Assembly: GCA_030650025.1 (NCBI GenBank)
Contig: JAUSEN010000024.1
Span: 563-64,562 of the forward strand
Reading direction: 5' to 3'
DNA length: 64,000 bases
From: Candidatus Magasanikiibacteriota bacterium
GTDB lineage: Bacteria > Patescibacteriota > Patescibacteriia > Magasanikbacterales > GWA2-37-8
Positions 1-64,000 of the stretch are shown here, in pieces; the stretch's first letter is position 1; the number at the start of each line of letters is the position of its first letter. The notes under the pieces were generated by a model that worked only from the letters and a program-made list of their open reading frames with translations, ran no database searches and was not told the DNA's origin. The translations under genes and the position numbers were made by a program.

Positions 1-180
1 ACACTTATCTGACCCAAACAGTGAACAGCGTGGCCTCTAAAGTCTCTTATGTCTATGACAACACAATCGCGGGAGTGAGGACGTTTTTGGGGAGGTTGGG
101 GTGGTGAGGTGAGAGAGCGGGGATAGTATTGGAATTTTAACAAATAACGCCCAAATACAGCCAAATTTTGCAGAAAATAA

Positions 181-213
181 CAGAATCCAGTAGCCTAAAG
201 CTACTGGATTCTG
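181..213. terminator. Perfect 14-bp-stem hairpin (cagaatccagtagc-ctaaa-gctactggattctg)
   Basis: Inverted repeat read directly from the sequence, in an intergenic position. Confidence 0.3.
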
Positions 214-266
214 TTATCCGGCTATTTTGTGCTATAATAACCTTAATTAGCTTTGGTTAATTGTAA

Positions 267-379
267 ATATGATTTTCGCGTTTGGCAATTTTCTCGCTTT
301 CTTCGCGCGCGAGCGCTTAGGGTGACCCGCCCTGGGCGGGTCAAACCCGCTCGAAAACAACCAAACGCGAAAATCATAT
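267..379. mobile_element. MITE-like element with perfect 19-bp terminal inverted repeats (atatgattttcgcgtttgg / ccaaacgcgaaaatcatat) and an internal GC-rich hairpin (gacccgccc-tgg-gcgggtc)
   Basis: The inverted repeats at 267-285 and 361-379 are exact reverse complements. The element is 113 bp, non-coding and GC-rich inside, in an AT-rich intergenic region. Confidence 0.45.
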
Positions 380-399
380 AACTAATAATTTTTTACTAT

Positions 400-573
400 A
401 TGAGAATTAATGATACTGGCCTTAGGCACGCGGTTTCCATGATTGGCATTTTAATCGGCGCCCTGATATTTTTTGCCGGTTACGTGGCTGGCCAGCATGG
501 CTGGTGGTGGATAGCGTTTGGCCTTCTGGTAATTTACGGAATAGTTTACAAAGTTATAGACGCGGGCCACTAA
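400..573 (+). CDS. Small hydrophobic ORF of 58 aa, possibly a membrane peptide
   Basis: The ORF reads MRINDTGLRHAVSMIGILIGALIFFAGYVAGQHGWWWIAFGLLVIYGIVYKVIDAGH. No homology is recognised. Confidence 0.2.
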   Translation: MRINDTGLRHAVSMIGILIGALIFFAGYVAGQHGWWWIAFGLLVIYGIVYKVIDAGH

Positions 574-582
574 ACTAATTTT

Positions 583-2019
583 ATGCCAGGCTTTGAGCCG
601 CTTTTTAATATTACGCTCGACTTCTCTTTTTGGGAATGGTTTATTGGTTTGTCTATTCCCCAGATGGCGATAGTTTTATACGCTTTATTTGGCTGGCTGG
701 TTTTGTTTGGCTTTTTCTTTAAGGCCGGCTCTTTACTCTGGGTAAAATATCGGCAAGATGTTTTGTACATGCCCAAATGGCATTGGGTACTCCTCGCGGT
801 AGATATTCCGCCTTTGTTTATCCAGACGCCTAAGGCGGTCGAGCAAATTTTCGCGCATCTTTCGGGCGCGGCCATGCATATTAACGTGCGCGATAAATAT
901 TGGATTGGTAAAAGGCAAAAATGGTTTAGCTTTGAAATTGTCAGTATCGAGGGTTATATTCAATTTATTATTCGCACCGAAGAGGCGTACCGGGATTTGC
1001 TTGAGGCGGCTATTTACGCGCAGTACCCGGAAGCGGAAATTACGGAAGTGGAAGACTATGTTGATTATATTCCTAAGTATTACCCCAATAAAGATTTTGA
1101 TGTTATGGGCGTGGAGTTCCAGCTGTCGGAGAAATTGCCCTACCCGATTCGCACCTACCCATCGTTTGAATATTCTTTGAGTAAAGACGTGGTGTTTAGC
1201 GACCCGATGGCCGCGATTTTGGAAGTGTTTACCAGGATTGGCCACGGCGAGCATATGTGGATGCAATTATTGGTAGAGCCGACCAGCAATCATTGGAAAG
1301 AAGAAGGAATTGAGCTCGTCAAAAAATTAATGGGCCAAGAAACGCCCCACCAGGCTAGTTTGGGCAGTAAACTTGCTGGTATTCCCCAGGTGGCTCTCCA
1401 GGAGCTCTCTAATATTTGGCATTGGCAGTTTGAGCCGAGCGAAGCGCACGCGAGCGCCGGCAAAGAGATTAGCGTTAATCGCCTCTCGCCGGGAGCTAAA
1501 GATACAGTTTTGGCGCTGGAAGAAAAAATTGCCAAAATTGGGTTTAAGTCGAAACTGCGCATTTTATACGCCGGGCGCACGGATGTTTATAAAGGCGACC
1601 GGTATACGGACAGTTTTGTCGGCGCGATTAGCCAATTTCATATTCAAAATCGCAATGGTTTGGTGCCGTATATGGCCACCCATTCGCATTATGATACCAA
1701 GCACCATAAGCGCAGTTACCAGTGGAAGCGGACATTTGTCAGGGCTTTTAAAAGGCGCAAAGAACGCTGGAAGAAATGCCGCGGCTATATTTTAAATATC
1801 GAAGAGTTGGCGACCATTTGGCACTTCCCACTGCCGTTTGTGAAGGCGCCTCTGATGAGCAAAGCGAGCGCCAAACGCGCCGAGCCGCCAATTGGCCTGC
1901 CGGTCGAGAGTTCTATTACGCCGCTACAAAAAAGATTGCCCGAGGTTGAGAGGCTAGGGGCCAGCGTCCCTACAGTGCCAGAGCTTAACGAGCCTCCCGA
2001 GGACTTGCCTTACGCTTAA
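583..2019 (+). CDS. Membrane protein paralogous to the N-terminal (non-ATPase) domain of the T4SS coupling-protein-like ATPase at 6187-8742
   Basis: It has N-terminal transmembrane helices. Shared blocks with the 851-aa protein include FEIVSIEGYIQFIIRTEEAYRDLLEAAIYAQYPEAEITEVEDY versus FEIVAKENAISFYVAVPDKLKGFIEQQIHAQYPHAEITEELDY, and EELATIWHFPLP versus EEMASFWHLPIPG. There is no Walker A motif. Confidence 0.5.
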   Translation: MPGFEPLFNITLDFSFWEWFIGLSIPQMAIVLYALFGWLVLFGFFFKAGSLLWVKYRQDVLYMPKWHWVLLAVDIPPLFIQTPKAVEQIFAHLSGAAMHINVRDKYWIGKRQKWFSFEIVSIEGYIQFIIRTEEAYRDLLEAAIYAQYPEAEITEVEDYVDYIPKYYPNKDFDVMGVEFQLSEKLPYPIRTYPSFEYSLSKDVVFSDPMAAILEVFTRIGHGEHMWMQLLVEPTSNHWKEEGIELVKKLMGQETPHQASLGSKLAGIPQVALQELSNIWHWQFEPSEAHASAGKEISVNRLSPGAKDTVLALEEKIAKIGFKSKLRILYAGRTDVYKGDRYTDSFVGAISQFHIQNRNGLVPYMATHSHYDTKHHKRSYQWKRTFVRAFKRRKERWKKCRGYILNIEELATIWHFPLPFVKAPLMSKASAKRAEPPIGLPVESSITPLQKRLPEVERLGASVPTVPELNEPPEDLPYA

Positions 2020-3170
2020 ATTGTTTTTATAAACTGTTTTACAATCCGCTCGACATCCTCGGCGGATTTGGCGTTCTCCATAAGTTCAACGCGTAGTTCT
2101 TTGGCGCCAGGGAAGCCGTTAACGTAGGCTTTGTAGTGCTTTTTCATGATGTCGAAATTTTTATGTTCACTTAAAAGCCTTTCAAATAATTTGGTGTGTT
2201 CGACCATGACAAAGAGTTTTTGTTTTGTTCCAACTGTCATCCCGAGTGAGGCCTCGCGGCCGACGAGGGATCTCTGTCCATCGATGGGTGACACAGAGAT
2301 TCCTCCTGCGACGTCGGAATGACAGTCGCGAAACAGCCACGGGTTGCCAAAGATGCCGCGGCCAATCATGACGCCATCGGCAGAAGTCTCGGTAATTTTA
2401 TTTTTGGCGTCGTTAATATCCAGCACGTCGCCATTGCCGAGGATGAGTGTTTGGTCGCGTAGGGGCGGGGTGACCCCGCCCCTACTAAAATTACCAAAAA
2501 AATCATCGCGAATTTCCACTGCCCGTTTAACATGCTCCCACCGAGCGGGAACTTTGGACATTTCTTTGCGGGTGCGGGCGTGAATTATTATAGCCGCGAG
2601 ATCCATTTCTAATAAATAAGGCAACCAAGTGTCCATTTCCACTTTGTTAAAGCCAACGCGAGTTTTTACGGAAATCGGCAGCTGGCCAGCCCCGCGTTTG
2701 GTGGCGGCAATAATTTCTGCCGCGAGTTTGGGGTTTTGCATGAGTTTAGCGCCCGCGCCTTGTTTTTCCACGTTTCTGTCCGGGCAGCCCATGTTGATAT
2801 CAATGCCGTCGAAGCCAAGTTCCTGGATTAAGAGAGCGGTTTTGTAAAAATTGTCTGGTTTTGAGCCAAAAATTTGCGCCACGATGGGCCGTTCGGCTTC
2901 GCTGAATTTAAAATCAATCAAAAGTTTGGCGCGGCCGGGAGATTGCAAGCCATCGCAAGAAGTAAACTCGGTAAACATTACATCTGGCCCGCCTACGCTC
3001 GCCTCCGACGAGCTACGGCGGGTAAACTTTCCTTGTTCATCAAAAATGTTCGCCCCGTCAAATTTTGAGTATTTAGCTATAATGGCACGAAACGCGCAGT
3101 CGGTAACATTGGCCATGGGGGCGAGGGCAAAAATAGGCCGGGTCAAGTTTTTCCAAAATCCAGAGCGCAT
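2016..3170 (-). CDS. dus: tRNA-dihydrouridine synthase (Dus family); carries an in-frame palindromic insert
   Basis: LAPMANVTDCAFR and GFDGIDINMGCP motifs are present. The insert encodes RGGVTPPL. Confidence 0.85.
   Translation of the reverse strand: MRSGFWKNLTRPIFALAPMANVTDCAFRAIIAKYSKFDGANIFDEQGKFTRRSSSEASVGGPDVMFTEFTSCDGLQSPGRAKLLIDFKFSEAERPIVAQIFGSKPDNFYKTALLIQELGFDGIDINMGCPDRNVEKQGAGAKLMQNPKLAAEIIAATKRGAGQLPISVKTRVGFNKVEMDTWLPYLLEMDLAAIIIHARTRKEMSKVPARWEHVKRAVEIRDDFFGNFSRGGVTPPLRDQTLILGNGDVLDINDAKNKITETSADGVMIGRGIFGNPWLFRDCHSDVAGGISVSPIDGQRSLVGREASLGMTVGTKQKLFVMVEHTKLFERLLSEHKNFDIMKKHYKAYVNGFPGAKELRVELMENAKSAEDVERIVKQFIKTI
2459..2485. repeat. In-frame GC-rich palindrome gtaggggcggggtgaccccgcccctac (gtaggg...ccctac family) inside dus
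   Basis: A perfect 27-bp palindrome read from the sequence. It is in frame and translates to RGGVTPPL. Confidence 0.8.
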
Positions 3171-3199
3171 GATTTAGGTTGGAAGCAGTTAAAATTCTT

Positions 3200-3646
3200 T
3201 TAAAAAGCGCCCGGGAGAGTCCCTTCGGCCGAGGTGGTGGCGTAAACTAGCTGGGTAATGACAAAACTGGCGATAGCGTACGCCGAGAGAATTATAGCGA
3301 GGCCGATGGCGCCGGAATAAAGGAATTTTTTGGCTTCGCCCACTTTTTCTTCATTGCCGCCGGCGGTCATCCAAATAAAACCGCCGAGGAGCACGATGAC
3401 CACCGCCACAATGCCGAGTAACCCCATGGCGACGCGAATAATACGCGCCATCGTGAGGCGAATATCCCCGGCGCCAAGGCCACTGGTTTCGGAAATTTTG
3501 GGCGGTAACAGCTCGTTAGGAGTAATTAAATCCGCTCGCGCGGGTAAAGCAAAATACGCCTGCGAGAGCAAGGCTAGAGAAAAAATATTTATGAGAAACA
3601 AAGATAGTTTTTTCATGTGTTGCCAGACTTGGATTCGCCCTATCAT
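3200..3646 (-). CDS. TrbC/VirB2-like T4SS pilin-type protein (signal peptide followed by two hydrophobic helices)
   Basis: A signal peptide (MKKLSLFLINIFSLALLSQA) is followed by IRVAMGLLGIVAVVIVLLGGFIW, a short polar loop and AIGLAIILSAYAIASFVI. This topology is typical of VirB2/TrbC pilins. Confidence 0.4.
   Translation of the reverse strand: MIGRIQVWQHMKKLSLFLINIFSLALLSQAYFALPARADLITPNELLPPKISETSGLGAGDIRLTMARIIRVAMGLLGIVAVVIVLLGGFIWMTAGGNEEKVGEAKKFLYSGAIGLAIILSAYAIASFVITQLVYATTSAEGTLPGAF
3618..3640. repeat. Direct repeat of the tRNA-Gln 3' end (gttgccagacttggattcg), about 70 bp downstream of the tRNA
   Basis: The 3618-3640 segment matches 3707-3729. Two small hairpins sharing 'tcattcgata' lie between the copies. 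Confidence 0.5.
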
Positions 3647-3705
3647 TCGATAGGGCGCCGTGTCGTCATATCATTCGATATGACCAACATGACACGGCGA
3701 ACATC

Positions 3706-3779
3706 TGGTTGCCAGACTTGGATTCGAACCAAGATAATAAGATTCAGAGTCTTATGTCCTACCATTAGACGATCTGGCA
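3706..3779 (-). tRNA. tRNA-Gln (anticodon CUG)
   Basis: Manual fold: 7-bp acceptor TGCCAGA/TCTGGCA, anticodon loop CTCTGAA, T-loop GGTTCGAATCC, discriminator A and an encoded CCA. Confidence 0.8.
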
Positions 3780-3785
3780 GTGAAC

Positions 3786-4628
3786 TTAGTTATCAAACGC
3801 GGGGCCGGTTTCGTACCTAGCTAATTCTTCGCGGGAGATCGTGATAATATTTTTTAGGCTCCAGCCGTGGTTTTGCAAAGCTTTGGGGCTCGCGACAAGA
3901 TACTTAACACCCTCGCGCACGAGGTAAACGCGTTTAGCGTTTTCCGCCCGGACAAACATTTTTGGCTCGGTAAAGAGCACGGTCGGTTCGCCATCGGCCT
4001 CGTGAGTAGCGTGGTTGAAGTCCCGTAAAGAGGCCATAATAGTATCATAATTATACGGAAAGTCAATGCCATCTGACAGCTCCGGGTCGTTGACATAAAA
4101 GCTTTTTTTTACGTTATCAAAGCCGGTTAAGACCATCATGTGATAGCTCGAACCGCCGCGGCGAAAACGATGGCGGGGGTTGTTCAGATCATAGCCATAA
4201 TGCAAGCTGATCACCGGCCGGCCAGCCTCAAGCTCGCTCTGAATTTCTTCGAGGGTGGGATGACGTTTAATAACCGCGTCAAAATTGCTGTAATCATTAA
4301 TGAGTTTTTGCGTGCGGGTAGCGTTGGTGTCCGCGTTACTGCCAAACAGCCTGTCTTCGATCGGAAATAAACGGTTCATTAATTTTTTAGAGATCGCTTT
4401 GTTTAAGATGGCCCTGGGGTTCCCTTGATAAAATTTATCAACCATTATAATTGACGCTTCTTCGCAAGCGCCATTCCAAGGTTTGACCCAAACGCCATCG
4501 GGGATTTCCCAAATGTGAGGCACCGGGAGCTGGGTCGTTTCGCTCGCGGCCATGGCCACAGGAGTATTCCAAAAAAATACCCCTAAAAATATCATGATAA
4601 TGACAGGGCGAAGTAAGATCATAATCAA
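3786..4628 (-). CDS. Secreted C39-like (Peptidase_C39_2 type) cysteine peptidase domain protein
   Basis: There is an N-terminal transmembrane/signal segment. It has a WNGACEEAS cysteine motif with downstream His (HYGYD, YHMMVLTGFD). Confidence 0.35.
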   Translation of the reverse strand: MIMILLRPVIIMIFLGVFFWNTPVAMAASETTQLPVPHIWEIPDGVWVKPWNGACEEASIIMVDKFYQGNPRAILNKAISKKLMNRLFPIEDRLFGSNADTNATRTQKLINDYSNFDAVIKRHPTLEEIQSELEAGRPVISLHYGYDLNNPRHRFRRGGSSYHMMVLTGFDNVKKSFYVNDPELSDGIDFPYNYDTIMASLRDFNHATHEADGEPTVLFTEPKMFVRAENAKRVYLVREGVKYLVASPKALQNHGWSLKNIITISREELARYETGPAFDN

Positions 4629-6181
4629 CTAACCACTTCGCCCCCAAATTCGAGCGCGAGCGATTGGAGTTCGGAGTCAGCGGTTGGCGCCGCGGGCGGG
4701 GGCGCGGTTAGAGAGCAAACCAGGGGAATTTTTTCGCCAAATTCCGCTTCGAGAGTTTGTTCGATGAGAATGCGGTTTTTGCGGTCTTCCAGCTTTTCTT
4801 TATGCAAAGAATAGGGGAGTGCGAGGTGAAGGCCGTCCGCGTCCACTTTGTTTAAGCTCGCCATGCTTAAAATAAAAGTGAGGGAATGGTTCGCTTTAGT
4901 GATGAGAGTTATTAAATTACTCCATTTGGTTTGAATTTCTTCCAGAGTAGTTTTTGGAGGTTCGCGGTGCCCGGTGATCGTTTGTAAAGCGGATTTCAAA
5001 GATTCAGTCAGAGAGTGTTTTGATTCGGGCGCGGCTGGTTTAGAGGCGGGAGTGGAGGCAGAGCTCGGGGGAGGCGTGGTAGGCAAAGAGGCGGAAGACG
5101 CGAACTCCACAATTAAAAGTTCCAGCGGTAGTTCTGGTAAAGGCGCGGATTTAATCTGGCCGCGGCGCTTAATAGTGAGATCAATAAGATTCTGAATATC
5201 GTTAAGCGCGCTGGCCGTGGCCAGCTTTCCGAGACGTTTAATGTGTTCGGGGCTAAAATCTGGAGATAAATCACTGCCAGTGAGGCCGATTTTAGCAAAC
5301 AGCACTGTCCGGAGCGCTTCTAAGAGATCCAGGGTAAACTGGTCAAGGCTTAAGCCTTCGCTGATCAGCCTCGCGAGAAGCTGGAAAGCGGCAGACATTT
5401 GGCGGGTGAGGAGGAATTCGGTAAATTCCAAAACCCCATCGCTCGCTCCGGCCGGCAAAATTAGTTCGGCGTCGGCCGCGGTTATTTTCTTTTGATCCAA
5501 AGTAAAAATTTGCCCGAGCAAACTCTCGGCATCGCGGAGGCAGCCGTCGCTTTTTTTAATGATACGCTCCAGCACTTCTTTGTCTACTTTTATTTTTTCT
5601 TCAGCGCAGATTTTTTTGAGGCGCTCCAGCATTAAATCGTGCGGTATTTTTTTAAATTGAAAGCGCTGGCAACGCGAAATAACCGTGGCGGGCAATTTGT
5701 GCAGTTCGGTGGTGGCTAAGATAAAAATAACATGGGCAGGCGGCTCCTCCAGGGTTTTAAGGAGCGCGTTGAAAGCGCTGCCCGAGAGCATGTGCACTTC
5801 ATCAATGATAAATACTTTGTATTTGGCCGTCGCGGGCTGGAAGTGAGCACTCTCGATAATATTTTCGCGGACATTTTCCACCCCGGTATGCGAGGCGGCG
5901 TCAATTTCCAAAACGTCGATAAAGCGCCCGGCGGCAATGGCCGTGCAAGCGCTACATTCTCCGCAGGGTTCACTGGTCGCTGCGGCTCGCTTCTCGCAGT
6001 TAATCGCTTTGGCTAAGAGGCGAGCGAGCGTAGTTTTGCCAACACCCCGAGGACCAGAAAACAAATAAGCCTGCGCGAGCTTATTTTGGGAGATCTCGTT
6101 TTTAATAGTTTGAGCAATATGTTCTTGGCCGATTAAATCAGCAAACACTTGCGGGCGGTATTGGCGATAAAGAGTGGGCAT
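4625..6181 (-). CDS. dnaX: DNA polymerase III subunit gamma/tau
   Basis: YRPQVFADLIGQEH, GPRGVGKTT and the zinc-module cysteines (CGECSAC) are present. Confidence 0.9.
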   Translation of the reverse strand: MPTLYRQYRPQVFADLIGQEHIAQTIKNEISQNKLAQAYLFSGPRGVGKTTLARLLAKAINCEKRAAATSEPCGECSACTAIAAGRFIDVLEIDAASHTGVENVRENIIESAHFQPATAKYKVFIIDEVHMLSGSAFNALLKTLEEPPAHVIFILATTELHKLPATVISRCQRFQFKKIPHDLMLERLKKICAEEKIKVDKEVLERIIKKSDGCLRDAESLLGQIFTLDQKKITAADAELILPAGASDGVLEFTEFLLTRQMSAAFQLLARLISEGLSLDQFTLDLLEALRTVLFAKIGLTGSDLSPDFSPEHIKRLGKLATASALNDIQNLIDLTIKRRGQIKSAPLPELPLELLIVEFASSASLPTTPPPSSASTPASKPAAPESKHSLTESLKSALQTITGHREPPKTTLEEIQTKWSNLITLITKANHSLTFILSMASLNKVDADGLHLALPYSLHKEKLEDRKNRILIEQTLEAEFGEKIPLVCSLTAPPPAAPTADSELQSLALEFGGEVVS

Positions 6182-6186
6182 AAAAT

Positions 6187-8742
6187 TTACAAACTCGCTT
6201 CGCTCAAGTCTACTTCTGATGCTTTAGTAGCCACTCCTAACTGCGCGCGCTCCATGATTTCGGCTTCTACGATTTCGCGCGGGCGGCCGTATTTGAGGCG
6301 CGAGAGTTCTTTAATGGCCGCGGCCAGCTCTTTGTTGCCGGCTTGCGGCGGGTAAGTCATCATATTAAACGGCTTGGCGGCCGTATTGTCAATAAGGAGC
6401 TTAACATAGGCGGTGTATTGCTCCACGTTGAGGAGGTCATACGCGCCAAACACCGGGGCATACTCTTTCTGGAGTACCTCGGCGTCCTCGGGGCCGATGC
6501 GGAAGGTAACAAGAGAGCCGGCGTTGCCCAAGACCGCGTCGCGCACCTGGGTTTTGCCTTTGTTGTCTTCCAGTTGTTTCATGTACTGGTGGGCGATGAT
6601 AAGTTCTAGGCGATATTTACGGGCTTCTGAAAGAATGGTCGCGATTGAGTCGGTAATAAAGTTTTGGAACTCGTCTATATACAAATAAAAATCACTACGT
6701 TCTTCTTCGGGGAGCGAAGCCCGTTCGAGAGCGGTCATTTGGAGTTTGCTCACAATAATCATGCCAAGCAAGTTGGCATTAATTTCGCCGACCAAGCCTT
6801 TGGCTAAATTAACGAGCAAGATTTTTTTCTTGTCCATGATTTCTCTAAAATTAAAACCCGAGTGGGTTTGGCCGATAATATTGCGCATCATGGCGTTTTC
6901 CACAAAGCGGCCGACTTTCGAAATCAAATAACCGAGCATTTCGGATTTATGGAAGTCGCTGGTTTTGGCCATTTCTTTGTCCCAAAATGCCAGCACCACC
7001 GGGTCTTGCAATTTCTTTTTCCATTTAGCGACAAACGAATCGTCGGTAAACATGCGCGGAATTTCGGCGATCGTCCCCGGGTTTTCCATGTCGGCCATCA
7101 GAGTAAGCATGACGTTCCTCATGTTATGTTCAAACATCGGCCCGATCATGGAAGGGTCGGTGACGAGTTTATAAAATATGGAGACCATTTCTTGAGTGAC
7201 AAAATCTTTTTGTTCCTCGGTTCTGGCTTCAAGCATATTGAGACCGATAGGGCGGTCCACATCGGACGGGTTGAAATAAATAACGTCGTCCACCCGTTCT
7301 TTGGGGATATGCTGTAAAACATATTCTACAAAATCGCCGTGCGGATCAACCACGCAGACTCCTTCGCCATTTTGGACATCTTGCACCGCCAAATTTTGAA
7401 TGAAGACAGATTTACCGGATCCGGATTTACCAATGGTATAGAGGTGGCGACGGCGGTCGGAGCGCGTCATACGGACGATGGTTTCTATGCCGCGGTAAAC
7501 AGTGCGCCCGAGAATAATACCTTCTTTTGGCATGTTAGTGGGCGGCGGTGCTTTGCGGGCAGTTAGCCAATTAATATGCGGAGTGTCAGTGCCCGGGATA
7601 GGCAAGTGCCAAAAACTGGCCATTTCTTCGGTATTAACGACTTGGTATTGGCTAGTGTCAAATAGGCGGTAGATAGAATCGGAGATGAGGCGGGCGGGGC
7701 GAGAAGGGACCGCGGCGCCAAAACTGTTGCCATAGCGATAGATATTGTATTGTGAAAAAGCGTTGAGAATATTTTCTAGGTTGAGCTGGGCTTTCTCTTT
7801 GCTCGGCGCCGAGCTAACCACGCGGAAGCAGATTTCGAGGCCGCCGTGGCTTAGTTTTTCTTCCATGGATTTGACCATTTCTTCTTCCATTTGGGTAAGA
7901 TGGTATTGCCCCGAGGCCGAATCCATTTGTGAAGGGTCTTTTTTGCTTTTTGACAACACTTTCCAAGTTTTATAAATTTCGCGCATGATCGCGCCGCGGC
8001 GCGCGACGTATTCAAATTTTTGGCCTTCTTTAATGTCTCTAATCATATGGACGCTTTGGCCGCGCCAATCGGAGGTGGCCGGGCGAACGACATATTGGAT
8101 TACCGCGCCCTCGTTATCCAAAATTTTACTTAAGGGGTTAAGCAAAGCCAAAATCGGGTCGCTATCAATTTTTTTATAGGTTTTGAACGGAAAAGCGGAT
8201 TTATATTTAAAAAAAAGTTTAGCCCCTACCACGTGCGATTGGGGTTCAAAAATATTATAATCAAGTTCTTCGGTAATTTCCGCGTGGGGGTATTGGGCGT
8301 GGATTTGCTGTTCGATAAAGCCTTTCAGCTTATCGGGAACAGCGACATAAAAAGAGATCGCGTTCTCTTTGGCCACGATTTCAAAGGCAAGATGGTCGCC
8401 CCGCCCGCGGAGCCACTTCATAAAGCCCTTTTCCCGTTTGAGGCCGGCGACAGCGCTAAAGAGAGTGTCGGCCACGGCCACGCGCTCGCGCACCTGATTT
8501 ATGTTGTCTTCGGTATTCTGCTGGGTGTTTTCGTTTTTCTTTTCTTTGGGCACTTTAATTAAGAGGACACCGCGATGAAAAGTTTTATTTTCCCGATTTT
8601 GGGAATGAAAAATTGAGCGTAGTAAATACAAGAGTCCGACTACGGCGAGAATAATTACGACCGCGAGAGTAATATAAAAATTAGTCGGGTTCTTGGTGAC
8701 CAAGGCGGCGAAGCTCGTGATGACAAAGGCGGTGTCGCTCAT
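6187..8742 (-). CDS. T4SS coupling-protein-like P-loop ATPase (VirD4/TraG/TrwB family) with an N-terminal transmembrane and extra domain
   Basis: The Walker A motif is IGKSGSGKS and is followed by VVDPHGD. A Walker B-like motif (LYIDEFQNF) and a C-terminal AHQYMKQL (Q..QL-like) motif are present. Confidence 0.6.
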   Translation of the reverse strand: MSDTAFVITSFAALVTKNPTNFYITLAVVIILAVVGLLYLLRSIFHSQNRENKTFHRGVLLIKVPKEKKNENTQQNTEDNINQVRERVAVADTLFSAVAGLKREKGFMKWLRGRGDHLAFEIVAKENAISFYVAVPDKLKGFIEQQIHAQYPHAEITEELDYNIFEPQSHVVGAKLFFKYKSAFPFKTYKKIDSDPILALLNPLSKILDNEGAVIQYVVRPATSDWRGQSVHMIRDIKEGQKFEYVARRGAIMREIYKTWKVLSKSKKDPSQMDSASGQYHLTQMEEEMVKSMEEKLSHGGLEICFRVVSSAPSKEKAQLNLENILNAFSQYNIYRYGNSFGAAVPSRPARLISDSIYRLFDTSQYQVVNTEEMASFWHLPIPGTDTPHINWLTARKAPPPTNMPKEGIILGRTVYRGIETIVRMTRSDRRRHLYTIGKSGSGKSVFIQNLAVQDVQNGEGVCVVDPHGDFVEYVLQHIPKERVDDVIYFNPSDVDRPIGLNMLEARTEEQKDFVTQEMVSIFYKLVTDPSMIGPMFEHNMRNVMLTLMADMENPGTIAEIPRMFTDDSFVAKWKKKLQDPVVLAFWDKEMAKTSDFHKSEMLGYLISKVGRFVENAMMRNIIGQTHSGFNFREIMDKKKILLVNLAKGLVGEINANLLGMIIVSKLQMTALERASLPEEERSDFYLYIDEFQNFITDSIATILSEARKYRLELIIAHQYMKQLEDNKGKTQVRDAVLGNAGSLVTFRIGPEDAEVLQKEYAPVFGAYDLLNVEQYTAYVKLLIDNTAAKPFNMMTYPPQAGNKELAAAIKELSRLKYGRPREIVEAEIMERAQLGVATKASEVDLSEASL

Positions 8743-8751
8743 GAAATGTGG

Positions 8752-9315
8752 TTAGCGAGTGGTATCCTGGTTTTGTTTGGAAAGCGACAGAACGCGGTCG
8801 GTTTTAATTTTGGCTTCTTGTTCCAAAAAAAAGCGGTTAATGCCGGGGAGCATTTTTAGCCATTCTAAAATTAAGCGGAAGATTTTTTTGACTTGAGTAT
8901 GGCCGGTAGAGAGCAGTTCGCGAATTTTAAAAGCCACTTCCTCGCCTTTTAGTTTGAACTCTTGTTTGGCAACTGGAGAGAGGCGGCTGTAAGCTTCACC
9001 AACGCCGTCCTCGAGAATTTTTTCGATTTTGACGGTAGTCTCGTCTCTTGGTTGCGGAATGGCCGGGCGCGGGCGCCTTCTTTTGAGGACGCCAAAAAAA
9101 TCTGCCGTAGTGGTTTGGCCTGTCATTTCTTTCTCTGGAGCGCGAGATTCCTGTTTGGGCGAGGCAGTTTCTGTTAACTCGACCGCTTTCTGCAAGTCCT
9201 TTGGTTCGGGTTTAAAACTATCAACCGCGGCTCTATTTTTTGGAAAGTTTGCGTCAATTTCTTTGTCGGTCATAGTAGCCATATTATAGCATAAAGCCAC
9301 CGCGCTTGCCAACAA
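8752..9315 (-). CDS. Hypothetical protein immediately upstream of, and apparently co-oriented with, the T4CP-like ATPase
   Basis: It is an ORF only, with charged and low-complexity composition. Confidence 0.35.
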   Translation of the reverse strand: MLASAVALCYNMATMTDKEIDANFPKNRAAVDSFKPEPKDLQKAVELTETASPKQESRAPEKEMTGQTTTADFFGVLKRRRPRPAIPQPRDETTVKIEKILEDGVGEAYSRLSPVAKQEFKLKGEEVAFKIRELLSTGHTQVKKIFRLILEWLKMLPGINRFFLEQEAKIKTDRVLSLSKQNQDTTR

Positions 9316-9372
9316 AAAAGCGGCCTATTTTGGCTCTCTTAATTTTATGGTATAATGTATATGTAAGTAATT

Positions 9373-9420
9373 GCGCCGCGCTTCAACGGACATTGCGCGG
9401 CATGATTTTGTCAAATCATG
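9373..9420 (+). promoter_or_regulatory. Conserved leader element: stem-loop gccgcgc-N13-gcgcggc followed by catgaNtttgtcaaNtcat (copy 1)
   Basis: The motif recurs at 13643-13700 and 22669-22712. In this copy it directly abuts the start of the 9418 ORF. Confidence 0.4.
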
Positions 9421-10344
9421 AAACATATTCACGAGCTGGATTACAAAGGCCTTTTGTGGCTAAACGTCACTAAACAAACGGATGTGGAGTTAAAAGCCCT
9501 GCAAGAGCGGTTTGATTTTTGGGACCAAGATATCGCGGAATGCGGCCCGCAGTTTCAAAGGCCTAAAATTATAAAGCGCCCGGGTTATTATTTTATGTCG
9601 CTCCATTTTCCGGTTTTTGACAGGGAAACGAAGCGGCTCGGGTACACGGAAGTGGATTTCTTTTTGGCTCATAATTTTTTGATTACCGTTCACAACAGTA
9701 AATTGATTTCAATAGAAAAATTTTTTGAGGAACTCAAGAAAAGCGAAGCGCTGCGGGAACAGATTTTAAACGGGACGGCCGTACGCCTTTTGTTGGAGTT
9801 ATTAAGCCGTTTACTTGATGCTGTTTTCCCGATTTTGGTTCACGTGAACGAAGATATAAATTTTGTTGATAAAAAGTTATTTTTAAAACTCCCCGGGCGC
9901 GAAATGGCCGAAGAAATTTTGCGCCTTAAAACCAATATAGTAACTTTTAGGCGGACGATGCAGGCTCACAAAACAGTGCTTGAGAGGCTAGTGCTTTTTG
10001 CCGGCCATGAACTGGGCTTCGGGAATCTTCAGTCGAGCATAAATTCATTGCGCGAATTTAGTTCCGAAATTTGGCTCATGCTCGAAAGTCAAAAAGAGAG
10101 TATTAACGCTCTTCACGAAGCCAACGAATCCCTCTTGAGTTTGCGGACGAATGATGTGATGCGGATTTTGACAATTATCGCGGTACTTACTTTCCCGTTA
10201 ACGCTTTTAGCCACTGTGTTCGCGATTCGCGCGCCCGGTACGCCGCTGGTTAATTTGGCAGGTGGCTTTTGGGCAATACTCGGAATGATACTCTTAGGGG
10301 CGGGAGTGATGATTGCTGTTTTTAAGAAAAAAGGGTGGCTATAA
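9418..10344 (+). CDS. CorA-like divalent cation transporter family protein (divergent, no canonical GMN motif)
   Basis: It has the CorA-like architecture: a cytoplasmic N-domain, a long helix, two C-terminal transmembrane helices and a basic C-terminus (KKKGWL). Confidence 0.45.
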   Translation: MKHIHELDYKGLLWLNVTKQTDVELKALQERFDFWDQDIAECGPQFQRPKIIKRPGYYFMSLHFPVFDRETKRLGYTEVDFFLAHNFLITVHNSKLISIEKFFEELKKSEALREQILNGTAVRLLLELLSRLLDAVFPILVHVNEDINFVDKKLFLKLPGREMAEEILRLKTNIVTFRRTMQAHKTVLERLVLFAGHELGFGNLQSSINSLREFSSEIWLMLESQKESINALHEANESLLSLRTNDVMRILTIIAVLTFPLTLLATVFAIRAPGTPLVNLAGGFWAILGMILLGAGVMIAVFKKKGWL

Positions 10345-10349
10345 AAATT

Positions 10350-10859
10350 TTAATACAATTCCGGCTCTTGAGACGTGGCCGCGTTGTCCGTAGAACCCGG
10401 AATCGACGCAAACAGGCGCATTTTGTTAATAGGAGTTAGGATAACTCGAGAGACGTCCCCGGTTGGTTGCCTGGAAAGATGATTTGGTTTTTCTAAAAAA
10501 ATCGTAAGACGGTCGCCCGGCCGCAGAAAAAATTTATTGGTCTCCGCTAAGAGGAGAAAACCGGCAAAAACGGTTTTTTGTTCAATGTGTCCCGGAGTTT
10601 TGCCGCGGTTATCCGGCGCGTGGTAATCATCGAGCACCGCTCCGTTTTGTAAAAAAATTCTTTTATAAAAATTAATTTTTAGGCTGCTCTTTTCGTCAAC
10701 TCGAGCTAAATAATAACTGCCGCTATCGGTTTTAATTTCTAGCCTTAAATCCGGGTGGTAAGCGAGTTCTTGCGCTAACAAAATTTTTTGTATCCCAAGT
10801 TCTGGTCGTTCTCGCTGATTTGAGGGAGAGAGAGTATCAGGACTTCCTTCGTGTGTCAT
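10350..10859 (-). CDS. Hypothetical protein
   Basis: ORF only. Confidence 0.3.
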   Translation of the reverse strand: MTHEGSPDTLSPSNQRERPELGIQKILLAQELAYHPDLRLEIKTDSGSYYLARVDEKSSLKINFYKRIFLQNGAVLDDYHAPDNRGKTPGHIEQKTVFAGFLLLAETNKFFLRPGDRLTIFLEKPNHLSRQPTGDVSRVILTPINKMRLFASIPGSTDNAATSQEPELY

Positions 10860-10873
10860 AGGTTTATTAAAGA

Positions 10874-12280
10874 TTATTTTTTTCTTACTTCTGTCCCGTT
10901 TTTCGTGTCCTTGACTTCATAGCCTAATTTCTCAAGTTTTAGGCGTAAGCGGTCGCTTTCGGCCCAGTTTTTGCCAACGCGCGCGGCATTTCGGGCAGTT
11001 TTAAGCTCCTCTACTGCCTGGGGCAGGGGTTGATTTTTTTGTGAGCTAACGCTCGCAGTGTTTTCTTTTATTTTTAATCCCAGCACTTCGTCGAATTTAA
11101 GAAGAGTTTGTTTTTTGGCGGCATCCGGGTAATCGCTTTTTACCAGTTGCCACATTAAAGCCAGAGCAGAAGGGGTATTAAGGTCGTCGTTGATGCACGT
11201 TAAAAATTTTTGTTCATATTCGGCACAGCCGATTTTTGGCGCGCCCCAACCGCGCGCAGTTTCGTAGAGTCGCGTCAGCCCATTTTGGGCGGCGGCAAGG
11301 GCCTCGAAGCTAAACGTCGCTTGCTTGCGGTAGTGCGTTTGCAGTAAAAAATAACGGTAGGCGAGAGGGCTGAAGTCTTTGTTTTTTAAGGTTTGGAGCG
11401 TTATAAAATTTTCACTGGATTTAGCCATTTTTTCAGTTTCTTTAGTAAGCAAAAATTCGCCATGTAGCCAGTAATTAGCCAAGGGTTTACCGGTAGCCGC
11501 CTCGCTTTGGGCGATTTCATTGGTATGATGCACGGGAATGTGGTCGATGCCGCCGCAGTGGATATCAAACGGCTGGCCGAGATATTTTATGGCCATGGCC
11601 GAGCACTCGATGTGCCAGCCAGGGAAGCCGACTCTCCAGGGGCTTGCCCACTCCATCTGCCGATTCCCGAGCGGTGGCGAAAATTTCCACAAAGCAAAGT
11701 CAGTAATATTTTTTTTGTCGCCTATGCCCACTCGCGCTCCAGCTCGGAGCTCTTGATTTTTGAGGTTAGCGAGCTTGCCATAATCCTCGAGCTGGCTGGT
11801 ATCAAAATAAATGCCATCGACAGTTTTGTAGGTAAAACCTTTTTGGGCTAGTTTTTTTATAAGCGCGATCTGTTCTTTTATATGGTCGGTAGCGCGGGGT
11901 AATTTATTGGCCGGCAAAATATTAAGCTCCTCTAAATCGTTTAAGAAAGCCGCTTCGTAAAATTTGGCGATGTCCTGGGCGCTCTTGCCTTCGCGCGCGG
12001 CGCCTTTGGCCATCTTATCCTCGCCCTCGTCCGCGTCGCTTGTGAGATGGCCAACGTCGGTTATGTTCATGACGTGGTTAACGTTATAGCCATTATACAA
12101 AAGCGTGCGTTTTAAAATATCCTCAAAAACATATGTGCGCAGGTTGCCAATATGGGCGTAATTATAAACAGTCGGGCCGCAGGTGTACAAACCAACGCGG
12201 CCGCGTTTAATGGGTTTAAAAAGCTCTTTTTGCCGGTGAAGAGAATTAGAGAGAAAAATTTGGGGAGCAAGCTCTGGCAT
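10874..12280 (-). CDS. cysS: Cysteine--tRNA ligase
   Basis: CGPTVYNYAHIGN (HIGH-type motif), KMAKS (KMSKS motif) and zinc-binding residues are present. Confidence 0.9.
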   Translation of the reverse strand: MPELAPQIFLSNSLHRQKELFKPIKRGRVGLYTCGPTVYNYAHIGNLRTYVFEDILKRTLLYNGYNVNHVMNITDVGHLTSDADEGEDKMAKGAAREGKSAQDIAKFYEAAFLNDLEELNILPANKLPRATDHIKEQIALIKKLAQKGFTYKTVDGIYFDTSQLEDYGKLANLKNQELRAGARVGIGDKKNITDFALWKFSPPLGNRQMEWASPWRVGFPGWHIECSAMAIKYLGQPFDIHCGGIDHIPVHHTNEIAQSEAATGKPLANYWLHGEFLLTKETEKMAKSSENFITLQTLKNKDFSPLAYRYFLLQTHYRKQATFSFEALAAAQNGLTRLYETARGWGAPKIGCAEYEQKFLTCINDDLNTPSALALMWQLVKSDYPDAAKKQTLLKFDEVLGLKIKENTASVSSQKNQPLPQAVEELKTARNAARVGKNWAESDRLRLKLEKLGYEVKDTKNGTEVRKK

Positions 12281-12351
12281 GAAGTTTTTTAGTGATAAAT
12301 CAAATAACCCTCAATAAGGGGTGGCTTTGACTTAATTGTATCTTATTTTAT

Positions 12352-13569
12352 GTGAGTTATCAACAGGGGGAGGAGCATAGCTATAGGCTGGTGGCTGATT
12401 TTTTGCTATACTATAGGTATATGCTGTTTGGTAAACCCCATTCATTTTTGGGTATTGATCTTGGCGCCGGGGGCGTAAAATTAGTAGAACTAAAAACCGA
12501 GAAACACCGACCGGTTCTTTTTACTTATGCCGTCACAACCGATGGCCAGGACGTGCATCGCTTGCTCCACGAGAGCGTGAACACTCCCGAAGAAGGGAAA
12601 AAACAAAACCAGGCCAAAGTCAAAGAGTACGCGGCGGTTTTAAAGGCGGTTTGCGCCCGCGCCAACGCCAAGTCCAAGAACGCGGTCGTGAGCTTGCCGG
12701 TGTCGTCGGTATTTCATGCTTTGGTAACTTTGCCAGCGGCCAAGAAAGAAGATTTCGATCATTTTTTAAAAGCAGAAGTAAAGAAACTCCTGCCCTACCC
12801 GCTCGAGGAAGCAGTCTTGGATTATCAAATTTTGCCCGGGGAGGAAAAAGCTACCACCAAGCGGGTTTTGGTGAACGCGGTGCCGCGTGATTTGGTGGTT
12901 TTTTATACCGAGGTGTTTGCCGAGGCTGGCCTTAAGCTCGAGGCGCTCGAGCCCGAGTCCGTGGCCTTGGCTCGGTCTTTAATCGGGCGCGACCAGTCTG
13001 TTACCATGCTGGTGGATGTGGGGGCGGAGCGCACTAATTTTTTTATTATTGATGGGGGTGTTCCTATCACGCACCACAGCACTGAAGTGGGCGGCAATCG
13101 TTTAACAGCGATTTTTAAAAATATTTGGCAAGTGGACAGCGCGGCCGCGGAAATTTTGAAGATGGATTTATTTACGGAATTAACGCGCGGCAGTAACCAT
13201 GCGGCTGTGTCCCCCGACCCGTCTGCCGTCCCGCTTCGCCCGCGAAGCGAGGCGAGCGAGGCAAGCCGATTTAAAGCGCTGACCCTGCCGGTGGTGGATC
13301 CGATTTTAAAGGAAATACAGTATGGTTTTGAGGTCTATTTAAAGCAGAGCGGCAACGAGCAGAAACGCCCAGAAAAGGTAGTTTTGACTGGCGGAGCGGC
13401 TTTTTTACCATACCTCTCCGAGCAAATAGCGGCCAATTTTAAGATTAAGTGCTTTATTGGCGACCCGTGGGGGCGGGTTCTTTACCAAGATAGGCTAAAA
13501 CCGATTCTGCGCGCGGTAGGGCCAAGGCTAGCGGTGGCTATTGGCCTAGCATTGCGCAGTATGGTATAA
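12352..13569 (+). CDS. pilM: Type IV pilus assembly ATPase-like protein PilM; carries an in-frame GC-rich hairpin insert
   Basis: It has the actin-like fold signature FLGIDLGAGGVKLVEL. The GC-rich insert encodes PDPSAVPLRPRSEASEAS. Confidence 0.8.
   Translation: MSYQQGEEHSYRLVADFLLYYRYMLFGKPHSFLGIDLGAGGVKLVELKTEKHRPVLFTYAVTTDGQDVHRLLHESVNTPEEGKKQNQAKVKEYAAVLKAVCARANAKSKNAVVSLPVSSVFHALVTLPAAKKEDFDHFLKAEVKKLLPYPLEEAVLDYQILPGEEKATTKRVLVNAVPRDLVVFYTEVFAEAGLKLEALEPESVALARSLIGRDQSVTMLVDVGAERTNFFIIDGGVPITHHSTEVGGNRLTAIFKNIWQVDSAAAEILKMDLFTELTRGSNHAAVSPDPSAVPLRPRSEASEASRFKALTLPVVDPILKEIQYGFEVYLKQSGNEQKRPEKVVLTGGAAFLPYLSEQIAANFKIKCFIGDPWGRVLYQDRLKPILRAVGPRLAVAIGLALRSMV
13232..13249. repeat. In-frame GC-rich palindrome cgcttcgcccgcgaagcg inside pilM
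   Basis: The palindrome is read from the sequence. It sits in a locally GC-rich segment of the coding sequence. Confidence 0.6.
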
Positions 13570-13642
13570 TAGTATCCAGGCGTGTTATAATATAAATTAA
13601 GCATAATCAGCAATAAAAGGGGGCTAAAATTAATTCAGAAAG

Positions 13643-13700
13643 CGCCGCGCTTCAGCGGATCCCGACTTAGTCGGGACGCGGCATGAATTTGTCAATTCAT
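13643..13700 (+). promoter_or_regulatory. Conserved leader element (copy 2), with an extra small hairpin (tcccgac-tta-gtcggga) inserted in its loop. Its ATG is the start of the response-regulator ORF
   Basis: The motif gcgccgcgcttcagcgga[...]cgcggcatgaatttgtcaattcat is the same as at 9373-9420. Confidence 0.4.
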
Positions 13701-14081
13701 ATGGAAAAAAATAAAATAAATATTTTACTAGTTGAAGACGATATTTTTTTGGCCGGAATTTACCAGAAGAAGTTTGAAATGGAAGCCTATAAAATAGTGG
13801 TGGCGGATAACGGCGAGAAGGCGCTCGTAGAAGCCAAAAAGAAAAAATTTGATATAATTTTGCTTGACATTTTGCTCCCTAAATTAGATGGGTTCGCGGT
13901 CTTAGAGAAACTTAAAGCTGACCCGGAGACTAAACCGATCCCGGTAATTTTGTTGACGAATTTAGGCCAAAAAGATGACGTGGACAAGGGTTTGCAAGCC
14001 GGCGCCGTGGATTATTTGATTAAGGCGCATTTTAAACCATCGGAAGTGGTGGATAAAGTGCGGGCGGTTTTGAAAATTTAA
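13683..14081 (+). CDS. Response-regulator receiver domain protein (CheY-like, stand-alone)
   Basis: LLVEDD, DIILLDILLPKLDG and a conserved Lys region are present. Confidence 0.8.
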   Translation: MNLSIHMEKNKINILLVEDDIFLAGIYQKKFEMEAYKIVVADNGEKALVEAKKKKFDIILLDILLPKLDGFAVLEKLKADPETKPIPVILLTNLGQKDDVDKGLQAGAVDYLIKAHFKPSEVVDKVRAVLKI

Positions 14082-14126
14082 GCCGCGTCGGTCATTTTTG
14101 AAAAGTATCATTTTTATAATGAATCT

Positions 14127-14564
14127 TTGGAAGGAGGTGACACTATGAATAAAAAAGGCTTTACTTTAATTGAACTTTTGGTTGTTATCGCTATTATTGG
14201 CTTATTGTCCACTTTGGCGGTAGTAGCGCTCGGTAGCGCCCGCGTTAAAGCGCGCGATTCCAAGCGTTTAAGCGATCTTAAACAGCTCCAGACAGCATTC
14301 GAACTTTATTACACCGATCAGAACGCTTATCCAGCGGGAAGCGGCGTCACTTTGGGTTCAGGAGACTATGCTTGTCTGAACGCGACTGGCTTCGCGGCCA
14401 CTGGCTGTGCCACCCCTTATATGGGCCAAGTTCCTAAAGATCCAAAAGACTTCACTTACGTATATACTTTAGCCTCCAGCACCTATAGTGTGGCGGCGGA
14501 GCTTGAGGGTACGGTAAACGGTTTGACTGGCGTGATTTCTTTGTCTCCGGCTGGAATTAAATAA
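14127..14564 (+). CDS. Type IV pilin (prepilin with an N-terminal methylation motif)
   Basis: [19 protein letters not shown] is the class III signal peptide. Confidence 0.85.
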
Positions 14565-14672
14565 TTGATAAGCAATTACAAAAAAATCTCCCCCTCGATA
14601 TTTACTCCGGGAGATTTTTTGTTTACTTAAAATAGTTTTTTTGCTATAATATATGCGATTTTTAGTATTTTT

Positions 14673-15503
14673 ATGGCGTTTGACAGCCTACAACTAGCAG
14701 TATATTTGCTTATTAGTTTACTCGGACTTTGTTTTGGCAGTTTTGTGAATTCTTGGATGTGGCGAGTAAAAAATACACGCGAAAAGATTGGGAGGCGCAG
14801 TGTTTGTGTGCATTGCGGCGAGAAAATTATTTGGTACGACAATATTCCGTTATTTGGTTTTTTGCGGTTGCGTGGGCTTAGCCGGTGCTGCCGCCGACCG
14901 ATTCCGCAAGATTATTTTTGGGTGGAGCTCGCGGGAGGGTTCTTGTTTTTATTAGTCGCTCTTTATCATCTCAACTTAGTTATTTTTAATCCCGTTTTTT
15001 TTGCTCGGGATTTATTTTTTATTTGTATTCTGTTGGTAATCTTTTTATATGACGCCAAGTATCAGTTAATTTTAACTGGAGTAGTGGCGGCCGGGGGGTT
15101 GGGCGGTTTTATTTTTAATTTGTTCACCGCGCGGCCATTTACTACTTATATTTTGCTTTTTAATCATAATGCCGCGGCGATTGCCAGCAATCTGGCGCTC
15201 GGAGCCATAGTCGGGTGGGGTTGGTTTGCTTTCCAATATTATGCCTCGCGCGGTAAATGGGTGGGCGGCGGCGACGTGCGCCTCGGCGCTATGCTCGGCC
15301 TCTGGCTCGGCTGGCCGCTTATTCTGGTTTGTTTATTTTTTTCCTATATTCTTGGTGCTCTGGTGGCAGTGCCGTTGTTAATACTCAAGAAAAAGCAGTT
15401 TGGTTCGGCTCTGCCGTTTGGGACTTTTTTAGCAGTCGGGGCAGTGATCACGATTTTTTATGGCCAGCCAATTTTCAATTGGTATTTGAGGTTTTTAGGG
15501 TAA
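14673..15503 (+). CDS. pilD: Prepilin peptidase (A24 family)
   Basis: An N-terminal CxxC...CxxC zinc module, multiple transmembrane helices and the conserved GGGD-containing region are present. Confidence 0.8.
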   Translation: MAFDSLQLAVYLLISLLGLCFGSFVNSWMWRVKNTREKIGRRSVCVHCGEKIIWYDNIPLFGFLRLRGLSRCCRRPIPQDYFWVELAGGFLFLLVALYHLNLVIFNPVFFARDLFFICILLVIFLYDAKYQLILTGVVAAGGLGGFIFNLFTARPFTTYILLFNHNAAAIASNLALGAIVGWGWFAFQYYASRGKWVGGGDVRLGAMLGLWLGWPLILVCLFFSYILGALVAVPLLILKKKQFGSALPFGTFLAVGAVITIFYGQPIFNWYLRFLG

Positions 15504-15507
15504 TAAT

Positions 15508-16227
15508 ATGACCGAAGATTTTAAGAGCACCAGGGGGCAACGTTTAAATGAGTTTCGGTTTGCGCCGACTGACTATTCTTTGCAAAAAATGCAGGAATTA
15601 AAAAGAGCGCTACCTGATCTACGTTCTGAAATTCCCGAAGTACGCGGCTTTGCTTTTTACGGTTCTCGTGTGCATGGCAGAGAACGTCCCGAAAATGGCG
15701 CAGATCGTTCGGATGTGGACGTATGTGTTTTTTATGACAGTTCAGATATAGCAGACTCAAGAAAAAAAGTGGCTGTAGTGGAAAGGATTGTAGAACTTGA
15801 AGGTCGCATTAGGCGAGCCGTGCATAAACGGTTGGAGGCAATTGATTTACCAGCTCACGGGTATGAACCGCAGGTCGCATTATTTGATATAAATCGTGAG
15901 CAAATAAATTTTTTTATACAACAATTCATACAAGAAGTTAAAAAAAACATAGAAACAAACGGAGACAATTTGCCTTTTCAAATTTGGGCAAAACGTTTAT
16001 TTCCAATTTTTCTTTTGAGTACTAGCCGCGCAGTATATGAGGCACGCGATAGTTTCTTTACTGCTCTAGAAAAAGAACCGCAAGGTGATGTTTATTGGGA
16101 TTTGTTTATTGGATTATTTGAAAAATTTGAACGTCATAAAGTGGTTGATAAAGATGGTAAAACAGTAATTTTTAAACATTGGCCACGGACAACCAAAGAG
16201 GCGCGTGAATATTTTTTTGTTAAGTAA
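15508..16227 (+). CDS. Pol-beta superfamily nucleotidyltransferase-fold protein of unknown function
   Basis: It has the minimal nucleotidyltransferase signature GS-x14-DVDV (FYGSRVHGRERPENGADRSDVDVCVFYD). Confidence 0.4.
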   Translation: MTEDFKSTRGQRLNEFRFAPTDYSLQKMQELKRALPDLRSEIPEVRGFAFYGSRVHGRERPENGADRSDVDVCVFYDSSDIADSRKKVAVVERIVELEGRIRRAVHKRLEAIDLPAHGYEPQVALFDINREQINFFIQQFIQEVKKNIETNGDNLPFQIWAKRLFPIFLLSTSRAVYEARDSFFTALEKEPQGDVYWDLFIGLFEKFERHKVVDKDGKTVIFKHWPRTTKEAREYFFVK

Positions 16228-16230
16228 GTT

Positions 16231-18324
16231 ATGGCTGTTTCTAAAGAAGTACAATTAAGAGTGGAAAAATTACGGGCGCAAATTGATGATTTGCGTTATC
16301 GTTACCATGTTTTAAACGAGCCTGGTATTACGGACGCGATGTATGACCCGCTCATGAAAGAGCTCCGTAAATTAGAGGAAGAATATCCAGGCTTGATTAC
16401 TCCTGATTCCCCCACCCAGCGCGTGGCCGGCGCGCCCGCCGAAAAATTTGAAAAAATAAAACACGCGGTAACGCAGTGGAGTTTTAACGATGCTTTTAGC
16501 GAGGAAGATATAAAAGATTGGGAAGAGAGAATTCTCAAAATATTGGAGAAGTCACTAGGCCAGAGGCCGAGTGACTTAGATTATGTCTGTGAATTAAAAA
16601 TAGACGGCCTGCATATTATTTTGACTTATGAAAATGGTTTTTTGAAAACCGCGGCCACGCGCGGCAACGGGTTGGTGGGGGAGAATGTGACGCAAAATAT
16701 CAAGACGATTGAGAGCGTGCCGCTAAAAATAAAATTATCGGACGTAAGGAACGCATATATGCGTTCCTTACAAAGTGAGGTTTTAATTGTCGAGGGCGAG
16801 GCGTGGCTGGGAAGTTCAATGCTCCAAAAAATAAATAGTGAGCGAAAAAAAATCGGTGAAGCGCTGTTCGCGAACCCGCGTAACGCCGCGGCCGGGACAC
16901 TGCGGCAGTTAAATGCCAAAATTGTGGCCGAGCGAAAATTATGTTTGACGGCTTATGATATTTCGAGCGCTCACGCGCCAGAGACTCAGGAAGCAGAATT
17001 AAAAATGCTCCGCGAATTAGGTTTCAAGACGGATATACATTGGAAGGTTTGTAATAATTTGGAAGATATTTTTAAGTTTCATCAGTTTTGGCAAAAAAAT
17101 AAGTCGAGCCAAGAGTTTTGGATTGATGGCGTGGTGATAAAAGTTAATCAAAAAAGATATCAAGACGCGCTTGGCTTTACTGGCAAAGCGCCGCGTTGGG
17201 CGATTGCTTACAAATTTCCGGCCGAGCAGGGGACTACTAAAATTAAAGAGGTCTATTGGCAAATCGGCCGAACCGGCGCCTTGACACCAGTCGCGCTGAT
17301 GGAGCCAGTTAAGCTGGCAGGCACCACTGTTACACACGCAACGTTACATAATTTTGATGAAATAGAAAGGCTTGGGGTAAAGATAGGAGATAGTGTGGTG
17401 GTGGAAAAGGCGGGGGATATTATCCCCAAAGTCGTGCGGGTACTTGAGAAGATGCGCGCGGGCCAGGAAAAAATTATTCACGCTCCGGTTAAGTGCCCGC
17501 TCTGTGGCGGAGAGGTGGGCCGTAGGGGCGCGGTTTCCGCGCCCCGGGGCGGGGAGACCCCGCCCCTACGCCAGGAGGTTTCGGTCGCTCTGTATTGTCT
17601 AAATAAAAATTGTTTTGCCCAGGAACTGGGACGTATTATTCACTTTGTCTCCAAAAAAAGTTTTGATATTGATCATCTCGGTGAAAAAATTATTGAGCAG
17701 CTGGTGAACGAGGGGATTATTAAAGACGCGGCTGATTTGTTTACGCTGACAGCCGGAGACTTGGCGCCGCTTGACCGATTTGGCGCCAAATCCGCGGAAA
17801 ATTTAGTGGCGGCTGTGGCGCAAGCCAAAACAATTACTCTCGCTCGTTTTATAAATGCTCTTGGCATAACGCATGTTGGCCAAGAAACGGCCGAAGATTT
17901 AGCGCAAAATTTTCAAACTTTAGATAAATTAATGAATGCGCGGCGTGAAGATTATACGGCAATTTATGGCGTAGGGGAGAAGGTGACAGGCTCGCTCGCG
18001 GCGTATTTTACGGACAAAAATAATCAAAAATATATTAAAAAATTATTGGGTAACGGCGTAGTAATTGCCAAGGTTGAAATTAAGAAAACTGGCGGTAAGT
18101 TGGCGGATCAAACTTTTGTACTAACAGGAACTTTAGAGAGTATGAGCCGCGATGAAGCTAAAGCTAAAATCAAAGCCCTAGGGGGTGAGGTAAGCGAAAG
18201 CGTGAGCGCCAAGACTACGGCGGTCATCATAGGGGATAATCCGGGGAGTAAGTTGCAAAAAGCCGAGAAGCTAGAAGTAAAAGTATTAAATGAAAATGAA
18301 TTTCAGAAATTACTGGGAGTGTGA
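16231..18324 (+). CDS. ligA: NAD-dependent DNA ligase; carries two in-frame palindromic inserts
   Basis: The adenylation region, OB fold, zinc finger (CPLCGGEV...LYCLNKNC), HhH and BRCT regions are recognisable. The inserts encode NAYMRSL and RRGAVSAPRGGETPPL. Confidence 0.9.
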   Translation: MAVSKEVQLRVEKLRAQIDDLRYRYHVLNEPGITDAMYDPLMKELRKLEEEYPGLITPDSPTQRVAGAPAEKFEKIKHAVTQWSFNDAFSEEDIKDWEERILKILEKSLGQRPSDLDYVCELKIDGLHIILTYENGFLKTAATRGNGLVGENVTQNIKTIESVPLKIKLSDVRNAYMRSLQSEVLIVEGEAWLGSSMLQKINSERKKIGEALFANPRNAAAGTLRQLNAKIVAERKLCLTAYDISSAHAPETQEAELKMLRELGFKTDIHWKVCNNLEDIFKFHQFWQKNKSSQEFWIDGVVIKVNQKRYQDALGFTGKAPRWAIAYKFPAEQGTTKIKEVYWQIGRTGALTPVALMEPVKLAGTTVTHATLHNFDEIERLGVKIGDSVVVEKAGDIIPKVVRVLEKMRAGQEKIIHAPVKCPLCGGEVGRRGAVSAPRGGETPPLRQEVSVALYCLNKNCFAQELGRIIHFVSKKSFDIDHLGEKIIEQLVNEGIIKDAADLFTLTAGDLAPLDRFGAKSAENLVAAVAQAKTITLARFINALGITHVGQETAEDLAQNFQTLDKLMNARREDYTAIYGVGEKVTGSLAAYFTDKNNQKYIKKLLGNGVVIAKVEIKKTGGKLADQTFVLTGTLESMSRDEAKAKIKALGGEVSESVSAKTTAVIIGDNPGSKLQKAEKLEVKVLNENEFQKLLGV
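16744..16771. repeat. In-frame palindrome gtaaggaacgcatatatgcgttccttac (variant of the gtagggaacgcatatatgcgttccctac family) inside ligA
   Basis: A 28-bp perfect palindrome that translates to RNAYMRSL. Confidence 0.8.
17522..17569. repeat. In-frame composite palindromic element gtagggg[cgcggtttccgcg]cccc-gggg[cgggg-aga-ccccg]cccctac inside the ligA zinc-finger loop
   Basis: Two adjacent GC-rich hairpins sit between gtagg and cctac ends. The element lies between the cysteine pairs of the zinc finger. Confidence 0.8.
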
Positions 18325-18354
18325 TATAATCACTGCGACAAATGGCAAATTTTT

Positions 18355-21300
18355 ATGTATATAAAGTGGTTTAACGAACTCACAATTAAAGACATCCCGC
18401 TTGTCGGCGGCAAAAATGCCAGCCTCGGCGAGATGTACTCTAAATTAACGCCTCAAGGCCTCCCCGTGCCCAATGGTTTTGCTTTGACAGCCGAGGCTTA
18501 CCGAGCCTTTATTAAAAGCAATAAGCTTGATAAAAAAATTAAGGATATTTTGCGCGGATTGAATAAAAAAAATGTGCGCGCCTTGGCTAAGGCGGGCCGC
18601 GCGATTAGAGAGTTAATTTTGCATGGTGAATTTTCGCTAGAGTTGAAAAATGAGATAAAAGCAGCCTATAAAAAACTGGGGAGTGGAGACGTGGCCGTGC
18701 GCAGTAGCGCCACGGCCGAAGATTTGCCGGACGCGAGTTTCGCGGGGCAACAAGAAAGTTATTTAAATGTTTGCGGCGAAAAAGAAATTTTAGATGCTTG
18801 CCGCAAATGCATAGCTTCACTTTTTACGGATCGCGCGATCTCGTATCGAGAGGATAAAGGCTTTGATCACCTGTCTATCGCTCTCTCGGTCGGCGTGCAG
18901 GAGATGGTGCGTTCGGATATGGCTGTGAGCGGCGTTATGTTCACACTCGACACAGAATCCGGGTTTCGCGGCGTGGTTTTGATTAACGCTTCTTATGGCC
19001 TTGGCGAGTATGTGGTAAAAGGCCAAATTACTCCCGACCAATTTTATGTTTTTAAAGATCGTGCTAAGCAAGGCTATAAATCTATTATTAACCACCGCCT
19101 GGGCAGTAAAGAAGTCAAATTAGTTTATGGTAAAACTGGCTCCGGAACCAGACAGCAAAAAGTAATCGCGGCAGACCGGAATCGTTTTTGTTTAGCTGAC
19201 GACGAGGTTTTGCAATTAGCGAAATGGGGCATGCAGATTGAGGAGCATTATGGCCACCCTATGGATATTGAATGGGCGAAAGATGGCCTTACTAATCAGC
19301 TTTATATCGTGCAGGCGCGTTCGGAAACAGTTAAATCGCGCGGCCTGACTAATGTGCTAGAAACGTATCGCCTGGGGCGTCGGGGAAAAGTTTTAGCGAG
19401 CGGCACAAGTGTTGGCCAAAAAATTGGCCAAGGCAAAGCGCGTATTATCGCGAACCCCAAACAAATGAAATTGTTTAAGCCGGGCGAGGTGCTGGTGACC
19501 AGAATTACTGATCCGGATTGGGAACCAATAATGAGAATTGCCAGCGCGATTGTGACAGAACAAGGCGGCAAAACCAGCCACGCGGCCATTGTGAGCCGCG
19601 AACTGGGGGTGCCCTGCGTGGTCGGAGCCGCCAAAGCGCGCCAGTTAGTCAAAAATGGCCAAGAGATTACCGTCTCGTGCGCTGAAGGCGAGGTTGGTTA
19701 TGTGTACGCAGGCCGCTTGCCGTTTGAAGTCGAAAAAATTAAAGTGGAGGGCATTGCTAAAACCCGCACAAAAATAATGATGAACGTGGCCGACCCGGAT
19801 AAAGCTTTTTCTTTAACGCACCTCCCGAATGATGGGGTGGGGCTGGCGCGTGAAGAATTCATTTTTACTAATTACATTAAAATTCACCCGCTCGCTCTTA
19901 TCAATTATAAAACCAGGCCACGCGCGGTTAAAGCCAAGATTAACGCTCTGACGGTTGGCTATAAAGACAAAACCGAGTATTTAGTAGAAAAATTAGCCGA
20001 AGGGATCGCTTTTATCGCGGCGGCTTTTAGCCCCGGTGAAGTTATACTCCGTTTTTCTGATTTTAAAAGTAATGAGTACGCCACTTTAATCGGCGGGGCT
20101 GATTTTGAACCCTCTGAAGAAAACCCCATGCTTGGTTGGCGCGGGGCGGCGCGCTATTATGACCCTAAATTTAAACCAGCGTTTCATTTAGAATGTAAGG
20201 CTATTAAACGAGTGCGCGAGGTGTGGGGGCTTAAGAATGTAATCGTCATGGTTCCGTTTTGCCGCACCGTGGAAGAAGGCCAGAAAGTTTTGGCGACAAT
20301 GAAGGAATTTGGCTTAGAGCGCGGCCAGGACGGTTTACAAGTTTATGTGATGTGCGAAATTCCGTCCAATGTGCTGTTGGCGAAAGAATTTAGCGAAATT
20401 TTTGATGGGTTTTCGATTGGCAGTAATGATTTAACGCAATTAACGCTTGGCGTTGACCGCGATTCGGCTTTGGTCGCTCATGTTTATGACGAAAAGAACG
20501 CGGCCGTGAAAAAGTTAATTCGGGAAGTTATTAAAGTGGCGCATGAGAATAAACGGAAAGTGGGGATTTGTGGCCAAGCACCGAGCGATTATCCGGAATT
20601 TGCCGAATTTTTAGTGCAAGAGGGGATAGATAGCATTTCGCTCAATCCGGATACGGTTTATAAAACTCGCCTTCGGATTGCGGGTATGGAGAAAAAGTTA
20701 GGGGTAAAGCCTCTCGCGTCGTCTGTAGGGAACGCATATATGCGTTCCCTACCAGCAGGTAGCCAGGCCGTGGCCATGCCAACTTCTAAAACGCTCTCTA
20801 AAATCGCTTCGCGCGCGGTGACAACGCTTGGCGTGTTGGCTTTGGCTGTGATGATCCTCGGCGTGACGTGCCAAACGAGCGTAGGGGCGGGCAGTGCCCG
20901 CCCCCTACAGACAGATGATTCAGCTTTAGCTGTCGCCCAAGCCAAGTCGCAAGCGCGGCGTGAGTTTGAAGAGGAGAAAGCCAAAGAAACGCGCGAGTAT
21001 AGTGAGGATAGCTTTGTGAAATTGACAATGAGGTATCCAGCCAGCTGGACAGTTTTTCACGGTAAAAATGATGTTACCTTTTCGTTGCCCACTCCTGATC
21101 CGTCGTATTTAAATGAATGGTTTAGTATTAGTAAAGAAATGCCACTAAAAAACACCAATGATTTTACAATCTTAGTCCGCACCACCACCATTTGGAATGG
21201 TTACGTCGCCAGGCGACTGGAAGTTGTCGCCGCACGTGAAACCGGAACACAGTATTTGGAAATATATCCAGCGTTGCACCGTGGGGGTAATCCGGTGATT

Positions 21301-21372
21301 CGTATTTCTGGTGAGGCTCTGCATTTTGACGCAATCCTAAACAGCATTAAAAATTTTGAAATTAAAAAATAA
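18355..21372 (+). CDS. ppsA: Phosphoenolpyruvate synthase (pyruvate, water dikinase) with a C-terminal extension of about 215 aa joined through a palindromic element
   Basis: The N-terminus reads LVGGKNASLGEM and the phosphohistidine region is GGKTSHAAIVSRELGVPCVVG. Homology ends at about residue 790, exactly at the palindrome at 20725-20752. The extension has a transmembrane segment plus an unknown domain. Confidence 0.85.
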   Translation: MYIKWFNELTIKDIPLVGGKNASLGEMYSKLTPQGLPVPNGFALTAEAYRAFIKSNKLDKKIKDILRGLNKKNVRALAKAGRAIRELILHGEFSLELKNEIKAAYKKLGSGDVAVRSSATAEDLPDASFAGQQESYLNVCGEKEILDACRKCIASLFTDRAISYREDKGFDHLSIALSVGVQEMVRSDMAVSGVMFTLDTESGFRGVVLINASYGLGEYVVKGQITPDQFYVFKDRAKQGYKSIINHRLGSKEVKLVYGKTGSGTRQQKVIAADRNRFCLADDEVLQLAKWGMQIEEHYGHPMDIEWAKDGLTNQLYIVQARSETVKSRGLTNVLETYRLGRRGKVLASGTSVGQKIGQGKARIIANPKQMKLFKPGEVLVTRITDPDWEPIMRIASAIVTEQGGKTSHAAIVSRELGVPCVVGAAKARQLVKNGQEITVSCAEGEVGYVYAGRLPFEVEKIKVEGIAKTRTKIMMNVADPDKAFSLTHLPNDGVGLAREEFIFTNYIKIHPLALINYKTRPRAVKAKINALTVGYKDKTEYLVEKLAEGIAFIAAAFSPGEVILRFSDFKSNEYATLIGGADFEPSEENPMLGWRGAARYYDPKFKPAFHLECKAIKRVREVWGLKNVIVMVPFCRTVEEGQKVLATMKEFGLERGQDGLQVYVMCEIPSNVLLAKEFSEIFDGFSIGSNDLTQLTLGVDRDSALVAHVYDEKNAAVKKLIREVIKVAHENKRKVGICGQAPSDYPEFAEFLVQEGIDSISLNPDTVYKTRLRIAGMEKKLGVKPLASSVGNAYMRSLPAGSQAVAMPTSKTLSKIASRAVTTLGVLALAVMILGVTCQTSVGAGSARPLQTDDSALAVAQAKSQARREFEEEKAKETREYSEDSFVKLTMRYPASWTVFHGKNDVTFSLPTPDPSYLNEWFSISKEMPLKNTNDFTILVRTTTIWNGYVARRLEVVAARETGTQYLEIYPALHRGGNPVIRISGEALHFDAILNSIKNFEIKK
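20725..20752. repeat. In-frame palindrome gtagggaacgcatatatgcgttccctac at the ppsA C-terminal junction
   Basis: A 28-bp perfect palindrome that translates to VGNAYMRSL. Confidence 0.8.
20881..20908. repeat. In-frame palindrome gtaggggcgggcagtgcccgccccctac inside the ppsA extension
   Basis: A 28-bp palindrome that translates to VGAGSARPL. Confidence 0.8.
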
Positions 21373-21391
21373 CTTTGTTTATTGGCCAGGT

Positions 21392-21985
21392 TTACAATAC
21401 CATTTTTCCGATCCAGCCAATTAGTAAAATACCCAGGAAGTTTAGAATAAATGTTAAGATGCCAATGGTTGACGTTTTCATTTTTGACAGGGCGAGAATG
21501 CTAATACCAATTTCGTCGGGTAGAGGCGAGGCGATGCAAAGAGCGCCAATAAGCGGTATCACCCATTTAAAAGCGTGAAGCTCCTTCCAGCGGTGGTGGA
21601 TTTTAAGCCAGCGCCGCTCTTTTTTAATTTCATTAAAGATAAATTCAAAATCTCGCGTGACATTGTCGCGCACGAATTTAAAGATGAATAAATCGCCGAG
21701 TAGGGCGCCGAGCGCGCCAAACAGAGCGGTCAGCCACAGGGAATTGGCATGAGCGATTTCGGCCAAAGCCACCGTGGCCGGAGCGGTGGTAAAAATACTG
21801 GTAAAAAAAATGCCGGCGATAAAACTGCCAAGGGCGTGGTAATATTCAGTAGTTTGGCTCAAGACCGATAGTAAAATCGGGGTTTTGACAAATAAAATTG
21901 CCACTAAAATGCTAATTAAAACCAAACCAAGATCGCGGTAGATCTCGCGTTTAGTGCGTGGCGGGATAGCAGTTGATTCTGTCAT
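21392..21985 (-). CDS. Polytopic membrane protein, hypothetical
   Basis: It has four to five hydrophobic helices. Confidence 0.4.
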   Translation of the reverse strand: MTESTAIPPRTKREIYRDLGLVLISILVAILFVKTPILLSVLSQTTEYYHALGSFIAGIFFTSIFTTAPATVALAEIAHANSLWLTALFGALGALLGDLFIFKFVRDNVTRDFEFIFNEIKKERRWLKIHHRWKELHAFKWVIPLIGALCIASPLPDEIGISILALSKMKTSTIGILTFILNFLGILLIGWIGKMVL

Positions 21986-22111
21986 ACTGCCCTAATTATA
22001 GCTTAATAAAAAATGATTGCCAAGATACCTCTAATTAGCGCCTTTAATTAGACAAAACCCCCGCCGGCAGGGCCGGCGGGGGGTAAGAAGAGCCAATTGA
22101 TTGCTCCCAGT

Positions 22112-22609
22112 TTAGGTAGAGGAAGTGGAAGTAGTAGCTGGGGTGGTAATAGCCGGAGAAGTGGTGGCCGGGGCAGGAGGAGGGGTTTTAAACTGGAGTT
22201 GAGCAGTTTCCCGGGCGGCTTTGTAAGCGGCGAGAGCGGCGGCATGAGCGGCTTTAAAGTCTGCTTCGGCTTTATGGATAGTAGCTTTGCGGTCGGCCCG
22301 AGCTTTAGCGAGAGCGGTTAGGTAAGTTTGGCGAGCTTTGGCCAGGGCTTCGTTACGAACTTTAGCGCGAGCTGATATTTCGGCTTTTTGCGCTTTAGCG
22401 GCGTCGAGCTTAATTTTATTAACCTCTTTTAAAGCTTCGATTTTGTCTTTATATTCGACGCGCAGATCTTTGATTGCCGCGCGGTTCGCTTCTTGAGCGG
22501 CTTTAACAGGGGTCGGTTTGGCGGCAGTGCTAGTGGCATTTTCCGCTAAAGCCGGGGCGGCAGAAAGCATTAAGGCTAGGGATAGAGTGGAAGCAATTAG
22601 TTTTCTCAT
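22112..22609 (-). CDS. Secreted Ala/Lys-rich coiled-coil protein, hypothetical
   Basis: A signal peptide (MRKLIASTLSLALMLSAAPALA) is followed by low-complexity sequence. Confidence 0.4.
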   Translation of the reverse strand: MRKLIASTLSLALMLSAAPALAENATSTAAKPTPVKAAQEANRAAIKDLRVEYKDKIEALKEVNKIKLDAAKAQKAEISARAKVRNEALAKARQTYLTALAKARADRKATIHKAEADFKAAHAAALAAYKAARETAQLQFKTPPPAPATTSPAITTPATTSTSST

Positions 22610-22668
22610 ATGGTTATAAATTATTTTTTGGCTAAATTTAAGTATTTTTTATTATTTCGACCTTTTTC

Positions 22669-22742
22669 GCCGCGTTTTAGTAGACGTTACGCGGCATGAA
22701 TTCGTTAATTCACGTTAATTCACGTTAATTCACGCTAATTTA
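22669..22742 (+). repeat. Conserved leader element (copy 3) followed by about 3.5 tandem copies of a 10-bp unit (ttaattcacg)
   Basis: The motif cgccgcg-N-cgcggcatgaattcgttaattcacg is followed by a direct repeat of ttaattcacg. Confidence 0.4.
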
Positions 22743-22820
22743 TATATACTAATACACTGGATATTAGGTAAAGGTTACAGGGTAAGACATGTGGTCAGAA
22801 CAAGCTGGAGCGTTTTATTT

Positions 22821-23507
22821 TTACAACTGTGTGGCCAGAATATTTGAGAAGGTTGCCTCGGCGTCTTCGGTATAGAAGGCGTATTGGCCATCGGCCGTGA
22901 GCGTGTCTTTAGCGGACATGGTGTACGCTACGTATGGCTTGCCATTGACCGTGAGCGTGATGACATTATCTTGGACTTTGACCACGACATTATATTTGGT
23001 GTTTAAGTTAAAAATGTCTTGGTTAAGAGGTGAGGTGTATGAGAAGTTTTGTTGATCGTTTAACAGCGATTCACCAATTTCCACGCCGTAGCCATTGGGC
23101 TTCAAGATTACATATTTGAATTTGCCGTCGGGTTTGTAGCCAAAACCAAACCAGCCTACTTCCCAAGGGTTTGGGGCGGAACCAGTGCGGAGCTGTTTGA
23201 TTGTGTTCATGGTAAAACTAACCTGGTAAGGTTGTTTTAAAGTCTGGTTGCTAACCACTAACGCGGCGTGCGTTTCACTCTGTTCTGTCGAGGCTTTAGG
23301 GGCCATGTATAAAGTTTTGCTTAAATTATTCCAACTAACTTTGCCATAGCCATTATAAACGACCTTGCCCCAGGGAATAGACGAAGAAACCTTGGCAGCC
23401 GAGGCGCTCGCCGGAGCAAAAATTAGACAGCAGGCTATTACTAGGGCAGTGGCAGTTAAACGCTTTAAATTAGATATTTGGTTAGTTTGGTTTAGATTTT
23501 TATTCAT
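22821..23507 (-). CDS. Secreted hypothetical protein
   Basis: An N-terminal signal peptide (LIFAPASASA) is present. Confidence 0.4.
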   Translation of the reverse strand: MNKNLNQTNQISNLKRLTATALVIACCLIFAPASASAAKVSSSIPWGKVVYNGYGKVSWNNLSKTLYMAPKASTEQSETHAALVVSNQTLKQPYQVSFTMNTIKQLRTGSAPNPWEVGWFGFGYKPDGKFKYVILKPNGYGVEIGESLLNDQQNFSYTSPLNQDIFNLNTKYNVVVKVQDNVITLTVNGKPYVAYTMSAKDTLTADGQYAFYTEDAEATFSNILATQL

Positions 23508-23584
23508 ATAGAGATATTAATAATATAACAAATAATTATATTGCAAAAAAGCCTTTTGTCAAGGGGGCAAGGTAAACGCCATTT

Positions 23585-24163
23585 TTATTTAGCTTGGCCG
23601 GCTAAGTAATCCATTATGGAGGCCACGACCGAGGCTTTGGAGTTTTCGTCTTGGTTGCGCCCTTTGATGTTGGCAAAATTAATTCTAATTTTTGGGTTGG
23701 TGCCAGCGAGGTGGTCATATCTTTTTTTAAAATCCTGCCAGCCTTCCTCGTCATTAGTTTCTAAAGAATTTAAAAATATTTCCAACTCCACAGGCCCTGT
23801 ATTCTCGTGTTTTTGGTTCCATTCAGCCACCGCATTTTGAATGTCGCGGATCGCCAAAATGCCGTTGAGAATTTGCGGCCGAGCATTGAACGTAGTTGGC
23901 ATTTCAAAATCAGCAATTAACATTAGACGAGAGCCAGGTGCCAATTGTGTTTGCATGGCGGCGAGGACGGCGGGCAGGTCTTTGGTCGCAGAGACAGTAA
24001 AAATTCCGGCATCGGTTTGGCCGGCTGTGCCGCGTTCTGTTTGAAGAGCCTCTGTGATATCGGCAAGAGAAAGCGGGCCGTCTTCCATAATTAAAATCAG
24101 CCGCTCTCGTAAAAGTTCACGGGCGCGTTCGCGTTCGGGAGTAAGGGTAGTGTCTCTAGGCAT
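23585..24163 (-). CDS. Hypothetical protein
   Basis: ORF only. Confidence 0.35.
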   Translation of the reverse strand: MPRDTTLTPERERARELLRERLILIMEDGPLSLADITEALQTERGTAGQTDAGIFTVSATKDLPAVLAAMQTQLAPGSRLMLIADFEMPTTFNARPQILNGILAIRDIQNAVAEWNQKHENTGPVELEIFLNSLETNDEEGWQDFKKRYDHLAGTNPKIRINFANIKGRNQDENSKASVVASIMDYLAGQAK

Positions 24164-24480
24164 ATTTTTTTAAGAAAGGTACCCAGTGATGAATTATTTT
24201 TGCGATTGAAAAATTGAAGATGAGATATTATAGCGGGAGCGATGTAACGATATTATAACATACTTCCGGACGGCTAAGCGGCGAGTTCTTTTGACATGTG
24301 CACTTTTCTTATGGCCAAAGCCATATTTTACCAGAAAGGTGGTGCATCATGATTTGAATGTATGCTTTACAACGCATCTATTTACAAGATGTCATTTTTA
24401 TGCTATTGTTTATTGCACTAAATCAGTGGAAATTGTAATTCACCCGATCGTTCCTGGCAGCTGTCAGGAGAGGAGAAGAA

Positions 24481-24690
24481 GTGATGAAGCGTGCTCTCGG
24501 GATCATCTCGGTGGTGCTCGGGATCGGCGCCATCTTGGCCATGGGTGTGGTAAGGGCGTATTACACCTTTGTGCCCAGCGGGGGAGCCACCCCGTACGCT
24601 CTCATGTGGAGCGACCACCTCTCCTGGATCGGGATGGGGACGGGTGCCGTTGGGGTGGCGCTCTATGCGCTCTCGACCCGGTTGAAGTAG
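24481..24690 (+). CDS. Small two-helix membrane protein encoded by a GC-rich ORF in an AT-rich context
   Basis: A ribosome-binding site (aggagaggagaag) precedes the ORF. The ORF is about 65% GC and the flanks are AT-rich. The sequence is hydrophobic (GIISVVLGIGAILAMGVV...GAVGVALYAL). Confidence 0.4.
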   Translation: MMKRALGIISVVLGIGAILAMGVVRAYYTFVPSGGATPYALMWSDHLSWIGMGTGAVGVALYALSTRLK

Positions 24691-24983
24691 TTGCGCCCAT
24701 AGCCCCGTAATTTTGACGGGCTTTTCACCGCAGGTCAAGCGGTCGAGAAGGCAAGCATTATCACGCTACCAACTCGTTAGCTTTCTAACACCTTAGAAGA
24801 TTTACGAGTAGCGTGATAGCAACAAAATAAAAACTTCTACCAAAACGGTGGGAGTTTTTTGTTTCCTGAAAAAGCGGGTCTAGTGGACGACATTAGAACC
24901 TATTGGCAAACCGCCGCTGAACGGTTTTTTTATTCTAAGTCTATCCTTAGACTTTGCAAAAATCAGTTAAAACGCAAAGTTAG

Positions 24984-25685
24984 TTAGCTTCTCATACTAT
25001 CTTTAAGAGCACTGAGAATGTCCTGTTGCATTTCCGGACGCAAACCTTTGACCCCCCAAAAATTAGCCCGATAAAAATTTGAACCATCGAATTTTGCATT
25101 TGTGCAATCCGCATCTTCAAAATCAGCCTTTTCTAAATCCGCGCCCGTAAAATCTGCGCCGATTAAGTTTGCTCTAATAAAGATCCCCCCAATTATTTGG
25201 CTATCTTTAAAAACTGCGCCGGAAAGATTTGAATCATCAAATTCGCTTCCTTCAAAATCTGCACTAGAAAAATTTGCCCCCTGAAGTTCGCACTTTATGA
25301 ATACAATACTGTCATACCCTTTTATGCTTTGGAAATTAGCTCTCTGCAATTGACAAGATTCAAAACGAACGTCGTTCAATTTCATGCCTGAGAAGTTCGC
25401 GCCCTCGAGATTAATAAAATAAAAGTGAATCCCATCAATATTGAACTTGCTAAAATCTACCCCGCTTAAATCAGCCCGATTTCTTTGACCTTCCTTACTT
25501 TTTACATATTTATTGAACCAATCAACATTCCCTGCCGCAAGAATTTCCAATAATTGTTCCCTACCAATATCTGGTGATGAATCAATGTCTGATTTTTTGT
25601 TTAGCCCATCTCCAGAAATTGCGGTTGGGCACGGACCGGGAAGGTGCAACGCGTTACATTTTGAACATAAAAATGGCTCTGACAT
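24984..25685 (-). CDS. Pentapeptide-repeat protein
   Basis: Tandem A(D/N)(L/F)xx repeats are present, for example ANFSGMKLNDVRFES and ADFTGADLEKADFEDADCTNAKF. Confidence 0.8.
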   Translation of the reverse strand: MSEPFLCSKCNALHLPGPCPTAISGDGLNKKSDIDSSPDIGREQLLEILAAGNVDWFNKYVKSKEGQRNRADLSGVDFSKFNIDGIHFYFINLEGANFSGMKLNDVRFESCQLQRANFQSIKGYDSIVFIKCELQGANFSSADFEGSEFDDSNLSGAVFKDSQIIGGIFIRANLIGADFTGADLEKADFEDADCTNAKFDGSNFYRANFWGVKGLRPEMQQDILSALKDSMRS

Positions 25686-25797
25686 AATACAGTATACAAT
25701 TTTTTCTAAAATTTTATCTATAATATTTTATCATACGGTTCCAAGTCTCGCAATGGGATGAGAAAAAAATTGGCTCGCTTAAGCCACATTTTGGTGA

Positions 25798-25872
25798 GCG
25801 GGTCGGACGGGACTCGAACCCGCAACTTCTGCCGTGACAGGGCAGTGCTCTAACCAGTTGAACTACCGACCC
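25798..25872 (-). tRNA. tRNA-Asp (anticodon GUC)
   Basis: Manual fold: acceptor GGGTCGG/CCGACCC, anticodon loop CTGTCAC and T-loop GGTTCGAGTCC. CCA is not encoded. Confidence 0.75.
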
Positions 25873-26023
25873 AATATTATTCTGATATATTTGTGCAAAG
25901 ATTATATCAAAAAAATATTATTTTGTCAATAAATCGGTAGAAATCGTTTTTAGTCAGGAAAATACGTTTTTAAAAATTAACAACAGCCGTTCGCTTAGGC
26001 GAACGGCTGTTGTTAAATGGCAA

Positions 26024-26632
26024 TTACTTCACTATCAGCCGCCCTTTCATGTCAGCGTGGCCGTCGCCGCAGTAAACGCGACAGGCAAAGACGAACTCAC
26101 CGGTTTTGTCCGCGGTAAATTCCACGGTTTGGGGCACGCCGGGTTCGAGAGTGATTTTAATATTAAAGTCAGGAAGAGAAAAACTGTGAGTGACGTCCAG
26201 GCTCTTAATCTCCAGGCGCACTTGGTCGCCTTGATTCACAGTAATAACGGACGGCGTAAACTCCCAAGTTTTGGCTGTGACAGAAAATGTTTTTACGGCC
26301 GGAGCAGATGGTTTGGTTTGGGTAGTTGATTCTGTTGGGGTAGCCGGTTCGGTTTGGGCGGCAGGTTTGGTAGCAGGTTCTGTGGATGCAGGGGGTTCAG
26401 GAGCAGGTTTGGAGGTAGCAGTGGTGTCAGTGGGAGTGGGCGGAGAAGCAACCGGAGCTGGCTCCGGAGTAGGCGCATTGACCACGGGGGTGTTAACTGC
26501 GGTATTGGGAGTGGGCGTTGGAGCTGATTCTGGGTTACTTGTTTCGGGATTAGTGGGGGCGCAACCCGCGCCGAGTGTTATCAGGGCAGTGCTAATTAAA
26601 ATTGTTAAATGCTTCGAAAATGTTTGAGGCAT
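26024..26632 (-). CDS. Cupredoxin-domain lipoprotein (CuA/COX2-like copper centre motif) with a Pro/Thr-rich linker
   Basis: A lipoprotein-type signal (LITLGAGC) and a PT-rich linker are followed by a C-terminal H...C-x3-C-G-x-G-H-x2-M motif (FACRVYCGDGHADM). Confidence 0.6.
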   Translation of the reverse strand: MPQTFSKHLTILISTALITLGAGCAPTNPETSNPESAPTPTPNTAVNTPVVNAPTPEPAPVASPPTPTDTTATSKPAPEPPASTEPATKPAAQTEPATPTESTTQTKPSAPAVKTFSVTAKTWEFTPSVITVNQGDQVRLEIKSLDVTHSFSLPDFNIKITLEPGVPQTVEFTADKTGEFVFACRVYCGDGHADMKGRLIVK

Positions 26633-26831
26633 AGTGTTGTGGCTATATTTAAATAAAAAAAATTATTTAGTCATTTAAATATATGGGAAATAAAATTGTT
26701 TGTCAATCATAAAACGGATATTACAAAATAGACAGGAAGGGCAGGAAGCTTGACAGCAGGCTAATTTTAGAATATAAGTCCTACACGTTCAACCGGATAC
26801 AATTCAACCATTAACCACGGAGGTACGTGTC

Positions 26832-27302
26832 ATGGCACACCAAAAAAAGCGGTGCCAGAGCCAGTCTCTGGCCGCCAAACGCAGGATGCGTCTCGTCATC
26901 ACCACCAAGGGCGAGCACCACGATCTGGCGGAGATTCGTGACGCGATCGTCCGCGACTACGCGGATATCTTCGGTCGCGGCTTTCGGGTCAAAATCACCT
27001 GGGGCAACGCCCTGCCGCGTGGCCGCGCTCACATCCACCGCAATGTTCGGCTCGGCGGCTACGATGATGAGCGCAACCCCATCATCATCCACCGCACGTT
27101 GGACCGCGCCGCAGTGCCCCGCTGCTATGTGGAGTGGAGCGTGTTCCACGAACTGCTCCACGCCAAGTTCGAAGTGCCGCTCTACCATGGGCGGCACGAC
27201 TTCCACCCGCGCTGGTTTCGGGTGTACGAAAGCACCTTCGCCCGCCAGGACCAGGCGCTCAAGTGGGTCGCTTACCACGCGAGCACGCTCTCCCGTTTTT
27301 AG
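26832..27302 (+). CDS. YgjP/DUF45-like zinc metallohydrolase (HExxH) encoded by a high-GC ORF
   Basis: HELLHAKF...HGRHDFHPRWF matches the DUF45 signature. The ORF is about 65% GC in a low-GC neighbourhood. Confidence 0.55.
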   Translation: MAHQKKRCQSQSLAAKRRMRLVITTKGEHHDLAEIRDAIVRDYADIFGRGFRVKITWGNALPRGRAHIHRNVRLGGYDDERNPIIIHRTLDRAAVPRCYVEWSVFHELLHAKFEVPLYHGRHDFHPRWFRVYESTFARQDQALKWVAYHASTLSRF

Positions 27303-27345
27303 CTCGGCCGGGCCGCCACCGGCAAGCAGGGGGGGGGCGAATAAC

Positions 27346-27406
27346 AAAATCGCCCGCCCTCGCTTTGTAAGCGCAAGTTACTTGTACTTATAAAGCGCGG
27401 GCGATT
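27346..27406 (+). terminator. Stem-loop terminator (atcgcccgc...gcgggcgat followed by a T-run)
   Basis: Inverted repeat plus ttttttt, read from the sequence. Confidence 0.5.
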
Positions 27407-27650
27407 TTTTTATTTTGACTACAACCCCGACGTCGCTTCGCTCGTCGGGATTGTTAACTGACACCCCGCCTTTGGCGGTGGTCGTTAACAAAAAGACCCT
27501 GGAGGCGTCTGGCACAAGAAAAGTAACGAAGGAGGGGGCGTTACTTCCAGGCACCGGACGCCTTCAGGGTCCGTTTTATTTTTGGTTTTATACTCTACCA
27601 CAATGTGAGGGAGGTGTCAAGCGTTGTGGTTTGCGTGGTGGTTTGCGAAT

Positions 27651-27685
27651 CTTGTAGAGACAGGGCACTGCCCTGTCTCTACAAG
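27651..27685. repeat. Intergenic 35-bp perfect palindrome cttgtagagacagggcactgccctgtctctacaag (gtag...ctac-ended, related in style to the in-frame elements)
   Basis: A perfect palindrome between the GC-rich island and rplT. Confidence 0.6.
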
Positions 27686-27703
27686 GCAATTCCTGGCGTT
27701 TAT

Positions 27704-28051
27704 TTATTTCTTGGCAATATTAACAAGTTCCGCGAACATTTTGGGGTATTTTGCGGCAATGGTAGCTAGCACTTTGCGGTCGAGCGCAATGCCAGCCTTT
27801 TTCAGCCCACCCATAAATTTGCTATAGCTCAAAGCGTGCTTCCGAGTAGCGGCGTTAATTTTGATTTGCCAGAGTCCGCGGGCTTGGCGCTTCTTAACTT
27901 TGCGGCCCACAAAAGCATGTTGGCCAGCGCGCATTTTGGCGGTTTTGGCGAGCTTGATTTTGCTCTTGCGGCCCCAGCGGAAGCCTTTGGTATATTTGAG
28001 AATGCCTTTGCGATGTTTGGCGTGGATAACGCCGCCTTTAATGCGAGTCAT
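27704..28051 (-). CDS. rplT: 50S ribosomal protein L20
   Basis: MTRIKGGVIHAKHRKGILKYTKGF is a clear L20 sequence. Confidence 0.9.
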   Translation of the reverse strand: MTRIKGGVIHAKHRKGILKYTKGFRWGRKSKIKLAKTAKMRAGQHAFVGRKVKKRQARGLWQIKINAATRKHALSYSKFMGGLKKAGIALDRKVLATIAAKYPKMFAELVNIAKK

Positions 28052-28094
28052 AAACAATTAACAAATAACAATTAACAAATAACAATAACGAAGT

Positions 28095-28289
28095 TTAGTA
28101 ACGGGGGAGAGCGGTTTCAATCGTGTAACGGATAGTACGGCTCGCGGTGACATCGCGGCGTTTGTTGCGGCCAACTTTGCCAGACTCGCGCGAGTTAAAA
28201 TGCGCCTGGCCAGAAACGCGCTTGAGGATCTTGCCGGTTCTGGTAACTTTGAATCGCTTGGCAATCGCTTGGTTGGTTTTCTGCTTCAT
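28095..28289 (-). CDS. rpmI: 50S ribosomal protein L35
   Basis: MKQKTNQAIAKRFKVTRTGKI matches L35. Confidence 0.9.
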   Translation of the reverse strand: MKQKTNQAIAKRFKVTRTGKILKRVSGQAHFNSRESGKVGRNKRRDVTASRTIRYTIETALPRY

Positions 28290-28310
28290 AAAAAAATATT
28301 TTTTTATTTA

Positions 28311-28949
28311 TTAGGCCTTGGCAATGATGGCGGTAATTTTGTTAGCTTGGCGTTCAATGGCCTGTTCGAACCTGACCGGGTGTATAGCGGTGATGTCGTT
28401 TACAAATTGGCGGACAACTTCCATAGCGCGGGAAATTTGCTGTTGTTCGCGGCCGCGCATCATGAGCTCGATTTTAACTTTGTTGCCGTCGTTTAAAAAT
28501 TTGATAGTTTGATTTTTGCGGATGTCAATGTCGTTTTTACCAATGCGGAGCGACAGCCGGACACCTTTGGTTTCCACCACATGCTGATGCGCTTTGGCCA
28601 GGCGCGCTTCTTTTTCTTGTTGGTAACGAAACTGGCCAAAATCCATCATTTTGCAAACCGGTGGGTCAATTTTGGGGTTAATTTCTACCAGGTCCATGGC
28701 CGCGGCGCGCGCGGCTTGAATGGCTTTCGCGGTTGGCATTATTCCTAAATTACCGCCGCTCTCGTTTAAAACCAAAACTTGAGGCGCGGTAATTTGTTCG
28801 TTACTGCGGTACATTTTTTTTGGCTCTTCTTTTTTGCGGCGGTGGGTGATGCGCATGCGATAAAAATTTACAGCTTTATTTACCTGTCTAGAATGCCGCA
28901 ATTCTATCACAGTTAAGCCAAAATAGTCAAGAGGGGAAGAACGCCGCAA
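28311..28949 (-). CDS. infC: Translation initiation factor IF-3 (the true start is probably internal or non-AUG)
   Basis: SNEQITAPQVLVL...MDLVEINPKIDPPVCKMMDFGQFRYQQEKE matches IF-3. Confidence 0.85.
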   Translation of the reverse strand: MRRSSPLDYFGLTVIELRHSRQVNKAVNFYRMRITHRRKKEEPKKMYRSNEQITAPQVLVLNESGGNLGIMPTAKAIQAARAAAMDLVEINPKIDPPVCKMMDFGQFRYQQEKEARLAKAHQHVVETKGVRLSLRIGKNDIDIRKNQTIKFLNDGNKVKIELMMRGREQQQISRAMEVVRQFVNDITAIHPVRFEQAIERQANKITAIIAKA

Positions 28950-28971
28950 ATAAAAGACATTCTATTTTTAT

Positions 28972-29223
28972 TTAAGGTTTTAACCCGGCGATCAGATGTT
29001 CTTTTTTTATTCTAGACCACTTTTTAATTTGCAATTCGCGGCGATGTGCTGTGAGGTAATTAGGATATGTTTCGGAATATACTATTGCGCCCTCTCCGTG
29101 GACATTAAACCAGTGTGCCCCAGCACCAGAGTTGTGTCGCGCAATTCTTTGCTCGAGGCTATTAGTGCAGCCGATGTATAGAGAAGCGTCTTTACAACGA
29201 GCGATATAAAAATAATGGGACAT
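28972..29223 (-). CDS. GIY-YIG nuclease domain protein (YhbQ-like)
   Basis: YFYIARCKDASLYIGCTNSLEQRIARHN matches the GIY-YIG domain. Confidence 0.75.
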   Translation of the reverse strand: MSHYFYIARCKDASLYIGCTNSLEQRIARHNSGAGAHWFNVHGEGAIVYSETYPNYLTAHRRELQIKKWSRIKKEHLIAGLKP

Positions 29224-29363
29224 AAAATTTACGTGCCTCTCGATTCGTCGCTGCGCTCCTCACTCGAGGCACTCGCCTCGGCAACTGTTAAATTTGGTCG
29301 CAGGTTTTTTCCGAAGAAAAAACCGAAGACCACGAGCGAGGCCATTCGCATGGCCGAGTCGAG

Positions 29364-29762
29364 TGGAAGTGATGGGAGTTGAACCCATGTCTAGCAGTCA
29401 GTACCTTTGCCGTCTACATACGTAGTTTTCTTAAGATACGGGTATGCGGTGATAAGAAAACGAAATCCGCACACGAGAATCGGCCAACAGTTCGGTGGCG
29501 CTCGGGCCGGTGGCAAGCTTCACCTACGCTTCGTGAGTGACACCGTGCTACCCCTACGAAGTCTTGGGGCGACGATGGCAAATGGCCCTTAGGCCATTGC
29601 GGGCGCGAAGCTAAAGCCGCTAAACAAGTTAGCGATCTTGTTGCTTACGCGAGCAAGTAAGTTGTTAGCACTTATTGCGTTTCCTCCCGTGATTAACGAG
29701 GATAGGAGGACTCCTCGGTATGCGGAACAATGATACTGCCACTGTCGAAACCCGGCACTCCC
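29364..29762 (-). ncRNA. ssrA: tmRNA (SsrA)
   Basis: The 5' end reads GGGAGUGCCGGGUUUCGAC. The 3' end has a tRNA-like T-arm GGGUUCAACUCCC and an acceptor with a G3:U70 pair. An internal tag-like reading frame encodes (A)NLFSGFSFAPAMA followed by a stop. The gene is adjacent to smpB. Confidence 0.7.
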
Positions 29763-29898
29763 AAAACTTTCTATTTTGGCGCACTTCGTTGTCGCGGCCT
29801 CCGCGCCTCGCTCGCCGTAGTCTTGGCTATGCCTCGCTACGGTGCTCGGCCGCTCCTAGAATTGCGCTCAAAATATAAAGTTTTAATTGTTGAATAAT

Positions 29899-30342
29899 TT
29901 ATCGCCGCGCTAGTTTTTGTTTTTCTCGCGCGAAGTCGCGTTTTTTAATGGCGGTGCGTTTATCGAATTTTTGTTTGCCGCGCGCCACGGCAATTTCTAG
30001 CTTGATAAAACGGCCTTTAGTGTACACCTTCAAGGGCACAATTGTCAACCCCGCTTCTTGCGCTTTGGCTTTTAAATAATAAATTTCTTTTTTGGATAAT
30101 AATAATTTGCGGCTGGCGGTGGGGTCGTAGTCTTTTAAGATTCCGGCGGATTTATAAGGGGCAATTTGGGCGCCGGTTAAATACGGCAGAGCGCCCCGAA
30201 AGGTAACAAACGCGCCTTTGATGGTGAAACCGCCAGCGCGCGCGCTTTTGGTTTCTTGGCCGGTTAATACTAAACCGGCCTCGAAGATTTTTTGAATTTC
30301 GTAATCAAAGCGGATTTTTTTATTTTCGGATAGAGTGGGCAT
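29899..30342 (-). CDS. smpB: SsrA-binding protein
   Basis: FDYEI...ASRKLLLSKKEI matches SmpB. Confidence 0.9.
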   Translation of the reverse strand: MPTLSENKKIRFDYEIQKIFEAGLVLTGQETKSARAGGFTIKGAFVTFRGALPYLTGAQIAPYKSAGILKDYDPTASRKLLLSKKEIYYLKAKAQEAGLTIVPLKVYTKGRFIKLEIAVARGKQKFDKRTAIKKRDFAREKQKLARR

Positions 30343-30506
30343 AACAGTTTGGTTGTGATTTTGTTGGCACTATAACATATCAATTTTACTTAAGCAACGA
30401 ATTTAGGTTTTGTGTTTAGGTTTTGTAATAATTAATATTGTTAACCGAGCGCGGAGAGAAACCGGAGAGAGTTGAAATTATTTAGATAATTAGATATAAT
30501 TAGGTA

Positions 30507-31325
30507 ATGAGAACATTTCTTAAGACTATTTCGCTCCACCCGAGGCTGGTAGCGGGTATTGATATATTACTCGGTCTGGGGTTTATTTTGTGGCTGAAAA
30601 ATTTGGACCGGATTTTGTTTTTTATAGAAGTGCGCCCCTGGGTTGGTTTTTGGTTGTGGTTTTTAACGCGCCTTGGGCTTTGGGCGGTAATGATTAAAAG
30701 CGTTTACTTCCCGCCTATTTTTTCGCGTTGGCGGCATTGGTTGACGTTATTTTTGTTTTGGCTCGGGGTGAGTAGCCTGCTCATTTTTGTGGATTGGCCC
30801 GTGGCCTGGTATGTGATAGCGGCTTTCTCGGTGGCGGCGCCGGCTTTGAGTTTTGCCATGATAGAGCGAGAAGCCAGCGGCCTGCCTTTTTTGCAAAAAC
30901 CCTGGCGCCGTCTGCGCTTAATTTTGGCGGTGGCGGGCGTCGCGGGGATTTTAAGCGGCCTATTCGCGGCGGAAATGTTTCAAATTATTCCTTCGCACTT
31001 GTGGTGGACGCCGATTTTGGTCAGTTTAGCCACGGGTTTGATCGCCGAGTGGTGGTGGAGCGAGTACGAGGTGCCGCCCGAAAAAACGCGCCGCGCGTTT
31101 TTGGTTTTTGTGATAATTTTCACGGAATTAATTTTTATTGTCCGCTCTTGGCCGCTTGGTTATTTTGCCAGCGGATTTTTAAGCACCTGGATATGGTTTG
31201 TAGGCTGGCTGATGCTCCGATTTTACTTAAGCCCCGAGGGCATAAAGTGGAATCGCCAGGCGCCGTTTTTGGCGATTAATTTTGGGATTTTAGTGGTGTT
31301 TTTATACGTGGTTCGTTGGCATTAA
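30507..31325 (+). CDS. Polytopic membrane protein, hypothetical
   Basis: Seven to eight hydrophobic helices are present, and the sequence is Trp-rich. Confidence 0.4.
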   Translation: MRTFLKTISLHPRLVAGIDILLGLGFILWLKNLDRILFFIEVRPWVGFWLWFLTRLGLWAVMIKSVYFPPIFSRWRHWLTLFLFWLGVSSLLIFVDWPVAWYVIAAFSVAAPALSFAMIEREASGLPFLQKPWRRLRLILAVAGVAGILSGLFAAEMFQIIPSHLWWTPILVSLATGLIAEWWWSEYEVPPEKTRRAFLVFVIIFTELIFIVRSWPLGYFASGFLSTWIWFVGWLMLRFYLSPEGIKWNRQAPFLAINFGILVVFLYVVRWH

Positions 31326-31349
31326 GGTCGCGCTTTAGTCACACTTCAT

Positions 31350-32426
31350 ATGAAATTCTTTTTTCCTCCTCACTTACCACCGCCGAGCTCTAGCTTAGAG
31401 TGGCATCGCCAATACCAGTTTTTAAAAATTTTTTTGGCGATTGCCGCGCTCTCGGTCGCGGCGGGCTTTGCCGGCGCGGCCGGGCTGCTTGGTTTTGTAT
31501 GGCCGCGCGCCGGAGGTTATGAATATGGCTACCAGCCCGCTACCGGCCGGGAAGCGCCGAGAAACGCGCTCTCCGATAGCGTGGAGCGCGAGCTCTCCGA
31601 AAGCGTCGCTCTGGTTTATAGCGGTACCACCCTTAAAAGCGGCGTTGAAGTAATGGCGAGCGGGCAAAAATTAGGCTTAGCCTTGGTAGTCTCGAGCGAT
31701 GGCTGGCTAGTGATGCCAAAACCTTTAAAGGCGAGTGCCGCCAAAAATTGGCGCGTACTTTTGAACAGCGGCGCGCGCTATAAAGTTTCGCGCGCAGTGA
31801 GCGACGACAATGCCGGGTTATTATTTTTGCAGGTATCACCCGAGAGCGAGCAGGCGAAAAATAATTGGCTCCGGCCCGCGGTGTTTTCGGACAAAATAGT
31901 TTTGCCTGCGTCACTGTGGGCTCGCACGAGCGAGGGTTTTGGCGAAGTTCTGGCCGAGCACCCTGCAGTTACAGCGCGGACTATTCCGCACTTGGATTAC
32001 GCTTTTACTCCGGGATATATTTTAAACCAGACTTTGCCCGCGGGTTCTATTTTGATAAATGTCAACGGACAAGTGGTCGGAATAGTTCAGGACAAAGAAC
32101 GGATGCTCCCGGCGAGCTTCCTGGCGCGCGCTTGGGAGGGCGTGCGCGAGAGCGGCCAAGCAGTATATTATAGTTTGGGGGTAGAGGGCTGGTTTAGTGA
32201 AGAAGAACCATTTTTTATAGCGGGCAAGGCTTGGAATGGGTTTTATGTTAGCCGGGTGGTATCAGGCGAGAACCCGCTCGCGCGCGGTGATGTGATTTTA
32301 GAATTGAATGGGGAACTCGCGACCGCGGATTCTTGGCAAGAAAATTTACTCCCGCCGGCTGTTAAAGCGCTGGTTTTACGGGCTGGACAAAAATTGGAAA
32401 TTTCAGTTCCGGTTGTTAAAAAATAG
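31350..32426 (+). CDS. Secreted HtrA/DegP-like (trypsin-fold plus PDZ) protein, with a probably degenerate catalytic site
   Basis: There is a signal or transmembrane segment, trypsin-like segments (YSGTTLKSGV...DDNAGLLFLQV) and a C-terminal PDZ-like region (GDVILELNGE). No GNSGGP motif is present. Confidence 0.3.
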   Translation: MKFFFPPHLPPPSSSLEWHRQYQFLKIFLAIAALSVAAGFAGAAGLLGFVWPRAGGYEYGYQPATGREAPRNALSDSVERELSESVALVYSGTTLKSGVEVMASGQKLGLALVVSSDGWLVMPKPLKASAAKNWRVLLNSGARYKVSRAVSDDNAGLLFLQVSPESEQAKNNWLRPAVFSDKIVLPASLWARTSEGFGEVLAEHPAVTARTIPHLDYAFTPGYILNQTLPAGSILINVNGQVVGIVQDKERMLPASFLARAWEGVRESGQAVYYSLGVEGWFSEEEPFFIAGKAWNGFYVSRVVSGENPLARGDVILELNGELATADSWQENLLPPAVKALVLRAGQKLEISVPVVKK

Positions 32427-32601
32427 TAAAATTAGCTATATCCGCTATTGACAAGCATCATATTCTGTGGTATAGTGGGCTGTTTTAGCAAAAAAGCTAT
32501 TTTATCCACACCTATGTAACATAAAAACTATAAAGTTTGGAAAGTGCCTAAAAATGTGGTATAATAAAAACTCATTTATTAATAATTTAGCCAAATAATA
32601 T

Positions 32602-33903
32602 ATGGCCAGAGATGTAAGTTCAATTGGAGCGGATCTTGGCGAAGATCAAGAGGCTTCGGAAGAAGCCCATAACGAAGAGGCGTTTAATGAATTTTTGGAT
32701 AAACTGAATACGGACCAGGATCTAAAAGATTTGGGTTATTCTAATTTAAGCCCAGACGACCCCAGGCGCGAAGAAGTTCGGGCGGAACTGTACCAGGTTT
32801 TTAAATTATCAGAAAAAGCTAAAGACGTTATCCCTGCCATGCTGGAGTCGGTTTTAGAAGAGGACTTAAGCAAGGTAGGAATGAGCCTGGAATTAAAAGA
32901 CGCGGATAAGGATAAGATTGTTAAGTATTTTATTAAAGAGGGATTAGACCAGAACAAGCGTGACCGCGTGTTGGAAATTTTGGACCGCGTCGCCGAGCAA
33001 CAGCAAGTGCGCGCGGAGAATGCCAAAAAAGAATCCGCGCTTAACAAATTAATTAACAAGCGCTTCCGGAATAAGCCTGGCTACACCGTGGAGAGCAAAC
33101 AGAAGTTTTTGGATATGATGACGGAAGCTAAGAAAGCTTTGCCAACTGGTTTAAAACGCTTGTGGCCTGGCAACTGGCTTCGCAGTGAAGAGCAGGCTGA
33201 CCTTATTAAACGCTTGGACGTTAAGTTTGGCGTGAATCTTAGCGTGATTGATGAAGAGATCGCGTTCATGCAAGAGCATATTAAACAGCATGAGGACTTA
33301 CAAGAAATTAAAAATGGCGCTCAAGAAGCGCGCCACGCGCTTTTGAGTAATATTGCTGTTATTGAAGACATATTCAAAGGGCCTGGCGGGATCCGCGAGA
33401 CCGTAGCTAAACAGTTTAAAGATTTAGCCGAGGGTAATGCGGCGGCGGGTTTAACTGCCAAGCCCCGCGAGGCCATCGCGGCTTTAAATCGGTTTAAGGG
33501 GACTAAAGACGCGAGCGGCGCGGAAAAAACTAAAGGCATTGAAAAGAAAAACGCTCCGATGCCAGCGGATGCAATTGTTAGCGGTGGCAAAACCGAGTTT
33601 TCGGTAGATTATCTTGGTAAATCCACAGTGGATCAGAAAAAATTAAGGGACTCTTTGCAAGCAGAGGTTAAAGCCAAAGTTGTGGCTAAGCTTAACAGCC
33701 CGGATGTTAAAAAGGGTAACGCTGTTAATGAATTAATCTCGGCGTTTGACGAGATTATTGGCTATGAAGCGGACGCGCCCGAAACGCGCGAACAGTTGAT
33801 GAAGGTATTAAAAGAAGAATGGAAAACAATGGCGGACAAAACCAAAAAAGCGCTGGTGGCGGATGTTATTAATAAGCTGAACAAGCGGGCGGCTAAATCT
33901 TAA
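32602..33903 (+). CDS. Hypothetical, highly charged (Lys/Glu/Asp-rich) cytoplasmic protein
   Basis: ORF only. Confidence 0.35.
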   Translation: MARDVSSIGADLGEDQEASEEAHNEEAFNEFLDKLNTDQDLKDLGYSNLSPDDPRREEVRAELYQVFKLSEKAKDVIPAMLESVLEEDLSKVGMSLELKDADKDKIVKYFIKEGLDQNKRDRVLEILDRVAEQQQVRAENAKKESALNKLINKRFRNKPGYTVESKQKFLDMMTEAKKALPTGLKRLWPGNWLRSEEQADLIKRLDVKFGVNLSVIDEEIAFMQEHIKQHEDLQEIKNGAQEARHALLSNIAVIEDIFKGPGGIRETVAKQFKDLAEGNAAAGLTAKPREAIAALNRFKGTKDASGAEKTKGIEKKNAPMPADAIVSGGKTEFSVDYLGKSTVDQKKLRDSLQAEVKAKVVAKLNSPDVKKGNAVNELISAFDEIIGYEADAPETREQLMKVLKEEWKTMADKTKKALVADVINKLNKRAAKS

Positions 33904-33957
33904 TGTAATGCTTTTTTGATATACTCTTAAATTTAGCCTTAATTTAAAACAAATTTT

Positions 33958-34251
33958 ATGCATGATATTATTAGTAACATCACCAAGCTAATTAAAGCTA
34001 AGCGCTGGGACGATGTTAAAAAAGAATTGCACGCGTTTTTCGCTTCCGGAGTTACCGGCGAAACCGACAGCGCCAAGTTCGTGAATTTTGTGGACGCTTA
34101 CGTGACCGTGAGCTTGGAAATGGAAAAAATGTACGGCCAGGAGCTCGATAAAGCGATGGCCACTCTGCAAGCGCTTAATAAAACCGAAGCGGAGGTTGAC
34201 GACGCGATGGATTTAGAAAAAGTTCAACAAAAAATCAAAGACATTGGTTAA
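33958..34251 (+). CDS. Hypothetical small protein
   Basis: ORF only. Confidence 0.3.
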   Translation: MHDIISNITKLIKAKRWDDVKKELHAFFASGVTGETDSAKFVNFVDAYVTVSLEMEKMYGQELDKAMATLQALNKTEAEVDDAMDLEKVQQKIKDIG

Positions 34252-34265
34252 GTTAATAATTTTTT

Positions 34266-34880
34266 ATGTTTCACTTGCTGATCAAAAACGCGCGCGTGCT
34301 TTTAATTTGGGGTTTGCTGGTGGCAGTCCTGTCGGCGGTAGTAAGTATTTTACTGCCGACTTTTTACGGCGCCGAAGCGCAGGTGTTGATTATTAGCCGC
34401 GACCGCGCCAACAGCGACCAATACGCTCAGGCGCGCTCGGCCGAACTGGTGGGCCAAACGATCGCGCAAGTGATGCAAACCGAGGATTTTTATAATAAAG
34501 TAATGGGGGAGACGGCCGCGGATTTTGATAAAACCCGCTGGCAGAATTTGGGAGGAAGAGAGCGCCAAAAAAAGTGGCAGCGCGATGTGGTGGGAAACGT
34601 GGTATACGGCACCAGTCTACTCAAAATTAGAGCTTATAGCAAAACCGAGAGTGACGCCGGGCTCTTCGCGACGGCGGTCGCGCAAACCGTGGCGAGCCGC
34701 GGCTGGGAATACGTCGGCGCGGATATAAATTTTAAATTAGTGGATAACCCCGTGGTTTCGCCCTGGCTAACGCGGCCCAATTGGAAATTAAACAGCCTCC
34801 TTGGCGGCGCGGTGGGTTTGATAATCGCGAGCATCTGGGTGGCGCGCTACAAACGGCACGTTCTACTTTCTAAAATCTAA
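34266..34880 (+). CDS. Wzz/chain-length-determinant-like bitopic membrane protein
   Basis: An N-terminal transmembrane helix, a periplasmic region and a C-terminal transmembrane helix (LLGGAVGLIIASIWVA) are present. Confidence 0.35.
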   Translation: MFHLLIKNARVLLIWGLLVAVLSAVVSILLPTFYGAEAQVLIISRDRANSDQYAQARSAELVGQTIAQVMQTEDFYNKVMGETAADFDKTRWQNLGGRERQKKWQRDVVGNVVYGTSLLKIRAYSKTESDAGLFATAVAQTVASRGWEYVGADINFKLVDNPVVSPWLTRPNWKLNSLLGGAVGLIIASIWVARYKRHVLLSKI

Positions 34881-34890
34881 AATTTAAAAT

Positions 34891-36537
34891 ATGGCTTCTC
34901 CGGAAAGCGGCCATGGTGGCGGGGGGCATGGTAAAGAAAAAAAGAAACCAAGAAGATCTATTTTAGAAGGGCCGCCTGTAAGGGATTCGGTAGATTCGAT
35001 GAGAGAGCAAATAGAAAATGTAGATAATCCCGATTACCCGCGCAAGCCTAAGCCGCCGGAAGATTGGACAGTGCCCTACCACCGGAAATACCGCCGAGCC
35101 GGGATTTTTGGCACGCTCCTCGCAGGAGCGATGGCAATTGGCTACCCTATTTATAAAGAATTGAATCCAGATAGAGCCCCTCGGATCGGCGCTAAGCCAA
35201 GCCCGGGTGGTAGCGATAAGAATAAAAGTCCAGCAAGTGAACAACCCCGCGGGTCTGCTAGCACTCCGAGCCAGGCGGCACCCGAGAGATTTAATGAAGC
35301 GATCGCGGCGGATGACGCGCGCGTGGCTGAAGAAGAGGCTAATCATAAAGCGGCAGAGGAAGCGGAAGTGGCGCCAGTGGCCGCGCCAGACGCCGGAGAA
35401 GCTCCCGCAACAGCTGCGGCAACCACAGAAGCAGAAGAACCGAGCGCGCCAGTTGTTTCAGCAGAGCCAGCGGTTACCGAGGAGAGTGGGGAAGAAGAAA
35501 ATACCGGAGTAAGCGGTCTCACGGATGCTTCGGGTCGGTACAGATTAAAAATAAATGTACCCGGTTTGCCGGCTGGTTATAATTTAAATTTTAATAGAGC
35601 GCCAGGGCCAGCCATCGCGGCGAACGCGAACACTCTAGAGGTAGCGGCAGTTAAAGAAAAACCTTTGGGGCCAGAAGTTATTCCGATTGATTTAGCTCCG
35701 ACGGAAACTTTAGCCACGCAAATGGTAGCCGGCGAGCCCGTGCAAGTTTTGGCGGGGCGCTATTCGCGAGAAGAAATTACTCGAGCTCTCAATCACGCGC
35801 GCATTTTGGAACAGCGCATCATGGCGGCGAAAGATTTGCGTTCAGAATACGCCCCTAATCCGGCTGGCGCCCGGGCGGCCGCGCAAAAGCTGAAGCAAAC
35901 TAAAGAAGAACTAGCCGCGTTTCGTTTAGGACTGTTGCGCGGGGAAGAAGTAAGTTTTGCGGAACGCGATTTGCGCGAAATTGGGCCTGGTGTCTATCAC
36001 GAAGCTGTTAAAGCGGAATTGCGCGAGGCGATTGATGCCACGGTGGGGCAAGCCATGATAGCTAAAAAAGATAGCGGGAAAAGTTTGACAGAAATTTTGC
36101 CAGTCGGCAGTGGAGACGCTCATACAAAACCGGAACCGCTCGTCGTGCGTATTGTTAGGGAAGGAGAAGCAACGCGAGTGGAAGTCCCCGCTGATTCATT
36201 TACACTCGCGCAGTACGCGGCGTTGTTTGACGCCCCCGAGCGTTTTGTTCATAGCGGATTATTTAAAGCCAAAATTGACTTTGAGAAACCAGCGGGAGTG
36301 GCTCCAGATAAACGCGCGGCGTGGCAAAGAGAAGCCAAACGAGAACTTCCGCGGGCCACAGTTTTAAAAAAAGTTTTAGGTCAGACTCCGGTCGGTACGC
36401 AAGCTTACGAAGCGGTGAAAGCCGAATTGCAAGCAGTGGTAGTGAGGCTAACAACCTCGTTTGGCGCGCGGCCAGCGGACTTATTTGATTCTAAACTTTT
36501 GGATAGATTAGATATTGTTTGGGAAGATAAAAAATAG
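34891..36537 (+). CDS. Hypothetical protein with a Gly/Lys-rich N-terminus and Ala/Glu/Pro-rich low-complexity sequence
   Basis: It is an ORF only, with a terminator hairpin at 36551-36596. Confidence 0.35.
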   Translation: MASPESGHGGGGHGKEKKKPRRSILEGPPVRDSVDSMREQIENVDNPDYPRKPKPPEDWTVPYHRKYRRAGIFGTLLAGAMAIGYPIYKELNPDRAPRIGAKPSPGGSDKNKSPASEQPRGSASTPSQAAPERFNEAIAADDARVAEEEANHKAAEEAEVAPVAAPDAGEAPATAAATTEAEEPSAPVVSAEPAVTEESGEEENTGVSGLTDASGRYRLKINVPGLPAGYNLNFNRAPGPAIAANANTLEVAAVKEKPLGPEVIPIDLAPTETLATQMVAGEPVQVLAGRYSREEITRALNHARILEQRIMAAKDLRSEYAPNPAGARAAAQKLKQTKEELAAFRLGLLRGEEVSFAERDLREIGPGVYHEAVKAELREAIDATVGQAMIAKKDSGKSLTEILPVGSGDAHTKPEPLVVRIVREGEATRVEVPADSFTLAQYAALFDAPERFVHSGLFKAKIDFEKPAGVAPDKRAAWQREAKRELPRATVLKKVLGQTPVGTQAYEAVKAELQAVVVRLTTSFGARPADLFDSKLLDRLDIVWEDKK

Positions 36538-36550
36538 CCTAATTTGAGAT

Positions 36551-36596
36551 AAAAAATCGCGAAAATCCCGTGTGCCTAAGGCAAGCGGGATTTTTT
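36551..36596 (+). terminator. Rho-independent terminator (aaaatcccg...cgggatttttt)
   Basis: Inverted repeat plus a T-run. Confidence 0.5.
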
Positions 36597-36800
36597 GGCT
36601 ATGCACAGCTATTTTAAGGCTTAGACATTGACAAAAAGCTGATTTTGTGTTATATTGATTTGTCCTGCAAAATGCGGGAAAAGGGTCGGTAAAAGCGCCC
36701 AAAATTATTTAGGCATTTTTACGGACCCCGAGGAACCTCTGTTACAGAGACCTTGACGGGAACCACCACCTACCTGGCGCGATCGCCAGAGGAGGAAGCC

Positions 36801-37850
36801 ATGAAGATCATGGCCGAGAACTGGAAGCACGCGGCGATCGCACTCGCCGCTCTGTTCACCTTGTTCGCGGGTGCGACCGCGAACGCCGAAGACGGCGACC
36901 AGTCCGTTTTCTACGCGGCTGCCACGCCTCCGCTCCCCGCGCCGGCTCCGACCACGATCGCCGTTCCGCTCACGGAGGCGGAGAGGGCCACCCTGGCCGA
37001 GTGCCGGCAGATCGAGGCCAAGCGGCCTGCCCGGCCGCGCAAGGCTCTGAAGTCGGCGCCCAAGATGAGCGACGACTGTCGGAAAATCTGGGCGGCGGCC
37101 CAGAAGGCCTTCGGGAATGGGCGCTTTGGCGAGGCGCTCCGACTCTTCCACAAGGGCATGGAAGAGTGCGGCCAGCCGGCCTGGCGTTTCAACGCCGGCG
37201 CGACCCACAAGGCGCTCACGCGCTACGTGGGGTGCAATCCGCAGAACATCGCGGAAGCGCGGCGGGAGGTCGCGGAGTACATCGCCGCGGCCACGGAGGA
37301 CGAACAAACGCGGAGGCTCCTGCGGGAGATTGACGCGTTCGAGAAGTCCTGCCAGGCAGCTGACGCGGAGCCGCCTGAACGGAAGCCGGCGCCGGTGGCC
37401 GACGCCCAGCCTACTGGGAGCGGCCCGCCGCCCGCCTGCCCGCCCACGCAGGTCGTCTGCCCGACGGTGCCCCCGTGCCCGTCGTGCCCGAACTGCGAGC
37501 TCACCTGCCCGCCCATGCAGGTGAACTGCCCCACCGGCGCGTTGCCCACCGCGCCGCCTCCGCCGGCTCCTTCCCAGGAGCCGCAACCGCCCCCCCTGCC
37601 CCCGGTGCAGGAGCGCCGGGTCGTCCCTCTGCCCGAGTCGGACGACCCCCCGCCCGTCCCGGCTAGGAGGGCCAAGCCCCCCTGCCAGAAATGCCCGCCG
37701 CCTGGACCTTTCCAGGACGGCGACAGCATCGTCGGCAAGGCCAGGGGCTTTGAGCGCGCGGGGCGCGCGCTCAAAGAGAAGTGGGACGCGCGGGCAACGC
37801 GTCTCGAAACCAAAGCGGCGGCGGCCGAGGCGGCCGCCGCCCAGCCGTAA
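36801..37850 (+). CDS. Secreted Pro/Cys-rich protein encoded by a roughly 70% GC ORF (GC-rich cassette 1)
   Basis: A ribosome-binding site (gaggagga) precedes the ORF. A signal peptide (MKIMAENWKHAAIALAALFTLFAGATANA) and CPxxP/PPCP-type motifs are present. The ORF ends at the shared 3' stem-loop element. Confidence 0.5.
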   Translation: MKIMAENWKHAAIALAALFTLFAGATANAEDGDQSVFYAAATPPLPAPAPTTIAVPLTEAERATLAECRQIEAKRPARPRKALKSAPKMSDDCRKIWAAAQKAFGNGRFGEALRLFHKGMEECGQPAWRFNAGATHKALTRYVGCNPQNIAEARREVAEYIAAATEDEQTRRLLREIDAFEKSCQAADAEPPERKPAPVADAQPTGSGPPPACPPTQVVCPTVPPCPSCPNCELTCPPMQVNCPTGALPTAPPPPAPSQEPQPPPLPPVQERRVVPLPESDDPPPVPARRAKPPCQKCPPPGPFQDGDSIVGKARGFERAGRALKEKWDARATRLETKAAAAEAAAAQP

Positions 37851-37937
37851 ACATCTGCCCTGTTCGCGGGGCGCTGCGCAGAAAGCGCACAAACAGCCTC
37901 TTCGGCTGATGCGCCGATGAGGCGCAAACACGAACTT

Positions 37938-37990
37938 GGGGACGAGAATGAGAATTTTCAGGACTAGCAAAACTCGTCTCCTCCCCAATT
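37938..37990 (+). repeat. Conserved 3' stem-loop element (ggggacgagaatgagaattttcaggactagcaaaactcgtctcctccccaattgt), copy 1
   Basis: It is nearly identical to 39842-39893, and a partial match lies at 42410-42445. Confidence 0.6.
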
Positions 37991-38209
37991 GTTCTCGGGT
38001 TTTATAAACGTGAGAATTGAAGGGATTTATAACAATTTGATCTTTGAAAAAATTAAAAACAAAAAAGAACTCCCTTGCGGGAGTTCCGAGATTCAGAGCA
38101 GCTTTGCTACGACTAAGATTATCAACAAATGAATGATAACATCACTGTAATGTTATGTCAAATAATTTATCCACAAAAACAAAAGCCCCGAATTTATCAG
38201 GGCTTTAGA

Positions 38210-38295
38210 TGGTGGACGGAGGGGGGATCGAACCCCAGGAACTAAGTTGATAATCCTAGACGCGGCGCCAGCCGCTCTCCGCCCTCAAATCCACC
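38210..38295 (-). ncRNA. tRNA-like small RNA gene A, with its own promoter
   Basis: The fold has acceptor GGGCGGA/TCCGTCC with a G3:U70 pair, D-arm GCGG/CCGC, T-loop TTCGATC, discriminator A and an encoded CCA. The anticodon arm is irregular (8-nt loop AUUAUCAA). A TTGCAT-N17-TAAAAT promoter lies about 14 nt upstream of the mature end, and a hairpin plus T-run lies downstream. Confidence 0.35.
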
Positions 38296-38606
38296 ATGAA
38301 GGATTTTATCATAGTGCTCTTTAAAATGCAACTTTATAAGTATTTATTTATGTGGATAAACGACCATAGGCATCTTGACAAACTAGAGAATTTGTGCTAT
38401 ACTTATTTGTTAGATTAAAAAACAGGTTTTTTAGTCTAATTATAGAGAAATTCTGGCAAAGTTGCTAAGATTAGCAGTTTTGCCAGGGTTTTTACCAAAA
38501 TGCCCTCAAATCAACTGTTCTTTACAACCATGAACCACCCCGCACCACAAGGGTGCAGGGTAAAAAATGGTTCATGGCAAGCAATAGTGTCCCAACATAA
38601 ACACCA

Positions 38607-38660
38607 GTCCTACCGGGAACAAAGATTTGTAATCATACAATTCTTTTTCCCCGGTAGGAC
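38607..38660 (+). promoter_or_regulatory. Conserved leader hairpin (gtcctaccggg...AT-rich loop...cccggtaggac), followed by a ribosome-binding site; copy 1
   Basis: The same stem and downstream tcacgccgagttctccgaaagggatcctcaaggaggatg are found at 40549-40676. Confidence 0.55.
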
Positions 38661-38702
38661 TCACGCCGAGTTCTCCGAAAGGGATCCTCAAGGAGGATGA
38701 AC

Positions 38703-39758
38703 ATGACCATGACCCGTAGTTTCGAGGGTTTCGGCACGGCGGCCATGTTGGCCGCGACCCTGCTCGTGGGGACCTTCACGAGCACCGCGCACGCCGACGC
38801 CTTCATCGCGACCAGCGCGATCGACGAGTGCTGCGGCAACCGGAACCCCGGCGCGGAGAGCATGGTCTGCACGCAGACCGTCAAGACGGCCTGCTGCACC
38901 GGCAACGCTCTGACGCCGATGCCGGACGGTTCTCTCCCCGCGGCCTGCAACACCGCGGTGAAGCAGGTCCTCGTGGCTGCCCGTCGCGAGATCGACGCCA
39001 AGACCCCGGGCGCCACTGTCCCGGCCGCCACCCCCGCCCCCTCGGGCAGGGTGAACGGATTCGACGACGAGATGGACGTCGCCGTCGATTCCGAGGCACG
39101 GAGCAAGGCCGCCCGGGCCGAGCGGATCGCGGCTCGCGCTCGCGAGGACGCGGGCGGGGCCAAGGCCTTCGCCCGTCGCTCGGCCAGGGCCGCCGAGCAC
39201 GCCGCCGACGACGCCCAGCTCGCGGCCGAGAACGCCGAAGCCGCCGCCAGCGCCGCCCGCGAGGGTGACGAGTGCGACGACTGCGGACGCTCGCGGCAGG
39301 TCGCAGCGAACCAGGACGCCATCACCCGCGCTCTGCGCGCGGCCGGGGGGTACGACATCCTCCCGGGGACCGTGAACGTGGTCCGTGGCGGCGGCGCCGA
39401 GCAGCGCACCGAGTCGCCCCCGACGCTCGCCTTCACCGGTTTCGGTGCGGGCAACGGCGACGGCGCACCGAACGGGGAGCTCCCGGGACGGCTCGGGGCC
39501 GTCCGGCTCCGGATCGTGGATTCCAACGGAATTCGCAACCTGGAGACGGGCCCCGCGGCCCTGCTCGTGCCCGGGTCGGCCGACCTGCTCAAGCCCATCG
39601 GCCGCTCGTGGTGCGCCAGGAACACGGGGGCCTGCGTGGCCCTGTCCATCCTGGTTCCCATCATCGCCACCAGCGCGGCGATCACCATCGGGGTGGTCGG
39701 AGACCAGCAGGGCTGGTTCCGGGGTCCGGACCAGAACATCACTCTGGTCGTCCGGTAG
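38703..39758 (+). CDS. Secreted protein of unknown function encoded by a roughly 70% GC ORF (GC-rich cassette 2)
   Basis: Its N-terminus (MTMTRSFEGFGTAAMLAATLLVGTFTS) is shared with the 40677 ORF. It has an Ala/Arg-rich central region. The ORF ends at the shared 3' stem-loop. Confidence 0.5.
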   Translation: MTMTRSFEGFGTAAMLAATLLVGTFTSTAHADAFIATSAIDECCGNRNPGAESMVCTQTVKTACCTGNALTPMPDGSLPAACNTAVKQVLVAARREIDAKTPGATVPAATPAPSGRVNGFDDEMDVAVDSEARSKAARAERIAARAREDAGGAKAFARRSARAAEHAADDAQLAAENAEAAASAAREGDECDDCGRSRQVAANQDAITRALRAAGGYDILPGTVNVVRGGGAEQRTESPPTLAFTGFGAGNGDGAPNGELPGRLGAVRLRIVDSNGIRNLETGPAALLVPGSADLLKPIGRSWCARNTGACVALSILVPIIATSAAITIGVVGDQQGWFRGPDQNITLVVR

Positions 39759-39841
39759 CGGGGGTCGCGCGTTCGAGCGCGGCCAGGCAAAAAGGCTCCG
39801 TGTGCATGGGCGGCACACGGAGCCATCGAACAAAGCAGAAA

Positions 39842-39893
39842 GGGGACGAGAATGAGAATTTTCAGGACTAGCAAAACTCGTCTCCTCCCCAAT
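39842..39893 (+). repeat. Conserved 3' stem-loop element, copy 2
   Basis: It matches 37938-37990. Confidence 0.6.
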
Positions 39894-40042
39894 TGTCTTG
39901 CTCTTAAGTAGTTAAGGGCGGGACTGAAGGGAATCAAGTTCTTTTAAAATAAAAACCCCGCACCACAAGGGTGCAGGGCAAGAAAAATAATTTAAATTAA
40001 AATCCCCTCTAGTAATTTTAGAGAGGATTTCAGGTGGTGGAC

Positions 40043-40119
40043 GGAGGGGGATTCGAACCCCGAAACTGGGATAGCAAGCCCGGCTGTAGCGCCAGCTACT
40101 CTCCGCCCTCAAATCCACC
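40043..40119 (-). ncRNA. tRNA-like small RNA gene B, with its own promoter
   Basis: The acceptor and T-arm match those of gene A, and the D-arm is GTAG/CTAC. The anticodon region GCUUGCU (GCU anticodon) lacks a well-paired stem. A TTGCAT-N17-TAAACT promoter is present, and a CCA is encoded. Confidence 0.3.
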
Positions 40120-40548
40120 GGGGTCTAGTTTATCAGATTGCTCTTTAAAATGCAACTATAAAGTTACATGTGAGTGTCAGACAAAAAAAGAACTCCCTTG
40201 CGGGAGTCCCGAGATTCAGAGTAGCGTTTTTAGCGCCAACTAGACTTGCTATCCATAACTAAGGATACCAAGTAGCGAAAATATCGTCAAGTAGTTGTCC
40301 ACAGGACATTAACATAAAAATCCCTTTTGTTAAGGGATTCATATGTTGACACACAGAGTAAAACCAGAGTTAATATCTGGCACACTGTACAAATTAAGAA
40401 TAACAGCTTGAGAAAAAATTGTCAACCACTTATCCATTTTTTTAAGTTCACGAGGCGCCGAATGTGTTAATTTGGCCTGTCGTGAGCCTTAAAAAGCTCG
40501 TTAGTTCTTTACAACTTAAACGGTTTGACTATATAAAGTAATAAAATT

Positions 40549-40635
40549 GTCCTACCGGGAACAAAGCCTTGTATATAATAATATTATATATATTTTATAT
40601 ATTATTTAAATACAATTCTTTTTCCCCGGTAGGAC
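40549..40635 (+). promoter_or_regulatory. Conserved leader hairpin, copy 2 (with a longer AT-rich loop)
   Basis: The same stem (gtcctaccggg / cccggtaggac) and downstream ribosome-binding-site block as at 38607-38696. Confidence 0.55.
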
Positions 40636-40676
40636 TCACGCCGAGTTCTCCGAAAGGGATCCTCAAGGAGGATGAT

Positions 40677-42314
40677 ATGACCAAGACCCGCATCGAGGGT
40701 TTCGGCAAGGCGGCCGCGTTGGCCGCAACCCTGCTCGTGGGGACCTTCACGAGCAACGGCTGCGGGAACGGACCGGTCAACCTCACCGTCGTCTACCAGG
40801 ATGACGGCGGCGCGATCCCGACCCCCAGCCCGGACCTCGCCCAGGCCCCGGCCGACCTCGCGGTCGCGCCGGACCTGACGCCCACGCCGGATCTCGCCCA
40901 GGCCCCCGTCGCCGACCTCGCGGTCGCGCCGGATCTGGCCCAGGCGCCCGACCTCACCCCGCAGTGCCCGCAGGGCCTCACCCTGTGCGGCAACCGCTGC
41001 GTCGACCTGACCGTCGACAACGCGAACTGCGGCCGGTGCGGCCAGGCGTGCGCGAATGGCGCCGAGACCTGCTCCAACGGGAAGTGCGTCTCGGCGTGTC
41101 CGCAGAACACGACGTACTGCTGGCAGAACAACGCCGGCTGCACGAACGTGCTCACCGATTCCGCGAACTGCGGGATGTGCGGCAAGGTGTGCCCCCCGGG
41201 GAACACCTGCGCGCGCGGCCAGTGCGCAGTCGACCAGAACCTCAACTGCGGGCAGAAGATCGCCTGCGGCAAGGACTGCATCGACATCGCCAACGACCCG
41301 GTGAACTGCGGCGGCTGTGGCAAGGCCTGCTCGGCCATCAACATCGATGGCAACCCGACGTGCACCGGGAAGGTGTGCACGGGTCAGTGCCGTCCCAATT
41401 TCGGGGACTGCGACAGCAACAAGCTGACCAACGGCTGCGAGACCAACCTCATGACCTCCGTGGGCAACTGCGGCGGCTGCGGGGTCGAGGTCCCGCAGAA
41501 TCTCCCGAACACGAGTTCGTCCATCTGCCAGCTCGGCGCGTTCACCCCGGTCTGCAAGCCCGACTTCGGGGACTGCAACGTGTGGTGGCGCGACGGGTGC
41601 GAGATCAACTTTCTCGCGGACGACAACAACTGCGGCCAGTGCGGCAACTGGTGCGCGTGGGGCGAAGTCTGCCTCCAGGGCGTCTGCAAGGAGCCCCCTT
41701 GCCCGATGAACCAGACCAGGTGCTTCGGCGCCTGCAAGGACCTCTCGGCTGACCCCCAGTACTGCGGCGCTTGCAATCAGGCGTGCAAGCAGGGTGAGAC
41801 CTGCAAGCAGGGGCAGTGCATCGCCCCCCCGCAGCCCGACCTCGGCGGCAACAACGTCGACATGGCGTCGCCGCCGGACCTCGGTACCCCCCAGGGCGAC
41901 CTGGCCCAGGCCGCCAGGTACGAATTGAAGGTCTCGGACCCGAAGCCGGGGACGAACGTCGAGGTGTGGTTGACCTCGAACGCGATGGGGGCGCTCCACA
42001 GCTTTGCCCCCAGCACCTTCAGCCTCTCGGCCGCCGACATCTGCGGCCACATGGTCCGGGGGCAGGTCAGCCCGGGCCTTGAGGGGTGGGTTCGGGACTA
42101 CACCGGGGATCCGGCTGGGAACAGCTGGATCGGCTGCCCGCCCAACCCGCGGGCGGTCACCGAGCTCACGTACGAGTTCGGCCCGGTGGGGATGATGAAG
42201 AAGCCGGTGCCGGCCAAGGGTGTCGGGCAGGTCGACGCCTGCAACGGCATGGGCATGCCGAACTTCTTCATCACCCAGGCCGATCTGGCGGCCGCGGGCC
42301 TGGTCTGCCCGTAG
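40677..42314 (+). CDS. Secreted or lipoprotein-like protein with PDLAQAP repeats and Myxococcus-type cysteine-rich (CGxCG...C) repeats, encoded by a roughly 70% GC ORF (GC-rich cassette 3)
   Basis: The N-terminus MTKTRIEGFGKAAALAATLLVGTFTSNGC is followed by more than ten NCGxCGxxC-type repeats and a C-terminal non-repeat domain. Confidence 0.55.
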   Translation: MTKTRIEGFGKAAALAATLLVGTFTSNGCGNGPVNLTVVYQDDGGAIPTPSPDLAQAPADLAVAPDLTPTPDLAQAPVADLAVAPDLAQAPDLTPQCPQGLTLCGNRCVDLTVDNANCGRCGQACANGAETCSNGKCVSACPQNTTYCWQNNAGCTNVLTDSANCGMCGKVCPPGNTCARGQCAVDQNLNCGQKIACGKDCIDIANDPVNCGGCGKACSAINIDGNPTCTGKVCTGQCRPNFGDCDSNKLTNGCETNLMTSVGNCGGCGVEVPQNLPNTSSSICQLGAFTPVCKPDFGDCNVWWRDGCEINFLADDNNCGQCGNWCAWGEVCLQGVCKEPPCPMNQTRCFGACKDLSADPQYCGACNQACKQGETCKQGQCIAPPQPDLGGNNVDMASPPDLGTPQGDLAQAARYELKVSDPKPGTNVEVWLTSNAMGALHSFAPSTFSLSAADICGHMVRGQVSPGLEGWVRDYTGDPAGNSWIGCPPNPRAVTELTYEFGPVGMMKKPVPAKGVGQVDACNGMGMPNFFITQADLAAAGLVCP

Positions 42315-42486
42315 GCCGCCGCCGATAGTAGTCAAACCGCTTTTGCCCCGAGTCACGCGGGCCGGCCCTGAAAGGAGGCCAAAACGTGACATGGGGTGGG
42401 TCAATGAGACTTCACAGATACGGCAAAACTCACCCCTCCCCAATTGTGTTCATCATCACAAGGTGGTGAATAGAAACTAGGGACAA

Positions 42487-42522
42487 AAAAACCACCCCGA
42501 CGTAAAGTCGGGGTGGTTTTTT
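42487..42522. terminator. Bidirectional rho-independent terminator (aaaaaaaccaccccgac-gtaaa-gtcggggtggtttttt)
   Basis: A perfect hairpin flanked by A-runs and T-runs. Confidence 0.6.
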
Positions 42523-42542
42523 AATATTTTTAGTGTTTTTAT

Positions 42543-42857
42543 TTAAATGGACAGTTGCGGGAATGGCTCCAGGGAAGTAATTTTGCTTGTCTCTGATTTT
42601 ATAAGAACCTTTTTATTCCCTAGTATTTCTACAAGTTTATTAAGTTTGTTGTCTTCTTTGCGAGTTAGAACAACTAAATCGCCTTTAAGATTCCCTAGTT
42701 TTTTATCTAGGTATTCTTTGGTAACCATTTGTGATTCTACTTTGGTTAAGCGATTATCCAATTTTTCTATTTTTTCGCTAAACTCCTGTTTAGTTACCGC
42801 GTTGTCTTTAATAAAGCGTACGGTTTCTAAAATATCATCAAGTTTATCATTGGTCAT
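42543..42857 (-). CDS. Small coiled-coil protein, hypothetical
   Basis: ORF only. Confidence 0.35.
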   Translation of the reverse strand: MTNDKLDDILETVRFIKDNAVTKQEFSEKIEKLDNRLTKVESQMVTKEYLDKKLGNLKGDLVVLTRKEDNKLNKLVEILGNKKVLIKSETSKITSLEPFPQLSI

Positions 42858-43041
42858 AAATTATTTGGATTTTTTTAATAACTTCAACAAGTAACACTAG
42901 CCATATTAGAGAAGCTATTATAGAGTTAATTAATTTTTTACTAAAGGTGCCGTCTTTAGTGAGGTTATTTAATCATTTAAAAAACCCGTTGTCAATATCG
43001 AGTAATTTTGGTATTATATTAATAGATTTTTAGCGAAAAAT

Positions 43042-44526
43042 ATGCGTTTAAACATCGATTTTTTGCGTCCCAAAAATTTCCCCCTCTCGGTAGACCAGTG
43101 CGTGGGCTTGGCGCTAAGCGTCATGACCGGTTTTTTGTTGTATAGTGTGGCAATAGATTTTAATTTACCTATTTATTTGTTTGCCACTGTTCTGACCGGC
43201 TGGTTTATTTTTTATTATCCCGAGGTAGGGCTGATCGTAGCACTGCTCTCCACGCTGTGGTTTGAGCGCTGGTTTACTCTGGCGCCAATTGTCTTCGGCG
43301 GCACGGTTTATAAATTATATCCGCTGGATGTTATTCTCGCCTTGGTTGGCCTTAGCATTTTGTGGCATATTTATACCGGCCAAATGCCGCGCCCGAGTTT
43401 TAAGCGTTTTAAATTGGACACGGCCATTCTACTATTTGGCGCGGTTTGTTTTTTTAGTTACGCGGCTTCTTGGTTTAAGCCCACGGATCCGGCGCTGGCG
43501 TTTGGCACGTTTAAAAATTATTTTTTGTACGCGGTAGTTTATCTTTATAGCATTATTCTTTTTAATAGTAGTGAGAGTTGGGCGCGCCTCATGCGCTGGC
43601 TCAAAATCGGCGGCTTTGGACTGTTGTTTTTCTTATTGTTAGGGGTTCTGCGCGGGCAGGGTATGTGGAGCGAGGCGCAAACATTGTCCACGGCCGGGGC
43701 GCGCCTCCTCGCGCAAAGCCACGCGTTTTACTTTTTACTTTTCGCGTTATGGCTTGGGGTGGCGTATTTGTGGCCGCAAAATCAGTGGTGGCGGGTTTCC
43801 CGAAAAACGCTTTGGTGGCTGCTTCTCCTCGCGGTTTTTGGGGTAGTGGTGTCGCTCCAGCGGCACTTGTGGCTTACTGGCACGATTATTTTAGTTACTT
43901 GGTTTATTTTTTTAGAGAGCGCGGAGCGCCGCCGCTTGCTTAGCATCATAGGCTGGGCTCTCGGCGCGGCCGCTTTAGCTGGCCTAATCTATATGTGGAT
44001 TCTGCTCTTGTTGTTTGGCCGTTTGCCGGCTTCGGTTTCGAAAACCGCCAATATTATTCAACAGCGAGCGAGTCTTTCGATGATGCTGAACCAAGGGGAC
44101 ACGAGCGCGAATTGGCGCTGGGCGGCTTGGCGGGGCGGTTTAAAACTTTGGGCCGTACACCCCATTATTGGCACGGGTCTCGGGCAAAAGATTTATGGCT
44201 ATGACAAAACCTATTTATTCGAGGTGGCGGCGCGCGAGCTTCACAACAATTATTTAGGGATTTTAGTGCAAATGGGGTTACTCGGCGCCGCGGCAACAGC
44301 TTATTGGTTCTGGCGCTTGCTCAAATTGCTCTACGCTTTGTGGCAAAAAGCGGCCGCGAGCAGTTTAGCGCCATTTGTGCTGGGGTGGGGGAGCGTGGTT
44401 CTGGTATTTATGATCGTGTTTAGCGTGTCGGTTTATTGGGATACTAATTTTTTGATAATCTGGTGGTGGCTCGCGCTCGCCGCGCTCCGGTTCGCGGCCG
44501 TGGAATTAAAAATTGAATCCCTATGA
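43042..44526 (+). CDS. O-antigen ligase/polymerase family (Wzy_C domain) membrane protein
   Basis: It has more than ten transmembrane helices. ELHNNYLGILVQMGLLG matches the Wzy_C signature. Confidence 0.6.
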   Translation: MRLNIDFLRPKNFPLSVDQCVGLALSVMTGFLLYSVAIDFNLPIYLFATVLTGWFIFYYPEVGLIVALLSTLWFERWFTLAPIVFGGTVYKLYPLDVILALVGLSILWHIYTGQMPRPSFKRFKLDTAILLFGAVCFFSYAASWFKPTDPALAFGTFKNYFLYAVVYLYSIILFNSSESWARLMRWLKIGGFGLLFFLLLGVLRGQGMWSEAQTLSTAGARLLAQSHAFYFLLFALWLGVAYLWPQNQWWRVSRKTLWWLLLLAVFGVVVSLQRHLWLTGTIILVTWFIFLESAERRRLLSIIGWALGAAALAGLIYMWILLLLFGRLPASVSKTANIIQQRASLSMMLNQGDTSANWRWAAWRGGLKLWAVHPIIGTGLGQKIYGYDKTYLFEVAARELHNNYLGILVQMGLLGAAATAYWFWRLLKLLYALWQKAAASSLAPFVLGWGSVVLVFMIVFSVSVYWDTNFLIIWWWLALAALRFAAVELKIESL

Positions 44527-45278
44527 TGCTTGATACTCATTTTTACGCGCACGAACCAGCCGGAGTGCGCAAGCAAAAAATAATCGCGGCTTGTTTGCGC
44601 GGGCAAGAAGGGCGAGGAGAGATTTTGGATATCGGCTGTGGCGTTGGCCATTTGTCCGCTTTTATGGCGAGCCTCGGGTTTAAGGTGACGGCCGTGGATG
44701 AAGACGCGCCAAGCATTGCTCTAGCTAAAGAGCAATATGGCAATCAGCCTGGCATTAAGTGGTTGGTTGGTTCAGTTGAAGCAATCCGCGACAGGTTTGA
44801 TTTTGTGACGGCTTTTGAAGTTTGCGAGCATGTACCGGAATTAGATATTTTTTTGGAGAGATTAAAAACTCGCCTTAAGCCGGGCGGGCAGTTAATTATA
44901 TCAGTGCCAAACGGCTGGAGTGTAGAGGAATTAGGGCGTCGTTTTATGGCCAGGAGTTTTTTAGGGAAAAAATTAAAAGTTTTTTTACGGCGCGGTCTTT
45001 TACCCAAAACCAACGCCCAATCCGCGGCGGACAGCCCCCACGTGCGCTGGTGGGGTTATGCGCGGTGGGTTAAAATTTTTAATAAGCATGGGTTAAGGCT
45101 CAAGAGTGCTAATAATGTGGCTTTTGTTTTTAAGCAGTTTTATTATTTGGGAGGGCGCCGTATTTTAAAACCCACGGCTCTAATTTTTAAATTTTTAGAC
45201 AGAGCAGACGGTATTTTAGCGGCTAAATTGCCGCGGCGCCTCGCGGATGGTTGGATTTTAGTTTTTAATGTTGATTAG
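44523..45278 (+). CDS. Class I SAM-dependent methyltransferase
   Basis: ILDIGCGVGHLS is motif I, and an acidic residue follows the second beta strand. Confidence 0.7.
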   Translation: MMLDTHFYAHEPAGVRKQKIIAACLRGQEGRGEILDIGCGVGHLSAFMASLGFKVTAVDEDAPSIALAKEQYGNQPGIKWLVGSVEAIRDRFDFVTAFEVCEHVPELDIFLERLKTRLKPGGQLIISVPNGWSVEELGRRFMARSFLGKKLKVFLRRGLLPKTNAQSAADSPHVRWWGYARWVKIFNKHGLRLKSANNVAFVFKQFYYLGGRRILKPTALIFKFLDRADGILAAKLPRRLADGWILVFNVD

Positions 45279-45289
45279 CGCGGATTTTT

Positions 45290-46102
45290 ATGGTTCACCA
45301 AGACATTATTTTTAATAAAATCGCTCACGACCGCGTCGCCGGTAATTACGAAGCGCGGCATGGTGAGATTTTTAATTCTTTAGAACAGGCGCGCCTTCGG
45401 GAGGCTCTAAAGCTTGCGTTAGAACAAATTACCACTGGTGAACCAGTTCCGCATGTTCTAGACTATGGCGCTGGCTCGGGAAATTTAACCAGCCATTTGC
45501 TGGCGCTTAGGGCGCGGGTAACGGCCGCGGATTTGTCCTCTAAATTTTTAAAATTAATTAATAGCAAATTTAATTATAATTCCCAAGCGGCCGCGGTTTT
45601 AGTAAATGGCGCGGATTTACGTAATTTTGCCAGCAACAGTTTTGATATGGTCGCGACCTATTCGGTTTTGCATCATGTGCCGGATTATTTAAAAATTATC
45701 AGAGAAATGATGCGGGTGTTAAAACCAGGCGGGGTGCTGTATATTGATCACGAGGCACTCGAACAAATTTGGCATCCGCCGGCTGAATACCGCGAGTTTG
45801 TGGACAAGATTACCGCGACCATGCCTTATGACTGGAGTAAGTGGCTAGAGCCCAAGCGGTACTTAAGCCGTTTTTATAAAATTTTAAATCCGCGCTATCA
45901 GGCGGAAGGCGATATCCACGTCTTCGCGGACGATCATATTGAGTGGGATAAGATTCGGGCGGCCGTGGCGGAGAGCGGCGGTAATGTGATTAGTGAAACT
46001 GATTATTTATTGTTTAAGCGCGGTTATGACCAAAAAGTATATGAGGAATATGCCAGTAAAACGGCGGACACGAAGAGCCTCCTGGCGCGCAAATTAGAAT
46101 AG
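45290..46102 (+). CDS. Class I SAM-dependent methyltransferase
   Basis: VLDYGAGSGNLT is motif I. Confidence 0.7.
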   Translation: MVHQDIIFNKIAHDRVAGNYEARHGEIFNSLEQARLREALKLALEQITTGEPVPHVLDYGAGSGNLTSHLLALRARVTAADLSSKFLKLINSKFNYNSQAAAVLVNGADLRNFASNSFDMVATYSVLHHVPDYLKIIREMMRVLKPGGVLYIDHEALEQIWHPPAEYREFVDKITATMPYDWSKWLEPKRYLSRFYKILNPRYQAEGDIHVFADDHIEWDKIRAAVAESGGNVISETDYLLFKRGYDQKVYEEYASKTADTKSLLARKLE

Positions 46103-46113
46103 ACTTAAATCGT

Positions 46114-47337
46114 ATGAAAATTTTACAAATCAACAAGTTTTTTTATCGCCGCGGCGGAGCTGAACAGCACATGTTTGACCTGATTGATTTACTGGAAAAA
46201 AATGGGCACACGGCTGTTCCCTTTGCCAGCCGCCACCCTTTAAACGAACCGAGTATTTATAGCGGTGAATTTGTGGCCGGCGCGGATCTATCTGAAGTCA
46301 GCTGGCGCTCCGCGCTTTTGGCTCCGCGCGTTTTATATAATTTTGAGGCTAAACGAAAGTTAACCAACCTAATACGCCTCACGCGGCCGGATATCGCGCA
46401 CGCGCATCTTATTTATCACCATTTATCGCCTTCGGTTTTGGTGGCTTTGCAAAAGGCCAAAATACCGGTCGTCATGACTATTCACGATTGGAAGCCGCTC
46501 TGCCCCAATTATCTTTTATATACGGAAAACGCGCCTTGCACGCGTTGTAGTGATCGCCAATATATTCATGCCACCCATCACCGTTGCATTAAAAATAAAT
46601 TTTGGCCGAGCATACTCTCTTCTTTTGAAGCTTACTTTCACCACAACCGGCGTTATTATGAGGATTACATTGACCACCTGATCGCGCCAAGCAATTTCGC
46701 GCGGGATATGTTTATAAATTTTGGCTGGAGCGCGGACAAGATTACAATTTTGCCTCATTTTTTAACTCCGGAAATTAAGATTGCCGAAGTCGCCGAGGAG
46801 GCCAGCGCGCGCGCTCCGGAGTTTGCCTATGTCGGCCGCTTGTCGCCGGAAAAAGGGGTGAAGGAATTGGTGGAATATTGGATCCGCGCCAAGGTTCCGT
46901 ATGCTTTGCATATTTTTGGCGAAGGGCCGCTGTATGATTTTATTAACGCGCTGTGTTTAAATTCCGGCAACATTTTTATGGCTGGCCGGTTTAAGCGCGC
47001 GGAGCTGTTTAACCAGCTTAATCGTTTTACCGCGGTTATTATTCCGAGTGTTTTTTTTGAGACGTTCGGCCTCGTCGCGATGGAAGCTTTAGCGGCCGGA
47101 GTGCCGGTTATCGCGCATCGGCGCGGGGCCTTGCCTGAAATTGTTACGGCTTCCAAAGCCGGCCTCTTGTTTGACTGGTCCGAGGCCGGCACGAGTTTGC
47201 GTTTGGCTTTGGATGAGATGATCAAAAAGCGCGCTATTTTTTCGCATCACGCCACGCAATATATGAAACATCACCACCAAAGCGAGAGTTACTATAAAGC
47301 GCTGATGGCTATTTACCAAAAACTATTGACAAAATAG
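46114..47337 (+). CDS. GT4-family glycosyltransferase
   Basis: The E-x7-E region reads IPSVFFETFGLVAMEALAAGVPVIA. Confidence 0.75.
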   Translation: MKILQINKFFYRRGGAEQHMFDLIDLLEKNGHTAVPFASRHPLNEPSIYSGEFVAGADLSEVSWRSALLAPRVLYNFEAKRKLTNLIRLTRPDIAHAHLIYHHLSPSVLVALQKAKIPVVMTIHDWKPLCPNYLLYTENAPCTRCSDRQYIHATHHRCIKNKFWPSILSSFEAYFHHNRRYYEDYIDHLIAPSNFARDMFINFGWSADKITILPHFLTPEIKIAEVAEEASARAPEFAYVGRLSPEKGVKELVEYWIRAKVPYALHIFGEGPLYDFINALCLNSGNIFMAGRFKRAELFNQLNRFTAVIIPSVFFETFGLVAMEALAAGVPVIAHRRGALPEIVTASKAGLLFDWSEAGTSLRLALDEMIKKRAIFSHHATQYMKHHHQSESYYKALMAIYQKLLTK

Positions 47338-47364
47338 GATTTTTAGGTTATACTGACTGGTTTT

Positions 47365-49404
47365 ATGCAGACTAGATACTCCTCACTAATCGCCATATTT
47401 TTTCTGCCAGTTTTGGTATTGGCTGGCGTTTTGTGGTCCTTACCGTTAAAACCAGCGGACGCAGAAGAGAACCTGGCTCATACTTACCCTAAATTGGCTA
47501 ATTTGTATTTGGGTTCGCCTTTGACCGAGTCAATCATTAGAGATTTGGCGCGTTGGGACGTAGTAATACTCCACATGGCAGACCAGTTAAATTTTGCTTC
47601 CCAAATTAGGGAGCTCCGGCGTCTGAATCCGGATATAAAAATTTTAGCTTATATTCCGAGCCAAGAGTTCCCGATTACGCAGTACGCGGCCTGGGAAACG
47701 AATCCGAACGGCCCGTGGCATAAGTTGCTCGCCGGCATAACTGCTGATATGTGGCTGACAGACAACCTTGGCAATCACCAAAAATTTTGGTTTGAGAATT
47801 GGATGCTGAACAATACCAATTACCCGACTAAGGGAATTAGGTGGAACGAATATCTGGCGAATTTCATGAGCCGCGAAATTTTAGCGACTAATCTTTGGGA
47901 TGGTATTTTTTACGATAATACCTGGCCCAGTATCTCGTGGATAAAAAATATGCAGGCGGACGCCAATCGCGACGGCCTTAATGACACGCCGCCAGAGCTT
48001 GATAAGGCCTGGGAGGAAGGCATGCAAACCTTATTTACTTTGACGCGCCAAAAAGCGGGACGAGAAATTATTATTTTAGGCAATGGCGATCGCGGTTTTC
48101 AAAATCAGGTTAATGGTTTTTACATAGAAAATTTCGCGAATAATGGCTACTCTTATTGGAGCGACCACATGCGCTATTATAAAGAGTCTGTTAATTCTGC
48201 CAGTCCTCGGCCGCGCGTTGCCATAGTTGGCGCCACCTCTCCAAATGGTAATAGTAAAGATTATAAAAACATGCGTTATGGTCTGACCAGCGCGCTACTG
48301 GAGAATGGTTATTTTGCTTTTGACGCTAGGGACAACCACGCGGATATTTGGTGGTACGACGAATATAATTCTAAATTGGGAGAACCAGCCGGCGAGGCCG
48401 TGAGCGTCAGGAGCGGCGCGGCTGATTATACCGGGAAAGACGCATGGCGTCGCGAATACCAGACGGGCGTCGCTTTGGTCAACCCAACTCCGGAGAGAGT
48501 AGATATTGACCTCGGCGGTGAATACGAAAAATTAATCGGCACCCAGGATAAAGTGGTTAATGATGGCGCGATTGTGACCAATGTTAGTATTGAAGCTCAC
48601 GACGGGTTGATTATGCTCAAAACTTTGGAGAAGGTGAAGAACGTCATGTTTATCAACGGCGCTTTTACCCGGTTTTTTACCAAGAATGGCCAGCGGGCGC
48701 GCAATGGTTTGTTTTTATTTGAAGACGGCGTGCCCGGTGGCGCGAAAATTTTTAATGGCGACTTAGACGGCGATGCCACTCACGAAAAAATAATTGTGAG
48801 CGGCGCTAAGATGAAAATTTTGGATAATCAAGGGCGGGTTTGGTATAACGACTGGCCGCTCGGGGCAAATTACAAGGGGGTTATCAATGTGGCGCTCTCT
48901 AATATAAATAATGAATTCTCTAAAACTATCGTGGTGACGGGCAGCCGCGGGGGTAAAGTGGTGGTGTTTAATTATTACGGCGCTTTAGTAAAAGAAGAAA
49001 TTTATCCACTCGGCAAAAAATATTCGCAAGGTTTTTCGGCGGCGGTAGCCGGGAGCGGCCCAAATGGCCAAGGCGAAATTATTTTAACTACTTTGCGCGG
49101 CCCCAAAACTGAAGTTTTGTTTTATAGTTTAAGTCAAAATAAAATCGTGAGGCGATTCGCGCCTTACGGCCAGTTTTATGGCGGCGCTTTTGTGGCCGCC
49201 GGCAATTTTAGCGGGGGGAGCCAGATCCAGGTAGCCACGACGGCTTTGGTAGGCGGGCGACCAACCGTGCGCGTTTTTGATTTAAAAGGCAAAAAAATCA
49301 GCGAATTTAAATTAAGCGGATTTTTTAGCGGGCTACTCGGTATCGCGGCTTCGGATGTAAATTTTGGCGGGCACGACGAGATTGTAATTTTTAGCAACAA
49401 TTAA
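47365..49404 (+). CDS. Secreted glycoside-hydrolase-like (GHL-type TIM-barrel) domain protein with C-terminal FG-GAP/beta-propeller-like repeats
   Basis: A signal peptide is present. The compositional pattern (WDGIFYDNTW...) resembles putative glycosyl-hydrolase-like domains. The C-terminus carries G-x-x-D and FGG repeats. Confidence 0.3.
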   Translation: MQTRYSSLIAIFFLPVLVLAGVLWSLPLKPADAEENLAHTYPKLANLYLGSPLTESIIRDLARWDVVILHMADQLNFASQIRELRRLNPDIKILAYIPSQEFPITQYAAWETNPNGPWHKLLAGITADMWLTDNLGNHQKFWFENWMLNNTNYPTKGIRWNEYLANFMSREILATNLWDGIFYDNTWPSISWIKNMQADANRDGLNDTPPELDKAWEEGMQTLFTLTRQKAGREIIILGNGDRGFQNQVNGFYIENFANNGYSYWSDHMRYYKESVNSASPRPRVAIVGATSPNGNSKDYKNMRYGLTSALLENGYFAFDARDNHADIWWYDEYNSKLGEPAGEAVSVRSGAADYTGKDAWRREYQTGVALVNPTPERVDIDLGGEYEKLIGTQDKVVNDGAIVTNVSIEAHDGLIMLKTLEKVKNVMFINGAFTRFFTKNGQRARNGLFLFEDGVPGGAKIFNGDLDGDATHEKIIVSGAKMKILDNQGRVWYNDWPLGANYKGVINVALSNINNEFSKTIVVTGSRGGKVVVFNYYGALVKEEIYPLGKKYSQGFSAAVAGSGPNGQGEIILTTLRGPKTEVLFYSLSQNKIVRRFAPYGQFYGGAFVAAGNFSGGSQIQVATTALVGGRPTVRVFDLKGKKISEFKLSGFFSGLLGIAASDVNFGGHDEIVIFSNN

Positions 49405-50361
49405 TTAATCCCCGGTGATGAGGCAAACGACGGGTCTCGCAAAAACAGACCCGTTTTTTATTGCCTGCCTTAACCCGGCAATTGATAGGGCGCTATTCGG
49501 AGAGATGTTTAGCAGGCAGTGGTTCGCGACTAATTTTTGAGAGGAAATAATTTCGCTATTATTTACTACCAGGCCCTTCCCAGCAGTTGTTTTTAATAAT
49601 TTTAATATCTCGGCTTTGCGATGAGCGATGTGGTCGACGATGGCGGTAGCGAGTGAGACCTCTTTTTTTTCGGGTAGGGAACGCATATATGCGTTCCCTA
49701 CAAACGGATGGCAAGAAGTCGTCTGCACAATAAAAATTTTAATTGATTTATTTAATTTTTTGAAGCCCGCGTAAAGGCCAACGGCGGTGGTGCCGCTTGA
49801 TGTCGGCACAAATATTGCCCCTAGATTTTTTATTTTAGCCAGTTCCGCGGCTAGTTCCTGGTAGCCGAGCGGGGCAAATTTGTCAGTTGATTGGCGTAAA
49901 AATACAACGCCATTATTTTTTGCAAATTGGAAGGCCGATTGTTTGGGGTTTTGAGTTTGTTTAATAACAATATTTTTAGAGGGAGCGGTTTTAAGTAGTT
50001 TGGCAAGTTTTTGGCTGGGAATTTTTGGCCCGACAAAAATTGTCAAATTTATTTTAGGGCTCGCTTTATTTTGATTATGCTTCTTGATGTAAAGAAGAGC
50101 GGCCAGAGCGGCATTGCCCGAAGAAGAAATAACAAAGTTACGCGCGCCGCGCGCCGCGTGCTGGTTAATCATAACCGGTAGAGACCGGCCTTTATGAGAT
50201 CCTAATGGGTGCAAATCTTCGCGTTTTAACCACAGCTCGGTTTTAAGACCCAGAATGGTTGCTAGTTTTGGATATTGCTTTTGAGGAGTTAGCACCTGCC
50301 TGCCGCCTGCCTGTCCGGTAGGCAGGGCAGGCAGGTCTTGATTTATTTTAAATTTCAGCAT
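49405..50361 (-). CDS. PLP-dependent enzyme of the Trp-synthase-beta / threonine-synthase-like superfamily; carries an in-frame palindromic insert
   Basis: HPLGSHKGRS is a PLP-lysine motif. A glycine-rich loop (SSGNAALAAL) follows. The insert encodes GNAYMRSL. Confidence 0.55.
   Translation of the reverse strand: MLKFKINQDLPALPTGQAGGRQVLTPQKQYPKLATILGLKTELWLKREDLHPLGSHKGRSLPVMINQHAARGARNFVISSSGNAALAALLYIKKHNQNKASPKINLTIFVGPKIPSQKLAKLLKTAPSKNIVIKQTQNPKQSAFQFAKNNGVVFLRQSTDKFAPLGYQELAAELAKIKNLGAIFVPTSSGTTAVGLYAGFKKLNKSIKIFIVQTTSCHPFVGNAYMRSLPEKKEVSLATAIVDHIAHRKAEILKLLKTTAGKGLVVNNSEIISSQKLVANHCLLNISPNSALSIAGLRQAIKNGSVFARPVVCLITGD
49674..49701. repeat. In-frame palindrome gtagggaacgcatatatgcgttccctac inside the PLP-enzyme gene
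   Basis: A 28-bp perfect palindrome; this is the third copy of this exact element. Confidence 0.8.
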
Positions 50362-50402
50362 AAGATATATTAGAGAGCATTCTAATTACTTAACTTAACA
50401 TG

Positions 50403-50567
50403 TATGCGTTTAACTTGTCCAGAATGCAAAAACGACGTTGATTTAACCACTTACATGGATATTTTGCCGGAGTCAGTGGTGGAGTGCAATGTCTGCGGCA
50501 TTAGTTTAATGGTTAAGAGTATTGATGGCGAAGCAGTTAGCGCCGAGATTGTGGACGAAGGGAAGTG
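50403..50567 (+). CDS. LysW-like zinc-ribbon mini-protein of 54 aa
   Basis: MRLTCPECKNDVDL...VVECNVCGISLMV...EIVDEGK. A C-x2-C...C-x2-C ribbon and an acidic C-terminus resemble LysW/ArgW amino-group carrier proteins. Confidence 0.3.
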
Positions 50568-52012
50568 ATCAATTCTTCAATCATCCCTCTAAATCCGTGG
50601 CTGCCTAAAAATACGACGACGTCGCCGCTGTTTACTTGGTTTTTTATGTAAGTAATTAGTTTTTGGTCATCATCAATATATTTTACATTGGTATGAGTGG
50701 CGGCGATGACTGTCGCCAGCTCATCGCCTTCAATCGGTAATGCCTTGGTTGGCGAAGTTTTGATTTTTGTCAGCTTCGGCACTATCACTTCGCTTGCCGC
50801 GCTAAAAGCATGCGCGTAGCCCGGTAACGCGGCCGGTTCGCGGTTGCCGGAGTTAGGTTCGAAAACAGCAATAATTTTATTTTTATAAACTTGCCTAAGC
50901 GAGGCGAGGTCGGCTTGGGCTTTGGTGGGAGAGTGGGCGATGGTGTCGAAGACCGTAATTTTTCCGTCCAGTCTTTTTTCTAAACGCCGTTTGACGCCTT
51001 TAAAACTTTTTATGGCCGCAATAATTTTGTTCGGTTCCAGGCCGCATTCCAGGGCCATCGCAAAACAGCCCGTGGCATTGTCGGCCATATATTCGCCAAG
51101 GCAGGTGGTAGCCACTGGATAGCTTTGGTTTTTGTAGAGAATATTGAACGAAACGCCGCTAACAGTTTCAACGACATTGGCATAGACATAGTCGCACCCG
51201 GCGGTTTTGCCATAACTGATAATTGTTTCGCCGTTGTGCTTAATTAGAGGCAAGGCTTTTTCGGAAATTATTCGCAGACCAGTTTTAGGTACACTGTTAT
51301 ATAATTTTTGAAAAACTTCAAAATAGGATTTTTCCGTAGGGTAAACGTCAGCATGGTCCCAGACCACGGAAGTCAGCAGGAGGTGGGTAGGCTTATAATA
51401 GTCAAATTTGGGGCTATTGTCCCAGCGAGCGGTTTTATATTCATCGCCTTCGACGATTGACCACTGACCGTCCAGTAGGGGCACGGCATGCCGTGCCCCT
51501 ACGTTTGTTTGCCCTAAATCAGCGGCTGGCATCTCGTTTAAACTAATACCGCCAAACATGTAACTGGGGTTTATCTTGGCGTATTTAAAAATCCAAGTCA
51601 GTAGAGCGGTGGAGGTGGATTTGCCAAAAGTCCCGGCGCAGACAATAGAATTGGTTTTAATAAAAAAATCACGTATTACTTCGGGGTAGGATTTGTAATT
51701 TAATTTATGTTCCTGCACGTAAAGCCATTCGGGGTTATGTGAGCTGGCGACGTTCCCTACCACAACCAAATTCGGCGCTCCGCTCGCCATCATTTTGTCC
51801 GGATGCCAACCCGGGTAAAAATCAACTCCGGCGTCTTTTAAATGCGTGGAAACCGGCGGGTAAAATCCAACATCACTGCCAGTAATTTTGTACCCGGCCC
51901 CGCCATTCTGGTCGGGGTGAACTTTTTTAAAAGCAATCGCGAGCGCGCTCATCGCCACTCCGCAAATGCCGATAAAGTGAAGGTGTTTAGACATGTAATA
52001 ATAATATTCCAA
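50537..52012 (-). CDS. Mur ligase family protein (Mpl/MurC-like); carries an in-frame palindromic insert
   Basis: HFIGICGVAMSALA...ITGSDVGFYPPVSTHL is Mpl-like, and a GTFGKST P-loop is present. The insert encodes VGARHAVPL. Confidence 0.7.
   Translation of the reverse strand: MEYYYYMSKHLHFIGICGVAMSALAIAFKKVHPDQNGGAGYKITGSDVGFYPPVSTHLKDAGVDFYPGWHPDKMMASGAPNLVVVGNVASSHNPEWLYVQEHKLNYKSYPEVIRDFFIKTNSIVCAGTFGKSTSTALLTWIFKYAKINPSYMFGGISLNEMPAADLGQTNVGARHAVPLLDGQWSIVEGDEYKTARWDNSPKFDYYKPTHLLLTSVVWDHADVYPTEKSYFEVFQKLYNSVPKTGLRIISEKALPLIKHNGETIISYGKTAGCDYVYANVVETVSGVSFNILYKNQSYPVATTCLGEYMADNATGCFAMALECGLEPNKIIAAIKSFKGVKRRLEKRLDGKITVFDTIAHSPTKAQADLASLRQVYKNKIIAVFEPNSGNREPAALPGYAHAFSAASEVIVPKLTKIKTSPTKALPIEGDELATVIAATHTNVKYIDDDQKLITYIKNQVNSGDVVVFLGSHGFRGMIEELITSLRPQSRR
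51475..51502. repeat. In-frame palindrome gtaggggcacggcatgccgtgcccctac inside the Mur ligase gene
   Basis: A 28-bp perfect palindrome. Confidence 0.8.
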
Positions 52013-52045
52013 AGCGCGATCAATCTCTGATTTAGATTTTTAACG

Positions 52046-52495
52046 TTATGGCGTTTTCGTGCCTTCGATTTCTTTGGCCAATTGTTCTAGTATATTGGGC
52101 AAGACGGTTAGCTCGCTTTGTCGGTATAATTGATTAAATCTGTTTCTGATTTCGCGTATTCTGATAGTCTGGTAGTGTCTGTCGTCTGTTGTATAAGTAT
52201 CTAATGTCTTTAAAATAATTTTTAGCGATAATTTTACTTCTCCGTCCGCCATAGCACGTTTACGCAGGTCGGGATTTTCTATCTGCGCGGCCATAGGATT
52301 GATAAGCGGCTCTTCTGACAAATTAAGTTCAGAACATAGGCGCGGTCTATGTTTTTCTGGCCAATATGGCAAGGTTCTCTTTATTGTCTGCGCCTCTGTC
52401 CGTATATGCGCGGCGAGTTTTTCTGGTGTATCAATTATTTCCCCAAACAGCAATCCTTCAGCTCGGCGTAAAAAACGCGATAATTTTTCGTTCAT
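52046..52495 (-). CDS. Hypothetical protein
   Basis: ORF only. Confidence 0.35.
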   Translation of the reverse strand: MNEKLSRFLRRAEGLLFGEIIDTPEKLAAHIRTEAQTIKRTLPYWPEKHRPRLCSELNLSEEPLINPMAAQIENPDLRKRAMADGEVKLSLKIILKTLDTYTTDDRHYQTIRIREIRNRFNQLYRQSELTVLPNILEQLAKEIEGTKTP

Positions 52496-52506
52496 ATTCT
52501 TAGGAT

Positions 52507-53190
52507 TTAGTTAAAAATTAGTTTAAGTTCAGTTATGTCGATCTTCCATTTCGTTTTGTCCCACCATTGTAGCCCTTCAAATTGCAACTTATATTTATCA
52601 GTCGGGCGGGAAAAACTGCCGAGGTAAACATATTTTTTTCCGGCTTCTTTGGCCCATAAAATTGCTTTTAGCATCATGCCGAGGCCCAGATTTGGTATTT
52701 TTGTTTTCAGATTATAAAAGGGGTAACAGTAGTGGAGGAGTTCGTTGGTTTGCAGGCAGATGGCGTAGCCAACGGCCGATTGTAGGGGCGAACGGCCTTT
52801 CGCCCCTACGCCAGAATCGTCTAATGTATATACCAAAACGCAATTAAAATTGCTTTTATTTTTGTCAGTCAGCAATTCTTTAATTTTATTAGCAGAAAAC
52901 ACTGAACCAAATTTAGTATCATAAAAATCTTTACCAAGTTTGCCAATGTTAAAATGGTAATCGGCGTAGGGGAGAGGGCATGCCTCAAGCTTCACGTCTT
53001 CGGTTTTTTTAAGCACGCGACGGTTTTCGCTGGAGAGCACGAATTTAGATAGATCAATGCGCAGACTCCTGGTTTGATACATCTCGCCCTTGCCCGTGCG
53101 GCCGAACAAATAACCCTGGTGGTACAGGGAGTTGATGTTCTGGTCAGAGAAATCCGTGATGGTTTTTTCGTCCCATTTGAGATAAGCCAT
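52507..53190 (-). CDS. Arginyl/leucyl-tRNA--protein transferase-like protein (ATE_C/Bpt family); carries an in-frame palindromic insert
   Basis: KYVYLGSFSRPTDKYKLQFEGLQWWD resembles the ATE_C YLGYY...KM.YK..F.P.E motif. The insert encodes GVGAKGRSPL. Confidence 0.4.
   Translation of the reverse strand: MAYLKWDEKTITDFSDQNINSLYHQGYLFGRTGKGEMYQTRSLRIDLSKFVLSSENRRVLKKTEDVKLEACPLPYADYHFNIGKLGKDFYDTKFGSVFSANKIKELLTDKNKSNFNCVLVYTLDDSGVGAKGRSPLQSAVGYAICLQTNELLHYCYPFYNLKTKIPNLGLGMMLKAILWAKEAGKKYVYLGSFSRPTDKYKLQFEGLQWWDKTKWKIDITELKLIFN
52782..52809. repeat. In-frame palindrome gtaggggcgaacggcctttcgcccctac inside the bpt-like gene
   Basis: A 28-bp palindrome. Confidence 0.8.
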
Positions 53191-53191
53191 A

Positions 53192-54322
53192 TTAATAAAG
53201 CGCGATCCACATCCCCAACAGCACGACGGCGGCGTGGAGCACCCAAAAACGCATCACGGTTTTTTCTTCACTCCAGCCAATTAATTCCATGTGATGGTGG
53301 AGAGGTGCCATTTTAAATAATCGCCGCCCCAAAAAATACCGACCCAGAATTTGAATAATGACGGTAATAAGTTCCAAATAAAAAATAAACCCTAACAAGG
53401 GTAAGAGAATCATGCGATTGATGACAATGGTATTAATGGCGAGGAGCGCCCCAAGACCAAGCGACCCAACGTCTCCCATCTGGAAGCGGGCGGGTTTGAT
53501 ATTAAAATAGGTATAGGTAATGAGAGCGCCCACGGTGACGGCGTTGACATAGGTAATACTGACGTAGCCAAACAGCCAGCTTAAAATGGTGAGGGCGGCA
53601 AAAGTGATAATGAGAGAGCCGCCGGCGAGGCCGTCCATGCCATCGGCGACATTGACGGCGTTCGAAGTGAACATGACAAACAGAATGATAAGCGGGATAA
53701 TAAGCCAACCAATATTGATAAAGCCATCAAAGGGGATATGAACCGTGCGCCATTGCTCGGACAGTTTAAAATAAATCCACCAGGCGGTGATGCCGCCCGC
53801 GATAAATTGGAGCAAAAGTTTCTCGTGCACCTGCACGCCGCGACCCGGCTTGCTACCAAGCCAGAGGGATAAGCGTTTAAAGGCAGACCAAGGCAGGGTA
53901 AGAAAAAGCCACAGCCGGTGCCCGGAGTTTTTATGAACTTTGATTAAGCGCCAGATGTGCGAGAGTTTGCGCACGCCGCGTTTACCGCCTAAAATATTTA
54001 AAACATCATCTAGGCCGCCTAAGCTTGCCGAGAGTAGCATGACGCCAATTGGCACCCAGGTGAATTGGCGGTCCCAATTGGTAAGAAAGGTGATGACAGC
54101 AACTGTTATAATAATTAAAAGCCCACCCATGACCGGCGTGCCCGCTTTGGCGCGGCGTTCAGACATAGACAAGGTTGGGTCGAAGGCTCCGGAGCGCACT
54201 AGTTTGAAGCGATATAAAAGTTTTGTTAAGAGCGGCGCCCACAAAAAGCTGATAGCACAAGAAAGCAGGCCATAAAAAATAGCCATTTTGAGGATATAGA
54301 CGGAGACCAGGTCAATTGGCAT
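53192..54322 (-). CDS. mraY: Phospho-N-acetylmuramoyl-pentapeptide transferase (MraY/WecA family)
   Basis: NAVNVADGMDGLAGG and GGLDDVL are present, together with ten transmembrane helices. Confidence 0.7.
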   Translation of the reverse strand: MPIDLVSVYILKMAIFYGLLSCAISFLWAPLLTKLLYRFKLVRSGAFDPTLSMSERRAKAGTPVMGGLLIIITVAVITFLTNWDRQFTWVPIGVMLLSASLGGLDDVLNILGGKRGVRKLSHIWRLIKVHKNSGHRLWLFLTLPWSAFKRLSLWLGSKPGRGVQVHEKLLLQFIAGGITAWWIYFKLSEQWRTVHIPFDGFINIGWLIIPLIILFVMFTSNAVNVADGMDGLAGGSLIITFAALTILSWLFGYVSITYVNAVTVGALITYTYFNIKPARFQMGDVGSLGLGALLAINTIVINRMILLPLLGFIFYLELITVIIQILGRYFLGRRLFKMAPLHHHMELIGWSEEKTVMRFWVLHAAVVLLGMWIALY

Positions 54323-54353
54323 GCAAACAGCATACCAAAGATAATGATAATTT

Positions 54354-55127
54354 TCAAGCGAGAGCGCGAAGGCGGCGAAGCTCTAAAATGCTGGCTAGTT
54401 TTGCCCGTTCGGCATAGGTTTCGTTTTGATTGTTGACAGCATTTTTTTCTTCCCAAGTTTGTTCTAATAAATTGCCACTCGGTTTAGTGACAGTAATATG
54501 GCCACGGCGCACGCCACTCTCATAACGGCCATCGGACTTCCAGGGAACAGAGTGAATATAGCCGAGCACCGGCATGCCGTTGTTATTAGTGGTGACTTTT
54601 TCAATCAGAACTACATGTGAAATATATTTATTTTTTTCTGGCGCGCGCATGATTATAAAATCTCCGGGCTTAGCCTCTGATAAATTTATTTTGTAACTAT
54701 TTTGATCGTTCCCAAGAGTCGCGACGCCGGTATTCTCCGGCGGCCGGAGGCGCGCTAGAATTTTGCGCCAAGGAGTCTGCGCGCCAGTAAATTTAATTTT
54801 GCTGGCTAAGCCTCCTTGCCCGCGGGCTTTCAATTCCGCGTCTAAAATATAATAAACAAATCCCGAGCAATCAACCCCCAAACGATGCTCTACTAAGAAT
54901 TTTTTGATGGCTTCGGGAGAGAGTTTGGCGAGATCGATTTTTTCGTGCAGGCTAACGATGTGCGCTTCTTCGACAATATCTGCGGGGCTGCCTTTACCAA
55001 CGTGTGCCCGCAAGCCGGCCCGCAGTTTTAGGCGATCGTTGTTGTAATAAGGGCATTGCACCGGGCCACTTGGGAAGGGGAGAGCTAAATAGTCGGAGAT
55101 TATTTTTTGGGCCGCTTCTGTCAGCAT
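54354..55127 (-). CDS. NlpC/P60 (C40) family peptidase-like protein
   Basis: LGVDCSGFVYYIL carries the catalytic Cys, and the downstream region reads PGDFIIMR...HVVLI. Confidence 0.5.
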   Translation of the reverse strand: MLTEAAQKIISDYLALPFPSGPVQCPYYNNDRLKLRAGLRAHVGKGSPADIVEEAHIVSLHEKIDLAKLSPEAIKKFLVEHRLGVDCSGFVYYILDAELKARGQGGLASKIKFTGAQTPWRKILARLRPPENTGVATLGNDQNSYKINLSEAKPGDFIIMRAPEKNKYISHVVLIEKVTTNNNGMPVLGYIHSVPWKSDGRYESGVRRGHITVTKPSGNLLEQTWEEKNAVNNQNETYAERAKLASILELRRLRALA

Positions 55128-55130
55128 AGT

Positions 55131-56492
55131 CTATTGTGCTTTTATTATTTTGGTTATGATTTTGCCGAGCGCGCTAAAAACACCCGGGGTTTGCATAATA
55201 CCAGCGCGTGCCTGAATGCGCAACCAATCCTCGCCCGGTTTGGTATTGTTATAATATACCACGTTAAATTTGTTTGGTTCCAGTTTTTTTACAAGGGCTT
55301 TTTGTCTGGGTAGGATCCAGGTCGCCTTAGGCGACCTGGATCCTACGTTTTCTGGTACGCGCATTATTATTTGGCTGCCGTTTTTAATGGGAATTATTTT
55401 TTGGTTTTTATAAGGGAGTCCAAGAACAGCGGCGAGATGAGCTTCGAAAGTCGTGATTAATTTGTCATTTGCTCGCCCGGCGGGCTCGGTCGAAATGACA
55501 AGTTGTTGCAATTGGCTTTCATAAGTCGTGCTGGCCGGTTGGCGGGCGTTAATTTCTATCAAATAAATTTTACCGGTTTTCGTTTCGAGCATTACATCAA
55601 TGCCAAATAGACCGCGCCAGTTATGTTTTGCCAATTTTTTTCCAACGGCGGTAGCTATTTTTTTGATTTGATTGGTTTGCTTGGTGGTTAGTAATTTGTT
55701 TGGTAATTTCCAGTCATTGCCAATGGTCGCAAATTGAGAACTGGTAAACGGTGGTAGGCCGGTGATTTGGTAGCTAATATTGCCAGTTAAGACATTTTTA
55801 CTTGCCTCGCCGGTAGGCGGGCCCCAAACAACCGCGTTGACGGTAAAGGCAGGGCCAGAAATATATTTAGTAACGCGGATGGGGCGGTTAGGGAATTGGT
55901 TCGCAATTTCTCGCGTTTGTTTTTTTGATTTTATCAAAGCAGTCCCGCTACCGGTATGGGCGCGATTAAATTGGGCGATAAATTTTTTAGATGTCATCCC
56001 CGACCTGATCGGGGATCCAACTGTCCGGATTCCCGCTTTCGCGGGAATGACAAGTGGCCAAGATAAGCCTTTCCCCAGAACAATTTTATGCGGTGGCAGA
56101 TATTTAGTGAGTGGCCCAAGCCATTTTATTTGCGAGATTTTTTCCTCGACTTGGTTTGCCAGCTCGGCGGGCGGGTTCAGGAGTGTCCAGTTGTGCGCGC
56201 GGCAGATTTTTTCTATCTGGGTAGTATTTTTAAAAACTAAAATTTTTGGCTGTTTGAGCTTGACCAGTATGGACTGAGTCGTTTTATGCCCTAGTAGATC
56301 TAGGGTAGAAAGCAAGGATTTGTTAACAATAAGATGAATATTAGGCAGGTTGCTGGCGGCTGTCTTCGCAAAGGGCGTGGCATTTGTTATAATATGGAAC
56401 CGAGGCGCGCCCGCTAATCCAAAAGCGCGCTCTAAATCGCGCGCTACAAAGACTATTGGATTTTTATGTAAAGCCTTGTACAATGCCTGCAT
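55131..56492 (-). CDS. ATP-grasp domain protein; carries two in-frame palindromic inserts
   Basis: GKIYLIEINARQPAST is an ATP-grasp motif. The inserts encode VGSRSPKATWILP and AGIRTVGSPIRSGMTS. Confidence 0.55.
   Translation of the reverse strand: MQALYKALHKNPIVFVARDLERAFGLAGAPRFHIITNATPFAKTAASNLPNIHLIVNKSLLSTLDLLGHKTTQSILVKLKQPKILVFKNTTQIEKICRAHNWTLLNPPAELANQVEEKISQIKWLGPLTKYLPPHKIVLGKGLSWPLVIPAKAGIRTVGSPIRSGMTSKKFIAQFNRAHTGSGTALIKSKKQTREIANQFPNRPIRVTKYISGPAFTVNAVVWGPPTGEASKNVLTGNISYQITGLPPFTSSQFATIGNDWKLPNKLLTTKQTNQIKKIATAVGKKLAKHNWRGLFGIDVMLETKTGKIYLIEINARQPASTTYESQLQQLVISTEPAGRANDKLITTFEAHLAAVLGLPYKNQKIIPIKNGSQIIMRVPENVGSRSPKATWILPRQKALVKKLEPNKFNVVYYNNTKPGEDWLRIQARAGIMQTPGVFSALGKIITKIIKAQ
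55310..55346. repeat. In-frame 37-bp perfect palindrome gtaggatccaggtcgcc-tta-ggcgacctggatcctac (gtagg...cctac family) inside the ATP-grasp gene
   Basis: Read from the sequence. Confidence 0.8.
55996..56048. repeat. Two adjacent in-frame hairpins (atccccga-cct-gatcggggat and attcccgc-ttt-cgcgggaat) inside the ATP-grasp gene
   Basis: Read from the sequence. They resemble the hairpin inserted into the 13.6 kb leader (tcccgac-tta-gtcggga). Confidence 0.7.
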
Positions 56493-56547
56493 ACAGCTAG
56501 ATTATAGGTTAAATCAGTAATTTTGGCAATGAATTTACGAAGTTTTC

Positions 56548-57495
56548 ATGGACTACGTTTATAAACAGCTTCAGAAATTTGGGAAAATAAAAACCGGAGC
56601 GGGGCTCGCTAAATTTTCTTCGTTTCACATTGGCGGCCCGGCCGATTATTTTTTGATTGTTAAGAATAAAGAAGATTTAGTGGGAGCGTTAAAATTTATT
56701 TCGGCCGAGGGCTTGGATTATTTTATTTTAGGGGGCGGTTCTAATGTTTTGTTTTCAGACGATGGGTTTCGGGGAGTAGTGATCCAGAATAAATGTTCCA
56801 GTTTAAAATTGGAAAATAATATTATTACGGTTGATGGGGGAGTGGAATTGAGTAAAGTCGTGGAGGCCGCGACTGGCGCCGGGCTAGCCGGTTTCGAGTG
56901 GGCGGCGGGCATACCCGGGTCAGTCGGAGGCGCGGTGCGCGGCAACGCGGGCGCGCGCTATGCTTTTGCCGGCGGCGAGCTGAAAGATTGCGCGCAGAAA
57001 GTAGGAGCGTGGCGCGATGGCCATGTGACGGATTTATCTAATGCCGCTTGCGCTTTTGGCTATCGTGACAGTATTTTTAAGCACGAACCGGCCGTAGTTT
57101 TGGATTTAGAAATAGAATTGAAGCCAGGGGACAAGGCTAGTATTTTAACTACTACGCAAAAAATTATTGCCGAACGCCGCGGTAAACAGCCACCCCAATC
57201 TTCGGCCGGCAGTTTTTTTAAGAATATTTTTTTAGAAGCCTGGAAGCGCGACAAAGCCGAACTGCCGCCGCGTTTTTTAGAATACAAAAAAATCGCGGCC
57301 GGCTGGCTTATTGAGCAGGCGGGGCTCAAAGGCTATCGCGTTGGGGGGGCCATGGTTTCTCAAAGCCACGCCAACTTTATTATCAACCTCGGCCAGGCCA
57401 CCCAGGCCGATGTTTTGGCAGTGCGTGATTATGTGATGGAGAAAGTATACGAAAAATTTGGAATTAGTTTAGAGGAAGAGGTGATGATTGTTTAA
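56548..57495 (+). CDS. murB: UDP-N-acetylenolpyruvoylglucosamine reductase
   Basis: The FAD-binding region reads FHIGGPADYF...ILGGGSNVLF. Confidence 0.85.
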   Translation: MDYVYKQLQKFGKIKTGAGLAKFSSFHIGGPADYFLIVKNKEDLVGALKFISAEGLDYFILGGGSNVLFSDDGFRGVVIQNKCSSLKLENNIITVDGGVELSKVVEAATGAGLAGFEWAAGIPGSVGGAVRGNAGARYAFAGGELKDCAQKVGAWRDGHVTDLSNAACAFGYRDSIFKHEPAVVLDLEIELKPGDKASILTTTQKIIAERRGKQPPQSSAGSFFKNIFLEAWKRDKAELPPRFLEYKKIAAGWLIEQAGLKGYRVGGAMVSQSHANFIINLGQATQADVLAVRDYVMEKVYEKFGISLEEEVMIV

Positions 57496-57592
57496 GGTGG
57501 TTGGTTTAAGGTGGTTGGTTTGACGGCTGATTGAGAATTTAGTAAAATATGACTATCAACTAATTTAAATTAGTTAAAAAATTGCTTGTCTT

Positions 57593-57946
57593 ATGCAACT
57601 CATCATCTCCGGTAAAGGCTTGGGCTTAACCGACGCCATCGAAAATTACGTCGCCAAGAAAATTAATCCGTTGGAAAAGTTTTTTAAAGGTATTATCCGA
57701 GCCGACGTGACACTTGGTAAAGAAACCAAGCACCGGGTGAAGGGCGAAATATTCTACGCGGAATGTAAATTAGCCATCCCAGGCAATGACATTTTTGAAC
57801 GCGAGGGTGGCAAAGATTTATATAGCGCGATTGACGGGCTGAAAGATGGTTTAGAAGTCGAGCTTAAAAGACGCAAGGCCAAACTGCACAAAAACGATAA
57901 AAAAATTCACATAGCGCGGCGCAGTAATAAAGAGTACCAAGACTGA
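57593..57946 (+). CDS. hpf: Ribosome hibernation promoting factor (RaiA/HPF family)
   Basis: MQLIISGKGLGLTDAIENYV...AECKL matches HPF. Confidence 0.85.
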   Translation: MQLIISGKGLGLTDAIENYVAKKINPLEKFFKGIIRADVTLGKETKHRVKGEIFYAECKLAIPGNDIFEREGGKDLYSAIDGLKDGLEVELKRRKAKLHKNDKKIHIARRSNKEYQD

Positions 57947-60225
57947 TGACTAAGATTTTTGTTTACAAAAAATTTCTTCCCGCGTTTTATACTCTCGCGG
58001 GTTCTTTTATTATCGCGCTCGGCTGGGGCAAATATCACTTGGACAAGCATAATTTAAGCAAATTTTTGCTTACGATATTCGCGATCATGTTCGCCGTGGC
58101 TCTGCTTTATAGATTGGGGCTTTTTTTGTTTGATAAATTTTTCCCGCGTTTTCGGCGCCACCCTTTTTGGCATACGGAGTTCCGCAAAGAAATAGACGAG
58201 ATTTTTTTTGTCAGCGCGCTGTGGTTTGGAGTATTTTTGATTCGAGTAGAAATTTACAGCTTGCTTTATGTTTTAGTGGTTTTATTATTATTATTTTTTG
58301 TGCTCCGACGCGTAATCAGCCGCCATCCGGCGTCCCGTGACTGGCTCTCTGCACACAACACGCTTGGCTTATTCGCTTTTGTTTTGTTTGTTATTCAGGC
58401 GTTGTTCCAGTATCTAAGTTACCGCTGGTATATCTTGGACGCTAATATTAAGTTTTATAATATTGTTTTGTTCCGCTCGTTCGCGATGACAGCGGTTTGG
58501 TTGTTGGCTTTTGCGGTAGCCGGAATTATAGTGGCGCGTTTAGCCGGCCGGTTGCGTTTTGGCATGCTGGCGTTATGTTCGGCGTTATTTTTGTTGTTTT
58601 TATTATTTTGGGGGGTTAATTTAAGCCTTTTGTATTATTCTGGTTTACAGTTTGACCCAACGGCATTGGCACATTTGAGCGGTTCGTCCGGTCTAGTAAA
58701 ATGGGGGAGTTTAATTTATCCAGTTCTCGGCTTAATTTTTTTAGCGGCGCTTTTTTTGTTTGCACTTATTCAAATGTTGCGAGCGCACAGCAATATTCCG
58801 CGTCGCCAGTGGTATGCTTATTACGGCGGCATTATCGCGCTCGCTATCATGACTCTTTTCAGTTTTGGATCTTTAAAAAATACCCCCGAGCGAGTGGTGA
58901 TTAGTTCGTTTTATAATTTTTACTTTGGGTCAAATACTGCGATCAAGCTAGACCCAGCGCTGGTTCAGAAGCTCAAAAATTTTGGGCTTAATTATAACCC
59001 CGATACGTTTTATGTGGCCGAACACGATCGTGTTTATAGCGCGTCCAGTTCGGCCCCCTTAATTAGTAAAAAATTGGCGGTCGAAAAACCGAATGTTATT
59101 ATTGTTTTTTTAGAGTCTTATAGCGCGCGTTTAACCAGTGTTTACGACAATCGTTTTCCGGGGCTAACTCCGGGGCTCGAGCAAATGGCTTTGAATAAAA
59201 ATACCACAGTTTTTAATAATCACTATAATGCGTCGACGCCAACCGTCACCGGTCTCCTGTCACTGCTCTGTAGTATCTTGCCACCAACTGGGCATAATGA
59301 GATTCAGAATGACAAGAAGTTGCATCGTCATCGTTTGTTGTGTTTGCCGGAAGTTTTAAAGAAAAATGGTTACACATATATCGGCTATGTCACGGCTGTG
59401 GCCAAAGATTTTGCAAATAAAGACGGAATTTTTGCAAGCATGGGTACGGACGAGACGTTTGGAACAGAAGAGCTCAAAAAATTTATTCCCGGAACGCCGC
59501 TGTCTTGGGGGTACTCGGATCATCAGTTGTTTCCATTTTTATGGAAGCTTGCTAGCGAGAAACAAAAACCATTTTTGTTGATGCTCTCTACAGTGGATAC
59601 GCACCCGCCTTTTAATTTGGCAGAGGACGAAGTGAAATATGGCGACGGCGCTCAGCAGCTTTTGAATTCGTTTCATACCACCGACGACGCTTTTTTAAAA
59701 TTTTGGCAAGATTTTAGGTCGAGTTCTCTCGCGGATAACACGATCGTAGTCGCGGTGGCCGATCATGCGGTTTTTCCGGGGGCTTACGACAAAGCGACAT
59801 TTCCAAAAGAATTTGGAAAATTGAATTTTTATGATAAAAATGTGTTTTTAATGTATGTTCCAGGCAATGCGGAAACCAAGCTACTCCCTAAAAAAGTGGA
59901 AATAATAACTTCCGGCTTGGATCTTACTCCTACGCTTCTACAAATTTTAGGTTACACACTACCTAATTCGTTTGAAGGCCATTCGGCGTTTGATGACCGG
60001 AAAGACTACCAAAATATTTTGGGTATGCATGAACTGGGACTTTATATTAATCAAAAAGTAGGGTTGAAAAGGCAAATTGATTATAATGTTCCAACGGAAA
60101 TTTCTTGTTCAATTAATTACTTGCCATTGGCCAGTTCTTTTTCTGGCCTATCGCTCTGCGATTATTTGCAGTTTTATAAATGGAAGCGCCAGATGTTTGA
60201 AGAGGGAAGATTTTGGAAGGAGTAG
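57946..60225 (+). CDS. LtaS-like membrane-anchored sulfatase-family (alkaline-phosphatase superfamily) transferase
   Basis: Multiple N-terminal transmembrane helices are followed by an extracellular domain with NVIIVFLESYSARL and STVDTHPPF. Confidence 0.55.
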   Translation: MTKIFVYKKFLPAFYTLAGSFIIALGWGKYHLDKHNLSKFLLTIFAIMFAVALLYRLGLFLFDKFFPRFRRHPFWHTEFRKEIDEIFFVSALWFGVFLIRVEIYSLLYVLVVLLLLFFVLRRVISRHPASRDWLSAHNTLGLFAFVLFVIQALFQYLSYRWYILDANIKFYNIVLFRSFAMTAVWLLAFAVAGIIVARLAGRLRFGMLALCSALFLLFLLFWGVNLSLLYYSGLQFDPTALAHLSGSSGLVKWGSLIYPVLGLIFLAALFLFALIQMLRAHSNIPRRQWYAYYGGIIALAIMTLFSFGSLKNTPERVVISSFYNFYFGSNTAIKLDPALVQKLKNFGLNYNPDTFYVAEHDRVYSASSSAPLISKKLAVEKPNVIIVFLESYSARLTSVYDNRFPGLTPGLEQMALNKNTTVFNNHYNASTPTVTGLLSLLCSILPPTGHNEIQNDKKLHRHRLLCLPEVLKKNGYTYIGYVTAVAKDFANKDGIFASMGTDETFGTEELKKFIPGTPLSWGYSDHQLFPFLWKLASEKQKPFLLMLSTVDTHPPFNLAEDEVKYGDGAQQLLNSFHTTDDAFLKFWQDFRSSSLADNTIVVAVADHAVFPGAYDKATFPKEFGKLNFYDKNVFLMYVPGNAETKLLPKKVEIITSGLDLTPTLLQILGYTLPNSFEGHSAFDDRKDYQNILGMHELGLYINQKVGLKRQIDYNVPTEISCSINYLPLASSFSGLSLCDYLQFYKWKRQMFEEGRFWKE

Positions 60226-60245
60226 GGGCATGATATATCGTGTCC

Positions 60246-60530
60246 CTACTTGGGGTAGATTAAATTTCCGTTCTGGTCATAAAGCAATACTGCTAACACC
60301 GGGCAGGATTGCGCGGCCAGCATAATAGTGTCTTCGTCGGTCGAATCTGGGTCTACCACGTAGGCTAAATTTTCTTTGTCTATTTGGAACACGCCGGGAG
60401 CGACCGCGACGCAAGTGCCAGCGCCAATGCATTTGGCGCGGTCTATGACAAGGCGTCGAATTTTACCCTGCCTACCGGCAGGCAGGCTTTGGCCGCGAAT
60501 TTTTTCGGAAATTTCTTCGGGGAGATTCAT
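60246..60530 (-). CDS. Single-cluster ferredoxin (Fer4-type)
   Basis: IDRAKCIGAGTCVAVAP...AAQSCP matches a Fer4-type ferredoxin. Confidence 0.7.
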   Translation of the reverse strand: MNLPEEISEKIRGQSLPAGRQGKIRRLVIDRAKCIGAGTCVAVAPGVFQIDKENLAYVVDPDSTDEDTIMLAAQSCPVLAVLLYDQNGNLIYPK

Positions 60531-60823
60531 AGCTCATCTAATTTTAAATCGTCGATCGTGAGCGGCGTGATTGGCTGGCCAGCACCTTGTTCTAGGCGCT
60601 TAGTAATGTCCTTGGTGGCGGCTTCTTGATACAGTTTGGAATCATCTTCCACCACGTTAGGCCCAGAGTCGCAGTTGTCCACACAGGCGCAAAAATCAAG
60701 GTCAACGGGCTCATTTTTCTGCCCTGCCGCCAGGCCAAAGTGGGCGGCGAGCACCTCCATAATTCGCTCCGCGCCGCGGTAGCGGCAATGGGGTCCTTGG
60801 CAAACGCGAATTTTCTTGGACAC
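60527..60823 (-). CDS. Thioredoxin-like [2Fe-2S] ferredoxin (NuoE-like fold)
   Basis: The cluster ligands are VCQGPHC...FCACVDNC. Confidence 0.6.
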   Translation of the reverse strand: MSKKIRVCQGPHCRYRGAERIMEVLAAHFGLAAGQKNEPVDLDFCACVDNCDSGPNVVEDDSKLYQEAATKDITKRLEQGAGQPITPLTIDDLKLDEL

Positions 60824-60858
60824 AGATTACGCAGATTAATAAGTGAGAATTACACGAA

Positions 60859-61176
60859 TTATATTCCCAGCATGGCTCGCATGTCATCGGGAATTTTGTA
60901 CGGCGGGTCAAAGGTTATTTCGATATTAACTTTATCGGCTCCAGCGTTTTTCAGGGCCGCTGTAATCTCGTCATTCAGTTGCGACCCCCAGGGGCAAAAG
61001 GGCGTCGTATAAGTCATTAAAATTTTAACGTTATTTTTATCTATATCAATTTTGTAAATTAACCCCATGCTCCAAACGTCAAAGCCAACTTCGGGGTCTT
61101 TAACAGTTTGCAAGGCCGTGATAGCCGCTTCTTTGTCTAGGGACGGTGGATTAATTTTTTTGTTAGACTTTTTCAT
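60859..61176 (-). CDS. DUF59/MIP18-family Fe-S assembly protein (SufT-like)
   Basis: VKDPEVGFDVWSMGLIY...TTPFCP matches the DUF59 family. Confidence 0.7.
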   Translation of the reverse strand: MKKSNKKINPPSLDKEAAITALQTVKDPEVGFDVWSMGLIYKIDIDKNNVKILMTYTTPFCPWGSQLNDEITAALKNAGADKVNIEITFDPPYKIPDDMRAMLGI

Positions 61177-61187
61177 AAAATTAAGTG

Positions 61188-61937
61188 TTATTTCGAACCT
61201 CGCAGAGCGTGGTGAAACGACAAATATCCATTTTTTTCAATTTCCAGTGCCAGCTGGGCACTACCGGTTTTGATTATCCGGCCATCTGTCATGACCGACA
61301 CTAGATCGGGTTTCACGTATTTAAGCAGGCGATTGTAATGGGTGATTAACAAGAGGCCGGTGCCGGTTTTTTTTGCGGCCACAATGCCCTCTGCCACAAC
61401 CTTTAAGGCGTCTACATCTAACCCCGAGTCGATCTCGTCCAAAATAGCGTATTTGGGTTTTATCATAAGGAGCTGTAAAATTTCCAATCGTTTTTTTTCG
61501 CCGCCCGAAAAACCCACGTGCACATGGCGGCGAGCGAAATCGATATTCATATTAAGCTCTTTAAGCTTGGTAGCCAGTTTTTTGTAAAATTCTTGAGGGT
61601 TTTGGGGCTGGCCGAGCGCGGCGCCGACAGCCAGGCGTAAAAAATTCGCGACGCTAACACCCGGAATAGCGGGCGGGTGTTGCAGGGACAAAAATAATCC
61701 GGCTTTGGCCTTTTTCTCCGGAGAAAATTTAGTAATGTCAGTTGCGTCTAAGAATATTTTACCAGTCGTGACAGTATATTTAGGATGGCCGGCGAGAGCG
61801 TTCGCGAGGCTCGATTTGCCCGAGCCATTTGGACCCATGATAACGGAAATTAATTTGGGTTTAACTTCAAGCGAAACGTTTTTGACAACGGTTTTATTAG
61901 CAGTTACCACTGATAAGTTTTTTATTTGCAGGGACAT
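61188..61937 (-). CDS. sufC: Fe-S cluster assembly ATPase SufC
   Basis: MSLQIKNLSV...GPNGSGKSSL, an ABC signature and Walker B (ILDEIDSGLD) are present. Confidence 0.85.
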   Translation of the reverse strand: MSLQIKNLSVVTANKTVVKNVSLEVKPKLISVIMGPNGSGKSSLANALAGHPKYTVTTGKIFLDATDITKFSPEKKAKAGLFLSLQHPPAIPGVSVANFLRLAVGAALGQPQNPQEFYKKLATKLKELNMNIDFARRHVHVGFSGGEKKRLEILQLLMIKPKYAILDEIDSGLDVDALKVVAEGIVAAKKTGTGLLLITHYNRLLKYVKPDLVSVMTDGRIIKTGSAQLALEIEKNGYLSFHHALRGSK

Positions 61938-61941
61938 AGTT

Positions 61942-62391
61942 TTAGTTGAATCTATTTCGTTCTTTTTTTTCCAACGCGCGTTCAATGTTAACAATAAGGG
62001 CGTTAATTTTTTCTCTAATTTCAGTAATTTCTTCACGTTTTGGAAATTCTGTGAACCTAGTTAAGGAAGGCAAATTGGGCATCACGCAAGCTCCTTCGGT
62101 TGTAAAAATACTCAATGTACCTGGGTCCTTGGCTACTTCTGGGACAAATTGTTCTCTGGCCAGTTCCACAATTCTCTCTTGGCCGACAATCCTATACACA
62201 AACAAATACACAAACAAAGGAATTAATAGGCCGGTTTGTCCATGGAAGCGCACGATGCCATATTCGTTGTCTGCCACGCTGGCCGAGTAACTCGTCGCTG
62301 GTTCGGTAATAGTAATGGCGCGCCTTTTTTCGGTTTCTGGCGTTGTCCCGATTTGTTCTGTCGTCATAGTATCTGAAAAAAGTTTAAACAA
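61942..62391 (-). CDS. Hypothetical 149-aa protein between sufU and sufC, in the position where sufB/sufD would normally be
   Basis: ORF only. It has no recognisable SufB/D beta-helix. Confidence 0.3.
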   Translation of the reverse strand: MFKLFSDTMTTEQIGTTPETEKRRAITITEPATSYSASVADNEYGIVRFHGQTGLLIPLFVYLFVYRIVGQERIVELAREQFVPEVAKDPGTLSIFTTEGACVMPNLPSLTRFTEFPKREEITEIREKINALIVNIERALEKKERNRFN

Positions 62392-62392
62392 C

Positions 62393-62761
62393 TTATTTTA
62401 TAGCATTGTTTATGGCCTTGAGTCCGAGCGTGGCACAGCCAATGCGAGCGGGCGTAATTTTTGGCAATCCCAATATTTTGAGCATTTTTTCGGTAGATAG
62501 TTTAGAAATGTCAGCTTTAGATTTGTTTTTTAAGTAGTCGGTCAAAAGGGAAGTGGCGGCGGTAGAAATGGCACAGCCTTCGCCAGTCCACCCTAGTTCT
62601 GTTATTTTTTCCGCTTTGTCCAATTTAATAAACACATCAATTTCATCGCTACAGAGTGGGTTTTTCTCGTGGCGAGTGAAATCAAAATTTTTTAGCATTG
62701 TTTTGTTCCGTGGGTGGCGGTATAAATCTAGAATATATTCTTGATACAAAGCATCGGTCAT
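62393..62761 (-). CDS. sufU: SufU/IscU-like Fe-S scaffold (NifU N-terminal family)
   Basis: YRHPRN...PLCSDEIDVFI...GEGCAIS...ARIGCATL matches the family. Confidence 0.8.
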   Translation of the reverse strand: MTDALYQEYILDLYRHPRNKTMLKNFDFTRHEKNPLCSDEIDVFIKLDKAEKITELGWTGEGCAISTAATSLLTDYLKNKSKADISKLSTEKMLKILGLPKITPARIGCATLGLKAINNAIK

Positions 62762-62764
62762 AAA

Positions 62765-64000
62765 TTACCCAAAAATTTTCTTAACCTCTTTAATGGCAGA
62801 GACTAGTTTATCAATATCTTTTTTGGTTGTATATACTCCCGCCGAGGCCCGGGCCGTGCCCACCAGTCCCAGGTGTTTGTGGAGCGGCATGGCGCAGTGG
62901 TGGCCAACGCGAACACAGACGCCAGCGCGGTTTACGATTTCGCCGATGTCGTGCGGGTGGGCTCCGGGTATTGTGAATGAGATGACGCCGAGGCGCGAGA
63001 CCTCACCCCGCCCTCTCCTTTGCGAAGGAGAGGGGGTCGACGGGCCGATGATGTTTACGAGCGGCGTTAATTTTTCTAGCGCGTAATCGGTCAGCCTTTT
63101 TTCATGAGCAACAATTGTGTTCATGCCAATTTTGGTAATAAATTCGGCGGCCGCGCTAAGGCCAATCGCTTCGGCAATCGGCGGCGTGCCCGCCTCAAAT
63201 TTATAGGGCACTTCATTCCAGGTAGCTCTTTCGTATGTTACGTCGCTTACCATCTCGCCGCCAAACATAAATGGTTCCAGATGTTCCTCCAGCATTATTT
63301 TTTTACCATACAGTACGCCAATCCCGGTTGGTCCGTACATTTTGTGCCCAGACAAAACTAAAAAATCGCAATCCAGTTTTTTGACGTCAATCGGTAAGTG
63401 CGCGGCCGCTTGCGCCGCGTCCACGATAGTGTAAACTTTCGGAGATTTTTGTTTAGCGAGTTTAATAATTTCCGCGACTGGGTTAATTGCTCCCAAAACG
63501 TTTGAGGCTTGCGTTAAGCTTACGATTTTTGTGTTCTCGTCAATGACGTTGTAGGAATTAGGCTCTAGCTGGTAGCTGGTAGGGTCAAGTTCTATAAATC
63601 TGATTTCAAATCCGTAGTGTTTGGACATTTCCTGCCACGGTACCAGGTTGGCGTGGTGTTCCATCCGAGTAAGCACGATGTTATCGCGGTGCGAGAGGCG
63701 AGGGGATAGCGAGCGGGCGAGCGCGTTTAATCCAAACGTGGCGCCGGAATTAAAAATAATTTCTTCGGGCGCGGAGTTTAAAAATTTCGCCATCTGTTTC
63801 CGCGCGGCTTCATATTTTTCCGTGGCCGTAATACTTATATCATACAGCCCGCGATGCACATTAGAACGGTATTTGGCGTAGTAATCATTCATCGCGTCAA
63901 TCACCACCTGCGGTGTTTGCGTGGTGGCGGCACTGTCCAGATATGCTAAATTCGGGTGCGCGCGGAAGATGGGGAAATGTTGTTTAATTTTTTTGGTAAT
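62765..64000 (-). CDS. sufS: Cysteine desulfurase SufS/IscS (class V aminotransferase). The 5' end runs off the window, and the gene carries an in-frame palindromic insert
   Basis: LSGHKMYGPTGIGVLYG (PLP-lysine) and HHCAMP are present. The reading frame continues upstream of 63907 (FPIFRAHPNLAYLDSAATTQ). The insert encodes PSPSQRRGRGEV. Confidence 0.85.
   Translation of the reverse strand: MTKKIKQHFPIFRAHPNLAYLDSAATTQTPQVVIDAMNDYYAKYRSNVHRGLYDISITATEKYEAARKQMAKFLNSAPEEIIFNSGATFGLNALARSLSPRLSHRDNIVLTRMEHHANLVPWQEMSKHYGFEIRFIELDPTSYQLEPNSYNVIDENTKIVSLTQASNVLGAINPVAEIIKLAKQKSPKVYTIVDAAQAAAHLPIDVKKLDCDFLVLSGHKMYGPTGIGVLYGKKIMLEEHLEPFMFGGEMVSDVTYERATWNEVPYKFEAGTPPIAEAIGLSAAAEFITKIGMNTIVAHEKRLTDYALEKLTPLVNIIGPSTPSPSQRRGRGEVSRLGVISFTIPGAHPHDIGEIVNRAGVCVRVGHHCAMPLHKHLGLVGTARASAGVYTTKKDIDKLVSAIKEVKKIFG
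63011..63034. repeat. In-frame palindrome ccctctcc-tttgcgaa-ggagaggg inside sufS
   Basis: Read from the sequence, with a GC-rich flanking extension. Confidence 0.65.

What the first reader, a model, noticed from the sequence alone, without database searches (positions are those of the whole stretch)
38210..40119. Two promoter-equipped tRNA-like genes with identical acceptor and T arms but non-canonical anticodon arms
Both minus-strand elements fold with a 7-bp acceptor GGGCGGA/UCCGUCC, including a G3:U70 pair, a good D-stem, a UUCGA T-loop, discriminator A and an encoded CCA. Both have a TTGCAT-N17-TAAA(A/C)T promoter and a 12-nt leader. Their anticodon regions differ from each other and do not form standard 5-bp stem plus 7-nt loops: one has an 8-nt loop AUUAUCAA and the other lacks a paired stem. 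They may be degenerate tRNAs, tRNA-like attachment sites or targets for the cassette system, or regulatory RNAs. Their position between the cassettes suggests a role in cassette acquisition, as tRNA genes serve as att sites for integrases.
Basis: partly seen in the sequence, partly recalled or inferred. Interest (0 to 1): 0.6.

Follow-up and report, generated by a model that had tools for sequence, protein, structure and literature searches.

The report
tRNA-like RNAs with cognate antisense partners
The two odd "tRNAs" belong to a conserved, apparently undescribed family in tiny uncultured (CPR) bacteria: an alanine-type tRNA look-alike with an oversized anticodon loop, each paired with its own small RNA gene built to base-pair with it and unfold it, probably an RNA-only on/off or toxin-antidote module.

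Summary
Two minus-strand tRNA-like genes, tl1 (38210-38284) and tl2 (40035-40108), are not degenerate tRNAs. They belong to a family of at least 36 members in Patescibacteria/CPR genomes and metagenomes that no Rfam model covers.

Shared anatomy:
- an 8-bp acceptor stem plus a 4-bp T stem;
- an invariant G3·U70 pair and A73, the alanine identity set;
- a covarying 5-bp D stem with a GG loop;
- a covarying anticodon-like stem capped by an 8-nt loop, consensus N-U-U-R-N-C-A-N;
- a covarying helix between the 5' leader (GGUGG) and the 3' CCACC.

The main new result is a partner gene. Next to almost every member lies a ~65-nt small RNA gene with a consensus promoter and a conserved terminator. Its 5' tail is the exact complement of that member's own loop, and its next ~30 nt are antisense to the tRNA-like 5' half. 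The pairs co-vary and do not cross-pair. Many partner promoters carry a DnaA box.

In the window the partners are at 38061-38126 and 40183-40254.

My best reading, which is inferred, is an RNA-only antagonist pair resembling a toxin-antitoxin system. About a quarter of the modules, including both here, abut GC-rich secreted-protein cassettes. No integrase or att-type repeat was found.

The parts
38210..38284 (-). tl1, tRNA-like RNA (G1 = 38284, terminal A of ACCA = 38210). It has an 8-bp acceptor GGGCGGAG/CUCCGUCC with G3·U70, D arm GCGGC-UGGC-GCCGC, anticodon-like stem CUAGG/CUUAG, T arm GGGG-UUCGAUC-CCCC, and A73-CCA.
   Evidence: ARAGORN; sequence; MFE fold; CM R1 94 bits; family covariation.
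38247..38254 (-). The 8-nt anticodon-like loop of tl1, AUUAUCAA. It is the exact complement of nt 2-9 of sRNA-a.
38285..38296 (-). The ~12-nt 5' leader of tl1. GGUGG (38291-38295) is the 5' strand of helix P0, followed by the spacer AUUUGA.
   Evidence: Sequence; leader/trailer duplex predicted in every member tested, with compensatory changes in L005, L021 and L030.
38208..38212 (-). The 3' strand of P0 in tl1, CCAUC (C74 C75 A76 plus 2 nt).
38303..38331 (-). tl1 promoter: TTGCAT (38326-38331), 17-nt spacer, TG-extended -10 TAAAAT (38303-38308).
   Evidence: Sequence; the same extended -10 (TGnTATAMT) lies about 7 nt before the leader in all relatives. It is below the consensus scan threshold.
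38182..38206 (-). tl1 intrinsic terminator.
38061..38126 (-). sRNA-a, the cognate antisense small RNA of tl1. Its 5' tail UUGAUAAU (38118-38125) is the anti-loop. It continues with a hairpin antisense to the tl1 D arm, the linker CUCUGAAUCUC, and a conserved terminator hairpin (38066-38087) with a U run.
   Evidence: Cognate duplex -45.0 kcal/mol against -26.9 with tl2.
38133..38161 (-). sRNA-a promoter, TTGACA-17-TATCAT (11 of 12 consensus positions, TG-extended).
38167..38175 (-). Perfect DnaA box (TGTGGATAA on the minus strand) 5 nt upstream of the -35 of sRNA-a.
   Evidence: a perfect box at this position in 15 of 34 modules.
38351..38359 (-). A second perfect DnaA box (TTATCCACA on the minus strand) about 20 nt upstream of the -35 of tl1.
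   Evidence: Sequence; consensus as.
40035..40108 (-). tl2, tRNA-like RNA (G1 = 40108). It has the same acceptor and T stems as tl1, D arm GUAGC-UGGC-GCUAC (two compensatory changes against tl1), and anticodon-like stem GCCGGG/CCCAGU.
   Evidence: CM R1 84 bits.
40071..40078 (-). The 8-nt loop of tl2, CUUGCUAU. It is the exact complement of AUAGCAAG in sRNA-b.
40109..40120 (-). tl2 leader. GGUGG (40115-40119) is the 5' strand of P0; its partner CCACC is at 40033-40037.
40127..40155 (-). tl2 promoter: TTGCAT (40150-40155), 17-nt spacer, TG-extended TAAACT (40127-40132).
   Evidence: Sequence.
39955..40032 (-). Two terminator hairpins downstream of tl2 (39998-40032 and 39955-39979). The second, CCCUGCACCC..GGUGCGGGG, recurs at 38537-38567 and as the terminator of the tRNA-like gene in L028.
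40183..40254 (-). sRNA-b, the cognate antisense small RNA of tl2. The anti-loop AUAGCAAG is at 40245-40252 and the terminator hairpin at 40189-40210.
   Evidence: Cognate duplex -47.3 kcal/mol against -31.5 with tl1.
40262..40290 (-). sRNA-b promoter, TTGACG-17-TATCCT.
40295..40303 (-). DnaA-box-like TGTGGACAA (8 of 9) 4 nt upstream of the -35 of sRNA-b.

Best explanation
SHOWN. Each locus is a self-contained two-RNA module.

Gene 1 (tl) encodes a tRNA-shaped RNA with these features:
- an 8/4 acceptor/T branch;
- the alanine identity set (G1-C72, G2-C71, G3·U70, A73), identical to the genuine tRNA-Ala of a related genome;
- an intact D-loop GG and T-loop elbow;
- an 8-nt anticodon-like loop that keeps a U33-like U and an A37-like A.

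Gene 2 is a ~65-nt sRNA transcribed from a near-consensus promoter that often carries a DnaA box. Its extreme 5' end is the Watson-Crick complement of that tl's own loop. The following ~30 nt are antisense to the anticodon-stem 5' strand, the D arm and nt 4-8 of the acceptor. Pairs co-evolve and are orthogonal.

INFERRED mechanism.
1. The abundant sRNA docks its single-stranded 5' tail on the 8-nt loop. This is the tail-loop route used by Sok/hok and by IS10 RNA-IN/RNA-OUT.
2. It then zips along the 5' half, probably on the nascent transcript before the 3' half is made.
3. The cloverleaf and the acceptor stem therefore never form, and tl cannot be processed or charged.
4. When sRNA synthesis drops, newly made tl folds. 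DnaA status is the likely input, or general transcription shut-off.
5. RNase P cuts at G1 and frees the CCA from the leader helix, and AlaRS charges tl. AlaRS ignores the anticodon.
6. With its 8-nt loop, Ala-tl enters ribosomes and corrupts decoding by +1 frameshifting or Ala mis-insertion, slowing or stopping growth.

In this reading the module is an RNA-only toxin-antitoxin / addiction-type switch, closest in logic to type I and type VIII systems. That would also explain why copies sit between horizontally acquired cassettes.
For: Structure and family:
- 36 members found.
- D stem 5/5 pairs and anticodon-like stem 6/6 pairs carry double compensatory changes. 94% of cells pair, against 54-63% when the partner column is slid.
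- The 8/4 split is supported in 36/36 members.

Alanine identity:
- G3·U70 is present in every family member while pairs 4:69 and 5:68 switch among C-G/G-C and G-C/C-G/U-A. The metagenome search left positions 68-70 free.
- The first four base pairs plus A73 equal those of the genuine tRNA-Ala(UGC) of L015.

Antisense partner:
- An exact 8-mer complement of the loop lies within ±400 nt in 28/36 members and a 7/8 match in 7 more. About 0.01 per locus is expected by chance (my own estimate, not a tool output).
- Among 32 distinct modules, sRNA nt 1-14 pair with the loop plus stem at 92.4%, against 74.9 ± 1.5% (maximum 79.6%) in 2000 partner shuffles. Every variable loop position co-varies.
- Cognate duplexes average -46.4 kcal/mol against -29.5 for non-cognate, and the cognate tl is the best partner for 19/21 sRNAs. 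The window's two pairs do not cross-pair.

Independent transcription units:
- Consensus promoter and conserved terminator for the sRNA, extended -10 promoter and own terminator for tl.
- The gene order is reversed in window tl1 and in L031, which argues for action in trans.

Other points:
- A perfect DnaA box lies 4-6 nt upstream of the -35 in 15/34 modules, and a box with at most 1 mismatch in 20/34.
- Selfish or accessory character: no conserved protein neighbour; patchy occurrence across several CPR lineages with two or more orthogonal copies per genome; decayed copies L041 and L033.
- 8/4 tRNAs with G3·U70 insert alanine in E. coli, some irregular allo-tRNAs were lethal, and they were found near TA loci (PMC5389517, read).
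Against: - No expression, end-mapping, charging or toxicity data exist. Everything after 'the two RNAs pair' is inference.
- The equilibrium gain of the full heteroduplex over the two folded monomers is modest, -5 and -12 kcal/mol. Invasion of mature tl may therefore be inefficient. This is why I propose a co-transcriptional trap, which is untested.
- The conserved leader-CCA helix could mean that the 3' end is never free, in which case tl is not aminoacylated.
- The exact-match searches fixed most of the T arm and part of the acceptor, so the conservation of those parts is partly by construction.
- A DnaA-controlled promoter suggests a physiological, cell-cycle-linked regulator more than a purely selfish module.
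- The roles could be reversed, with tl acting as a sponge for an sRNA that has another function.
- Stability of the two RNAs, which is the key requirement of addiction, is unknown.
Confidence: 0.4

Rival explanations
1. A physiological riboregulator rather than a toxin. tl is a stable tRNA-shaped sponge or antagonist of the sRNA, or the reverse. The pair forms a DnaA-coupled switch that tunes some process such as translation capacity, or expression of the convergent GC-rich cassette genes by cis-antisense effects. No toxicity or addiction is involved.
For: - DnaA boxes at the sRNA promoters.
- The sRNA has a sequence-conserved 3' domain beyond what a terminator needs.
- No plus-strand terminator lies between the cassettes, so cassette transcripts may run antisense through the tl and sRNA genes.
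- Cassette genes are always on the strand opposite to the module.
Against: - The sRNA seed changes from genome to genome together with tl (24 different loops among 36 members). An external target would therefore have to co-vary as well.
- Most modules have no cassette nearby.
- This reading does not explain the strict conservation of the alanine identity set and the CCA.
Confidence: 0.2
2. tl is a dedicated alanine carrier for a non-ribosomal aminoacyl-tRNA-dependent transferase, for example Fem/MurM-type cell-wall cross-bridge synthesis. The 8-nt loop keeps it out of decoding, and the sRNA sets its level.
For: - The alanine identity set is conserved.
- A distant arginyltransferase/ATE_C-fold protein lies inside the peptidoglycan gene cluster of the same window, at 52507-53190, next to a Glycos_transf_4 (MraY-type) protein, a Mur ligase, MurB and an ATP-grasp protein with weak Ddl-like hits.
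Against: - That gene is 12 kb away and no such gene is linked to the module in any of the 20 related loci.
- A housekeeping donor would not need several orthogonal, fast co-evolving antisense partners per genome, nor would it have so patchy a distribution.
- An 8-nt loop does not prevent EF-Tu binding.
Confidence: 0.1
3. One reading: the tRNA-like genes are attachment sites or landmarks used by a recombinase to capture the GC-rich cassettes.
For: - GC-rich islands start 150-200 nt downstream of the module in the window (two), L016, L021 (two), L029 and L031. They start upstream of it in L022.
- A short motif, GTAAAGAACA, recurs just after the tl terminator in L016, L021, L028 and the window.
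Against: - No integrase was found in the window or in the islands of other loci.
- No duplicated tl 3' end at the island borders.
- The junctions lie outside the gene.
- Most modules have no island.
- It does not explain the antisense partner or the covariation.
Confidence: 0.08
4. tl is a genuine recoding tRNA, a natural quadruplet or +1 frameshift decoder, that is required to express particular genes. The sRNA acts as its regulator.
For: - The 8-nt loop has U33-like and A37-like positions, as in classical frameshift suppressors (PMC7803779, listed, title and abstract only).
- 8/4 tRNAs can work in translation.
Against: - The 'anticodon' differs freely among orthologues and paralogues: UAUC, UACC, UGUC, UGCC, UGCU, UGAC and others.
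- The neighbouring cassette ORFs are intact without any frameshift.
- No conserved partner gene.
Confidence: 0.05
5. Decaying tRNA pseudogenes or a chance resemblance.
For: Rfam's tRNA model fails, and ARAGORN cannot assign an amino acid.
Against: - 36 members across CPR lineages with compensatory changes in all variable helices.
- Own promoters and terminators.
- A co-varying partner gene.
Confidence: 0.01

Closest known systems
8/4 'allo-tRNAs' and other non-canonical bacterial tRNAs (Mukai et al. 2017, PMC5389517; review PMC7609411)
   Same: - A 12-bp acceptor branch split 8+4.
- Some carry G3·U70 and insert alanine in E. coli.
- Odd anticodons.
- Reported near TA loci, and some were lethal when expressed.
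   Different: - No long variable arm (4-5 nt here).
- An 8-nt loop rather than a 7-nt anticodon loop.
- A conserved leader-CCA helix.
- A dedicated co-evolving antisense sRNA gene.
- Found in CPR bacteria rather than Acidobacteria, Clostridia or Deltaproteobacteria.
hok/sok-type type I toxin-antitoxin systems and IS10 RNA-IN/RNA-OUT antisense pairing (own knowledge)
   Same: - The single-stranded 5' tail of one RNA nucleates on a hairpin loop of the other, and pairing then spreads.
- A strong promoter for the antagonist and a weaker one for the target.
- A 5'-3' fold-back helix in the target, resembling the hok fbi element.
- Multiple orthogonal copies.
   Different: - The target encodes no peptide and is itself a tRNA-shaped RNA.
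- The two genes do not overlap. They are trans-encoded, in tandem on the same strand.
Type VIII (RNA toxin / RNA antitoxin) systems such as CreT-CreA and SdsR-RyeA (own knowledge)
   Same: Both components are RNAs, and CreT acts on the translation apparatus by sequestering a tRNA.
   Different: - CreA works through Cascade on the creT promoter, not by direct pairing to a tRNA-like fold.
- No CRISPR context here.
- Toxicity has not been shown here.
Frameshift-suppressor tRNAs with 8-nt anticodon loops (SufB2, sufA6; yeast mitochondrial tRNA-Thr(UAG))
   Same: One extra nucleotide in an otherwise tRNA-like anticodon loop, with the U33-like and purine-37-like positions kept (PMC7803779 listed; the yeast mitochondrial case from PMC7609411, read).
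   Different: - Those are laboratory mutants or organellar tRNAs with a fixed anticodon and a decoding job.
- Here the loop sequence varies freely and co-varies with an antisense RNA.
ColE1 RNA I / RNA II copy-number control (own knowledge)
   Same: A tRNA-like cloverleaf RNA that works through loop-mediated antisense pairing. A DnaA box lies near the ColE1 origin.
   Different: - RNA I and RNA II are overlapping cis-antisense transcripts of a replicon origin.
- There is no acceptor/T minihelix, no aminoacylation identity and no CCA.
- No replicon is evident here.
tRNA-like small RNAs such as Bacillus cereus tRNA-Other (cited in PMC5389517) and the mascRNA leader-trailer helix (PMC8457004, listed)
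   Same: Stand-alone tRNA-like transcripts that can be charged or processed by tRNA enzymes. In the mascRNA case, leader-trailer pairing influences processing.
   Different: Neither has a cognate antisense partner or an 8-nt loop, and they are unrelated in sequence.

Membership tests
Canonical tRNA (Rfam RF00005) | Score at or above the family's gathering threshold | tested here: not met
   No RF00005 hit at gathering for either copy. The best clan hit at E<=10 is tRNA-Sec at 27 and 24 bits against a threshold of 47. Among the 20 related loci searched, only the L028 copy reaches 35.9 bits.
Canonical tRNA (Rfam RF00005) | 7-bp acceptor stem plus 5-bp T stem | tested here: not met
   8 + 4 in 36/36 members; the would-be 49:65 pair is never possible.
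Canonical tRNA (Rfam RF00005) | 7-nt anticodon loop with a 3-nt anticodon | tested here: not met
   8-nt loop in 35/36 members. ARAGORN reports 4-base anticodons.
Canonical tRNA (Rfam RF00005) | D-loop GG and T-loop UUCRA elbow | tested here: met
   GG is present in 34/36 D loops. T loop is UUCGAWY or UUCAAYU in all members, although the T arm was partly fixed by the search pattern.
AlaRS substrates (tRNA-Ala, tmRNA) | G3·U70 wobble pair | tested here: met
   Present in all family members while neighbouring pairs 4:69 and 5:68 covary. Positions 68-70 were left free in the metagenome search.
AlaRS substrates (tRNA-Ala, tmRNA) | Discriminator A73 with G1-C72 and G2-C71 | tested here: met
   Invariant, except for A1 in the decayed copy L033. 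Identical to the tRNA-Ala of L015.
AlaRS substrates (tRNA-Ala, tmRNA) | Free 3'-CCA end and actual alanylation | not testable with these tools
   CCA is encoded in 33/36 members, but it pairs with the leader. The ends and the charging state are unknown.
allo-tRNA (8/4 or 9/3) | 12-bp acceptor branch split 8/4 | tested here: met
allo-tRNA (8/4 or 9/3) | Long variable arm (tRNA-Ser/Sec-like) | tested here: not met
   The variable region is 4-5 nt.
tmRNA | tRNA-like domain plus tag ORF and pseudoknots | tested here: not met
   The elements are 75 nt with no ORF. The genome's own tmRNA is at 29361-29762.
tRNA-Sec | 13-bp acceptor branch, long variable arm, UCA anticodon | tested here: not met
   12-bp branch, short variable region, other loop sequences, and a sub-threshold score.
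Type I toxin-antitoxin | Small toxic-peptide ORF in the target RNA | tested here: not met
   No start codon, RBS or conserved ORF in tl. ORFs that overlap it are not conserved in frame or length.
Type I toxin-antitoxin | Antisense sRNA pairing specifically with the target | tested here: met
Type VIII (RNA-RNA) toxin-antitoxin | The RNA itself is toxic and is neutralised by the partner RNA | not testable with these tools
   Only the anatomy fits. No functional data are available.
T-box riboswitch | Specifier/anticodon pairing plus a UGGN-NCCA antiterminator that controls a downstream ORF | tested here: not met
   No T-box hit in Rfam. The sRNA is antisense to about 35 nt of the 5' half, ends at its own terminator, and is followed by a separate promoter.
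tRNA-gene att sites of integrative elements | Adjacent integrase and a direct repeat of the tRNA 3' end at the far border | tested here: not met
   No integrase. Only the two full copies match the 3' end even with 3 mismatches allowed.

The most novel reading that the evidence does not exclude
An RNA-only toxin-antidote (or effector-immunity) module whose toxin is a universal-identity alanyl-tRNA mimic. Any AlaRS would charge it through G3·U70, and its 8-nt loop then corrupts decoding at A-ending codons or quadruplets. The cognate, DnaA-controlled antisense sRNA keeps it unfolded.

A further twist follows. The neighbouring cassette genes have GC3 of 0.87-0.94 and contain none of the AUA, GUA, ACA or UCA codons (0 of 1248 codons; NNA is 2.5% against 20.7% in host genes). 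They would therefore be immune to such a decoder. Releasing tl would shut down bulk translation while sparing the secreted cassette proteins. That would amount to a tRNA-based translational reprogramming switch in an episymbiotic CPR bacterium.
Probability: 0.25. Interest if true: 0.95.

Novelty: categorically new. Interest (0 to 1): 0.85.

Why it matters
If the module works as inferred, it would be the first case in which a tRNA-shaped, aminoacylatable RNA is itself the regulated effector of a two-RNA system, with specificity written into an anticodon-like loop and its antisense tail.

It would add an RNA-only class to toxin-antitoxin and growth-control biology in the Candidate Phyla Radiation. 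Almost no regulatory RNAs are known in that group, and cultivation is rare.

It also links translation fidelity to DnaA, that is, to replication status, and possibly to the expression or stabilisation of GC-rich cassettes that include a myxobacterial-type protein.

On the practical side, it offers natural orthogonal RNA-RNA pairs and natural 8/4 tRNA scaffolds with 8-nt loops for genetic-code engineering.

Even if the toxin idea is wrong, the family is a well-supported new structured-RNA pair. The data in hand are 36 tl members, 34 recovered partner sRNAs, strong intra- and intermolecular covariation, and no Rfam model.

Tried and rejected
1. Ordinary tRNA, tRNA-Sec or tmRNA. Rfam gathering and E<=10 scans and ARAGORN gave only sub-threshold tRNA-Sec hits.
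2. A conserved protein partner. All-against-all BLASTP of ORFs from 20 related loci found no family linked to the module. The apparent clusters are spurious ORFs that overlap the RNA genes.
3. Integrase or att-site signature. No recombinase in any Pfam or NCBIfam scan, and no partial 3'-end repeats.
4. Phage or plasmid origin.
   - No family member turned up in two IMG/VR scans, and there was no blastn hit in the INPHARED phage set or in PLSDB plasmids.
   - Only an unrelated-looking 'armless' mini tRNA-like RNA occurs in phage contigs.
5. A leaderless mini-ORF in the sRNA. The tail often starts AUG, GUG or UUG, but the reading frames have no conserved length or sequence (my own reading of the sequences).
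6. An alternative register for the leader helix, overlapping the acceptor end. RNAfold favours it for the window copies, but the compensatory changes in L005, L021 and L030 support pairing with positions 74-78.
7. Frameshift-dependent cassette ORFs. The three cassette ORFs are intact.
8. Literature. Six full-text searches found no description of such a pair. Absence from this library is not proof.
9. Homologues of the cassette proteins, to date or place the islands. Cassettes 1 and 2 are orphans. Cassette 3 is related to Myxococcales/Polyangiales Cys-rich proteins.


Full report
**Observation**

The window is a ~45% GC chromosomal segment of a Candidatus Magasanikbacteria (CPR/Patescibacteria) MAG. 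The three GC-rich ORFs have exact matches to NCBI proteins with locus tags Q7K39_04190, 04195 and 04200. Housekeeping genes surround them, including DnaX, CysRS, LigA, PPDK, IF3 and Mur enzymes.

ARAGORN finds normal tRNA-Gln and tRNA-Asp genes and a tmRNA. It also finds two 'tRNA-???' genes with 4-base anticodons at exactly the reported places, 38210-38284 and 40035-40108 on the minus strand. Rfam's tRNA model does not reach its threshold for either. The only weak relatives are tRNA-Sec hits at 27 and 24 bits against a threshold of 47. The consecutive locus tags show that the depositors' annotation places no gene between the cassettes.

Three refinements apply:
- the acceptor/T branch is 8+4 rather than 7+5;
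- tl2 also has a stem, with one C·A mismatch, and an 8-nt loop;
- the promoters are TG-extended -10 promoters with a poor -35.

**A family, not a pair of relics**

An exact-pattern scan of one genome per species returned about 20 close relatives. All were in Patescibacteria MAGs: Magasanikbacteria, Paceibacter, Gottesmanbacteria, Peribacteria, and several MAGs labelled otherwise. A looser metagenome scan added more.

A covariance model built from the first 22 sequences recovers 36 family members, plus the window's tRNA-Gln as a weak outlier and two 'armless' minis.

On that alignment:
- The D stem (5/5 pairs) and the anticodon-like stem (6/6 pairs) carry compensatory double changes. Overall 94% of cells pair, against 54-63% when the 3' partner is slid by 1-3 columns.
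- Nucleotide 8 always pairs with the C that a 7/5 fold would give to the T stem. The base before the T stem could never pair with that C.
- The loop has 8 nt in 35/36 members, with consensus N-U-U-R-N-C-A-N. That keeps a U33-like U and an A37-like A, and there are 24 different sequences.

**Alanine identity**

Three acceptor classes occur: GGGCGGAG/CUCCGUCC, GGGGCGAG/CUCGCUCC and GGGGUGAG/CUCACUCC. Pairs 4:69 and 5:68 switch with compensation. G1-C72, G2-C71, G3·U70 and A73 stay fixed, even though positions 68-70 were left free in the metagenome pattern.

The genuine tRNA-Ala(UGC) of a related genome (L015) has the same first four pairs and the same discriminator. By established knowledge, AlaRS recognises G3·U70 and A73 and ignores the anticodon. 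8/4 tRNAs carrying G3·U70 insert alanine in E. coli (PMC5389517). Charging of tl is therefore plausible but untested.

**Leader-trailer helix**

In every member tested, 5-8 nt of the 5' leader (usually GGUGG), followed by a 4-6-nt spacer, pair with C74-C75-A76 and the next bases. Compensatory cases are L030 (GUCGCUGG/CCAGCGAC), L021 (UUUUUGG/CCAAAAG) and L005 (GGCGG/CCGUC).

So the 'encoded CCA', present in 33/36 members, doubles as a helix strand. Other tRNA genes here may or may not encode CCA: tRNA-Gln does, tRNA-Asp and L015's tRNA-Ala do not.

**The partner gene**

Reading, I noticed that each loop is perfectly complementary to a stretch in a neighbouring small transcription unit. AUUAUCAA of tl1 matches UUGAUAAU at 38118-38125. 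CUUGCUAU of tl2 matches AUAGCAAG at 40245-40252.

This holds across the family:
- An exact 8-mer complement lies within ±400 nt in 28/36 members and a 7/8 match in 7 more. It is usually 97-168 nt upstream on the same strand, but downstream in window tl1 (+159) and in L031 (+183).
- I estimate the chance expectation at about 0.01 per locus.
- The complement sits at, or within 1-3 nt of, the transcription start of a ~65-nt RNA. That RNA has a TTGACA-N17-TATAAT-type promoter and a sequence-conserved terminator, GAACUCCC-GNRA-GGGAGUUC plus a U run.
- Beyond the tail, the sRNA is an imperfect reverse complement of tl nt ~4-38, covering the anticodon-stem 5' strand, the D arm and part of the acceptor 5' strand.
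- In 32 distinct modules, sRNA nt 1-14 pair with the loop and stem at 92.4%, against 74.9 ± 1.5% for shuffled partners. Every variable loop position co-varies.
- Cognate duplex energies average -46.4 kcal/mol against -29.5 for non-cognate. The cognate tl is the best partner for 19/21 sRNAs.
- The window's two pairs are mutually orthogonal.
- Relative to the folded monomers, the dimer gains only 5-12 kcal/mol. Together with the targeting of the 5' half, this suggests that the nascent transcript is trapped.

**DnaA box**

A perfect DnaA box (TTATCCACA, in either orientation) lies 4-6 nt upstream of the sRNA -35 in 15/34 modules. A box with at most 1 mismatch is there in 20/34. These 15 account for half of all perfect boxes in the 297 kb examined.

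In the window:
- sRNA-a has a perfect box at 38167-38175.
- sRNA-b has an 8/9 box at 40295-40303.
- Another perfect box at 38351-38359 precedes the tl1 promoter.

sRNA synthesis is therefore probably tied to DnaA, but the direction of control is unknown.

**Context**

No protein gene is consistently linked to the module. Most modules lie among housekeeping genes.

The window's two modules, however, alternate with three plus-strand genes at about 70% GC: 36801-37850, 38697-39758 and 40674-42314. These have GC3 of 0.87-0.94 and encode secreted proteins. Cassettes 2 and 3 share an identical 66-nt 5' UTR and a 92%-identical signal-peptide region. Cassettes 1 and 2 share an identical 55-nt 3' element. 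Two of the proteins are orphans, and one is a Stig1/MXAN_6577-like Cys-rich protein whose relatives are mostly Myxococcales/Polyangiales.

The same layout recurs in L016, L021 (two modules), L022, L029 and L031. There the GC-rich genes encode Cys-rich-repeat, collagen-like or unannotated proteins and always lie on the strand opposite to the module. No recombinase and no att-type repeat was found (and the Pfam/NCBIfam scans). The association is real, but an att-site role is unsupported.

**Mechanism and rivals**

What is shown is a pair of independent RNA genes, one tRNA-shaped with alanine identity, the other its specific antisense, co-evolving and orthogonal.

I infer that the sRNA blocks folding and charging of tl. 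I further infer that free Ala-tl perturbs decoding through its 8-nt loop, which makes the module an RNA-only TA-like or growth switch. The supporting logic is:
- it is a closed two-gene antagonism;
- the antagonist has the strong promoter;
- there is a hok-like 5'-3' lock;
- several orthogonal copies occur per genome;
- the distribution is patchy;
- decayed copies exist (L041, L033);
- copies sit between foreign-looking cassettes, as TA cassettes do in integron arrays (own knowledge).

The rivals are a non-toxic DnaA-coupled riboregulator, a dedicated alanine donor for an ATE/Fem-like transferase (such a gene lies at 52507-53190), an att landmark, and a true recoding tRNA. I cannot exclude them, and they are weighed in their own sections.

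**Comparison and novelty**

The closest folds are the 8/4 allo-tRNAs. The closest logic is that of type I and type VIII TA systems and classical tail-loop antisense pairs. The family fails the defining tests of canonical tRNA, tRNA-Sec, tmRNA, T-box and type I TA.

Rfam 15 has no model for either RNA, and six full-text literature searches found no description. I therefore rate the module as a new kind of two-RNA system. Its function is inferred from anatomy only.

**Limits**

The exact-pattern searches fixed much of the T arm and part of the acceptor, so those parts are conserved partly by construction. Taxon labels are those of the MAG depositors. Energies are nearest-neighbour predictions. 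No expression data were available.

Noticed in passing
window 36700-42450 (+ strand genes 36801-37850, 38697-39758, 40674-42314); also L016, L021, L022, L029, L031: Three genes at ~70% GC (GC3 0.87-0.94) encode secreted proteins in a 45% GC genome. Cassettes 2 and 3 share an identical 66-nt 5' UTR (38635-38700 = 40610-40675) and a 92%-identical signal-peptide region. Cassettes 1 and 2 share an identical 55-nt 3' element (37938-37992 = 39842-39896). Two of the proteins are orphans and one is a myxobacterial-type Cys-rich protein. The same GC-rich secreted-protein islands flank tl modules in other CPR genomes and always lie on the opposite strand.
   Followed up: partly
window 38167-38175, 38351-38359, 40295-40303; 15 of 34 related modules: Perfect DnaA boxes lie 4-6 nt upstream of the -35 of the antisense sRNA promoter. 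This suggests DnaA-dependent transcription of the sRNA.
   Followed up: partly
window 37900-40450, + strand: The terminator scan finds ten minus-strand terminator-like hairpins and none on the plus strand. Cassette transcripts may therefore read antisense through the sRNA and tl genes and into the next cassette. A strong plus-strand promoter for cassette 2 lies at 38375-38403.
   Followed up: no
window 38537-38567 and 39955-39985; L028 just downstream of its tl; motif GTAAAGAACA in the window (~38510-38530), L016, L021, L028: A sequence-conserved hairpin, CCCUGCACCC..GGUGCGGGG, and a short GTAAAGAACA motif recur just after tl terminators in distant CPR genomes, at the border with the GC-rich islands. 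They may mark a junction.
   Followed up: no
window 52507-53190 (-): A 227-aa protein distantly related to arginyl-tRNA-protein transferases (ATE_C, E 6e-6; NCBIfam arginyltransferase models, E 8e-12, below cut-off). It is embedded in a peptidoglycan gene cluster with a Glycos_transf_4 (MraY-type) protein, a Mur ligase, MurB and an ATP-grasp protein with weak Ddl-like hits. It may be an aminoacyl-tRNA-dependent cell-wall transferase.
   Followed up: partly
L152, L157 (IMG/VR phage contigs); L061, L096 (metagenome): A ~60-nt 'armless' tRNA-like RNA: a GGGGCGAG/CUCGCUCC acceptor with G3·U70, one hairpin, a T arm and ACCA. It has its own TTGACA/TATAAT promoter and sits in a row of promoter-driven small transcripts in phage genomes. 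It has the same acceptor/T minihelix as class-B members of the family but no anticodon arm.
   Followed up: partly
L041 ~1480-1580; L033 5590-5665: Decayed modules. In L041 the sRNA promoter and anti-loop tail are fused directly to the variable region and T arm of a tl (an internal deletion). L033 has G-to-A changes at acceptor positions 1 and 4.
   Followed up: no
window 40318-40425 (-): Another consensus-like promoter (TTGACA-17-TATTCT, 40425-40397) is followed by two short terminator-like hairpins (40381-40363 and 40340-40318), upstream of sRNA-b. This may be a further tiny transcript.
   Followed up: no
window 29361-29762 (-): An ordinary one-piece tmRNA (Rfam 103.7 bits) with an unusually long predicted tag, ANNLLARVSNKIANLFSGFSFAPAMA.
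   Followed up: no
window 6187-8742 (-), 12352-15503 (+): A VirD4/TraG-type coupling protein and type IV pilus genes (PilM, prepilin peptidase) lie in the same window. These are typical CPR uptake and attachment machinery and could bear on how the foreign-looking cassettes arrived.
   Followed up: no

Follow-up and report, generated by a model that had tools for sequence, protein, structure and literature searches.

The window analysed here, a stretch of 64,000 nt, belongs to the chromosome of a Magasanikbacteria member, a small-genome CPR bacterium. Within it lies a GC-rich island of three tandem genes (G1, G2 and G3, in that order), each of whose products is a secreted protein. The island is inserted into a polysaccharide cluster of the cell envelope, with the Wzz-like gene on one side and the gene for Wzy (O-antigen-ligase-like) on the other, and is surrounded by housekeeping genes (IF3, DNA polymerase III tau, CysRS, LigA, PPDK, Mur ligase, MraY-type GT4 and tmRNA). 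Table 1 lists the features of the island in the order in which they occur.

Table 1. Genes, protein regions and putative regulatory or structural elements of the GC-rich island (positions in the window)
Feature	Positions	Strand	Description
Promoter before G1	36628..36656	+	σ70-like, TTGACA-17-TATATT, TG-extended; 11/12 consensus positions, a match to consensus only
G1	36801..37850	+	Q7K39_04190; 349 aa, secreted; 71.7% GC, GC3 0.87
3' motif, copy 1	37938..37992	+	GGGGACGAG...CTCGTCTCCTCCCCAATTGT; 100% identical to copy 2
Aberrant tRNA-like gene 1	38210..38284	-	8-nt anticodon loop AUUAUCAA; minus-strand terminator directly after
Promoter before G2	38375..38403	+	σ70-like, TTGACA-17-TATACT; 11/12 consensus positions
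Shared leader, copy 1	38606..38700	+	Long perfect hairpin, then SD-pairing hairpin; folding z = -5.1
G2	38703..39758	+	Q7K39_04195; 351-aa orphan secreted protein; 72.6% GC, GC3 0.91
3' motif, copy 2	39842..39896	+	100% identical to copy 1
Aberrant tRNA-like gene 2	40035..40108	-	8/4 geometry shared with gene 1; CUUGCUAU as anticodon loop; terminators present
Shared leader, copy 2	40549..40675	+	Same hairpin arms, expanded AT-rich loop, SD-sequestering hairpin; z = -5.3
G3	40677..42314	+	Q7K39_04200; 545 aa, stop TAG
G3 signal peptide (Sec)	40677..40763	+	aa 1-29, MTKTRIEGFGKAAALAATLLVGTFTSNGC
G3 PDLA-type Pro-rich linker	40812..40961	+	aa 46-95; AlphaFold pLDDT <50, fits disorder
G3 Cys-rich region	40965..41822	+	aa 97-382; six STIG1-like / MXAN_6577-like modules, 46 Cys
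G3 second PDL linker and C-terminal region	41823..42311	+	aa 383-413 and aa 414-545 (4 Cys)
3' motif, copy 3	42393..42447	+	Diverged, same GGGG...CCCCTCCCCAATTGT frame
Bidirectional intrinsic terminator	42486..42522	.	Ends the island ahead of the Wzy operon

The switch in GC content is precise to the ORF at G1, G2 and G3, with each ORF and about 80 nt of GC-rich 3' tail embedded in DNA of host composition. The island genes have 69–73% GC and a GC3 of 0.87–0.94, compared to a GC3 of 0.44–0.63 in the eleven native genes measured. For G3 the values are 68.8% GC and a GC3 of 0.94; A or T is found at only 4 of its 82 four-fold sites, and its RSCU correlates with that of a 69% GC donor-type contig (r = 0.88) far better than with that of host genes (r = 0.22). 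An earlier note on this DNA had described a foreign GC-rich gene in a low-GC genome. The first half of this description is correct, the codon usage of G3 being that of a high-GC genome and not of the host, whereas the rest of the window, at 46% GC, is of moderate composition. With its deviant composition, and relatives concentrated in a distant lineage, the block qualifies as a genomic island. Horizontal gene transfer and genomic islands are known in Patescibacteria, and the donor phyla listed do not include Myxococcota (PMC12455944). The G1–G3 block resembles those islands in being a compositionally deviant accessory block in a streamlined CPR genome, and differs from them in lacking mobility genes, in being syntenic in a diverged genome and in showing no amelioration. 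No partial-tRNA direct repeat was identified at the island, though two tRNA-like genes lie inside it.

Three abrupt GC jumps in a MAG, flanked by exact repeats of 55–66 nt that could confuse an assembler, might suggest that GC-rich segments of a co-occurring high-GC organism were stitched into the CPR contig. We regard such an assembly or binning artefact as hardly credible. Three Logan contigs from the same run (SRR13727527) served as an independent check; they cross junctions in unique sequence and confirm three of the six GC junctions, both outer ones included. Reproduced at 100% identity were the low-GC/G1 5' junction, 31 nt of leader with the start of G3, and the G3/low-GC 3' junction. 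In one contig (L005) 11 kb of native genes lead into G1, and in another (L001) G3 continues into the native terminator downstream. In addition, the start codons stand at the correct distance from Shine-Dalgarno sequences of host composition, and a different sample (SRR22387912) shows this arrangement again. On the independent Logan contigs, a chimera was rejected.

The G3 ORF is a real gene. Its ATG is 5 nt downstream of an AAGGAGG Shine-Dalgarno sequence, and the gene looks like an expressed one. The earlier note had taken the product for a secreted, disulfide-rich repeat protein, an interpretation that is supported. Both strings it quoted occur verbatim (NCGRCGQACANGAETCSNGKCVSAC at aa 117–141 and NCGGCGKACS at aa 210–219), and the PDLAQAP-type repeats that it placed after the signal peptide correspond to five PDL repeats in aa 52–93, with two further ones at aa 387–402. 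The protein has 51 Cys in total, 46 of them within aa 97–381. Instead of more than ten tandem N-C-G-x-C-G modules, however, we count six modules, each built on a CGxC core (NCGxC in five, YCGAC in one); more than ten are reached only if every CxxGxC half-motif is counted. Their order is three modules of the type CPxGxxxCGxxC...NCGxCGxxC...CxxGxC, two of the type FGDC(D/N)...GCE...NCGxCG and one more of the first type. AlphaFold models aa 91–390 as a linear array of beta-hairpin modules, with block-mean pLDDT values of 76–96. For oxidative folding of the 46 Cys a disulfide-forming system is needed; the window showed none.

When searched with Pfam and NCBIfam models, as the earlier note had advised, G3 scored above the cut-offs of two families. 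Pfam PF04885 (Stig1) matched in four stretches with 67.8 bits (E = 1.2e-18; gathering cut-off 24.1), and NCBIfam NF041328 (MXAN_6577-like) with 142.5 bits (E = 8.5e-42; curated cut-off 100). Given these E-values, the Cys-rich family match is not due to chance. No other Cys-repeat model of NCBIfam matched at E ≤ 10, a threshold at which the HMMER filters discard most matches with E above about 0.1; the one remaining match, to SslE, was spurious. TIGR02232, the classic Myxococcus cysteine-rich repeat, and TIGR04201, the TraA-type repeat, likewise gave no match at E ≤ 10, assuming that both models are in NCBIfam release 20.

A collection of 5.8 billion proteins yielded 654 relatives of G3. Among the 120 of them listed, all source names are Myxococcota except for G3's own record and one protein from a CPR context (P0006), the named sources being Polyangiales, Myxococcales and 'Deltaproteobacteria' MAGs. 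The STIG1-like / MXAN_6577-like family is otherwise characteristic of Myxococcota. A Myxococcus-type repeat family had been proposed on sight; the NF041328 score and the named relatives uphold this, whereas the TIGR02232 and TIGR04201 repeat models lend it no support. G3 shares with the myxococcal proteins the consensus CxxGxxxCxGxC...D..NCGxCGxxC...CxxGxC and the consensus GFxDCDG....GCE...NCGxCG, and the homologs also have a signal peptide, an adjoining Cys and PD(L/V)A-type linkers. It differs in its patescibacterial host, G3 and P0006 being the sole CPR-context members among the hits, in being shorter, with six modules, against proteins of about 420–950 aa among the 120 listed relatives, and in having a unique C-terminal region and being embedded in a 46% GC genome. 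Neither MXAN_6577 nor STIG1-like proteins of Myxococcota turned up in our search of the literature, and we know of no NF041328/Stig1 family member in Myxococcota with a tested function. Plant STIG1, the founder of PF04885, is a stigma-specific Cys-rich secreted peptide, small, single-domain and engaged in signalling. G3 has in common with it a secreted disulfide-rich module recognised by the same HMM, but is multi-module and probably anchored, and a common HMM does not imply a common ligand.

In most of the G3 family members shown, the signal peptide is immediately followed by a lipobox Cys. In G3 the corresponding region, T-S-N-G-C29, is non-canonical at −3 and −2 relative to [LVI][ASTVI][GAS]C, and Cys29 aligns with the lipobox Cys of P0006, whose lipobox is canonical (LALTGC). 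At the other end of the protein, the C-terminal domain that the earlier note called globular is present as a region of about 130 aa (aa 414–545), while its globular fold is unconfirmed. The region has no family match and differs in P0006. HMMER against 1.84 billion representatives gave two weak matches, to Big_2-type and SdrD/SpaA-type repeat proteins, the Big_2-like similarity having E = 6e-6. A likeness to the C-terminus of another protein (P0021) was rejected as not significant. Since the AlphaFold pLDDT of the region is below 50 with an MSA and 34.5 on the single sequence, we make no claim about its fold.

This anatomy suggests how G3 may work. The protein would be exported by Sec and probably lipid-anchored through Cys29, and the flexible PDLA linker would hold it away from the membrane. 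The six disulfide-locked beta-hairpin modules could then form a rigid rod, presenting the lineage-variable C-terminal domain as a surface recognition or adhesion tip. Most likely, we infer, G3 functions as a membrane-anchored surface stalk with a variable tip, serving in adhesion or recognition. The earlier note had suggested an adhesin or effector directed at the host; a stalk with a variable tip would be compatible with the former. In the kin-recognition receptor TraA of Myxococcus xanthus, the Cys-rich tandem repeats have been proposed to be a rigid stalk on which a polymorphic recognition domain is displayed (PMC3325183), and the rod of G3 may play an analogous role. The likeness to TraA (PA14, TIGR04201 and MYXO-CTERM) is one of concept, namely a Sec-exported surface protein with a Cys-rich stalk: the repeats of G3 belong to another family, PA14 and MYXO-CTERM are missing, and the orientation is reversed, with the variable domain C-terminal and the anchor N-terminal. 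As modelled, with small beta-hairpin modules that are stabilised by disulfides and strung in a line, G3 also resembles tandem EGF-like rods such as Notch EGF11–13. Such rods are its top Foldseek PDB matches, though weak and not significant (best E = 0.056, probability at most 0.54), and neither a Pfam EGF match nor a sequence match to any PDB chain was found for G3.

The age of the island was judged by comparison with a 5.6-kb locus (L002), a diverged CPR-like contig from the second sample, SRR22387912. It encodes P0006, which among the matches listed is the closest relative of G3 (51% identical; 66.9 bits for Stig1 and 122.6 for NF041328). The two are reciprocal best hits (228/226 bits, next best 149/133), and P0006 lies upstream of genes for Wzy_C and a methyltransferase, a position syntenic with that of G3, the Wzy proteins being 58% identical. 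Its GC3 is 0.92, compared to 0.60 for the neighbouring genes. At four-fold sites G3 and P0006 are 58.5% identical, where 44% is expected from composition; this is near saturation and comparable to the Wzy pair (40% identical, 33% expected). The two proteins differ in module number, and the C-terminal domain is not conserved. Upstream of P0006 lies a weak homolog of G1 with three conserved Cys, and the contig also carries a 3' motif copy after its first island ORF and an analogous terminator. Because scans of genome and metagenome contig collections (with Wzy, both as a protein and as an alignment, and with G3 and P0006 aligned) gave no further syntenic loci, the comparative argument rests on this one locus. 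An exact-sequence look-up of Wzy and the upstream 548-aa protein returned the same sample only.

Since G3-like and G1-like genes, also GC-rich, occupy the same position in L002, the island is no fresh arrival, contrary to the recent acquisition that the earlier note had deduced from the GC content. We therefore considered, and judge unlikely, a reading in which G3 has just arrived from a Myxococcota-like donor and the L002 gene represents an independent arrival at a shared hot spot. It would account for the donor-like GC3, four-fold sites and RSCU of G3, for G1 and G2 being orphans, and for the occurrence of G2, flanked by 100% identical leader and 3' motif copies, in the window's genome only. 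The closest relative, however, is the syntenic CPR-like gene and not a myxobacterial one, and the near-saturated synonymous sites parallel those of Wzy. A fresh block should moreover have brought donor intergenic DNA, whereas the spacers have host composition and host-type promoters. No donor copy of G3 with at least 90% identity was present in the 5.8-billion-protein collection, the same sample's assembly included, and no integrase or transposase was found in the 64-kb window among ORFs of at least 150 aa and a few shorter ones. Our preferred reading, with a probability of about 0.68, is that G3 is a horizontally derived, domesticated Cys-rich gene of a long-resident CPR island, encoding a surface stalk with a variable tip. 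Speaking against it are the non-canonical lipobox of G3, the C-terminal region with its weak matches and no confident fold, the disulfide-forming system not seen in the window, the single comparator locus and the persistently high GC3.

Of the other two island genes, G1 encodes a signal peptide and a helical N-domain containing Cys, followed by a linker rich in Pro and Cys and a basic tail rich in Ala; the G2 product is Cys-rich in its N-terminal part, Ala-rich and helical in the middle, and has a hydrophobic helix at its C-terminus. Searches for homologs gave self hits only (for G1, against 5.8 billion proteins), no Pfam, NCBIfam or PHROG family was found for either, and AbiV matches (E = 0.01–0.05) were rejected as below cut-off. 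G2 and G3 resemble each other at their 5' ends. A 66-nt stretch of the first leader copy is 100% identical to 40610–40675 in the second, the leader hairpin being predicted to pair the AAGGAGG Shine-Dalgarno with UUCUCC, and the DNA encoding the signal peptides is 92% identical. This common DNA stops just before the G3 codons for Gly28-Cys29; the same leader and signal peptide are fused to two unrelated mature proteins. Putative promoters of the σ70 type precede G1 and G2; unlike these, G3 has none that we could see upstream. The 55-nt 3' motif follows each island ORF by 80–90 nt, with a weak consensus hairpin (−4.3 kcal/mol; three covarying pairs among four sequences). Neither the leader nor the 3' motif corresponds to a known RNA family of Rfam, and miRNA/sRNA matches were rejected as below cut-off. 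As the copies of leader and 3' motif around G2 are 100% identical, at least one rearrangement must have been recent. The spacers between island genes (700–800 nt) have host-like composition, with their own promoters and tRNA-like genes, and the order of their small repeats is shuffled between the two spacers.

Host-composition DNA would thus supply a promoter (G1, G2), an SD-sequestering leader (G2, G3) and the 55-nt 3' motif to foreign ORFs. Such a layout raises the idea that leader and 3' motif are recombination sites, akin to integron attC or the ends of IS200/IS605-type elements, by which foreign ORFs are plugged into a resident expression platform. The ORF-precise GC switches at all three genes, the regular placement of the 3' motif with its two identical copies and its recurrence in L002, the leader and signal peptide shared by unrelated proteins, and the shuffled repeats would all fit. 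We nevertheless think it very unlikely that the sites act in this way. An integron cassette array is defined by contiguous ORF-attC units with an adjacent IntI tyrosine recombinase and attI; the island departs from this in its long spacers, which carry promoters and tRNA-like genes of their own, and none of the ORFs of 150 aa or more in the 64-kb window was found to encode a tyrosine recombinase, Y1 transposase or reverse transcriptase. The weakness of the 3' motif hairpin also argues against it, as does the absence of the motif from the viral contigs searched, from which the tRNA-like gene was absent too. With no recombinase or reverse transcriptase found among these ORFs, an explanation as integron, transposon or diversity-generating retroelement was rejected.

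In the long-resident island that we favour, the foreign composition seems to have been kept for a long time, and simple vertical inheritance, with mutation as in the host, does not explain why a GC3 of about 0.93 persists. It is conceivable, albeit decidedly improbable in our view, that the Wzz–Wzy interval is a long-lived myxobacterial-type surface-protein locus in which a GC3 of about 0.9 is actively maintained within a 46–53% GC genome. Either GC-biased conversion at a hot spot of recombination or selection acting on DNA or mRNA could maintain it, and the genes may be serviced by the leader and 3' motif and accompanied by the 8/4 tRNA-like genes with Ala-type acceptor stems. If so, the interval would be a 'host-mimicry' cassette locus that does not ameliorate, and Myxococcota would be indicated as the hosts of these Magasanikbacteria. 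Among Parcubacteria-type CPR, Magasanikbacteria included, hosts and attachment molecules have to our knowledge been established in very few cases. A conserved protein built of modules that are a hallmark of Myxococcota is thus a testable lead as to whom these CPR cells touch, and with what. Two syntenic copies with near-saturated synonymous divergence, both at a GC3 of about 0.93 beside native genes with a GC3 of 0.5–0.6, also offer a clean test case for amelioration, the alternatives being that a GC-favouring force holds the donor composition or that orthologs arrived repeatedly at the same site.

The two tRNA-like genes of the spacers are themselves unusual. Gene 1 has an 8-bp acceptor stem with a G3:U pair, a 4-bp T stem and a 5-bp D stem with a tetraloop, followed by A73 and an encoded CCA. 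Compared over both genes, the structure has 22 pairs (97.7% paired), with variable arms of 4–5 nt and anticodon loops of 8 nt; their Rfam tRNA-Sec scores are 24–27 bits against a cut-off of 47. Among the known 8/4 allo-tRNAs, G3:U70 variants inserted Ala in E. coli, and there is a group with a UAU anticodon that may be non-translational (PMC5389517). The spacer genes resemble these allo-tRNAs in their 8 bp + 4 bp acceptor branch and long D stem with tetraloop, and differ in lacking a long variable arm, in their 8-nt anticodon loops and in their CPR context. Should they be functional, CPR bacteria would join the organisms known to have non-canonical tRNAs. Gene 2 differs from gene 1 by three compensatory pair changes.

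Profiling base composition along the window resolved three GC-rich blocks rather than a single one. These are G3, the ORF singled out by the earlier note and present as described there, and two genes just upstream, G1 and G2 (72–73% GC); all three lie on the forward strand and encode signal peptides. The description of G3 as GC-rich held (68.8% GC), but its host is moderate-GC rather than low-GC, since the window outside this three-gene island is 46% GC. The island spacers are 38–40% GC and native genes have GC3 values of 0.44–0.63. A search of a 5.8-billion-protein collection returned no relatives of G1 or G2, leaving both as orphans. The island is flanked by a Wzz-like gene and a Wzy_C O-antigen-ligase-like gene, the latter followed by methyltransferases, a GT4 glycosyltransferase and a glycosyl hydrolase, which together indicate a cell-envelope polysaccharide cluster. 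The remaining window is ordinary chromosome (IF3, tmRNA, DNA pol III tau, CysRS, LigA, PPDK, Mur ligases, MurB and type IV pilus genes), and no integrase, transposase or reverse transcriptase was found in the 64 kb among ORFs of at least 150 aa and a few shorter ones. We consider this context to be of greater interest than G3 itself: the three-gene island is conserved and non-ameliorated, has regulatory flanks in common and contains odd tRNA-like genes.

Features of the island and other genes of the window
Feature	Position	Strand	Remarks
Coupling-protein homolog	6187-8742	-	TrwB/TraG-like, type IV
PilM	12352-13569	+	
Prepilin peptidase	14673-15503	+	
HELLH gene	26832-27302	+	62% GC, GC3 ~0.78
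Wzz-like gene	34266-34880		
548-aa protein gene	34891-36537	+	local GC peak 61-63% at 35200-35500
G1	36801-37850	+	GC3 0.87; Q7K39_04190
3' motif, G1	37938-37992	+	
tRNA-like gene 1	38210-38284	-	first island spacer
Shared leader, G2	38606-38700	+	
G2	38703-39758	+	GC3 0.91; Q7K39_04195
3' motif, G2	39842-39896	+	
tRNA-like gene 2	40035-40108	-	second island spacer
Shared leader, G3	40549-40675	+	
G3	40677-42314	+	GC3 0.94; Q7K39_04200
G3 C-terminal domain	41916-42311		compared with L002 2460-2834
3' motif, G3	42393-42447	+	diverged; a further copy, after the ORF upstream of P0006, at L002 ~1182-1236
104-aa ORF	42543-42857	-	33% GC
Wzy_C gene	43042-44526		

We rejected an assembly artefact: three Logan contigs from the window's own sequencing run (SRR13727527) cross three island junctions, where GC content changes, at 100% identity. 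One carries G1 sequence attached to 11 kb of native genes (L005), one runs from the leader through G3 to a native terminator (L001) and one continues into Wzy (L004). The Logan contigs break only within exact repeats.

The earlier note had proposed a recent acquisition, which does not agree with the comparison to the closest relative of G3. This protein, P0006 (51% identity over 63% of the protein), is encoded on L002, a 5.6-kb contig of a second, diverged CPR-like genome from a different run (SRR22387912), and the two are reciprocal best hits (228/226 bits; next best 149/133). The P0006 gene (GC3 0.92; neighbours 0.60) occupies the same position as G3: next downstream come a Wzy_C gene (58% identical to that of the window) and a methyltransferase gene (53%). 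It is preceded by a second GC-rich ORF (GC3 0.88), whose N-domain aligns weakly with G1 and shares three conserved Cys. Four-fold sites within identical residues are close to saturation both between G3 and P0006 (58.5% identical, 44% expected from composition) and between the two Wzy genes (40%, with 33% expected). Under the substitution regime of their neighbours, the third positions of the island should over that time have approached 0.5–0.6, and they have not. One explanation that remains, with L002 as the single comparator, is that orthologous genes separately reached exactly the same site in both lineages. We favour instead a GC-favouring force acting on the island in situ, given that the loci are syntenic, that G3 and P0006 are reciprocal best hits and that the spacers have host composition and host-type promoters.

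The island genes have flanking elements in common. A 66-nt leader, 100% identical in G2 and G3 and without a match in Rfam, contains the 3' arm of a hairpin that is long and perfectly paired; in the second copy, ~45 nt of AT-rich sequence enlarge its loop. In a second leader hairpin the Shine-Dalgarno sequence is paired with an upstream UUCUCC (folding z-scores ~−5), suggesting translational control. A 3' motif of ~55 nt (GAAAGGGGA, a stem-loop, then CTCCTCCCCAATTGT), ending in CCTCCCCAATTGT, lies ~80–90 nt past the stop codon of each gene and at no other site in the 64 kb. The G1 and G2 copies are 100% identical and the G3 copy has diverged; on L002 a recognisable copy follows the GC-rich ORF upstream of P0006. 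This motif may be a terminator, a stability element or a recombination site. G1 and G2 are each preceded by a predicted, near-consensus σ70 promoter, and a predicted bidirectional terminator closes the island.

Each of the two island spacers carries a tRNA-like gene, followed by its own predicted terminator and unannotated at NCBI, where locus tags run consecutively. ARAGORN reports both as 'tRNA-???' with four-base anticodons (tatc and tgct), and Rfam scores, against tRNA-Sec, are 24–27 bits (cut-off 47). Read by hand, the acceptor stem has 8 bp, among them a G3:U pair, the T stem 4 bp and the D stem 5 bp and a tetraloop. The anticodon loops are 8 nt long (AUUAUCAA or CUUGCUAU), and both genes have A73 and encode the CCA. 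The 22 pairs (97.7% of cells paired) include three compensatory differences between the copies. The G3:U pair and A73 make an Ala-type acceptor. The 8/4 geometry, of allo-tRNA or tRNA-Sec type, and the G3:U70 pair bring to mind allo-tRNAs, for some of which Ala insertion in E. coli is known (PMC5389517); the spacer genes differ in lacking a long variable arm and in their 8-nt anticodon loops.

G3 starts at an ATG 5 nt past AAGGAGG and encodes 545 aa, identical to the NCBI product from a 'Candidatus Magasanikbacteria bacterium' MAG (70-kb contig). An n-h-c type signal peptide (MTKTRIEGFGKAAALAATLLVGTFTSNGC) is followed by a Pro-rich linker of PDLA/PDLT repeats (aa 46–95), a Cys-rich region (aa 97–381, 46 Cys), a short PDL linker and a C-terminal region of ~130 aa with 4 Cys. 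The strings that the earlier note quoted both occur verbatim, but its tally of NCGxCGxxC modules, more than ten, was too high: there are six, with one CGxC core apiece, in the order A-A-A-B-B-A, where A is CPxGxxxCGxxC...D..NCGxCGxxC...CxxGxC and B is FGDC(D/N)....GCE....NCGxCG. AlphaFold (60-sequence alignment) models aa 96–385 as small beta-hairpin modules strung in a line (block-mean pLDDT 76–96), with pLDDT <50 in the N-terminal 95 and C-terminal 155 aa. Foldseek against the PDB found only a non-significant resemblance to tandem EGF rods, and a PDB sequence search gave 0 related chains. The C-terminal domain anticipated in the earlier note is present as a region, weakly similar to Ig-like Big_2 repeats (E = 6e-6), but modelling attempts yielded no confident structure for a globular fold.

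HMM searches with Cys-rich models gave matches above cut-off to Pfam Stig1 (PF04885; 67.8 bits, cut-off 24.1) and NCBIfam NF041328, 'MXAN_6577-like cysteine-rich protein' (142.5 bits, cut-off 100). Assignment to a Myxococcus-type Cys-rich family was right in spirit. NF041328 was the only NCBIfam repeat model matched at E≤10, which would place G3 outside the classic Myxococcus Cys-repeat and TraA-type families, both assumed to be in the library. Among the 120 listed of 654 relatives, all source names are Polyangiales, Myxococcales, Myxococcota or 'Deltaproteobacteria', bar G3's own Magasanikbacteria record; named relatives are 30–42% identical, within the Cys-rich half only. The contig of one typical relative (P0002) is 69% GC throughout. 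The family is known, though functionally uncharacterised, and G3 adds to it a member from a phylum in which it was not expected.

Family members usually have a lipobox Cys right behind the signal peptide, and P0006 has LALTGC, its Cys aligning with G3 Cys29; from these we expect an arrangement of export, anchor, rod and tip. The signal-peptide coding DNA of G2 and G3 is 92% identical over 66 nt, stopping just short of the Gly28-Cys29 codons of G3, and the residues before Cys29 appear to have been overwritten by a G2-type signal peptide. G3 would be exported via Sec and is probably lipid-anchored in the cytoplasmic membrane of a monoderm-like CPR cell, where the PDLA stretch could act as a flexible tether and the six modules as a rigid, disulfide-locked rod presenting the C-terminal domain at its distal end. 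G3 and P0006 have the stalk in common but not the C-terminal domains, which differ completely, and the number of modules has changed by gain or loss. One would expect such a pattern in a protein for recognition or adhesion whose tip varies, as we infer G3 to be. That its ligand lies on a host cell, and that this host is a myxobacterium, is speculation. In the myxobacterial receptor TraA, Cys-rich tandem repeats have been proposed as a rigid stalk (PMC3325183); the stalk idea is alike but the repeat families differ.

The unrelated C-terminal domains comprise 130 aa with few Cys in the window, and one more module with a Cys-rich tail of ~85 aa on L002. The stalks also differ in module number at their N-terminal ends.

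The 548-aa protein encoded next to the island upstream has an acidic, low-complexity, Ala/Pro/Glu-rich middle and no Pfam family, and is also found in an independent assembly. The very AT-rich 104-aa ORF between the island and Wzy is coiled-coil-like, has weak, sub-threshold family matches and is missing from the syntenic L002 locus. A fourth gene of raised GC, flanked by a cupredoxin gene and the L20/L35/IF3 operon, may also be foreign; its 156-aa product contains a HELLH (HExxH) motif and belongs to none of the Pfam or PHROG families. The coupling-protein homolog, PilM and prepilin peptidase, with DNA-transfer, uptake or pilus functions, could be relevant to the entry of foreign DNA here.
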